Shown: in pieces, positions 1 through 37,670 of the stretch
How positions within the stretch are numbered: position 1 is the stretch's first letter
Layout: every line of letters starts with the position of its first letter
Source of the DNA: an uncultured Verrucomicrobiae bacterium
GTDB lineage: Bacteria > Verrucomicrobiota > Verrucomicrobiia > Limisphaerales > JAFGQR01
Direction: 5' to 3'
Length of the DNA: 37,670 bases
Assembly (NCBI GenBank): GCA_963788655.1
Contig: CAWBHS010000096.1
Coordinates: 1 to 37,670 of the forward strand
Position numbers and translations under genes: made by a program
Notes under the pieces: generated by a model
What the model saw: only the letters and a program-made list of their open reading frames with translations
Told to the model about the DNA's origin: nothing
Databases searched by the model: none

Positions 1-658
1 CTTCAATCCACTGGCGGATTTCCGTAGCACGGCGCGTGATGGCGGCATAATCGCGTTGGTCGAGAAACTCCTTCTTGAGTAGTTCGCGGCCGATGCCGGC
101 GGCCACGATGCCGGCCTGGAACCATTCGGCCAGCGCCGGCTTCGACACCTCACCGATGCCCGTCGCCATGATGCGCGTCCATGGGCAAGGGCCGAGCAGG
201 GCTTTGACAAATGCCGGTCCGCCCACCAGTTCGCACGGGAAGAGCTTCACGATCTCCACCCCGGCTTCCTCGGCGGTGGCGATCTCGGTGGCGGTCGCGC
301 AGCCGGGCAAGTACGCCACCTTGCGGCGGTTGCAGAAACGGGCGACGCGCTCGTTGAACGACGGGCCGACGATGATGTTGGCCCCGTGCGCCACAAACAG
401 CGCGGCGGTGGCTTCGTCCACGATGGAACCGGCGCCGAGCATCAGGTCGGGCGTCTGTTGCCGGGCGCTGCGCGCCAGTTCCCGAAACACGTCGATGGCG
501 TGATCGCCGCGATTCGTAAATTCAAAAACGGTCAATCCGCCCGCGGCGCAGGCCGCGAGAACTTGTGACGCCACTTCGAGGTCGCCGTGATAAAAGACCG
601 GCACGAGGCCGACTTCGACGATCCGATTCAGGACTTCAAGACGTGAGAAACGAGCCAT
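1..658 (-). CDS. eda: Bifunctional KHG/KDPG aldolase (Eda-like), 3' end runs off the window
   Basis: Not in the ORF track because it has no stop in the window. Manual translation from the ATG at 658 gives MARFSRLEVLNRIVEVGLVPVFYHGD...FEFTNRG...LGAGSIVD...GANIIVGP...PGCATATEI..AEEAGVEIVKLFP...GGPAFVKALLGP, the class I KDPG aldolase motifs with the Schiff-base Lys in KLFP. Confidence 0.88.
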   Translation of the reverse strand, partial: MARFSRLEVLNRIVEVGLVPVFYHGDLEVASQVLAACAAGGLTVFEFTNRGDHAIDVFRELARSARQQTPDLMLGAGSIVDEATAALFVAHGANIIVGPSFNERVARFCNRRKVAYLPGCATATEIATAEEAGVEIVKLFPCELVGGPAFVKALLGPCPWTRIMATGIGEVSKPALAEWFQAGIVAAGIGRELLKKEFLDQRDYAAITRRATEIRQWIE

Positions 659-661
659 AGT

Positions 662-2037
662 TCAAGCGGGAGATTGATAGTGTTTGCGGACGAAGGCAAT
701 GGCGTTGGCAACGGACGGCTGCCGACCACTGAAGGCGAGAGAAAGCGTGAGCAGACCCAACAGGGTGTCTTCCTCTGATGCCGCGAGGCGGTGGGCCGCT
801 CCAAGCCGGTCGCAGATCAGGGGGCGCAACAGCGTGATCTTGAGGGTTACGCCGCCGGAAAAAACCAACCGGGTCCAATTCTTTGCCGGTGAGAGGCGGG
901 CAGCGCATTTCGCGTAGTTGTCGGCCATGCCCGCGAACGCTCCACGGAAGAGATGGCCAACGGTGAGATTCTCTTCCCGGATATTCGTGACGCTGCCGCA
1001 GTCGCCCATCGCGCTGAAATAGAAGGCGGGATCGACCCGCAGGTCGGTCGAATCAATTCTGGCGGCTTCGGTGAGGATGGTGTCCCACGGATCGCGCAGT
1101 TTCACGCCTTGGGCTTCGGCCAGTTCGCTGAGCACGCGGACCAGTGCGTGCAGCGCGCGTCCGCCGGGAATATGCGTGATCGTCTTGAGAAACCGGCCAT
1201 CGAACCACGGTCGGGTCTGGAAGTCGCCAAACTCGCATCCGAGTGCCAGTTGGATCACTGCCGAGCCGGTGGAGATGTTCACGGACAATTCGCCTTCTTC
1301 AAGGAACACCCCGATTTGCGAGCAGTGGTAGTCGCCGACCGGCGCAAAGACGGGCAGCTTGCGGGAACCAAGCTGGTATTCGCCCAGCACGGTTCCTTGC
1401 GGAACAATCTCGGCCAGCGCGGCGTCAAGCCCGAGCCTCTCGGTGACGGGCCGATGCCAGTTCAGGGTTTCGACATTGAGCACGCCATGAGCAAAGGCGT
1501 TGGTCACATGGATTTCGGAGCGCCACTAAGAGGTTCGCCACGACATAGTTGGACAGCGAGGCTACGATCGAAGGCTGGGCAGGCAGCCGCCCGTTCTGGG
1601 CGAGCCAGAAAAGGTAACAGAGCGGAACGCCCGACCGGGCTTCGTTCCCAGTTGGCGTCGGTCCTCCATTGTAAGACGCCGGTTGATCTCATCAAAGTAA
1701 ATGCCGGGGCCGCTGGGAACGGTTGCAGGGCGCGTTGGTCCTGCCAATTGATCGCGTTGGAAACGGCGAGGCCTTGATCGTCGGTGAGCACCATGCCGTG
1801 CAATTGACTGCACATTACCAGGCCCTCGGCATCCGGAGCATGTTGGCGCAGACGATCTATCAGAGCGCGCGTGATGGTGACAATCTGCGCCGGATCAAAC
1901 TCGCGAAACGCCGAGTTCAGTCCGCGAATGGGGTCGGGGAAAGGCAAACGCTCGACGGGCTGGATGCTTAGCGCATCGAGGTCCAGCACCGCCCCTTTGA
2001 CGAACAAAGAACCGAGGTCGAGGCCGATGAATCTCAT
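662..2037 (-). CDS. FGGY-family carbohydrate kinase (sedoheptulokinase/xylulokinase-like), split by 3-4 frameshifts at about 1510-1715
   Basis: The N-terminal ORF has IGLDLGSLFVKGAV, CSQLHG and WQDQR. The C-terminal ORF has PVGD, VNISTGS and FSGG. The segment between them reads through frame changes as YFDEINRRL...LGNEARSGVPLCYLFWLAQNG...EIHVTNAFAHG. Confidence 0.8.
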
Positions 2038-2053
2038 CTCATGAGGCCGGGAC

Positions 2054-2410
2054 TCACGTGGAGGGCGGTGCGGCCTGCAAGTGGTCCAACGCCTTTAGCA
2101 CATCGGGTATATGGACGAAGGCCGGCCCGCCTCCCATCAGCACGGCGACGCCCGCGGCTTCAAGAACCTGTTCGCGGGTCGCGCCGGCCTTGAGGCTGCC
2201 TTCCGCATGAAGCCAGATGCAGTCCGTGCAGCCCTGCGCCATCCCGACGGCCAGAGCAATCAACTCCTTTTCACGGGCGGACAAGTTGCCCGGTTTCATC
2301 AACGCGACGTGCAGTCCGCCGAAGGCACGCGCCACTTCCGGCGCGTCACTGCGGAGCTTTTGAAAGCCGGCTTTCCATTGAGCGAGGGGATTTTCAACCG
2401 AGGTATTCAT
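2054..2410 (-). CDS. Carboxymuconolactone decarboxylase / AhpD-family protein
   Basis: 118 aa with LSAREKELIALAV..AQGCTDCIWLH...AGATREQVLEAAGVAVLMGGGPA (CxxC-xx-H core). Confidence 0.9.
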   Translation of the reverse strand: MNTSVENPLAQWKAGFQKLRSDAPEVARAFGGLHVALMKPGNLSAREKELIALAVGMAQGCTDCIWLHAEGSLKAGATREQVLEAAGVAVLMGGGPAFVHIPDVLKALDHLQAAPPST

Positions 2411-2447
2411 GGTAGATTTCGTTTCCTTTCTTTTCTGAAGACGTTGC

Positions 2448-3254
2448 TCAATCCGCTTCGGCCACGACCGGGTTTGTCAGCGTGCCGATCCGATCGATCT
2501 CAACCGTAACAGTATCGCCGGGCTGGAGAAACACGGGTGGCTTCCGCGCAAAGCCCACACCTTGGGGCGTCCCGGTAAGGATGACCGTCCCCGGCAGCAG
2601 CGTCGTGCTGCCGCTCAAGAATGCGATCAGGGTGGGCACGTCAAAGATCATGTCATCACAGCGCCAGTCCTGCATCGTTTGTCCGTTGAGCACGGTCTTG
2701 ATTTTCAGCGCAGCGGGATCTGGAACTTCATCCTTGAGCACGAGACAAGGTCCCAGCGGCGCAAACGTGTCGAACGTCTTGCCCCGGCACCACTGGCCGC
2801 CGCCCCATTTGCCTTGCCAGTCGCGCGCGCTCACGTCGTTGGCGCAGGTGTAGCCGAGCAGATAATCGAGCGCCTGCTCCTTGGGCACGTTCTTGCACCG
2901 CTTGCCAATGACGACGGCGAGTTCGCATTCGTAATCCACTTCGTCGCTGCGCAGATGGCGGGGCAACACAATCGGGTCTTCCGGATTCTGCACGGCGGCC
3001 GGCGACTTCATAAACAGCACCGGAAACTGCGGCAGGGTCGCTTCCGCTTCCTCCGCATGGCGCCGATAGTTCAGCCCAATGCAGAAGATCGTTACGGGCG
3101 CAACCGGCGCGAGCAGCTTTTCTACTTGAGCAGGTTCTTTGGTCACTTCGTGGGCGCCGAAGAGGTCACCGGCAATTTGCCGTGCCGGGCCATCGGGCGG
3201 TTGGGCCGCGTAGCGCACGGCACCTTGAGGATCCTGGTATCGAATGATTCGCAT
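2448..3254 (-). CDS. Fumarylacetoacetate hydrolase (FAH) family protein
   Basis: CIGLNY, FMKSP, VDYECELAVVIGK, ANDVSARD, GKTFDTFAPLGP and ILTGTPQGVG motifs. Confidence 0.93.
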   Translation of the reverse strand: MRIIRYQDPQGAVRYAAQPPDGPARQIAGDLFGAHEVTKEPAQVEKLLAPVAPVTIFCIGLNYRRHAEEAEATLPQFPVLFMKSPAAVQNPEDPIVLPRHLRSDEVDYECELAVVIGKRCKNVPKEQALDYLLGYTCANDVSARDWQGKWGGGQWCRGKTFDTFAPLGPCLVLKDEVPDPAALKIKTVLNGQTMQDWRCDDMIFDVPTLIAFLSGSTTLLPGTVILTGTPQGVGFARKPPVFLQPGDTVTVEIDRIGTLTNPVVAEAD

Positions 3255-3541
3255 AGTTTTTTGAGTTAACGGTTACAGCTTACAGAACAAGTCCGCCTTT
3301 GGGAACCGCGTCCAATCACGGTGTTCTCGGGGCGGCGGTTACGGTGATCGAATAGGTGACGGCAGGCAATCCAATGCCGAGCAAAGGTCCAATCGAAGCG
3401 TTGTAGCGTTCGTTGACCGCATTGATCGCATCGGTTTAACCGGTGAATTGTGACAGATCCAGTGCGGTCATTTTCGCGGCTTCCGGCAAACTGTCCCACA
3501 CGTCAGGGGGCAGCTTCTTCACCGCAGTTGCACCGGCTGAG

Positions 3542-6064
3542 TCACTGTGGGGAGCGAGGATCATAGACAAAAGCATCAATGGGCACCCAGCCTCCGGCAC
3601 CCGGGGGGTTCTTCTGGGGAGCAACAACAATCTTGATGGTATGTGGCGCATCGGGCAGCGAACGGTTTTCATAGAGCACCTGTTGCTTTTCCCAGGAGGG
3701 TGCATAGAGATTCACCGATTCAACCTGGACCCCATCCAGGTAAACATTCCCAACGCCGCAATCAATGTTCCGAGGACCGATCCACTGGATGCCGGTGCCG
3801 ATAAATTTGAATTCGGCATAATCTCCGGCTGAACTACTGAAGTGCTGGTCCTCTTTAAAGTATCCTGGCGTTTTCTTATCATACGTCCACGAGCCCGAAT
3901 AAGTCAGCAGCGAACTGTCGTCATTGACCAAACCGGTATCAAGTCCCGCTGCCCCGGGACCACAAGCCGTGGTGAAACAGATGCGGTCGCCGCGACTCAC
4001 CCGGACGGAAAGGTCATGGGCGGCCGGACGGCCCATCCTCCCCAGGTTCACCGAAAACAATTTGGAACCATTTTGATTGACGCTGGCGATAACGCGATTG
4101 CCGGTATCTGCCGGTATGCGGTTCGTCCTCAGCCGGCTCACATAGGTAATCACCGGGTCCCAGGCGACCTCGGTAAACTTAACGCGGGCCGACCCCTTCG
4201 AGGCGCACATATCCGTCGCGAGGCGCAACCCAGGTTCTGACCGCCTGGACGGCTTCCCGCCGGAATCTGATAGTCATTGCCGACGATACATTCGCCCCCG
4301 TCGGACCAATGGTTGGAGAGAGCATCGAAGGCCAGATCACCGTAGGTTGATCCGTTCCCGCTCTGATAATGCCAGTTGTTCTTCCCGGCCACACTGCTGA
4401 ATCCAGCCGATGCCCGGTAGCTCTCAGCCGTGTATTCAAAAGCCATGTGTCTGATATACGCCCCGCTTGACCTGGCGTTTTTGTCTCCCCGGGCAATCAC
4501 CTTGATCGTATGCGCTAGTGGTCGGATCGAGGCCGGTCTTGATGAACGCAAATTGGAAAACGAGAGGAGTGTCCCAGAAATACAAATCAACCGTATCCTG
4601 AAATTGGTTGTCGAGATACACATCGGCCTTCCCTCCGTCTGGAGCCGGAATCGCCCGCCAATAGACCGCGCTCCCTTGGAAGGAGAATTCCACGCTGTTG
4701 CCGGCTGTATGGCATTGATTGACTGCGCCCAAATAATAAAGCGGTTTTTTCTCCCAGCTCCATCCGTTTCCCTCATAGCGCATGTCCGGACTGCTGGCAC
4801 AACCCACTATTTTCGTCTGCCGGCTTTCAATCCGGTCACCCGACTCCGGATGCGGTTCATAGGAGTAGGATCCATGAGGGGGAAAGGGTGCCGGATTCAT
4901 CACTCCCTGGCTTAACGTGATGTCAAGTATCCGGCCGGATTTATCCCAATAGTTGTAAGCCCGCAGGCTTTGACCGCAGATGCTGGGATCCACCTCGGCG
5001 GCATCGGCCAGCGTAAATCCGTAAAGACCATTGCCGGGTTCATCCAGCAACTTTGCCATCGGTGTCCAATCCTGCTGGGCGAGATCCGAACAGGTGGAGA
5101 TATAGACTGAATTATCCCTCATCCCCACGTTGGCAAAACGCGGATCGCCCACGCCGATATTCACGCCAATCCGCACGTATTTTTGCAGATAGGTACTGTA
5201 GATGGTATTCCCGTAAATACCGTAGGTGCTCATGCCGACTCGCGAGGCCTTGCCACCGAGCCCGGGCTCGGTCCAGGTTCCATGATTGAATTTGAACCAC
5301 TTCCCCGGCGCCATTTTATCCCGGATGGCGCAACGGGCCACTTGCAGGGTTCCCGCGCAGAAGTGATTCAATATCCCCTGCTTGGCAACAAACCCGTTCC
5401 AGGAAGTGTGGTAGAAGTAGCCGCCCCGGGTATCGACATACAGATCATAGTCAGCCGGACCCATTTCAAACTCCGAGCCGGAATACTTCCACCGATCGCC
5501 AGGCTTCGGTAACACTGCGGTCAGAACATCTCCGACAAAGGTCCAGTGCAATCCCAGGTCCGCACTGGTCGCCAGCCAGGTTTTCTTTCGACACCAAGCC
5601 GCGCCGGGAGCGGAATCGTACTCACCGTGCATGAGCGCGTAGAGCGTCCCGGTCGTTTCGTCGTACCACAAGCCGCTATTGATAAACGACGACGCTGTTC
5701 GGGCGGAAAAGTCAGCGGCGCCGTCGGGTTGGCGGGTCATGTGTTCAAAATCAGGCCCCTTCCATCGCGGCACGGAGATGGGATTGTGGTAGGGATCCGG
5801 CTGTGCGCCCATGACCCACACCCCGCCGTCCATTCTCACCTGTCGCAATGGGGAATCAACATAGAGAGAGAGAATATCCAGCTTCAGCGGTTTGATGGTC
5901 ACCGCGGCTGAGAAAGGCAGTGTTTGGGGGCTGCCCGCCCTGGCTTCTGGCGCGGTGGATAAGGCGAACAAGGCGCCCAGGACGAGGACAAACAACTCGA
6001 GCGGGTGGAAAGATCTGCCAGGCATTGGTATCTCGTCTTGAAGAGCCTTTACGTGCGTTTTCAT
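3542..6064 (-). CDS. Secreted protein: Asp-box beta-propeller-like N-domain plus C-terminal CBM-like beta-sandwich domains; frameshifts near 4520, 4255 and 4190
   Basis: Signal peptide (LFVLVLGALFALSTAPEARA) and Asp-box TSADLGLHW. Two related beta-sandwich repeats (GNSVEFSFQGSAVYW...GKADVYLD...HTIKVI and GDYAEFKFIGTGIQW...GVGNVYLD...HTIKIV). ORFs 4436-6064, 4150-4800, 4179-4496 and 3542-4228 join into one chain. Confidence 0.65.
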
Positions 6065-6102
6065 GCCGGCGTTGATTGTCTCTTATTTTAGCTCGCTCAC
6101 GC

Positions 6103-7086
6103 TCAGGCGCTCGGCGGCACGCCGTTGACGATGTTGGGCAGCGGCTCACCGCGCACCGCCTTCAGGGCCAGGTTAGCCGCGTTTTCGCGCAGTTTCCTTA
6201 CAGCGGATGGACTGGCGGAGGCAATGTGGGGTGCGATGATTACGTTGGTCATTCCAAGAACCGGATGCTCCGCCGGAATGGGTTCGGGATCGAAAACATC
6301 GAGGGCGGCAGCACCGAGGTGGCCGCTCTCCAATGCCGCAGTCAGTGCGTCCGTATCCACCAGGTCGCCCCGGCCGACGTTGATGAAAATGGCGCCGGGC
6401 TTGAGCTGGGCGAACGAGTCTTGGTTCATCAGCTTCCGCGTCTGCGGCGTGGAGGGACAATGCAAGGTGAGGACGTCGGCTGCTTTCAGCAAGTCGTTGA
6501 AGGAAACCTCGCGGGCACCGAGCTTTTCAATTGCGGCAGCGGGTAACAGGGGATCGAACACCTGCACGGCGCACTTGAAAGCGACGAGCCGTTTCACCAC
6601 TTCGCGGCCGATGCGGCCAAAGCCTACCACGCCGACCGTCAGATCGCGCAGGGCCTTCAGGCTGATGAGTGGCGCTGCCAATCCCCACTGGCCGGCGCGC
6701 AGGTGAACCGTGTGCGGCACGACCTGCCGCGTGGTGGCCAGGATGAATGCCAGCGTATGATCAGCCACTTCATCAATGCAGTAATCAGGAATGTTACAGA
6801 CCGGAATTCCGCGGGCACGCGCCGTGTCCAAATCCACGTTATCGACACCAATCCCGTAGCGCACGATCACGCGGGCCTTAGCCATGGCCTGAATGACCCG
6901 TGGCGTCAATCGGGCGAACTGGGTGATCACGCCATCAGCATCGGCGACCAGTTCGATCAGTTCCGCCTCGGTCTTGCATTGCCGTCCCTGCACGATGCAG
7001 CCATGCGGTTTCAAAATCTGTTCTTCGATTGCCAGGTCGGAGAATGTCCAATCGGTGATTGCAACTTTTGCCGGTGCGATGTTCAT
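6103..7086 (-). CDS. D-isomer-specific 2-hydroxyacid dehydrogenase (CtBP/SerA-like)
   Basis: RYGIGVDNVD, VGVVGFGRIG (Rossmann), LHCP, INVGRG, AALDVFDPEP and IAPHIAS. The ATG at 7086 was chosen; an upstream in-frame ATG lies at 7128. Confidence 0.92.
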   Translation of the reverse strand: MNIAPAKVAITDWTFSDLAIEEQILKPHGCIVQGRQCKTEAELIELVADADGVITQFARLTPRVIQAMAKARVIVRYGIGVDNVDLDTARARGIPVCNIPDYCIDEVADHTLAFILATTRQVVPHTVHLRAGQWGLAAPLISLKALRDLTVGVVGFGRIGREVVKRLVAFKCAVQVFDPLLPAAAIEKLGAREVSFNDLLKAADVLTLHCPSTPQTRKLMNQDSFAQLKPGAIFINVGRGDLVDTDALTAALESGHLGAAALDVFDPEPIPAEHPVLGMTNVIIAPHIASASPSAVRKLRENAANLALKAVRGEPLPNIVNGVPPSA

Positions 7087-7312
7087 ATCATGTTCAATTC
7101 TGGAGCCAGTCAGCCATCGTAAATCCATACGTCCGTCAGGCTTGTCCTTTTCGACAGATTATTGCCGTTTTTCATCCATATCGGGTGGCAGCAATGCGGT
7201 CTGCCGCTCTATCCTGAAGCCGGAAGAACTGGAAAAGCATCAGAATCCGGGCGAAAAAGAGAAGCCACCGTTGGCCAGGCAGGTTAGACGATTGGCAACA
7301 ACGAAGCCATCT

Positions 7313-8155
7313 ATGAGCCAAGCAACTAAATTGGCCGGCAAAACGGCTTTGATCACCGGCGCCGGCACGGGCATCGGTCGCGAGATCGCGCTTGAATTTG
7401 CACGGCAGGGAGCCGACGTAGTGCTCCACTATGCGCACAGTGATGCCGGCGTCCGAACGGCGGTGGAAGAAATTATCGGTATGGGACGGAAAGCTACGGC
7501 GTTGCAGACCGATTTCCGGGACGTCGCTGAAGTGCAGGCGCTCGCGGACCAAGCCCTGGAGTTCTCGGGCGCGATCAACTGTCTGGTTAACAACGCCGGC
7601 ATCACGTTCAACAAGTCATTCTTCAAGGTGACTCCTGAACAATTTGACACCGTGTTCCACGTGAACATTCGCGCCCAGTTCTTCCTGACCCAAAGGATTG
7701 CCCAACAGATGGTCGAGCACGGCGGCGGCGCGGTCTGTAATCTCACCAGCATCCACGGCGTCTCCGGCGCGCGGGATCATTCGGTGTATGCCGGCACCAA
7801 GGGCGCCATCATCGCTTACACGCGTTCGCTGGCGGTGGAATTGGCCCATCAAGGGGTGCGCGTCAATGCCATCGCGCCGGGTTGGGTGAACGTGGAAAAC
7901 TACTTCAAAGCCATCCCCGACTTCAACCTGGAATCCGCCGCCGCCGCGGCCCAAAAGGCCGTCCCGGTCGCGCGCGCCGGCACCCCGCTGGATATCGCGC
8001 GGCTGGCGGTGTTCCTTTGCTCGGATGACTCTACCTTCATTATCGGCCAGACCATCATTGCCGACGGCGGCACCACTTCGCTGATGTCGTTGATGACCGA
8101 TTTTCGCACGGAATCGACCGCGACGTTTGGCAAGGATTACGTGCCGGGAGTGTAA
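7313..8155 (+). CDS. Short-chain dehydrogenase/reductase (SDR)
   Basis: TGAGTGIG, NNAG, catalytic YAGTK, VRVNAIAPG and IIADGG. The start is the ATG at 7313; the longer ORF-track extension overlaps the divergent gene. Confidence 0.93.
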   Translation: MSQATKLAGKTALITGAGTGIGREIALEFARQGADVVLHYAHSDAGVRTAVEEIIGMGRKATALQTDFRDVAEVQALADQALEFSGAINCLVNNAGITFNKSFFKVTPEQFDTVFHVNIRAQFFLTQRIAQQMVEHGGGAVCNLTSIHGVSGARDHSVYAGTKGAIIAYTRSLAVELAHQGVRVNAIAPGWVNVENYFKAIPDFNLESAAAAAQKAVPVARAGTPLDIARLAVFLCSDDSTFIIGQTIIADGGTTSLMSLMTDFRTESTATFGKDYVPGV

Positions 8156-8195
8156 CACATCGAGACCGCAACGTGTCCATCGAACCAACCATCGC

Positions 8196-9582
8196 ATGAT
8201 CGGAACCGAGCCTTCCAATACGTCCGGCGCCTCCCGTTCCAAACTCTTCTCCTTCGGCGTTGCGTTTGTGGCGTCGGTGGGCGGGTTCTTATTCGGTTAC
8301 GACTTAGCCATCGTCTGCGGCGCGAACCTGTATCTTCAGGAGGTGTTTCACCTCTCGCCGGCAGCCTTTGGATTTGCGACCGGCAGCGCGGCCCTGGGCT
8401 GCATCGCCGGACCCTTTCTGGGCGCGTGGATGTGCGACGCGCTCGGACGCAGCAAGACCATGATGATCGCCTGCGCCTTGCTGGGCATCAGCGCGCTGTT
8501 CACGGCGATTCCCAAGGATATCGTCACCTTCAACGTATTTCGGATTGTGGGCGGAGTCGGAGTGGGCCTGTGTTCGGTGGCCTCACCCATGTACATCTCG
8601 GAAACCTCGCCCCCCCGGCTGCGCGGCAGCTTTGGCATCATGTACCAACTGGCCATTGTGGTCGGCAGTGTCACGGCGCCGTTCATTTCCTACCTGATCG
8701 TGAAGCTCACGCCGGCGGCGGTTGCGTGGCGGTGGATGTTTGCTTCGGAGATGCTGCCGGTGACCGTGTTCCTGGTGCTGTTGTGGTTCCTGCCGCGAAG
8801 TCCGCGCTGGCTGGCGGGCCGGAACCGAATGGAGGAAGCCTACGCAACGCTAGTCACGCGTGGACGGACCGGAATTCGCGAAAGTGGAACTGGAACAGAT
8901 TCAAGCCGGGCTCAAGGGAGAATCCGGCAGTTTCGCGGAGCTGTTCGCGCCCGGCATGCGCTACGCGCTCCTCATCGGCCTGTTGCTGGCGTTCTTCAAC
9001 AATTGGACCGGTTGGAGCGTGATGGGCGGCTACATTCCCATGCTGTTTGAAGCCTCCGGTATGCAGGACCGCGCCATGGCGTTTCTGCAGTTCGCGGTCA
9101 CCTACGGGTTCATGGGCATCATGACGCTCGTCGCCTGCTGGCTGGTGGACCGGGTGGGACGGCGTCCGTTGTGGATGATCGCGTCCGCGTTGATGATCCT
9201 GGTCACCATCATGACCGGTATGGTCTTCCAGTTTCACCTGCGCGGATGGCCAGTGTTGTTGGTGATCATCCTCTGCACGGTTCCCCACGGCCTGGCGCTG
9301 GGTCCGCTGCCCTGGTTGATGATGTCGGAAATATTTCCCACCCGGTTGCGCGGCCGCGCCGTGTCGCTGACCACGGCCTTCCTTTGGGTGACCATCTTCA
9401 GCGGCGCACAACTGTTTCCCCTGATGACGGATTACTCGAAGCAAAAGCTGGGGTCGGTGGGCGGCGCCTTCTGGCTGTTCTCCGTGATCTGTGTATTCGC
9501 TTTCTGGTTCGGCTGGAAGATGCTGCCAGAAACCAAAGGAAGAATTCTGGAGGAGATTGCCGCCTCGTGGAGGAAGAAATGA
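8196..9582 (+). CDS. MFS sugar porter (XylE/AraE/GalP-like), one frameshift near 8857
   Basis: GGFLFGYD, DALGR, PMYISETSPPRLRG, PRSPRWL, DRVGRRPL, SEIFPTRLRG and PETKGR motifs, divided between ORFs 8127-9050 and 8860-9582. Confidence 0.9.
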
Positions 9583-10760
9583 ATAAACGAAAAACCAAAC
9601 AAATCAGGCCGAGCCGCCGGCAGTTTTTGAACGTGATGGGAAAAGGTGTCGGACTGGTCTGCCTGGCCGGGCTCTCGCCCTCGGGCCGGACTGCGGAAAA
9701 CACCGCCGCACTCTCCAAAAGCGTGCTCCTGAACGTTTTGAAAGCGGTCGGCAAACCCGCCCGCGTCGTCGTTAATCCGGACGGCACCGAGGTACTCTTG
9801 CTCCCCTACGGCGGACGGGTGCTGGGATTGTTTGCGCGGGGCAGCGAGGAGAATTTCTACTGGACGAATTCCGCCTTGCGTTCAGTCGAAACGGCCAAGG
9901 CGTTTTATGCCAGCGCAGAGTGGCACAACTCGGGAGGCGACCGCACCTGGCTGGCGCCGGAGGTGGATGTTTTCCTGCCCAATTACCCATCGCGCGACAA
10001 GTACGTCCAGCCGCGTGAGTTGGATCCCGGCCACTACCGGGTTGAGGGCGACGGCGCCCGGCTGCGCTTGATCAACCGGCTCACCCTGACGTTGTCGCGC
10101 TCCCACCGCCGAGTCGAATTGGAGATCACAAAATCGTTTGGCCCCGCGCCCAATCCGCTCCGCCATGAGCGCGGAGGCGGCCCCAAAGACGTCGAATACG
10201 CGGGCTACACCCAGCACACTTCCCTTGCTATCGTCGGCGGTGACGAACGCAGTCCGGTGGGATTGTGGAATCTGGTGCAAATGCCGCACGGGGGTGAACT
10301 CCTGGTGCCCACGTTCAGTCGCGCCGATCCGAAGCTCGTATTCGGGGACATTCCTGCCGAGGACCTGGTGGTTAGTGATCGGCTGGTCCGCTACCGAATG
10401 CGCCAGACCGGCGAGCACAAGATCGCTTTCCGCGCCGTAGCCATGACCGGCCGGGTTGGCTATGTATTCGAACAGGGCGAACGTTGGGCGCTCATTATTC
10501 GCAACTTTGTCGTGAATCCTTCGGGAGAATACGTTGACGTGCCGTGGGATGATCCCGCCGATCTGGGTTACGCGGCCCAGGCCTGCAACGTGGACAGCCG
10601 CCTGGGCCAATTCAGCGAACTGGAATATCACATCCCCGCCATTGGAGGTGACACGGGCTGCACCCGCTGCGACGACGCGGCGCAAGTATGGGCCTTTCGA
10701 GGATCAAAAAAAGCCATCGCCGCGGCCGGGAAAACCTTACTGGGGACGGAGACGCTTTGA
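9579..10760 (+). CDS. Tat-exported DUF6786-like / galactose-mutarotase-fold protein
   Basis: ATGA overlap with the transporter stop. Twin-arginine SRRQFL followed by a hydrophobic stretch. PYGGRVLG, NSGGDRTWLAPE and SELEYH motifs. The family call is from memory of the motif pattern. Confidence 0.6.
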   Translation: MNKRKTKQIRPSRRQFLNVMGKGVGLVCLAGLSPSGRTAENTAALSKSVLLNVLKAVGKPARVVVNPDGTEVLLLPYGGRVLGLFARGSEENFYWTNSALRSVETAKAFYASAEWHNSGGDRTWLAPEVDVFLPNYPSRDKYVQPRELDPGHYRVEGDGARLRLINRLTLTLSRSHRRVELEITKSFGPAPNPLRHERGGGPKDVEYAGYTQHTSLAIVGGDERSPVGLWNLVQMPHGGELLVPTFSRADPKLVFGDIPAEDLVVSDRLVRYRMRQTGEHKIAFRAVAMTGRVGYVFEQGERWALIIRNFVVNPSGEYVDVPWDDPADLGYAAQACNVDSRLGQFSELEYHIPAIGGDTGCTRCDDAAQVWAFRGSKKAIAAAGKTLLGTETL

Positions 10761-10893
10761 CGCGATGCCGGCGTAAGCCAACGCCCGTGCGCCAAGACTA
10801 GAAAGTCTGGCCTCAGCCTGCGATTGGTAGTCCTCGACAAAACCTTGCCATGGCAAGCTTCTTAGCCAACCTGGCAACTTGTCTCAAAAACCT

Positions 10894-11538
10894 TCAGGAA
10901 TCAGTCCGAAGCAAGGCGCGGCACCATCCGCCATCCACTCCCACCAAGTTGACCGGAGCCGCCAGCAGTTCAAAAACGCCGGGAGTGATGTCCCGCAGAT
11001 TCAGGTTTTCGATGATCAGGGTTTCGTGACCGAGCAATTCCACATGCGACGGAAAGTTAGGTTCCTCCGGCGTATCGATAGTTAGATAATCCAATCCCAC
11101 GACCAGCATCCGCCGGGCGGTACACCAGGCCGCCGCGCTCATGTGAATGTAGATGTAGTTGGGATTCCAAGGTTCGTGCCAATAGTCGGTCTGACTGTTG
11201 CGGGTTTTGAAGAGGAGTCGGCGGATGCCGGGACGCACGCCGGCTTTTTCCAGCGCCGCGGCGGTGATGCACTTGTCCTCGGCCGTCAGGTCCAACACCT
11301 GGCACTCGCCCACCCAGTGTTCGAGCGGCATCTCGTGGAGTCGGCGGCCCTGGCGGATGAAGTGCCAAGGCGCATCCACATGCGTCCCATGATGCAGGCC
11401 ACCCTTAAAGAATCCCACGTTGGCCGGATTTCCCTTTTCATGGGTCCACCCGGGCCAGGAGAATTCCGGCGTCGGATCGCCCGGAAAGACCGTGGTGTGC
11501 GCATCGGTGGGGATACTGATGTCGAGGTAGCGAGGCAT
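10894..11538 (-). CDS. Cyclase family (kynurenine formamidase KynB-like) metal-dependent hydrolase
   Basis: Metal-binding HHGTHVDAPWH (HxGTHxDxPxH), VGLDYLTID and IIENL. Confidence 0.9.
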   Translation of the reverse strand: MPRYLDISIPTDAHTTVFPGDPTPEFSWPGWTHEKGNPANVGFFKGGLHHGTHVDAPWHFIRQGRRLHEMPLEHWVGECQVLDLTAEDKCITAAALEKAGVRPGIRRLLFKTRNSQTDYWHEPWNPNYIYIHMSAAAWCTARRMLVVGLDYLTIDTPEEPNFPSHVELLGHETLIIENLNLRDITPGVFELLAAPVNLVGVDGGWCRALLRTDS

Positions 11539-11550
11539 AAAGCAAAAGGG

Positions 11551-12333
11551 CTATTCTTTGCAGTATTCGGCGAAGGGCAACGAGCCGTCCATCACGTAAC
11601 CGCCATCCAGTGTGAGCGATTGCCCCGTCATGTAACGGGCATCGTCGCTGGCGATGAACACGGCGCCGGCGGCGATCCATGCCGCCTCGGCAATCTCTTT
11701 GAGCGGCACGCGCTGGAACAAGGAACGCTTCACTGCTTCGGTATACATTGGCGTCGTCAATTCCGTGTAAGTAGCGCCGGGGCGAATGAAATTGACCGTG
11801 ATTTTGTGTGGCGCCAGTTCGGTTGCTAGCGTCCGTGAGAACGCCTCGATCCCTCCTTTGGCGGTGGTGTAATGCCCGCAGTTTGGTTCACTGAGGACCG
11901 CGTGAATGCTGGAGATGCTGAGGATCCGCCCGCCGCGTTTTTGTTGGATCATCTGCCGCGCCGCCTGCTGCGAACAGAGGAAAACACTTTTCAGGTTGGT
12001 GCGAAGGATGAAATCCCAATCCTCCTCAGGCATGTCCACGATTGGCGAGAACCGAATCACACCGGTGTTGTTGACCAGCACATCCAAACCGCCGAGAAAG
12101 GCGACAGCCTCCTGAAACGCCGCGTTTACCTGTTCGGCATATCCAACGTCGCAATGGATGGCGACTGCCTTGCGTCCGAGCGTCTGGATGGACTGAACCA
12201 CCTCGTTGGCCTTGGGCATATTGAGGTCGAGGATCGCGACGTCGGCGCCTTCGCGGGCAAACGCGGTGGCAATGGCTTTGCCAATACCGCTGGCGGCTCC
12301 GGTGACGATGGCTGATTTGTTGGCGAGTTTCAC
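11551..12333 (-). CDS. Short-chain dehydrogenase/reductase (SDR)
   Basis: GTG start; TGAASGIG, NNTG, catalytic YTTAK, ITVNFIRPG and LTLDGG. Confidence 0.92.
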   Translation of the reverse strand: MKLANKSAIVTGAASGIGKAIATAFAREGADVAILDLNMPKANEVVQSIQTLGRKAVAIHCDVGYAEQVNAAFQEAVAFLGGLDVLVNNTGVIRFSPIVDMPEEDWDFILRTNLKSVFLCSQQAARQMIQQKRGGRILSISSIHAVLSEPNCGHYTTAKGGIEAFSRTLATELAPHKITVNFIRPGATYTELTTPMYTEAVKRSLFQRVPLKEIAEAAWIAAGAVFIASDDARYMTGQSLTLDGGYVMDGSLPFAEYCKE

Positions 12334-12337
12334 GGGA

Positions 12338-12367
12338 TTGACAAAATTACGATTGAGTTCCTAATTC
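12338..12367 (+). promoter_or_regulatory. Possible sigma70-type promoter of the GntR gene
   Basis: Perfect TTGACA at 12338-12343. The -10 match is weak (CCTAAT/TAATTC 16-18 bp downstream). It lies just upstream of the palindrome. Confidence 0.35.
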
Positions 12368-12375
12368 GAGCGCTT

Positions 12376-12393
12376 TAAAGTGTGCACACTTTA
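12376..12393. promoter_or_regulatory. 18-bp perfect palindrome TAAAGTGTGCACACTTTA, putative GntR operator 1
   Basis: Perfect inverted repeat in the 67-bp divergent gap between the SDR and GntR genes, with a near-identical copy at 13147. Confidence 0.8.
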
Positions 12394-12400
12394 GAGACGC

Positions 12401-13103
12401 ATGAGCACTCCGTCAACCAGAAAAAACTCGGTCGTTAAACGTCGCGCCCAAACGGCGGAACGGGTCTTCCAACGACTCGTCGAAGCGATCGTGACCGGGG
12501 CCATTCCCAGTGGCAGCCCCATGCGCGAGTCCAGCCTGGCCAAACAATGGGGAGTCAGTCGCACCCCCATGCGGGAAGCCGTGCGCCGGGCCGCCGAAGG
12601 CGGCTTGCTGATCCTGCGCCGCAACCGCACCCCCCTGGTTCGTGCCTTTACTCCGCACGACATTGATTGCCTCTATCAAATGCGGGAAGTGCTCGAAATC
12701 CTCGCCCTCCAAGAGGCTTGGAAACATATCCCCTCCCGAATCCATCACCGCACTGAGCGAACAGGCGGCCCAATCCGCTCCCGATCAGAACCAGGACTGG
12801 ATTGACCGCTGCCTGGCCTTCGACGAAAAGCTGCACGAGTGCTGGATCAACTGCTGCCAGAATCCCTGGCTGACGCAAAGCCTCCGGCGAATCTGGACTT
12901 TCATCCGCATCTTTCAGCGCTTGATGGCCCGTGACCCGGCGTTGGTTCGTCGGTCCTACCGGGAACACTGTCTGGTTCTTCAACACCTCGGCACCAAGGA
13001 CCGGCGTAAGGGCATCGCCCGACTGCGCGAACACATTTGTAATTCCAGCGCCGCCATCAAGGCCAAAATGGAGGCGGGCGGAGACTTGGCGGCGCAGAAT
13101 TAA
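12401..13103 (+). CDS. GntR-family (FadR/FCD subfamily) transcriptional regulator, one frameshift in the C-run near 12732
   Basis: wHTH ESSLAKQWGVSRTPMREA followed by the FCD domain (LYQMREVLE...FDEKLH...NPWL...REH), which continues in ORF 12642-13103. Confidence 0.9.
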
Positions 13104-13146
13104 TCGCTTTCCCTTGTTTTTTTGTTGCCAACGGTCCGGCCACCAA

Positions 13147-13164
13147 TAAAGTGTGTACACTTTA
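13147..13164. promoter_or_regulatory. Palindrome TAAAGTGTGTACACTTTA, putative GntR operator 2, overlapping the start codon of the large-enzyme operon
   Basis: 17/18 identical to the 12376 site; its last base is the A of the ATG at 13164. Confidence 0.8.
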
Positions 13165-16100
13165 TGAAACCCCTGCAACCATGGCTCCAACCGTTGAAGG
13201 CAACTCGCACCCTGTTCTTCGTTGTCCTCGGTGCCTCCAGCCTGACCGCCCTCACCCAAACCGACGCCGCAATTCCCGCCGCTGCTGCTCCCATGCGCCA
13301 GACCGCATCCAATGCCGGCTATCACCTGGCAGTGAGTTGTTCCCCGGATGAAGTGCGGGCCAGCCTGGACGATAAGGTGCTTGGCGCACGCGTCGCGGAT
13401 GGAGCTTATCTGTATCGGGCCGTTCGCGTGGAAGACAAGGGAGACCGGGTTTACCACCACCTGGAAAAGCCTTCCGTAACCGCCACCGAAAACACGCTCA
13501 CCCTGCGCGGTAAGTTGGCCGGTTTAAATCTGGAACATACCCTCGTCCTGAATCCCGACCGTCCGGTGATGGAGGAACGAATTGTGTTGCGCAACCAGAC
13601 TTCCTCCGCGATCGCCCTCAAGGATTTCGAAGCGGGATTTCAGTTGCGGGTAACCGACCGCGCTGGGCATGTACTGCCTGAATTTCAAAACGATCGCTGG
13701 GTGGCCATCCCGATGCGAGTTCGGGCGACCGATCCCCAAGGGTATGTGAACGATTTCTCAGTCCCTGACCTCCTGGCGCATCCCGGTTACGAACCGAGCG
13801 TTAACAAGGACCAACGGTATTCCCGCATCCCCTCGCGGCATCGGCGTTCCGAAGGTTGGGCCTGGACTCACCACCAGGCAACTTTGGGCATCTTTGTTTT
13901 CAATCAACAAAACATGCTCTTCAGCGTGGTATCCACCAACCAGGGGCCGGAGGGCACGTCCTTGCGTTTTGGCGGCGCTTGTATGATTTCCGGCGAACCG
14001 GCGGCTCTCACCCGAATTGCGCCGGGCCAAGCCGTGGATATGGGCGTGGTGCGGTATCAAGCCCTGCCTGGGGGATACGACCAAGCGCTTTACGCGTTCC
14101 GAGCCATGCTCGATGAAAAAGGTTGCCGTTTTCCGAAGGGTTACAATCCGCCCGTGCATTGGGAGCAACTCTACGACATGTCGGGAGCCTGGGAGGATCG
14201 CCTCCATCGTTACACCAAGGCCATTGTCGAAAAGGAAGCGCAGAAAGGGCGGGATTACCATTGCGAAGCGCTCTACCTTGATCCTGGTTGGGACACCGAC
14301 TTCGGCACTTTTCTCTGGGGCGAAAAGTGGCTGGGACCGCGCCGGCAGTTTGTGCAAGAGATGCAATCCAAGTACGGCCTGAAACTGTCTTTGCACTGCC
14401 CCTTGGCTACGTGGATGTCCCACCAGTATAGCTGGGGGCTTGGGGCCGTTAAAACATGGCCGGAATCCGCCAAACGACTCGCCCCACCGATTCCCGCCGA
14501 CGAAGTGGAACGGATGCAAGTGCCGGCCGTGCGACAAGACCGACGGAACCTGGCACTACTACCGGAGGCCAAGCCGAATGCGTCCTCGGTGTACGCCAAA
14601 GGCGCCCTGCCCATCCACCAGATCGCCCATCTCAACGACGGATGGTTTGGCAACAGCGCCAGTTGGATCACCGAGAAAATGCCGGCTTGGGCCGAGGTCG
14701 ATCTCGGCGGAGTGCATCAGATTGCCGAAGTGCGCGTGGGTAATGACCATCTCCAGCAATTCAAAGATCGCGCCACCACCGAGTTTCGTGTCCTGGTCGC
14801 CTCTCAATACAACCCGGACTCCCAGGCTTCCAGTTGGCATGAGGTGGCGCGGAGTGCGGGCGAGGCGTTGCAAATGGAGCGGATACTTCCTTTTGCTCCA
14901 ACGTCGGCGCGCTGGGTTCGAATCGAACTCCTCAAGGGCGGCGAAGACATGCCACGGTTGGATGAGATTGAGATTTACGAAGCGAAGCCGGTTAGTCCGG
15001 AGGAAGCCGACGCTTTCGCCCGGCACATCCGACGGGGTTCCCAGCCGCAACTCCCGGAAACAATGCTGGGGCCATTGCTTTGCCTGGGATCGAGACAGTA
15101 TCGCGACGAGGCGGCGAAGCGGCTTCTGGCCAACTGTGCCGATGGTGCCGTGTTCCTGATGTTCGACGGCAATTGGTGGAACGGCGGTTGCAATGCCACG
15201 AACCATGGTCACCCCGTTCCGTATCGTTGGGAGGATCACATTCGGGCCAACCTGGACCTGGCCCAGCGTGTCCACGCCAAATACCCGGATGTGCTGATCG
15301 AGATGCACGATCCGATTGCCGGAGGCAGCCCCGCGCGGATTACGCCGGTTTATTACAAGTATGGATTGCCGGGCAGTTACGATGAGAATTGGGGCTTTGA
15401 ATTGATGTGGGATCCGTTGGCGGACCTGATGCAAAAGCGGACGCGGGCCCTTTACTACTACAACCTGGGCTGCAACGTCCCCATTTACTTGCATATCAAC
15501 CTCAGCAAGGACAACGAAGACTGCGTGGTGCTGTGGTGGTACGCGTCCACCTGTCGGCACTTGGGCATCGGCGGCACCAGTCCCAAACCCGCCGTCGTGG
15601 CCGCGCAGAAACAAGCAATGAAGCGCTACCGCGAACTGGACCGTTTCTACAAACGAGGCGAGTTCTACGGTATCAACGAGGAAATTCACCTGCATGTGCT
15701 GCCCGAAGAAAATGCCTTTGTGGTGAACGCATTCAACCTTTCCGACCAGCCGCGGGTGATTGTCGGCGAGATGGAACTGAGCCGGCTGGGGCTGGATCCC
15801 AAGCGGGCTTATGCGACTGCGGATGCGTTTGGGCACATTGAGAATGGCCGCTACATACTGAGCACCAAACTGCCACCCTGGTCAGCGCGCGTAGCCTATT
15901 TCCAGGCCGAAAACGGTGAGAAGGGCGCCTTAAATAGTCCAAAACCTGAATCCAAAGAGGCGCTAAGCGAACCGGTGCCTGCTCCCCGCACCCCTCCGGG
16001 ACCTTTGGCAATCGGTCCGCGGATTCAACTACCAACCGAGCTTTGGACGGACGGGCGTGGAGATTTGGATTGATCGCTTTGATGGCGCGGCCGTCGAACG

Positions 16101-16924
16101 CGAATTGAGTCTGGGTCGCAAGTATTTTCCCGGCATGAACACGGTGCGGCTGTGGCTTTCGCATGACGCCTTATTTCAAGGATCCTGATCAATTCGCACG
16201 TAACTTCGAAACCGTGCTGGCGGCGTGCAAGCGGAATCAGATCAAGGCGATCCCGACACTGTTTAATAACTGGCACAGTGTTCCCGACTTCGGGGGAATC
16301 TCCATGGAAATGATCAACTATTGGTTTGCCAGTTTCGGTCACAACGGCCAGGCCTCCAATTACGTGTTTCGGCCCTACCTTAAGGCGCTGTTCGGCAAGC
16401 ATGCCGCCGACCCGCGAATTCTGGCGTGGGACTTGTGCAACGAGCCATTCAACAATGGGCGGGAAGTCTATCTGGGCTGGCTCCGTCACACGTACAACAC
16501 GGCCAAAGCCCTGGGCGTCCAGCAGCCCGTGGGCGTCAGTGTGGCCGCCTCCGTGGACCAATTGCGGTTGGTGGAGCCATTCAGCGATGTGCTGCTGATT
16601 CATCCTTATTTCGCATCGCAAGTCGCGTGGGATGCCTTGCACGCGTTCGCCCGCGAGAAAGACAAGCCACTGCTGGCGACCGAATGTTGTTGGGGCGCGC
16701 TGGATGATGCCCGCCGGGTGGCCATTATCGAAGCCGACCTGAAGGCGTTGCAGCAGCAGAACGTTGGATTCCTGGCCCACGCGCTGTTTGAAAGTTATGT
16801 CGCCGATCTGCATCGTCCCCGGTACGGCATCATCAGTTCCGCCGAATACATGGCGTTCATTCACATGGACGGCTCCCTTCGCGCGGGCCACGAAGTGTTC
16901 AACCGCTACGCCCCCAAGCTGTGA
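13164..16924 (+). CDS. Secreted multidomain glycoside hydrolase: clan GH-D (GH36/GH27)-like barrel with an inserted F5/8-type-C module, fused through frameshifts (about 16005 and 16171) to a clan GH-A (GH5-like) domain
   Basis: Signal peptide, ALYLDPGW (about 14277), FLMFDG (about 15159) and a discoidin module at 14547-14981. The +1 frame from about 16007 reads WQSVRGFNYQPS...GMNTVRLWLSHDA and has no start codon of its own after an in-frame TAA near 15964. It joins ORF 16163-16924, which has WDLCNEP and LATEC. Confidence 0.65.
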
Positions 16925-19900
16925 AGCACCGGTGCGATTCAATGATCTCCGTCCGGGCCGTCGCTCTGGCGATGTGCCTGGGATGCGTTGGTCACGCTGC
17001 CGCACGCCAGGCGGAGGACATCGCCAATATCCGGTTATCGGGCACGGATTGGCGAATTCACGAAGACACCGACGGCGAGGGAGCAGCCCGCGGGATGCCG
17101 GAAGCGGACCTGGCCCTGCCCGGCTGGATTCCAGCCACGGTGCCCGGAAATATCCAGGCGGACCTGGAAGCGGCGCATCAACTGAAGCCGCTTTGGTACG
17201 GGGCCGGGGACGAACGGTTATATGAGGTGGCCCGAAAGGACTGGTGGTATCGCAAGGATTTCACCGTGCCGGAAACGCTGGCCGGCCGGCGACTGACCCT
17301 GGTCTTCGACGGCGTGGACCACGAGTGCGAGGTGTGGTTCAACGGACGGCGGATCGGCGGCAACACCGGCATGTTCCGCCGTTTCTGGTTCGACGTGACC
17401 GAACTGGCCGAGCCGGGCAAGCTTAATCGCCTGGCGGTCCGCATTGCCAGGATGCCGGAAATCATTGCGCCGCTCGTGATTCGCACGGATGGCCAGGGCG
17501 TTGTCAACGACGCCACTCATTTTCTTCGCGGCATCGAGCTGACCTCCAAGACGCTCAAGGAGTTGAAGAGCCCCACCAACTGGGGCTGGGACTGGGGGGT
17601 GAACATCTGGACGCTGGGCATCTGGAAAGCGGTGCGGCTGGAAGCCACGGGGCCAGCGCGAATTGATTGGATCCGGGTGCAAACCGCCCTGAGCGACGAC
17701 CATACCAAAAGCACGGTGACGGCTTCGCTCGAAATCGACAGTACCGTGGCGTTGCCGGCTGAGGCACATTTTCGCATCACCGGTCCTAGGGAAGGAGCCG
17801 ACGCCACAGTGGAGACCTCGCTGAAGAAGGGCCGCAATGTCATTCAAGCGGAACTGACGCTGAACCATCCCCGGTTGTGGTGGCCGAATGGCCAGGGTGA
17901 CCAGCCCCTGTACACGCTTTATGCCGAACTGCAACCGGCTAAGCGGTGGGCTGTCCTTGACGCCCGCGAAACTCAATTCGGCGTTCGGGACATTCGTTGG
18001 GTGCATACCGAAGGCGCACCCGCTGACTTTGTCAGCCGCTACCAGTTGATCATCAACGGACGACCGGTGCGCACCATTGGCTCGAACCTGATACCGCCCG
18101 ACTTGCTGTTCGGCCGCATGAAGACGCGCACGCTTCATTTGCTGCGCCGGGCGCAAGCCGCCGGAATGAACACGCTGCGGCTTTGGGGCGGCGGCGTGAT
18201 TCTCCACGACGAGGCTTACGATCTCGCCGACGCCCTCGGCATCATGCTCGTGCAGGAATTGCCGCTGGCCAATCACTGGCCGGAGACCAATGCCGTCTCC
18301 CTCGGCAATCTCGGCGTGACGGTGCGGAATATCGTCCGGCAAGTGCGAAACCATCCGTCGATCATCGAATTCGACGGCGGCAACGAAATGCCGTGGAATT
18401 CGTTGACCCAACACCCGGCGCTCGAACTGTTGCGAAACATCGTTACCACGGACGCCGGCCATCTGTTCCGCGCGACGTGCCCGGATCTGGGCGCGACGCA
18501 CGGACCCTGGTTCTTCGACTTGCGAACCTCGTGCCGCTCCTATGACGAACGCCAGACGATGCGCGCCGGCGAATTCGGTGCCGCCTCACCGGCCAACCTC
18601 GAGGTCTGGCATCGCACGATTCCCCCACGGTCGCAATGGCCGATTCTCGGCCTCGAGGAACCCATTCAAATCCGCAAGAACATCGTTCAAGCCGTGTTCG
18701 AACCGGACTACTGGCTGCGGAAAACTTTCCTCGAGGATGTTTTTGGATCATTCGATAATCTGCCCGAGATGGTGGCGGCCGGTCAGTTTTATGGCGCCGA
18801 GGGCCTGCGATACGCCATCGATGCGATGCGGCGCAAAGGCCGACGCATTGGCGGTCTGACCACCTGGGACTTCGACGAGCCCTGGCCGAACGGGGCCGGC
18901 AGTTACCTGGTCGATTACGACGGGCGCCCCCTCATGAATTACGATTTCTTCAAGCAGGCCATCGCGCCCGTCAGCCTGTCGTTGCGGTACGATTCGGTGT
19001 TCTATGATCCCCGCACCGGCATCGCAGCGGAACTGTTTCTCACGAGCGATGCGCCCCAAAACGCGAATGTGAAATGGCGCTGGTTGGCCCGGGACCGACG
19101 CGGTCAAGTGCTGGACCACGGTGACGGCACCGCCTCGATCCAGCCAATCCAAGTCAAGTCGCTGGGGCCGATCAGGGTGAAACCTCCGGCAGAAACAGCT
19201 TACGGCCCGCTTTTCCTGGAACTGCGGCTTGAGAATTCAAGCGGGATGTTACTGGGCGAACGGCTGCACATTTTTGGAGTCGATGGAGTTCGAAGCCCCT
19301 TCGCTGGACTGCTCAAGAACAGCGCGGAGTCGATTCCGACGACAATACGCTGCAACGCGGACGAGGCCATCGTCCGGCCCGACCATCGGGACAACCTGGC
19401 CTTCGTCGGCAACGGCGCCAAGCCGGCCACGGCATCCTCGGCCCGACCCGAGCCCATTCATCAACCGCCAGGAATCAACGACGGGGCCTATGGAAATGCG
19501 CATAGTTGGATCGGCACGACGCCGCAATCATGGTTCCAGATTGATTTAGGCAAGGGGACCGCCATCGGACAATTCAAATTGGGACGCGACCGCACCGGAC
19601 AGTTTCGAGATCGGGCCGTGGACACTCTCAAGATTGAAACCTCGCTCGATGGGCAGGCGTGGCAAACCGTCTTCGAGCAGAAAGGCCTCACCACTCTCCC
19701 AGGCTTCGCTCCCGCGAAAACCCTGACGATCGCGGTTGCTCCCGTTGACGCGCGCTTCCTTCGAGTAACCGTTGACCCGAAGAATCCCGCCGCCGGCGAA
19801 CTGGCCTGCATTGATGAGTTTGAAGTCTATGCGACCGGCCCAAGAGTCACCCGCAGCATTTCCGGTGATTGGCTTTGACGACCCGCGACCCGAGATCTGG

Positions 19901-20678
19901 CGACCGGTGCGCCGCACGAGCGTTGCAGGCGACAGCCTCGAAGACGACTGGGGAAGACGACCAGGAAGTTTTGGAACTGACCGTCAAGAACAGCGGTCCG
20001 ATGACGGCACTGTTCTGCGAGCCGCATCCACTGATCGAATACCGCAACGATCTGTTTATTGAGAACAACCATTGTTTCATTCCGCCGGGTGAAAGCCGCA
20101 TTATCACAATCCGTGCGGCGAACCAGCGCGGCGGCGGATTGACCCTGGCGCAAACCGGCTGGCGGCTTTCGTGCTGGAACGCCGCCGACGTGATCATCGA
20201 GCCCGGCAGCGACGTGCTGTTGGCGCTGGGCCGCCGGGACGCGCTGGGCCGCGAGTTCGCCGGCTACTTCGATCCAGGCACCGTCTCGGAAGCATCCCGG
20301 GTGCAAGTCCAAGGAACTCGTCCCGATCCGGCCCGGGTGCCTTACTTGCTCGACGGCAACCGCGTCGTGCAATTCGAGTTCTCGCTGAGCGAGGCGCAGG
20401 CGAGGCGTCCGGCCCGGCTGCGGATCCATGCGGCAGATCAGTCGGACAAATTGCCGACCCACGTTGCGGCGAAACTCAACCGACGAGCGATTGAGGGCAT
20501 ACTGCCGGTCGGCCTCGGAATTCAGCGGAGCGACCCGGCGCACCTGGCGTTTCCGGGCACGGTCGAGTTCACCGTGCCGGCATCGGATTTGCGGTCGGGC
20601 AAAAACGTTTTGGAGATTCGCGTGCAGGACGACGGCTGGTTCTCCTGGGACGCCATGGATTTGACGAATCATGACTGA
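16921..20678 (+). CDS. GH2 (beta-mannosidase-like) glycoside hydrolase with F5/8-type-C module, paralogue 1; frameshifts near 19835 and 19920
   Basis: GTGA overlap with the upstream stop and a signal peptide. ATVPGNIQADL, LVFDGVD, WGWDWG, LWWPNGQGDQPLY, GMNTLRLWGGG, RNHPSIIEFDGGNE (acid/base) and GEFG (nucleophile). The C-terminus lies in ORF 19869-20678. Confidence 0.85.
20151..20381 (+). repeat. Dispersed direct repeat shared by the two GH2 paralogues (copy 1; copy 2 at 23978-24208)
   Basis: 38-bp exact match (20151-20188 = 23978-24015) and a 60/64 match (20318-20381 vs 24145-24208), counted by hand. Confidence 0.9.
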
Positions 20679-20690
20679 GGAAAGGGCACC

Positions 20691-23600
20691 ATGAGTCGCA
20701 ACACCAGGGGAGACGCCGCTCTTCAAGGGGCAGCGATCCGTCGTAGTCATGTTAGGGGCATTGCTGCTGGGGATGGTCTGGGGCGGTGTGGGAATTACCT
20801 CCGCCCAGCGAGCCGACCATATCGCCAGCCTCTCGCTTTCCGGTGCGGATTGGTGGATTCACGAAGACGCCGACGGCGAGGGCGCGGAACGCGGGATGCC
20901 GGAAGCCAACGTCCCGTCGGCTGGCTGGGTCGCCGCCACCGTGCCGGGCAACATTCAGGCCGACCTGGAAGCGGCCCGCCGGATCCCGCCTTTCTGGTAT
21001 GAGCGTGATGACCCATTACTGGCCAAGGCTCCCAAGAGCGGAGCTTCGCTCAGTTGGGCGGCGATGTGGAATCGCCGCGACTTTACTGTCCCCGGCGGTG
21101 ATCCGCGACTGGTGGACGTGGCCCGGAAGGATTGGTGGTATCGCAAGGATTTTACCGTGCCGCCAGCGTTCGAGGGCCAGCGAGTCAAGCTGGTTTTCGA
21201 CGGCGTGGACCAGGAGTGCGAAGTCTATCTCAACGGCGACAAGATTGGCGGCCATGGCGGCATGTACCGTCAGGTCGGCTATGAGGTTGGCCCCTCGTTG
21301 AGGGCGGGTCAGGTCAATCATCTGGCAGTGCGGATCGCCAGGATGCCGCCATCGCTGGAGCGGCACATCGGGATGCCGTCGCAGATCAAAGCCTACCGCC
21401 ACGAGTTAAGCGAAATCAAATGTCCCAGCTACGGCCTCGACTGGGGCATCGGCGTCTATTCGCTGGGAATTTGGAAAGATGTTCGGCTGGAAGCCAGCGG
21501 TCCGGCCCGGATCGAAGATGTGCACGTACAGACCAAGCTCGATGAACCCTATCGGAGGGCAAATATCATCGCACGGCTGGAGGTGGATAGTCAGCAGCAA
21601 CTGGGTGCCAAAGTGCGGTTGCGAATTGAAGGCCACGGGACCAACGTCTCTACGGAGGTCGGCACCCTGTTATTGGAAGGGAGCAATCAAATTGAAGCCG
21701 TCCTAGTCCTGGACCAACCCGCCCTGTGGTGGCCCAACGGCCAGGGCGATCAGCCGTTGTATCAGCTCACAACAGAACTGGTCGATCTGGAGGGGACAAT
21801 CCTCCACCGCCGCACGACGCGGTTTGGAGTTCGTGACCTCCAGTGGGTGCCGGTGGAAAACGCGACGCCCGACGCTTCTGTTCGGTCGCAGTTGGTGGTC
21901 AACGGTCGGAAAGTGCGCCTGATGGGATCCAACATGATCCCCGCCGACCTGCTTCCCGGGCGCCAGCACACGAAGGCCGACTGGCTGCTGCGGATGGCTC
22001 ATGCGGCGGGAATGAATGTGTTGCGGATCTGGGGCGGGGGCGTGACCCCGTGCAACGAGTGGTACGACCTGGCCGACGAGCTGGGCATCATGATTCAGCA
22101 GGAAATGCCCACCACCAATTCGGGCGAAGGCTGGCCGGAGGAGTATTCCGCCTACACCGCCGCCATGGAGCGGACCGCGATCAGCATCCTCCAGCAACTT
22201 CGCAATCACCCCAGCATTGTCGAGTGGACGGGCGGCAACGAGATGGGCTGGCCGGGGAACAACTCGCCCATCCCCACCCTGCTGCGGAAACTCGTGGCGG
22301 AAATGGACGATCGGATTTTTCGCGTGACCGACCCGAGCCCGGGCTGGGCGCATGGGCCTTACAACGCCACTCCCGAACAGTTCTACCGGAGCTACAACGC
22401 CGCTCCGGCAACCCGACGGGACGAATTTGGGGCTCCTGGTCCGGCCAATCTCGAAACCTGGTACCGGGATATTCCGCCTTCATCCCAATGGCCGCTGCAA
22501 TCGAATGATCCGGTTTTGGTCGTCAAAAATGTAATCTATGGCTGGCTGGGAAACACTTGGTTGCAGCCGCAAGTTATCGCAAGTCTGTTCGGCTTATTGC
22601 CGGACTTACCCTCGTTGGTCAAGGCGGGGCAGTGGATCAGCGCCGACGAGCTTCGCTATGCGATGGATGCGATGCGGCGGGGCGGGCTGCGGACCAGCGG
22701 ATTCATGAACTGGGTCTTCAACGAACCCTGGTCGAACGGGGCGGGCAATACGGTGGTGGATTATGATGGCCGGCCCCTGATGAATTACTACTGGGCCAGG
22801 CAGGCGCTGACGCCCATCAGCCTGTCCCTCAAATTTGACAGCCTGCGTTACCAACCGGACCAAGGTTTGCAATTCGAAGTCTGGCTGACCAGCGATTCGC
22901 CCTGGCCGGCAAGAGAATTGTCCTGGCAACTGCTCGCGCGCGACCGGCACGGCAAGGTTTTTGCGACCGACCAGGGCCAGGCGAATATCGATCCGTTGCA
23001 GGTCAAGCGGCTTCGGGCGATTTCCGTGGGGATTCCGGCTGAAATATCCTACGGACCCATTTTCGTCGAAATGCAATTACTGGATGCCAAGGGCAGGACG
23101 CTACAGGAGCGGTTGCAGATCTTCGGTTGCGATCTTCTGGTGGCGCCGTTTCGGGGCCTGCTGGGAGGGCGGCCGCCGGACCAGGAGGGGGTTGCGGATG
23201 CATTTCACCTCACGGCGCTTAATAATCTTGCCAGTGTCGCCAATGGAGCGAAACCGGCCACGGCCACCTCGAGCCGAACGGAGCCATACCACCAGCCGGC
23301 GGGAATTAATGACGGGAAATATGGCAACGACGCCAGTTGGATACCGGTATTGCCAAAATCCTCATTCCAAATTGAGCTGGGCGAGCCGGCTGCGGTGAAC
23401 CTTTTCAAGCTCAGCCGTGACCGCAACGGACAATACCGCGACCGCTGGGTTGATTACCTCAAGATCGAGACTTCGCTGGATCACTCACAGTGGCATGCGG
23501 TCTTTGAGCAATCCGCCATCCAGAGTCTGCCCGACTTCAATCCTGGCGGGGTGATGACGATCCGCATCGATCCCCGGCGCGCCCATTTTGTGCGGGTGAT

Positions 23601-24533
23601 GGTCGAGGCTCAGTCACCCGGAACCGGTGAGTTTCCTTGTATCGATGAGTTTGAGGTCTTTGCGACGGGTGACGATCAACGCAATTTGCCGCGAATCTCA
23701 TTCGGTGCCGGCAGACTGAATGAGTGGCGTTCGGTAGCTCGTACCACGCTCGAGGTGTCGCCGTTGCCGCCACGCGTCGAAGCCGGGCAGGAGGTCCTCG
23801 AATTGCAGGTAAAGAATGCCGGCAGCATGACGGCCCTGTTTTGTTTGCCTCATCCGCTGATCGAGTACCCGGACGGATCTTTTCATCGATTCCGGCGAAT
23901 GCTCCATTCCACCGGGCCAGTCCCGGAGGATTACGATCCGCTCCGCCGTGCGGAGCGATGGTGGTCCAAGTCTGGCCCAAACCGGCTGGCGGCTTTCGTG
24001 CTGGAACGCCGCCGAGGTAGTGCTTGAGCCGAGTAACGACGTGCTATTGGCTCTGGGCCGCCGGGACGCGATGTGCTGCGAGTTCGCCGGCTATTTCGAT
24101 TCAGGCAGCGTCTCGGAGGCGTCCCGGTTGCTGGTCCAAGGTAATCGTCCCGATCCGGCCCGCGTTCCCTACTTGCTCGACGGCGACCGCGTCGTGCAAT
24201 TCGAGTTCCAACTGCGCGAGGACCAGGCGAAACAGCCGGCTCTGCTGCGACTGCACACGGCCGACCAATCGAACCAAGCTGGAGCTGTCGTCGAAGCCAC
24301 CGTTAACGGAAGGTTGTTCGCGCATTCGTTGCCCAAAGGACTGGGGGTCCAGAATACCCAAGCCGCCCATTTGGCCTTCCCGGCGACCTTGGCTTTTCAG
24401 CTCCCCAAGGACGTGTTGCGAGCCGGGCACGAATACCGTGCAAGTCCGCGTCAAAAAGGGTGGTTGGTTCACCTGGGACGCGATGGATCTAACGGCGAGA
24501 GGTGAGCCTTCGAGGGAACGGCAGCAGCGATAA
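20691..24533 (+). CDS. GH2 (beta-mannosidase-like) glycoside hydrolase with F5/8-type-C module, paralogue 2; frameshifts near 23868 and 24427, and probably near 20708
   Basis: Same architecture as 16921-20678: GMNVLRIWGGG, RNHPSIVEWTGGNE, DEFG and a matching C-terminus (GWFTWDAMDL). The start is either the RBS-preceded ATG at 20691 (needs one frameshift in a G-run) or the ATG at 20749. Confidence 0.85.
23978..24208 (+). repeat. Dispersed direct repeat shared by the two GH2 paralogues (copy 2)
   Basis: Same alignment as for 20151-20381. Confidence 0.9.
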
Positions 24534-24554
24534 AACCCATAACCACGAATCAAT

Positions 24555-24875
24555 GTGACCGAGCAATTGAGATCAACCAGCCGCCGCCGCTATCTTCTGA
24601 GTATCCACAGTCCGGCCGAACCCGTGGCGATATTCAAGGGAACAACACCCCTGACCCGGCAGCAGACGAGCGATGAATTGCTGGCCGATGGAGCCAAGCG
24701 GGGCTGGTCTTTCGACAAGACAAACCGCATTGTCTGGATCAAGCCGATGGCTGGATGGTACTATGCCGTGGATGAGCGCAAAGCCGGTGATCCGGAGAAG
24801 GACTCCGTCCACTGGTTGGAATCTGCCCAACCTGAAGAAAAATTTTATGACCTGCGCATTCAACTTGCCCTGTGA
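24555..24875 (+). pseudogene. Short ORF resembling an orphan C-terminal beta-sandwich of a glycoside hydrolase (GH31 DUF5110-like)
   Basis: RRYLLSIH..P..I..G..L...L....GWSFDK...IVWIK pattern. No signal peptide, no catalytic domain and a weak GTG start. Confidence 0.35.
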
Positions 24876-24900
24876 ACTGAGCAACCAGCGAGGCCGGACA

Positions 24901-27900
24901 ATGTGCCCTCCATTCGTTGCCCTGGCCGCCGGCGCGCTGTTCGCCCTGGCCAACCCGGGCCGTGCCGAAGTGAAAGTTATCGCCGAATACCGGCTGGGAG
25001 CCAGCACGCCGCAGATCACTTATGCCGCCGGGCCGGAAACACTGACGGATGCCGCGGGCACAAACCACCCGCTCGAGCGGACAGGCAATCCGCGCTTCGT
25101 GGCTTCCGCGCCCGCCGTGCCGTCCGCTCAAGGCGCGGGCGCGCTCGCGTTCAATGGGACCAACGACGCCTACGTCCGCACCGGCGCCCTCTTCGATCGC
25201 AATGACCGTTTCGGTTTGGAAGCCTGGGTGAATTCAAGCGAAGCATCGGTCAAAGGTCTCAAGGGCGTCGTGGCCAATGGCAATGGCGCCTTGGGCTACG
25301 TGCTTGGTCAGAGCGGCAACCGTTGGGTGGTCTTTGTTGGTTGCGTCGGCGCGTTCGATATCGGACCGGTCACGCCGGGCCAATGGACTCACCTCGCCCT
25401 GGTCAACGACGACAATGAACTGGCCGCCTACCTGGACGGCGAAAAGATTCGCGCGGTCTCACCCACTCCGGAGATCAAGCCCGTTTTTCGCATCGGCACG
25501 GCCGGCTTGCCCGAGGAACACTTCAAGGGACTGGTCCACACCGTGCGCATTTTCACGTTTGCCCCGGGAGGATTTGATGCCCGCCGCGACTTCCTGCTGG
25601 ACTACGAGCAGCGGCGCAAAGTGGCACAACAGCAGCGCGACGAACAGGCGGCCTTCATCCGACGCCTGGGCCGGCCGCAACCCGGCGTCTCCGTGGTTCA
25701 GGAGTTGGACCTCCAACCGGCTGCGGGCGATTGGTTGATCACGCCGCCCGACCAACCGGTCCAACTCCAGGTGGAGCCGTCAGCCGATGGACAATCGGCG
25801 CGGTTCGTGCTGGGCAATGGATTGATCACCCGTTCGTTCTATGTCAGCCAAAATCTGGCATGCGACAGCTATCGCAACCTGCGGAACCGGGCGGAGTTCG
25901 TCCGCGCGGTCAAACCGGAAATGCGCCTCAAACTTGACGGAACATGGTATGACGTCGGTGGCCTGACCGGTCAACCGGAACGGGCTTACTTGGTGGAAGG
26001 CTGGCTGAAGGACATGCGGAGTTCGCCAAACGCCTTCCGGATCACAGGCTTGACAACCGGCCAACCCATCGAACGCCATCCCTGGAAGCCCAAATTCAAT
26101 GCCCCCAACTTACCCTGGCCACCCAAGGGGTTAAGGGTCTCGATGCACTACGCGCCGCCGAAAACAATCGATCCGCGGTACCAGGATCTCAAATTGACCG
26201 TGCATTACGAGATGTACGAAGGCATTCCCGTGTTGGCGAAATCCTTCACCTTGGAGAATGCCGCCGACGAACCGGTGCTGGTCGAGGAGATCGAGACGGA
26301 GATCCTGGCGGTACCGCAAGACCAGATCAGCAACATCCACGCCGAGAGTGATTACTCGTTCCATCTGGCCAACCACTCTCCCGATGATTGCCATGCGGCC
26401 GGGGCTCATTCGAAGGCCATTCAATGGGATGCGCCGTTGTACCTGGCCGGCCGGACCACCACCGATTGGCGCGTGGATCCCGAGCTGGATTCCTGGGCCC
26501 ATCCGACGGCCATCGAAGACAAGTTCCTGGGCCACACCTTTCGCAACATGATGGTCAGCCGCATTCCGGTTGGGCCATCCCAACTCGTGCCGCCAGGTCA
26601 GGCCTTCAAGTCGCACATTACTTTCGAACTCCTTCAAGACAGCACCGACCGCGAACGCTGCTCGCTTGGGGTGCGCCGGATGTATCGCACCCTTTGCCCG
26701 CAGGTCAACGAGAGCCTCCTCACCGCTGCTTGTCCTTCCCAGGATCCGACGGTGATCAAGAAATTGCTCGATCAGATGGGTGAGTTGGGCTTCGAAAGCT
26801 ACTGCATCACGTTCTGGCCCGGGGTTAGCCATGACAATCTCGATCCGGCGTATGTGGCAAAGTGGAAAGACATCGCCGATTACGCCAAAGCCAAGGGAAT
26901 TATCGTGAGCGGCTACGAGTTGATGGTGGCTTCTCGCGGACGCGGCGCCACGCAAGATTGCATCGATCCGGCCACCGGCAAGCCCGGCAGCCCATTCGGC
27001 CAGTCGCTCTGTTTGGGCACTCAATGGGCCGACGATTATTTCCAACGCGTCTGGAAATTCATCGACCAGACCGGCTTCATGGGCATTGCGGTCGATGGTC
27101 CGTATCATGGCTGCCCTTGCGCTTCGACCGTGCACAAACACCATCGTGGTTTGGCCGATTCCCAGTGGGTGCAATGGCAGCAACAGAAACGAATGTTCAA
27201 GGAAGAACAGCGTCGTGGCATGACTGCGGGGGCACCGGACTGGTATTTTTGGAACGGGCAATCCAGCACCAGTCTCGGCTACCGCGAGGCCAGCGCCAAC
27301 CTGCCGCGCGAACTGGGCCTGCTACTTTACCGCCAATACATTTACGATGGCACTTGGTTCAAACCACCCACCATGGGCGGCATGGGCATCGGGTTGATCG
27401 GCACGTACAATAATGATCCGCGCGCAATGCTTGAGCCGCTGGACCAGAACCTGGACTGGTACAAGTTGAATCTCCTCCAACTGCTCGGCTCCGGTTGCCA
27501 GGCCAGTTTGCGCGCCAACCGGCTTTACGATACGGAGCGGACGCGGCGGATGGTCCGCCAGTGGGTTGACTGGTACAAGAAATACCGTCCTATTCTGACG
27601 TCCGACATTATCCATGTGCAACGCCCTGATGGGCGCGACCTCGACTGTATTATGCACGTCAATCCCCAACTCGCGGACAAGGGATTGGTCCTCTTCTTCA
27701 ATCCGTTGACCGAATCCCTGACTCGCACGGTGCGATTGCCGCTCTATTACACCGGCCTGACGGACACCGCCTGGATCCGCGAGCGGGAAAACGAGGCCCG
27801 ACCATATAAGCTGAGCCGGGATTACGACGCGGAACTCAGTGTCGCGTTGCCGCCGCGAGGAGTCACTTGGTTCGTAATCAGCGACCGCAACGCGACGAAA

Positions 27901-27915
27901 CCTGTCAACCAGTAA
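24901..27915 (+). CDS. Secreted LamG/ConA-like domain + GH36-like (alpha-galactosidase-like) protein
   Basis: Signal peptide (FVALAAGALFALANPGRA) and LamG motifs (FGLEAWV, GQWTHLALV, AYLDG, FKGLVHTVRIF). The barrel region has IAVDGPYHG, PDWYF.NG...GYRE and SDIIHVQRPDGRDLD. The ORF is intact. Confidence 0.7.
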   Translation: MCPPFVALAAGALFALANPGRAEVKVIAEYRLGASTPQITYAAGPETLTDAAGTNHPLERTGNPRFVASAPAVPSAQGAGALAFNGTNDAYVRTGALFDRNDRFGLEAWVNSSEASVKGLKGVVANGNGALGYVLGQSGNRWVVFVGCVGAFDIGPVTPGQWTHLALVNDDNELAAYLDGEKIRAVSPTPEIKPVFRIGTAGLPEEHFKGLVHTVRIFTFAPGGFDARRDFLLDYEQRRKVAQQQRDEQAAFIRRLGRPQPGVSVVQELDLQPAAGDWLITPPDQPVQLQVEPSADGQSARFVLGNGLITRSFYVSQNLACDSYRNLRNRAEFVRAVKPEMRLKLDGTWYDVGGLTGQPERAYLVEGWLKDMRSSPNAFRITGLTTGQPIERHPWKPKFNAPNLPWPPKGLRVSMHYAPPKTIDPRYQDLKLTVHYEMYEGIPVLAKSFTLENAADEPVLVEEIETEILAVPQDQISNIHAESDYSFHLANHSPDDCHAAGAHSKAIQWDAPLYLAGRTTTDWRVDPELDSWAHPTAIEDKFLGHTFRNMMVSRIPVGPSQLVPPGQAFKSHITFELLQDSTDRERCSLGVRRMYRTLCPQVNESLLTAACPSQDPTVIKKLLDQMGELGFESYCITFWPGVSHDNLDPAYVAKWKDIADYAKAKGIIVSGYELMVASRGRGATQDCIDPATGKPGSPFGQSLCLGTQWADDYFQRVWKFIDQTGFMGIAVDGPYHGCPCASTVHKHHRGLADSQWVQWQQQKRMFKEEQRRGMTAGAPDWYFWNGQSSTSLGYREASANLPRELGLLLYRQYIYDGTWFKPPTMGGMGIGLIGTYNNDPRAMLEPLDQNLDWYKLNLLQLLGSGCQASLRANRLYDTERTRRMVRQWVDWYKKYRPILTSDIIHVQRPDGRDLDCIMHVNPQLADKGLVLFFNPLTESLTRTVRLPLYYTGLTDTAWIRERENEARPYKLSRDYDAELSVALPPRGVTWFVISDRNATKPVNQ

Positions 27916-27970
27916 CCCAATGGCACTTTCCCATTCCATGAAATCCCAATCCAAAACCCCACCCCTCCCC

Positions 27971-30900
27971 ATGAAACACCCTGTCTCATTCCGTTGCGCA
28001 ACCGCGCTCATCGCGGTGTTGGCGCCACTGTTTCTCCACCTGCCTGCTTCGGCCGCGGAGCGGACAAATCGACCCGACCAAGCCCGCCGCGAAATTGCGG
28101 AAGAAGAGTTCGCCGCCCACGCCGCGACGATGGGGGCGGACCCGGCGAAGAACACCCTGGTCACCTCCATCGAGTTTTCGCCGCGCGAGGCGCGTTTCGT
28201 GCGGTTGGTCATCCACCGGTCGAATGGCGGCCAGCCGTGCCTCGATGAGCTCGAGGTGTATGGGCCGGACTCGCCAGCGAATCTTGCGCTGACCAGCCGC
28301 GGCGCCGTGCCGCGCGCGTCGTCCCTCCTTCCTGGTTACGCCATTCATGCCGTGAAACATCTGAACGACGGCCTTTACGGCAACGCCCATAGCTGGATCG
28401 CCGCCACGGTCGGAGACGAATGGGCGCAGATTGACCTGCCCGCGCCGGCGCGGATTTCGCGGGTGGTCCTCTCGCGCGATCGGAACGGGCAGTTCAGCGA
28501 CCGGCAGATCCTGGAGGCGGACGTGCGCCTTTCGTCCGACGGCCAAACCTGGCAGACCGTTGCGTCCCTGACCCGCGCGGCCAGTGAGCTGCGGCCTCCC
28601 CAGCCAGCGATGACGCTCCCGCTGGCGGAGCTGCCGGAGCCAACCTGGGCTGGCGCCGTCATCTACGCGTTCCTGAAAGAACGGGACACGTGGAGCCGAA
28701 TGGACGCGCACGACTACCTATCACCCCTGGTGAACGACCGACCAGCCTCGCCGGGCGGACCGCTCTACTGGGGGCGCATCGCCCGCCTGGCACCGCTGGA
28801 GCGCACGCTGGTCCAGTTCGAGGAAATGATTGTGCGCCTGGCGGCCCTGGGCCTCGAGGTCGGCACGGAGCGGGCCGAACTCGCCGAGCTGCGCCGGCAG
28901 GCCAAGGATCCGGCGGCGGCGGCTTCGGACGCGCTCTACCTGGCCGCGCGACAGGCCAAACGCCGGCTCTTCTTCCGCGACCCCCGGCTCGCGCCGCTCG
29001 AACACGTGCTTTTTGCCAAGCACCACCCCCTCCACCCCTCGCACAATTACAGCGAGCATTTGGATTCGCTGTTTATCCCCGGCGGAGGGATCTGCGTGCT
29101 GCAAATCCCGCGCGATGCCGCGGGACGGCTGAATCCAGCGCGGGCGGAGGTCCAAACTCTCTTCGATGGCAGTGCCGGCATCGTGCGCCACCCGATCGCC
29201 GATTTCGAGGCGCGCACCATCTACTTCGCCTACCGTCCGGACAAGCCGGAAGTGGACGGCTGGAAGTCCTATTGGCACCTGATGTCCATGCGCATTGACG
29301 GCGGTGGCCTGCGCCAATTGACCGAGGGTCCCTATCACGATTTCGATCCGGTCCCGCTGCCCGACGGGGCGTTGGGTTTCATGACCACTCGCTGTCAGGC
29401 GCGGTTTCTCTGCTGGGAACCGCAAGCCTACGTGCTGTACCGCATGCAGCCCGACGGCACAGACCTGCGCCGGCTCTCGTACGCGAACCTCAGCGAATGG
29501 GATCCGGCTGTGATGCGGGATGGGCGGATTCTGTGGACGCGCTCGGAGTACCTGGACAAGGGCGCCGACTTCGGCCACACGCTCTGGGCCATCCATCCCA
29601 ATGGCGATCATCCCGAGCTGGTCTTCGGCAACGATACCCCCTACTGCTACGGCCATGGCGCGCGAGGTGCCTGACAGCCAGGAAATCGTCTGCACGATCA
29701 TCTCCCACGGCGATCACCAGGGGCCGATCGCGCTGATCGATCCCGGCAAAGGTCGATACAACACCGCCGCCATCACCAGCATCACTCCGGACACCCGGCC
29801 GCAGTACCAGATGGACCGGTCTCACTACGAGACCTTCCGCGATCCCGAGCCAATCTCGCGCGACCATTTCCTGGTCAGCTCACAGTCCCGGCCGACGGCC
29901 GCACTGGGGCTTGTATGTCATCGATCGTTTCGGAAACCGCGAGTTGCTTTATCTCGATCCGTTGATCAGCAGCCTGCGGCCCTCTCTGTTGCGCGCTCGC
30001 CCGCGCCCCCCGGTGCTGCAGGAGAAAACTCACAATCCCTTGCTGGCGCAACAGGGGCTCGGCCAATTCACGATCCAGGACGTGTACGAAGGCCTCGGCT
30101 CGACGGTGGCCCACGGCCAGGCGAAATATCTGGAGGTTTCCCAGGAGGTGCCGGCTCCCCTGAAGAAACTTGCCGACGGCGAATTTCGGTCCTCGCATCC
30201 GGGCTTTCAGGATTACTACGCCACGCCGGTCCATCTGGTGACAGGCCCTGCCGAAAGTTATACCACCCGAACCGCCAACGCGCTCGAGCCCCACGCCTTC
30301 CGGCAAGGGAGCGCCGCCCCGGCGACGAACGGAGCAGTCACCGTCACCGAACGCGACGGTTGGCCCAGCTATGTGGCCAAGGCGGTGTTGGGCACGGTTC
30401 CCATCGCCGAGGACGGTTCGGTGAACTTTACCGCCCCATCCGGCAAGGTGCTGTATTTCCACCTGCTCGACGAGCACTTCAATGAACTGCAACGCATGCG
30501 CAGCGTGGTCCAGCTTCAGCCGGGCGAACAGCGTAGTTGCATCGGCTGCCACGACGAACGACGCGGCGCGCCGCTACGGCAAGCCGGTCTGGCGCTCACC
30601 CGGCCGGTGCGGGCGCTCACCCCGCCACCTTGGGGCGCCGTGCCCTTTGATTACGAACGGGTCGTCCAGCCGGTTCTGAACGCAAACTGCGTCCGCTGCC
30701 ACGAACCCAAGTCGGACGCGAAACCAGATCTTCGGGGCACCCTCGACGCCAACCGCGTGCCCGCTTCCTACCGCTCGCTGATCGCGGGAGGATGGGTGCA
30801 TTACTTCGACTGGCATTACGGCTCGCGCCATTTCAAGGCGGAACCGCTTTCCTTCGGCACGCTTCAGAGTCGCCTGTTCACGGTGCTGGCGGACCAGCAG

Positions 30901-31089
30901 CACCAGACCGTCACCCTCAAGCCCGATGATCTGCGTGCGCTGAAGGCCTGGATCGACCTGAACTGCCCTCTCTGGCCGGACTATCAATACCGGCCAGAGC
31001 GTCCGCTGGAACCGATCGCCACGATACCGGACCCACCGGGTACAGGCGAACGGCTTGCTCGGGCTATGGGGGCAGTCGAGCGGGAATAG
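27971..31089 (+). CDS. Secreted HzsA-related protein: permuted F5/8-type-C module, TolB-like beta-propeller, hydrazine-synthase-alpha-like middle domain, two c-type haem motifs; frameshifts near 29657 and 29880
   Basis: Signal peptide; propeller repeats (DGGGLRQLT.GPYHDFDP, DGTDLRRLS...EWDP..DGRILWTR); LGTVPIAEDGS...LYFHLLD...MRS...QPGE..SCIGCH (30538-30552); CVRCH (30688-30702). Alternative ATGs at 27920 and 27938. Confidence 0.8.
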
Positions 31090-31215
31090 TTGCTACGATC
31101 AGATCACCTTGGAGCAACCCACCCCCATGCCGACTACGTTGCCCTGAAGCTCAAAACGTCTTCACGGCCAAACGAGCTTTGAAGTAGCAACCTCCCAACG
31201 CACCCAAAGAACGCT

Positions 31216-34200
31216 ATGACGCTTGCTCAAATCCGGATTCCTGCTCGCGGCGACGTCGTGCGCCATATCCTTGGCTGGGCCGGCGCGGTGGCACTGGCCG
31301 GCAGTGGCATGAACGCGGCCGAGACCCCGCCGGAGCCTTCTCTCACCCCGACCGCGCACCGGGAACTGCTTCTCAGCGGTGACGACTGGCAACTTGTCTC
31401 GTCCACGCCGGGACAAGGCTCGTCACGTCGGGCTTTTGCGGCAGGTTATCCCGATGCTGATGCCATCAGCGCGATTGTGCCGGGTGACATTCATTGGGAC
31501 TTGGAGCGGTCGGGAAAAGTGCCCCCGATCTTTTGCGGAACCAACAGCCAGCTCATCGGCTGGGTGGCGGGCAAAGAATGGTGGTACCGGAAGCAATTTG
31601 TTACTCCCGCCGGTTGGAAGGGAAAGCGTGTCGCCCTCCGCTTCGAGGGGGTTGATTATCTGGCCGAAGTTTGGTTGAACGGGCAGCCTCTGGGACAGTC
31701 ACGAGGGTCAGTTCACTCCGTTTGAATTCGAGGTGGCCGAAGTCCTGCACCCCGGAGAAACCAATGTGTTGACGGTGCTCATTCATCCGGCGCCGGCGCT
31801 CGTGCGTGACGCCATTGCCCGCGGCGCCGGCGAATGGCCCGTCATGACGGCGATGCGCCAAGCGTATCCGCGGTGGAAATGCCCGACCAATGCCGGTTGG
31901 GATTGGGGCGCCAAAATCATCACCATGGGCATCTGGAAAGAGGTCAAGTTGATCGCATCCGATGGCGTGCGGCTCTCGAACCTGATCGTGCAACCCAGCC
32001 TTTCCGCTCCCTATGACCGCGCCCGGTTGCACACTCAAATGGAGATCAGCAGCTCAGCACACACGCCGATTGAACTTGTCGCTCAAGTTCACTGCCTGAC
32101 CGTGCCGGATTCGCCAATCGTCGCGACGCAGGTCGTCAACATGGCCTCCACGGAACACCGCGCCACCATGAGTGTAGCGGTGCCCCACCCGCGCTTGTGG
32201 TGGCCCAACGGCTATGGCCAGCAACACCTCTACCAACTCACGGTTACCGCGCGTCCCCTCGGAGGCGACCGGGAACTCGACCGGATCGCCACCACCTTCG
32301 GCATTCGTGACCTGCAAATGTTGCCCAATCCCGAGTCACCGGACAATCAAGTCTATATCGACTACACCACCGATCGCGCTGTCTCTCACAAACTGCCTCA
32401 ACCGCCGCCCGAACGGCGCTACCTGATCCAGATCAACGGACGCCGTATTTTCGGCCGGGGCGGCAACTGGATTCCTTGCGACCTGCTCTATGGCCGGCCC
32501 CGCGGTGCGTTTTACGAGCGCCTCATTCGGCAGGCGGCGCAGGCCAACTTCAATCTCTTCCGCATGTGGGGCGGTGGTTTGATCGAGAAGCCGGAGTTTT
32601 ACGAACTCTGTGATCGCTATGGCATCATGCTGTTCCAGGAATTCCCCAATGCCGGAGCGCGGTTGCCGGAAACCGACGAAGCCCTGGCCATTGCGGCGGA
32701 GGAAACCCGGCAGATTCTCCCGCTCCTGATCAATCATCCCTGCATCGTCCGTTACGGCGGCGGCAACGAGTGGTACCGCAATGCCGAGAACAGCCGGCAA
32801 ATGGCCCAACTCCGGCGCATCTGCCACGAACTGGATCCAACCCGACCCTTCCATGATCCCGACCCGGAATGCATCGCGCAACGTCATGGGCCACACGGCT
32901 ACGACTGGGCGCAACATTACCGGACCTACAATACCGGCTATCCCTTGACTGCCGGGCCCGACAATCCGCTCGAATGGACGGAATACGGTGCCTCGGGGGC
33001 CGCGTCGGTCGAAACTCTACGCCAGATCATTCCCACCGAACATCTCTGGCCCATTCAACCGTCCGATCCCTACTGGGGCTGGCACAAGGCATTCGGCGCT
33101 TATGGAGCGGACAACTGGATGGCCTCCGCGCAGTATCATCATCTGTTCGGCGATTTGCCGGACTTGGAAACAACCGTGCGTTGCAGCCAGTTCGTCCAGG
33201 CTGAAGCGTTGCGCTACGCCGACCAGGCCATGCGCCGGTTCCAATGGCACCGCAGCGCCTGTGCGTCGTGGACGTATAACGAACCTTGGCCCAATGCTGC
33301 TCATGGCTGCATCGTCGAATTCTACGGCCGGCCCAAGATGGCTTACTATTACACCGGCAATGCGTATGCACCGGTGGACGTAAGCGCGGAATACGATTCG
33401 TTGCTCTGTCAGACGGAAGTTCCTTTTCCGTTAAAACTATTTGTGACCAGCACGCGCGCGGACCGGCTTCAAGGCTGCCAGTTCATTGCCCAGGCTGTGG
33501 ACGTCCAAGGCCGGGAATACGCAAAAACGAACTGGACGCTGGCGGTTGTGCCAGACGCAACACTGCCTGTAGGAACGTGGAACCTGAATGTGCCCGCCGA
33601 GGCAAAGAACAGCGTCGTTCTGGTCCAATTGCGTCTGCTCAATACCAAAGACTCCGAGTTGGCCGCCCAGACCTACACTTTTGGCGTCGTGGGCCATGAG
33701 TCCCCTAACCAAGCTGATCCACTCAAAGTCCCCACTCTCTCCGCTGATGGTCGTCGCAATCTGGCGCTGCGGCCGGGCGCCAAGGCGGCGGCTTCGTCGG
33801 TCATTGCGGGTTACGCCATCCATCAAATCGCCCATCTCAACGACGGTTGGTACGGCAACAGCGCCAGTTGGATTGCGGGTGAATCTCCCGCGTGGGCGGA
33901 GATCGATCTGGGTACCAACGCGCTCATTTCCCGGGTGTGCGTCGGCAATGATCACACGCGCAAGTTCACCGATCGCGGGACGGCGGAGTTTCGGATTCTT
34001 GTGGCCACGCAACGGAGCGAGCATTCCAATGCCGCCTCATGGAAAACGGTTGCGCATTACCAAGGCGACCCGCTCCAAGGAACCAAGGTTTTCGATCTTG
34101 ATCCTGTCGAAGCGCGTTGGATTCGGATCGACATCATCAAAGGTACGGAGGCGCGAATTGATGAAATTGAAGTGTACGCCGCCGAGCCATTTACTGGCGA

Positions 34201-37200
34201 CCGCGCCGTGGCGGAAGCGGCCGCCGTGCGTGGACCGGCTCCGGCACCTTCACCCAGTGCCCAACACGCTGGTTATCTGCGCCCCCTTTTGACGGCTCCG
34301 ACCACCGGCCTTGAGCTTTCGCTCGACGATGGAAAACCCGTGTCCCGATATGGCTCGGCGTCACGCGTGTTCAAAGCCAAAATTCGTAACCGCAGCGCTG
34401 TTCCGGCCCTGTTCGTGGCGCTCGACCTAGATCCGGTGGATGGCGTTGAAGGCCAGTTGAGTGACAATTATTTCACCCTGCTGGGAAACGCGGCGAAGAC
34501 GGTGGAGATTATGCTCATCGGTTCGCCACCAACTACAGGAAATCCCGCGCGCTTGCGCTTGCGCGCCAGAGCCTGGAATTCGGCCGAAGTTTCCCAAATG
34601 GTAGTTGCCACCGTTCCGCCACCGGCGGAGCCGGCAATTCCGTATGGCGTGGCCACCAATGTTTGGCCGGAGCCGTTTGGAAACCATCGCGCCCGCATTC
34701 GCGTCGATCACCCGGCCGACGCCGTTTGGGTCCATCTGCCGTGGCGGCGACGCGACTTGGATCCGGAAAAGAAGAATGTGGTGGTAGTGGACTTAACGAC
34801 AGGGCAGACCATCACAAACGTTGTGTGCGCCCAGATACACCGCGAATTTGGCGACTTGGTTTTTCAGCCGGTGACGGTGCCGGGCGAGTATGGAGTTTAT
34901 TACTTGCCCTGCAAATACACCGGTTCCAGTTACTTCCCCAATACCGTTTATGATGCGCCGGTGGAAACCGCCGATGCGGCGTGGAAAGAGCGTTGGGAAC
35001 TGACTCCAGCCGGTTTGGCCGCCGGGCACTGGCAACGACTTCCCCGCGCCCACGTGCTCCAATTCGAAGCCCGCAGCGAATTCCATCGCTTCGATCCCAT
35101 GGAAGTCATTGCCACGCCGGATGAAATCCAATCGCTCCTGGCACAACATTCGGAGCGAGATTATCTCCTGTTTCCTGAAGACCGCCGATTTCCGATCCGC
35201 ATGACCGATGACATACCGCTTCGCTGGGTGACCAACCGGCTGACCGGTTCGTTTGCCGGCAACGTCCGGCCCGGCGAGTTCTACACGTTCCAGGTTGGGC
35301 TTTATGCCGCCCGCCGTTCGGTGAAGAATGTTCGCGTCACTTTCAACGATTTGGTTTCCGCTGACGCAAAGATGATTTCCGCCTCCGCGCTACGGTGTTT
35401 CAACCTTGGCGGAACCAACTGGCTGGGACGCCCATTCACCAAGCAGGTCAACGTTCCGCAGGGGAAAGTCCAGGCGCTCTGGTTTGGGGTGCAGATACCG
35501 CCCAAAGCATCCGGATTATACACCGGTATGGTGCGCTTGAGCGCTGACGAACTGGTGGAAATGGACCTCAAGCTTCAACTCACCATCGAAGGGAAACCGC
35601 TCGCCGACGCCGGCGACAGCGAGTTGTGGCGACAGTCACGGTTGCGATGGCTCGATTCGACCATTGGGCTGGATGACGACGTGGTTTCGCCTTATGCGCC
35701 TGTGAAGATCAACGGTCGAACTCTCACCGTGATGGGCCGCAACGTGACGTTGGCAGACACCGGGTTGCCCTCCGTCCTCTCGAGCACTTTCACGGAGGCG
35801 GTGGACAGTATCGAGGGAGCGGAACGGCTGATTCTGGCCCGGCCAATGGCGTTTGTGGTGGCAACACCGGACGGCGCGGTCGCTTGGCAGGGCGGCAGCC
35901 CGCGCATCACCGCACGTCACCCCGGTTCGGTGAGTTGGGAATCGGAAAGTGCCGGAGCGGATCTGAAAATGCGGTGCCAGGGAAAGCTGGATTGCGACGG
36001 CTATATCAATTACACGGTCACGCTCCGCGCCCGGCGGGAAACCGATGTCAACGATGTGCGGCTGGAAATTCCGTTCCGGAGCGAGGTGGCAAAATACATG
36101 ATGGGCCTCGGGTGCAAAGGTGGTAAACGCCCAAGCGCGTGGCAGTGGAAGTGGGATATCAATCGCGCCAACAACGTCGTGTGGCTCGGTGACGTCAATG
36201 CCGGATTGCACTGCAAACTCAAAGGCGCTGGAGGATGTGTGGGAATTGTACAATTTGAAATCCTCCGGGGTGCCGGATAGCTGGAGCAACGGCGGTCAAG
36301 GCGGTTGCTCGCTCAAGGAAGAATCGCCGGAGGTCGTGCTTCTGCGGGCTTACACGCGGACCCCGCCGGCTTCAGCCAGACCAGGAATTGACGTTTCGTT
36401 TCGGGCTGATGGTCACACCGGTGAAGTCGCTCAATCCGGCGCATTGGAATTGGCGTTACTGGCACGCCTACTCGCCGGTGGAAGAAGTGGCCCGCAACGG
36501 AGCCAAGATCATCAACCTTCATCACGCCAACGAGTTGAATCCGTATATCAATTACCCGTTCCTGGCCCTCAACAAGCTCAAGCCCTACGTGGAAGCAGCG
36601 CATCGCCTGGGCATCAAGGTCAAGCTTTACTACACCATTCGCGAGTTGAGCAATCACGCGGTTGAACTGTGGGCGCTGCGCAGCCTGGGTGACGAAGTGT
36701 ATCGAGATGGACCGGGCTTCCGCCTGGCCGACCAGTTTGTCTCGCAATCCGCCGACCAAGGAGATCATACCACCGGCAACGCCTGGCTCTGCGAACATTT
36801 GATCACCGATTATGTGCCTGCCTGGCACCATCGATTCGGCCCGGGCGACTGGGACGCCGCGATTGCGACCACCGGCCTGTCGCGCTGGCACAATTACTAT
36901 CTCGAGGGTATGGCCTGGCTCATCAACTCGGTGGGCGTGGATGGCATTTACCTGGACGGCATCGGTTACGACCGCGAAATCATGAAGCGCCTGCGCAAAG
37001 TGATGAACCGGGCCCGGCCCGGTTGCCTGATCGACTTCCACTGCGGCAACCATTACTTACCGCAATACGGGCTGAACAACATTGCCAACCAGCACCTCGA
37101 ACATCTGCCTTACATTGACAGCCTTTGGCTGGGCGAAGGCTTCAACTACAACGAGAGTCCCGAATACTGGCTGGTGGAGTTGTCAGGAATTCCCTTTGGC

Positions 37201-37635
37201 TTGTTCGGGGAAATGTTGGGCGTCGGCAATCCCTGGCGCGGCATGCTCTATGGCCAAAGCAATCGGCTGCCTTATGGCGGAGGCGATCCGCGTCATCTTT
37301 GGAAAGTCTGGGACCAGTTTGGGATCCAAGACGCCCACATGCTGGGTTATTGGACAACGGCTTGCCCCGTCAAAACGGATCGCGCGGATGTGCTGGCTAC
37401 CGCTTACGTTAAACCGGGAAAAATGTTGATTGCCCTCGCCAGTTGGGCGAAGGAGACAACAGCGGTTCATCTGCGTTATGATTGGTCGGCATTGGGATTG
37501 GATCCGAGTCGCGCCAGCCTGCGCGCTCCGGCTATCCCAGGTTTCCAGGAGGAACGCGAATTCAAATCCGATGCGGCAATCGCGGTGCCGCCCGGACGCG
37601 GTTGGTTGATCCTTCTCCAGGAACAATCGGAATAA
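31216..37635 (+). CDS. Giant (about 2100 aa) secreted fusion: GH2 + F5/8-type-C module + DUF6067 (GH123-related) domain; frameshifts near 31697, 36224 and 36357
   Basis: The GH2 part has LRFEGVDY, AGWDWG, LWWPNGYG, FRMWGGG, YGGGNE and TEYG. The discoidin module is at 33758-34177. From about 34640, GNHRARIRV...HLPWRRRD, HHANELNPYINYPF, KLYYTIRELSN, DGIYLDG and DSLWLGEG match the DUF6067 pattern. Confidence 0.78.
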
Positions 37636-37670
37636 GACGTCAGGATTCCGCCGATCAAGCCAGCACGTCC

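Follow-up and report, generated by a model that had tools for sequence, protein, structure and literature searches.

The stretch of DNA analysed here (the window, 37,670 nucleotides) carries at 27971-31089 a gene for a member of the HZS_alpha (hydrazine-synthase-alpha-like) family that is not itself a hydrazine synthase. We tentatively read this piece as a single intact gene whose exported dihaem product serves as a glycan-tethered redox protein of the periplasm, a reading that we hold at somewhat under even confidence.

The piece comprises 3119 bases of the forward strand, a length not divisible by three, and it is spread over three reading frames. The first-pass annotation had presented it as one continuous gene and did not see the two frameshifts that interrupt it (Table 1). 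Frame A (open reading frame 27920/27971..29674) ends with a stop at 29674. Alignment by tblastn with nine paralogues from the same genome and six orthologs places the change of coding sense from frame A to frame B at approximately 29657, and that from frame B to frame C at approximately 29880. Ortholog L001 spans both joins gap-free, reading ..YCYGHAREVP.. unbroken at the first (the close homologue P0005 has ..YGYGHGREMP..) and ..RDHFLVSHNPG.. at the second. The frame-A segment is collinear with L001 residues 22-592 at 77% identity and with zero gaps, the frame-B segment (frame 2) is 80% identical to residues 586-665 and has no internal stop, and the frame-C segment, which lies within an open frame at 29737..31089, is 76% identical to residues 665-1040. 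Reading through all three frames yields a product of 1038 residues. Unbroken frames in relatives encode 1040 aa (L001 and L074) and 1032 aa (a genome of the same genus, G001).

Both breaks are almost certainly assembly or sequencing errors in a gene that is intact in the organism. They are read in this way because rpoB and rpoC are split likewise in the same assembly, into three pieces and at least five pieces across frames, respectively, and because two relatives hold uninterrupted frames. Alternatively, the frameshifts could be real and the gene a pseudogene, producing at most a truncated protein of 567 residues that lacks the haem domains. Such decay would agree with the presence of both extra bases in the deposited sequence and with the location of both outside long homopolymers. 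Furthermore, four exact 151-base read contigs (28245-28395, 28541-28691, 30596-30746 and 30737-30887) and some short unlike fragments leave both sites uncovered, none of them crossing 29657 or 29880; matching public reads came from two soil-metagenome DNA runs of one study (shares 0.08 and 0.06) and from no RNA run. However, we regard a pseudogene as very improbable, given that the essential rpoB and rpoC genes show the same kind of break at a comparable density, that the neighbouring GH2, GH123 and MFS transporter genes are broken too, and that the out-of-frame middle segment is free of stops and 80% identical to the ortholog, compared with 76-77% for its flanks. All family-invariant residues are also retained across the three frame segments.

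Table 1. Features of the HZS_alpha-family gene and its neighbours, in window coordinates
Feature	Position	Strand	Description
GH2 gene	16921-19878		Upstream of the target gene
GH2 glycosidase with C-terminal F5/8 module	20749..24027	+	Upstream; Glyco_hydro_2_N2, Glyco_hydro_2, Glyco_hydro_2_C, F5_F8_type_C
1080-residue protein	24673..27915	+	Laminin_G_3 and weak Glyco_hydro_36N; lies 55 bases upstream of the target gene
Frame-A segment	27971..29656	+	Residues 1-562: signal peptide, F5/8 module, helical linker, most of propeller
Signal-peptide-like N terminus	27971..28054	+	28 residues, MKHPVSFRCATALIAVLAPLFLHLPASA followed by AE (..PASA/AE), as read from the translation
F5/8 type C (discoidin, CBM32-like) module	28355..28579	+	Whole beta-sandwich ~28160-28585
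All-helical linker domain	28646..29002	+	~Residues 226-344; helices in the ortholog model, where numbering is identical
TolB-like beta-propeller	29003..30012	+	~Residues 345-680; both frameshifts inside
First +1 frameshift	29653..29662	+	One surplus base, most simply G at 29657 (..GGC CAT G/GCG CGC GAG..)
Frame-B segment	29658..29879	+	Residues 563-636: propeller blade with His579 (29706-29708)
Second +1 frameshift	29875..29881	+	One surplus base, most simply T at 29880 (..GTC AGC/T/CAC AGT..)
Frame-C segment	29881..31089	+	Residues 637-1038 and stop: propeller end, HZS_alpha middle domain, C-terminal cytochrome c domain
HZS_alpha middle domain	30058..30555	+	Beta-rich, ends in first haem motif
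Met842 in QRMRS	30496..30498	+	Met in 151/153 relatives; Ala at the aligned place in HzsA
CIGCH, first c-type haem attachment motif	30538..30552	+	Counterpart in HzsA alignment: CSGCH, haem alpha-I site
C-terminal helical cytochrome c domain	30589..31020	+	Helices at piece-C residues 237-359
CVRCH, second c-type haem attachment motif	30688..30702	+	Counterpart in HzsA alignment: CAMCH, haem alpha-II site
His977	30901..30903	+	His in 124/148 relatives
GH2 glycosidase	31216..34538	+	126 bases downstream of the target gene; itself frame-split at ~31725-31733
GH123-type gene	~34670..37635	+	Fused in frame with the GH2 open reading frame; second split between 36280 and 36388

The domains named in the first-pass annotation (signal peptide, discoidin module, TolB-like propeller, HZS_alpha-like middle domain and the CIGCH and CVRCH motifs) were all recovered. 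A signal-like stretch can be read at the N terminus of the translation, where the model of the ortholog has pLDDT values below 50 for residues 1-14. The discoidin module matches F5_F8_type_C (PF00754) with 42.4 bits against a cut-off of 28.2 (E 9.4e-11, residues 129-199) and PF22633 with 33.7 bits against 27.8 (residues 132-203), and the ortholog model places the strands of the sandwich at residues 65-201. The helical linker gave zero Pfam family matches. For the propeller, the ortholog model (76-80% identical to the window protein; pLDDT 85.4) has strands at residues 345-672 and yields Foldseek matches to TolB chains with E values from 9e-11 to 1e-8; TolB, S9 peptidase and YWTD propellers make up the propeller matches listed. 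The Pfam PD40 repeat, present in some relatives, has no match in the frame-A piece at E<=0.01. Several propeller residues are strongly conserved, namely Arg474 (105/109 relatives), Cys481 (29411-29413; 109/110), Tyr527 (116/118) and His579 (125/127), and Trp539 is a further family-invariant position.

The profile search for the middle domain returned PF18582 (HZS_alpha) at 73.7 bits against a gathering cut-off of 26.6 (E 1.8e-20), a match at 30352-30555 that covers profile positions 31-98 only. Positions 1-30 are replaced by an insertion of low confidence, with pLDDT below 50 at piece-C residues 127-157 in an AF2 model of the frame-C piece (m01f7fcd12983, mean pLDDT 75.8). Conservation of the two haem motifs had been set beforehand as a test of the first-pass proposal, and both are found in at least 152 of approximately 153 relatives. 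At the first motif the two cysteines are each kept in 153/154 relatives and the histidine in 153/155; at the second the corresponding counts are 153/153, 152/153 and 152/153. Near-invariant polar residues (Asp814, Ser816, Asp833, Arg843 and Glu852) surround the first motif among relatives that are only 30-40% identical. Matches of the C-terminal domain to Cytochrome_CBB3 and Paired_CXXCH_1 are weak and fall under both cut-offs. The genome holds two matches over cut-off to the cytochrome c assembly family PF01578, on contigs C38 and C59. Judged by its conserved CxxCH pair, its signal-like N terminus and these maturation genes, the protein has the sequence characteristics expected of a c-type cytochrome.

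Two further conserved residues are candidates for haem ligation. Met842 may be the sixth ligand of a haem, and His977 may be the distal ligand of haem 2 by likeness to haem alpha-II of HzsA, which is bis-His ligated (PMC12758564). If the near-invariant methionine and the mostly conserved histidine were to make both haems six-coordinate, this would argue against catalysis centred on a haem.

The resemblance to HzsA proposed on the first pass is evident at the levels of both sequence and fold. HzsA of Kuenenia stuttgartiensis (PDB 5C2V chain A) is the sole PDB sequence match at E<=0.001 (2.8e-5, phmmer), with both CxxCH motifs aligned to its two haem sites, and it is the top Foldseek match of the ortholog model (E 5.6e-26, TM 0.60 over 835 columns). 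The C-terminal piece of the window protein itself matches 5c2v_A at E 2.6e-12, and only 5c2v_A and 5c2v_D are found at E<=0.001. With VIA-align, the piece-C model gave only generic beta-sandwich matches (Z <=7.3), and 5C2V is absent among the matches listed. The core common to the two proteins consists of a propeller, a beta-rich middle domain that ends in a CxxCH motif, and a helical C-terminal domain carrying the second CxxCH.

Several features separate the window protein from HzsA. The NCBIfam equivalog for HzsA (NF052339) scores 56.6 bits with L001 and 25.3 bits with window piece C against a cut-off of 800. In haem alpha-I of HzsA, Tyr591, four residues after the motif histidine, ligates the iron, and the CxxCH histidine and Cys303 hold zinc (PMC12758564). 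The window protein has arginine at this place (CIGCH-DERR), a comparison of sequence position only, and its family has a near-invariant methionine where HzsA has alanine. It also possesses an added N-terminal F5/8 module and helical linker, and its gene resides in a glycosidase cluster of a heterotroph rather than in an anammox operon. No gene for a beta/gamma partner was found among the window ORFs scanned, and CCP_MauG (PF03150), which has the gamma-subunit-type fold, gave 0 matches at E<=0.001 in the genome, which is 86% complete. Hydrazine synthesis, or anammox, was considered as a function and is rejected on the NF052339 score far under cut-off, the lack of a detected CCP_MauG partner in this incomplete genome and the missing tyrosine.

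The family to which the protein belongs is already catalogued in Pfam and is very large (2927 representatives at E<=0.001, as clusters at 50% identity), and the window gene is an ordinary member; the first-pass annotation was unaware of this size and of the existing Pfam name. Up to ten copies per genome occur in Verrucomicrobiota, Planctomycetota and their allies, and the genome examined here has ten diverged copies, including the window gene, with varied targeting modules. PF18582 was matched in all 79 long relatives scanned. Lectin- or CBM-type modules (F5_F8_type_C, NPCBM, Laminin_G_3, DUF642, DUF7402 or 3keto-disac_hyd) are fused to 34 of these 79, and none was recognised in the other 45. 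A C-terminal FGE-sulfatase (oxidase-type) domain occurs in three of the eight own-genome paralogues scanned and in P0099, and we counted these fusions toward a reading of the family as redox modules.

The first-pass annotation described glycosidase genes on both sides, a description that holds for the GH2 genes upstream and the GH2 and GH123 genes downstream, whereas the adjoining upstream gene is only weakly glycosidase-like. The target gene is close-packed with GH2, GH2 and GH123 genes on the same strand, separated from the genes that adjoin it by 55 and 126 bases. When 16000-35900 was scanned for promoters and terminators, fewer sites were detected than in shuffled sequences, and none in these two gaps. 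The product of 20749..24027 has distant matches to NCBIfam beta-galactosidases, all far under cut-offs. That of the adjoining gene scores 18.4 bits with Glyco_hydro_36N against a family cut-off of 27, has no NCBIfam match and no PDB sequence match, and is unlike the DUF5696 neighbour of the orthologs. Downstream, ORF 31216-31725 corresponds to Glyco_hydro_2_N2 positions 11-92, and ORF 31733-36280 resumes at positions 105-167 and continues through Glyco_hydro_2, Glyco_hydro_2_C and Ig_mannosidase up to residue 935. Residues 980-1498 of this same ORF match GH123_N positions 6-519, with positions 577-968 following in ORF 36388-37635. The closest orthologs are found without these GH2 and GH123 surroundings: L001 and L074 adjoin genes for a DUF5696 protein and an acetyl-CoA synthetase, and four other ortholog loci (L003, L006, L007 and L008) have none of them. 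The ortholog in the genome of the same genus sits on a contig of 5065 bases, which provides no neighbour context.

An association of homologues with CAZyme loci, also expected on the first pass, was recovered in one form and faded under two other definitions. Of 260 ORFs located at most two genes from a homologue, 28 contain a glycan-active Pfam family, compared with 6 of the 142 ORFs that lie 5 kb or more from one (odds ratio 2.7, p 0.025), although the loci are not independent. Counting DUF1080 gives an odds ratio of 1.8 (p 0.15), and counting enzymes only gives 2.6 (p 0.11). The family-wide enrichment is therefore weak and definition-dependent, and the fused lectin and CBM modules provide a better link to glycans than does gene neighbourhood.

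These data bear on the possibility that the protein is a periplasmic small-molecule redox or electron-transfer protein, acting for example on nitrogen oxides, hydroxylamine or peroxide or in respiration, and that its glycosidase setting is coincidental in a glycosidase-rich genome. We consider this explanation possible but on balance unlikely. It would account for the 56 of 79 loci without a glycan-active neighbour within two genes (23 have one), for the loss of significance in two of the three definitions, and for the location of the nine other own-genome paralogues, which lie mostly amid housekeeping genes such as those for SecDF, HisG, a Na/H exchanger and chemotaxis. Moreover, HzsA, the only relative that has been characterised, uses small nitrogen compounds as substrates (PMC12758564). 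However, the lectin and CBM modules of the long relatives would be of little use for a diffusible substrate, the ten diverged paralogues with their varied targeting modules look polymer-directed, and the HzsA-specific features noted above, the equivalog score and a CCP_MauG partner in the incomplete genome, are missing.

If the protein is instead a glycan-tethered redox protein, the F5/8 module might anchor it, in the periplasm or at the cell surface, to a glycan of the galactose or GalNAc type. A reaction centre at the interface between propeller and middle domain, formed by haem 1 together with Arg474, Cys481, Tyr527, His579 and Met842, would then carry out an oxidation or reduction on a sugar, on one of its substituents or on what the neighbouring exo-glycosidases release. 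Haem 2, probably with His/His ligation that includes His977, could pass electrons to or from soluble periplasmic carriers. Should both haems be six-coordinate, the model would still hold, with catalysis in the propeller pocket and the haem pair acting as an internal wire, an arrangement like that of quinohaemoprotein dehydrogenases.

A quite improbable alternative is a protein without catalytic function that binds or senses glycans. Its lectin module and propeller would capture a glycan or keep a complex assembled, and its haems would be structural or act as a redox sensor. TolB-like propellers are typically binding platforms, the conserved methionine and histidine may close both haem sites, and one relative (P0006) carries, as a fusion, a signal-transducer domain of the BlaR1 type (Peptidase_M56). 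However, this transducer domain was found in only 1 of the 79 relatives scanned, the near-invariance of polar residues around the first haem motif and in the propeller better fits an active site than a scaffold, and the FGE-sulfatase fusions suggest a supply of electrons.

Related proteins have been noted before. Hagglund et al. (2025, PMC12758564) describe non-anammox 'HZS_alpha domain-containing' proteins as distant homologues of HzsA from Planctomycetota and other phyla, most with two haem sites, without key HzsA residues and with no experimentally known function, which agrees with the first-pass statement on homologues outside anammox bacteria. The window protein is similarly a distant HzsA relative with two haem sites. 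The focus of that paper is on homologues beside fused beta-gamma-like genes (clades I-IV), whereas the window has no beta-gamma-like gene, and the available part of its text makes no mention of lectin or CBM fusions or of glycosidase neighbourhoods. It also reports that an equivalent of alpha-His772 is absent from clade I, in contrast to the candidate distal histidine seen here in most relatives. In literature other than subscription journals, we found nothing that ties the HZS_alpha family to glycans.

Another group of haem proteins offers a parallel. The multidomain PSCyt (Planctomycete-specific cytochrome c) proteins of Verrucomicrobia and Planctomycetes carry haem c motifs, occur in many copies per genome and are of unknown function; some are fused to Laminin_G_3, NPCBM, CBM_6 or F5_F8_type_C and lie near sulfatases and glycoside hydrolases, and a role in carbohydrate metabolism has been proposed (He et al. 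2017, PMC5615132). These form a separate family, as the window protein has no PSCyt or PSD Pfam match and PSCyt proteins lack the propeller and HZS_alpha core.

Comparable architectures are known among carbohydrate oxidoreductases. Fungal PQQ pyranose dehydrogenase combines AA12, AA8 and CBM1 domains, galactose oxidase combines a CBM32 with a kelch propeller, and bacterial quinohaemoprotein dehydrogenases are also of this kind. The window protein resembles them in joining a carbohydrate-binding module to a propeller body and, except in the case of galactose oxidase, to a built-in relay cytochrome. However, none of these enzymes has a sequence or fold match among the Foldseek matches listed, there is no sign of PQQ or copper, and the window protein carries dihaem c rather than haem b or a single haem c domain. 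AA-type Pfam families have no match in it. It is conceivable, if rather improbable, that the CBM-bearing HZS_alpha-like branch constitutes a large and so far unrecognised class of carbohydrate oxidoreductases that depend on haem c in PVC-type glycan degraders. Its members would be bacterial counterparts of the fungal CBM-propeller-cytochrome enzymes, would carry out redox chemistry on sugars or their substituents alongside exo-glycosidases through a propeller/haem centre of the same stock as hydrazine synthase, and would in effect represent a new auxiliary-activity family, a possibility raised in the first-pass annotation.

For the window gene itself, the glycosidase genes around it are suggestive, but the closest orthologs do not share this setting. 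Family members abound in Verrucomicrobiota, Planctomycetota and their allies, groups with a major part in the degradation of complex glycans. If lectin-tagged members truly are glycan-directed redox enzymes, then a whole layer of the chemistry of polysaccharide breakdown would be absent from current models, and these members would reveal the type of periplasmic haem protein from which hydrazine synthase had been recruited.

The target gene, a dihaem HZS_alpha-family gene on the forward strand, was placed by the first-pass annotation at 27971-31089. These coordinates and the features read from them were right, but collinear matches to three frames, together with two extra bases, reveal that the frame is broken. 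The interval spans 3119 bases, and stops are present upon translation. We used nine paralogues from the same genome and six orthologs from other genomes as tblastn queries. The order A, B, C was preserved in every query matching frame B (5/9 paralogues and 6/6 orthologs), while in the remaining four paralogues matches were confined to frames A and C. The closest of the six orthologs, carried by a Verrucomicrobiales MAG (L001), aligns through residues 22-592 with frame A (77% identity), 586-665 with frame B (80%) and 665-1040 with frame C (76%), and is gapless at both joins. In the DNA, the first extra base is read at ~29657 (..GGC CAT G GCG CGC GAG..) and the second at ~29880 (..GTC AGC T CAC AGT..). 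Reading through pieces A, B and C gives a product of 562 + 74 + 402 = 1038 residues.

Features and their coordinates (window positions unless a locus or residues are named)
Feature	Position	Strand	Basis or remark
Frame A open stretch	27920/27971-29674	+	ORF reading
Frame B open stretch	29514-30485	+	ORF reading
Frame C open stretch	29737-31089	+	ORF reading
Ortholog model, beta-sandwich	residues 65-201		predicted structure
Ortholog model, helices	residues 226-344		predicted structure
Ortholog model, propeller	residues 345-~680		predicted structure
Ortholog model, beta-rich domain	residues 695-860		predicted structure
Ortholog model, helical end	residues 870-1011		predicted structure
KDPG/KHG aldolase	2-658		upstream sugar-acid catabolism set
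FAA-hydrolase family	2448-3254		upstream set
D-2-hydroxyacid dehydrogenase	6103-7128		upstream set
Two SDRs	6893-8155, 11551-12333		upstream set
Putative cyclase	10894-11538		upstream set
FGE-sulfatase-fused paralogue	L081:7684-11379 (C100)		own genome, domain after dihaem core
FGE-sulfatase-fused paralogue	L082:8194-11463 (C7)		own genome, domain after dihaem core
FGE-sulfatase-fused paralogue	L083:8356-11922 (C55)		own genome, domain after dihaem core

Taken at face value, two genuine frameshifts would make the gene a pseudogene. This is very improbable, because rpoB, rpoC and the window neighbours (GH2, GH123 and MFS genes) are broken likewise, and because relatives carry unbroken frames. 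The assembly in question comprises 8.96 Mb in 115 contigs (86% complete, 5.6% contaminated), and the window is the whole of its contig C96. Outside the window (G000:C45:51013-58956, G000 being this same genome), rpoB lies in three pieces and two frames and rpoC, which also contains one in-frame TGA, in at least five pieces; this amounts to ~1 indel per kilobase in these genes. Essential genes could not be so split in a living cell, and at this indel rate any ‘broken gene’ of the genome is to be distrusted. Within 31216-37635, the downstream GH2 gene is split between frames at ~31725-31733, its frame then reads on, with no intervening stop, into a GH123-type gene that starts at ~34670, and a second break, in the latter gene, falls between 36280 and 36388. 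These run-ons and splits are probably further indel errors and not a true GH2-GH123 fusion. Similarly, an MFS sugar transporter ORF (8127-9050) ends at position 215 of 452 in the Sugar_tr profile, a truncation that is probably another frameshift.

Unbroken frames of the target gene measure 1040 aa in both L001 and L074 (also from a Verrucomicrobiales MAG) and 1032 aa in one same-genus genome. The out-of-frame middle piece is conserved as much as its flanks, and all family-invariant residues are retained across the three pieces. In public reads, exact matches to the gene are limited to four contigs of 151 bases, drawn from two soil-metagenome runs of a single study, and neither shift site is crossed by any of them. 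Judged by these sequence comparisons, the breaks in the target gene are almost certainly assembly errors that damage its sequence. The closest database homologue over the first part of piece C (P0005, 869 aa, 59% identity) seems likewise to come from a frameshifted assembly, as its sequence just past the first CxxCH is of low complexity and looks out of frame.

The encoded protein is exported and combines a lectin-type module with an HzsA-like core and two haem c sites that are conserved; its gene lies within a glycosidase cluster. The N terminus reads by eye as a signal peptide, and Pfam places F5_F8_type_C in piece A (residues 129-199) and HZS_alpha in piece C, where the match covers profile positions 31-98 and reaches up to the first CxxCH. 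A model of the intact ortholog (mean pLDDT 85.4, pTM 0.84) has the hydrazine synthase alpha subunit HzsA (5c2v_A) as its top Foldseek match in the PDB, with E 5.6e-26 and a target-normalised TM of 0.60 over 835 columns, followed by TolB chains at E ~1e-10. For a model of piece C itself (pLDDT 75.8), 5c2v_A and 5c2v_D are the only fold matches at E<=0.001, and 5c2v_A is also the sole PDB sequence match at this threshold (E 2.8e-5). CIGCH aligns with CSGCH of HzsA, and CVRCH with CAMCH. The genome also contains two cytochrome c assembly (PF01578) matches.

Despite this likeness, the target protein is not a hydrazine synthase. Its NCBIfam equivalog scores (56.6 bits for the ortholog, 25.3 bits for piece C) fall far below the cut-off of 800, it has Arg at His+4 where PMC12758564 gives the iron-ligating Tyr591 of HzsA, and no CCP_MauG-fold partner was found among the window ORFs or in the 86%-complete genome. 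In another locus (L065:8066-12478), a dihaem protein that combines a propeller with CCP_MauG directly adjoins an HZS_alpha paralogue. This is the alpha plus beta-gamma-like arrangement described in that paper, and neither the window nor its genome showed it.

The protein falls in a named, uncharacterised family of very large size. A complete HMMER run with piece C as the query matched 2927 cluster representatives at E<=0.001, of which 1801 reach E<=1e-10 and 346 reach E<=1e-30. When one genome per species was scanned, at least 582 of at least 613 pattern matches were confirmed, and the 80 loci retained represent Verrucomicrobiota, Planctomycetota, Lentisphaerota, Kiritimatiellia, Armatimonadota and Hydrogenedentota. 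Ten HZS_alpha matches occur in the target's own genome, and in each of them a pair of CxxCH motifs is spaced ~50 residues apart. According to PMC12758564, distant HzsA homologues exist outside anammox bacteria, with >600 Foldseek matches labelled HZS_alpha or cytochrome c domain-containing, and these have no experimentally confirmed function and have lost the key HzsA residues.

The two haem-attachment motifs pointed out in the first-pass annotation proved near-invariant in a profile alignment of 160 proteins (the best 150 matches plus the ten own-genome copies), with Cys, Cys and His present in 153/154, 153/154 and 153/155 for the first motif and in 153/153, 152/153 and 152/153 for the second. 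Conservation extends to Met842 (151/153), Asp833 (152/153), Glu852 (148/153) and His977 (124/148) in the C-terminal part, and to Cys481 (109/110), His579 (125/127), Arg474 (105/109) and Tyr527 (116/118) in the propeller. Tandem HZS_alpha paralogues also occur, three in L059:4057-15303 and two in L054:8228-13357, some with Laminin_G_3. In L012 (a contig labelled Acidiferrobacteraceae) and L074, the homologue, a 910-aa DUF5696 protein and an acetyl-CoA synthetase share a common order, with Pfam scores that coincide for the DUF5696 protein and almost coincide for the synthetase; a binning error or a duplicate record is the likely cause.

Fused modules were surveyed in 79 long proteins among the best 150 matches, namely 41 of ~890 aa or more at ranks 2-97 (P0096 not included) and all 38 of at least 808 aa at ranks 98-150; the 71 left out are shorter and mostly fragmentary. 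HZS_alpha was matched in 79/79, and lectin/CBM-type modules in 34/79 (25/41 + 9/38): F5_F8_type_C in 20, Laminin_G_3 in 6, NPCBM in 4, 3keto-disac_hyd in 2, DUF642 in 1 and DUF7402 alone in 1. Other fusions among the 79 involve Golvesin_C (1), Mala_s_1-like (2), FGE-sulfatase (1) and BlaR1-type M56 (1) domains. Among eight own-genome paralogues scanned, three carry a C-terminal FGE-sulfatase (formylglycine-generating-enzyme-like) domain and two an F5/8 module, and FGE-sulfatase fusions also occur in P0099 and L057:12230-16303. A binding or sensing role for the target protein is improbable, although one relative (P0006, 1855 aa) joins an N-terminal BlaR1-type Peptidase_M56 membrane transducer to two F5/8 modules, which hints that at least some family members act as extracytoplasmic sensors.

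The target gene begins 55 bases past a LamG/GH36N-like gene and ends 126 bases before the GH2 gene, with further GH2 and GH123 genes on its strand. The GH2/GH123 surroundings are absent from the closest orthologs, and the own-genome paralogues are for the most part surrounded by housekeeping genes. Therefore, the window copy is the most glycosidase-embedded case among the loci examined. To evaluate neighbours more broadly, ORFs of at least 100 aa were called by a simple greedy procedure, and at each of 80 loci the two closest to the gene in either direction were kept, yielding 260 ORFs in 79 loci (L032 gave none). Glycoside hydrolases, carbohydrate esterases, sulfatases, FGE-sulfatase, CBM, Laminin_G_3 and Golvesin_C were counted as glycan-active. 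Such ORFs make up 28/260 near the gene, spread over 23 loci, versus 6/142 of the scanned controls (146 ORFs at least 5 kb away in the same loci).

The suspected association with carbohydrate-active genes was recovered, with an odds ratio of 2.7 (p 0.025) among mutually related loci, but it is weak, falling to 1.8 (p 0.15) with DUF1080 counted as glycan-active and to 2.6 (p 0.11) for enzymes alone. The loci are interrelated, and near ORFs are longer on average than far ones (444 vs 345 aa). The neighbourhood offers weak support, and the glycan link comes mainly from the family-wide domain fusions. A redox role unrelated to glycans is somewhat unlikely.

Other gene orders were also encountered. 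In 6/79 loci (L020, L028, L031, L052, L063 and L075), the homologue has a URO-D-like gene (uroporphyrinogen decarboxylase/methyltransferase family) no more than two genes away, and among the far-control ORFs a single one has a URO-D match, which is weak. The order DUF5107, homologue, URO-D recurs in L028, L031 and L075, followed by a sulfatase in L031 and L075 and by an ORF without a Pfam match in L028. The gene set at window 2-12333 resembles a non-phosphorylative pathway for deoxy-sugars of the fucose or rhamnose type, and homologues in L057 and L066 are flanked by comparable genes.

No link between the HZS_alpha family and glycans was found in the literature searched. PMC5615132 describes PSCyt, a different family of haem c proteins from PVC bacteria that are CBM-fused and near sulfatases and glycosidases, and proposes that they take part in carbohydrate metabolism. 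A published precedent for the idea thus exists in another family.

We tentatively favour a role for the target protein as a glycan-tethered exported redox protein. The lectin-type module would tether it to a glycan. In HzsA, the active haem reportedly resides at the interface between the propeller and the middle domain, and a centre at this location in the target protein could oxidise or reduce a sugar, a sugar substituent or a product of hydrolysis, with the second haem serving as an electron relay. Conserved Met and His residues may close both haems, in which case the reaction would take place in the propeller pocket (Arg474, Cys481, Tyr527 and His579), with the haems acting as a wire. The fusions to FGE-type oxidase domains are consistent with a role in electron supply.
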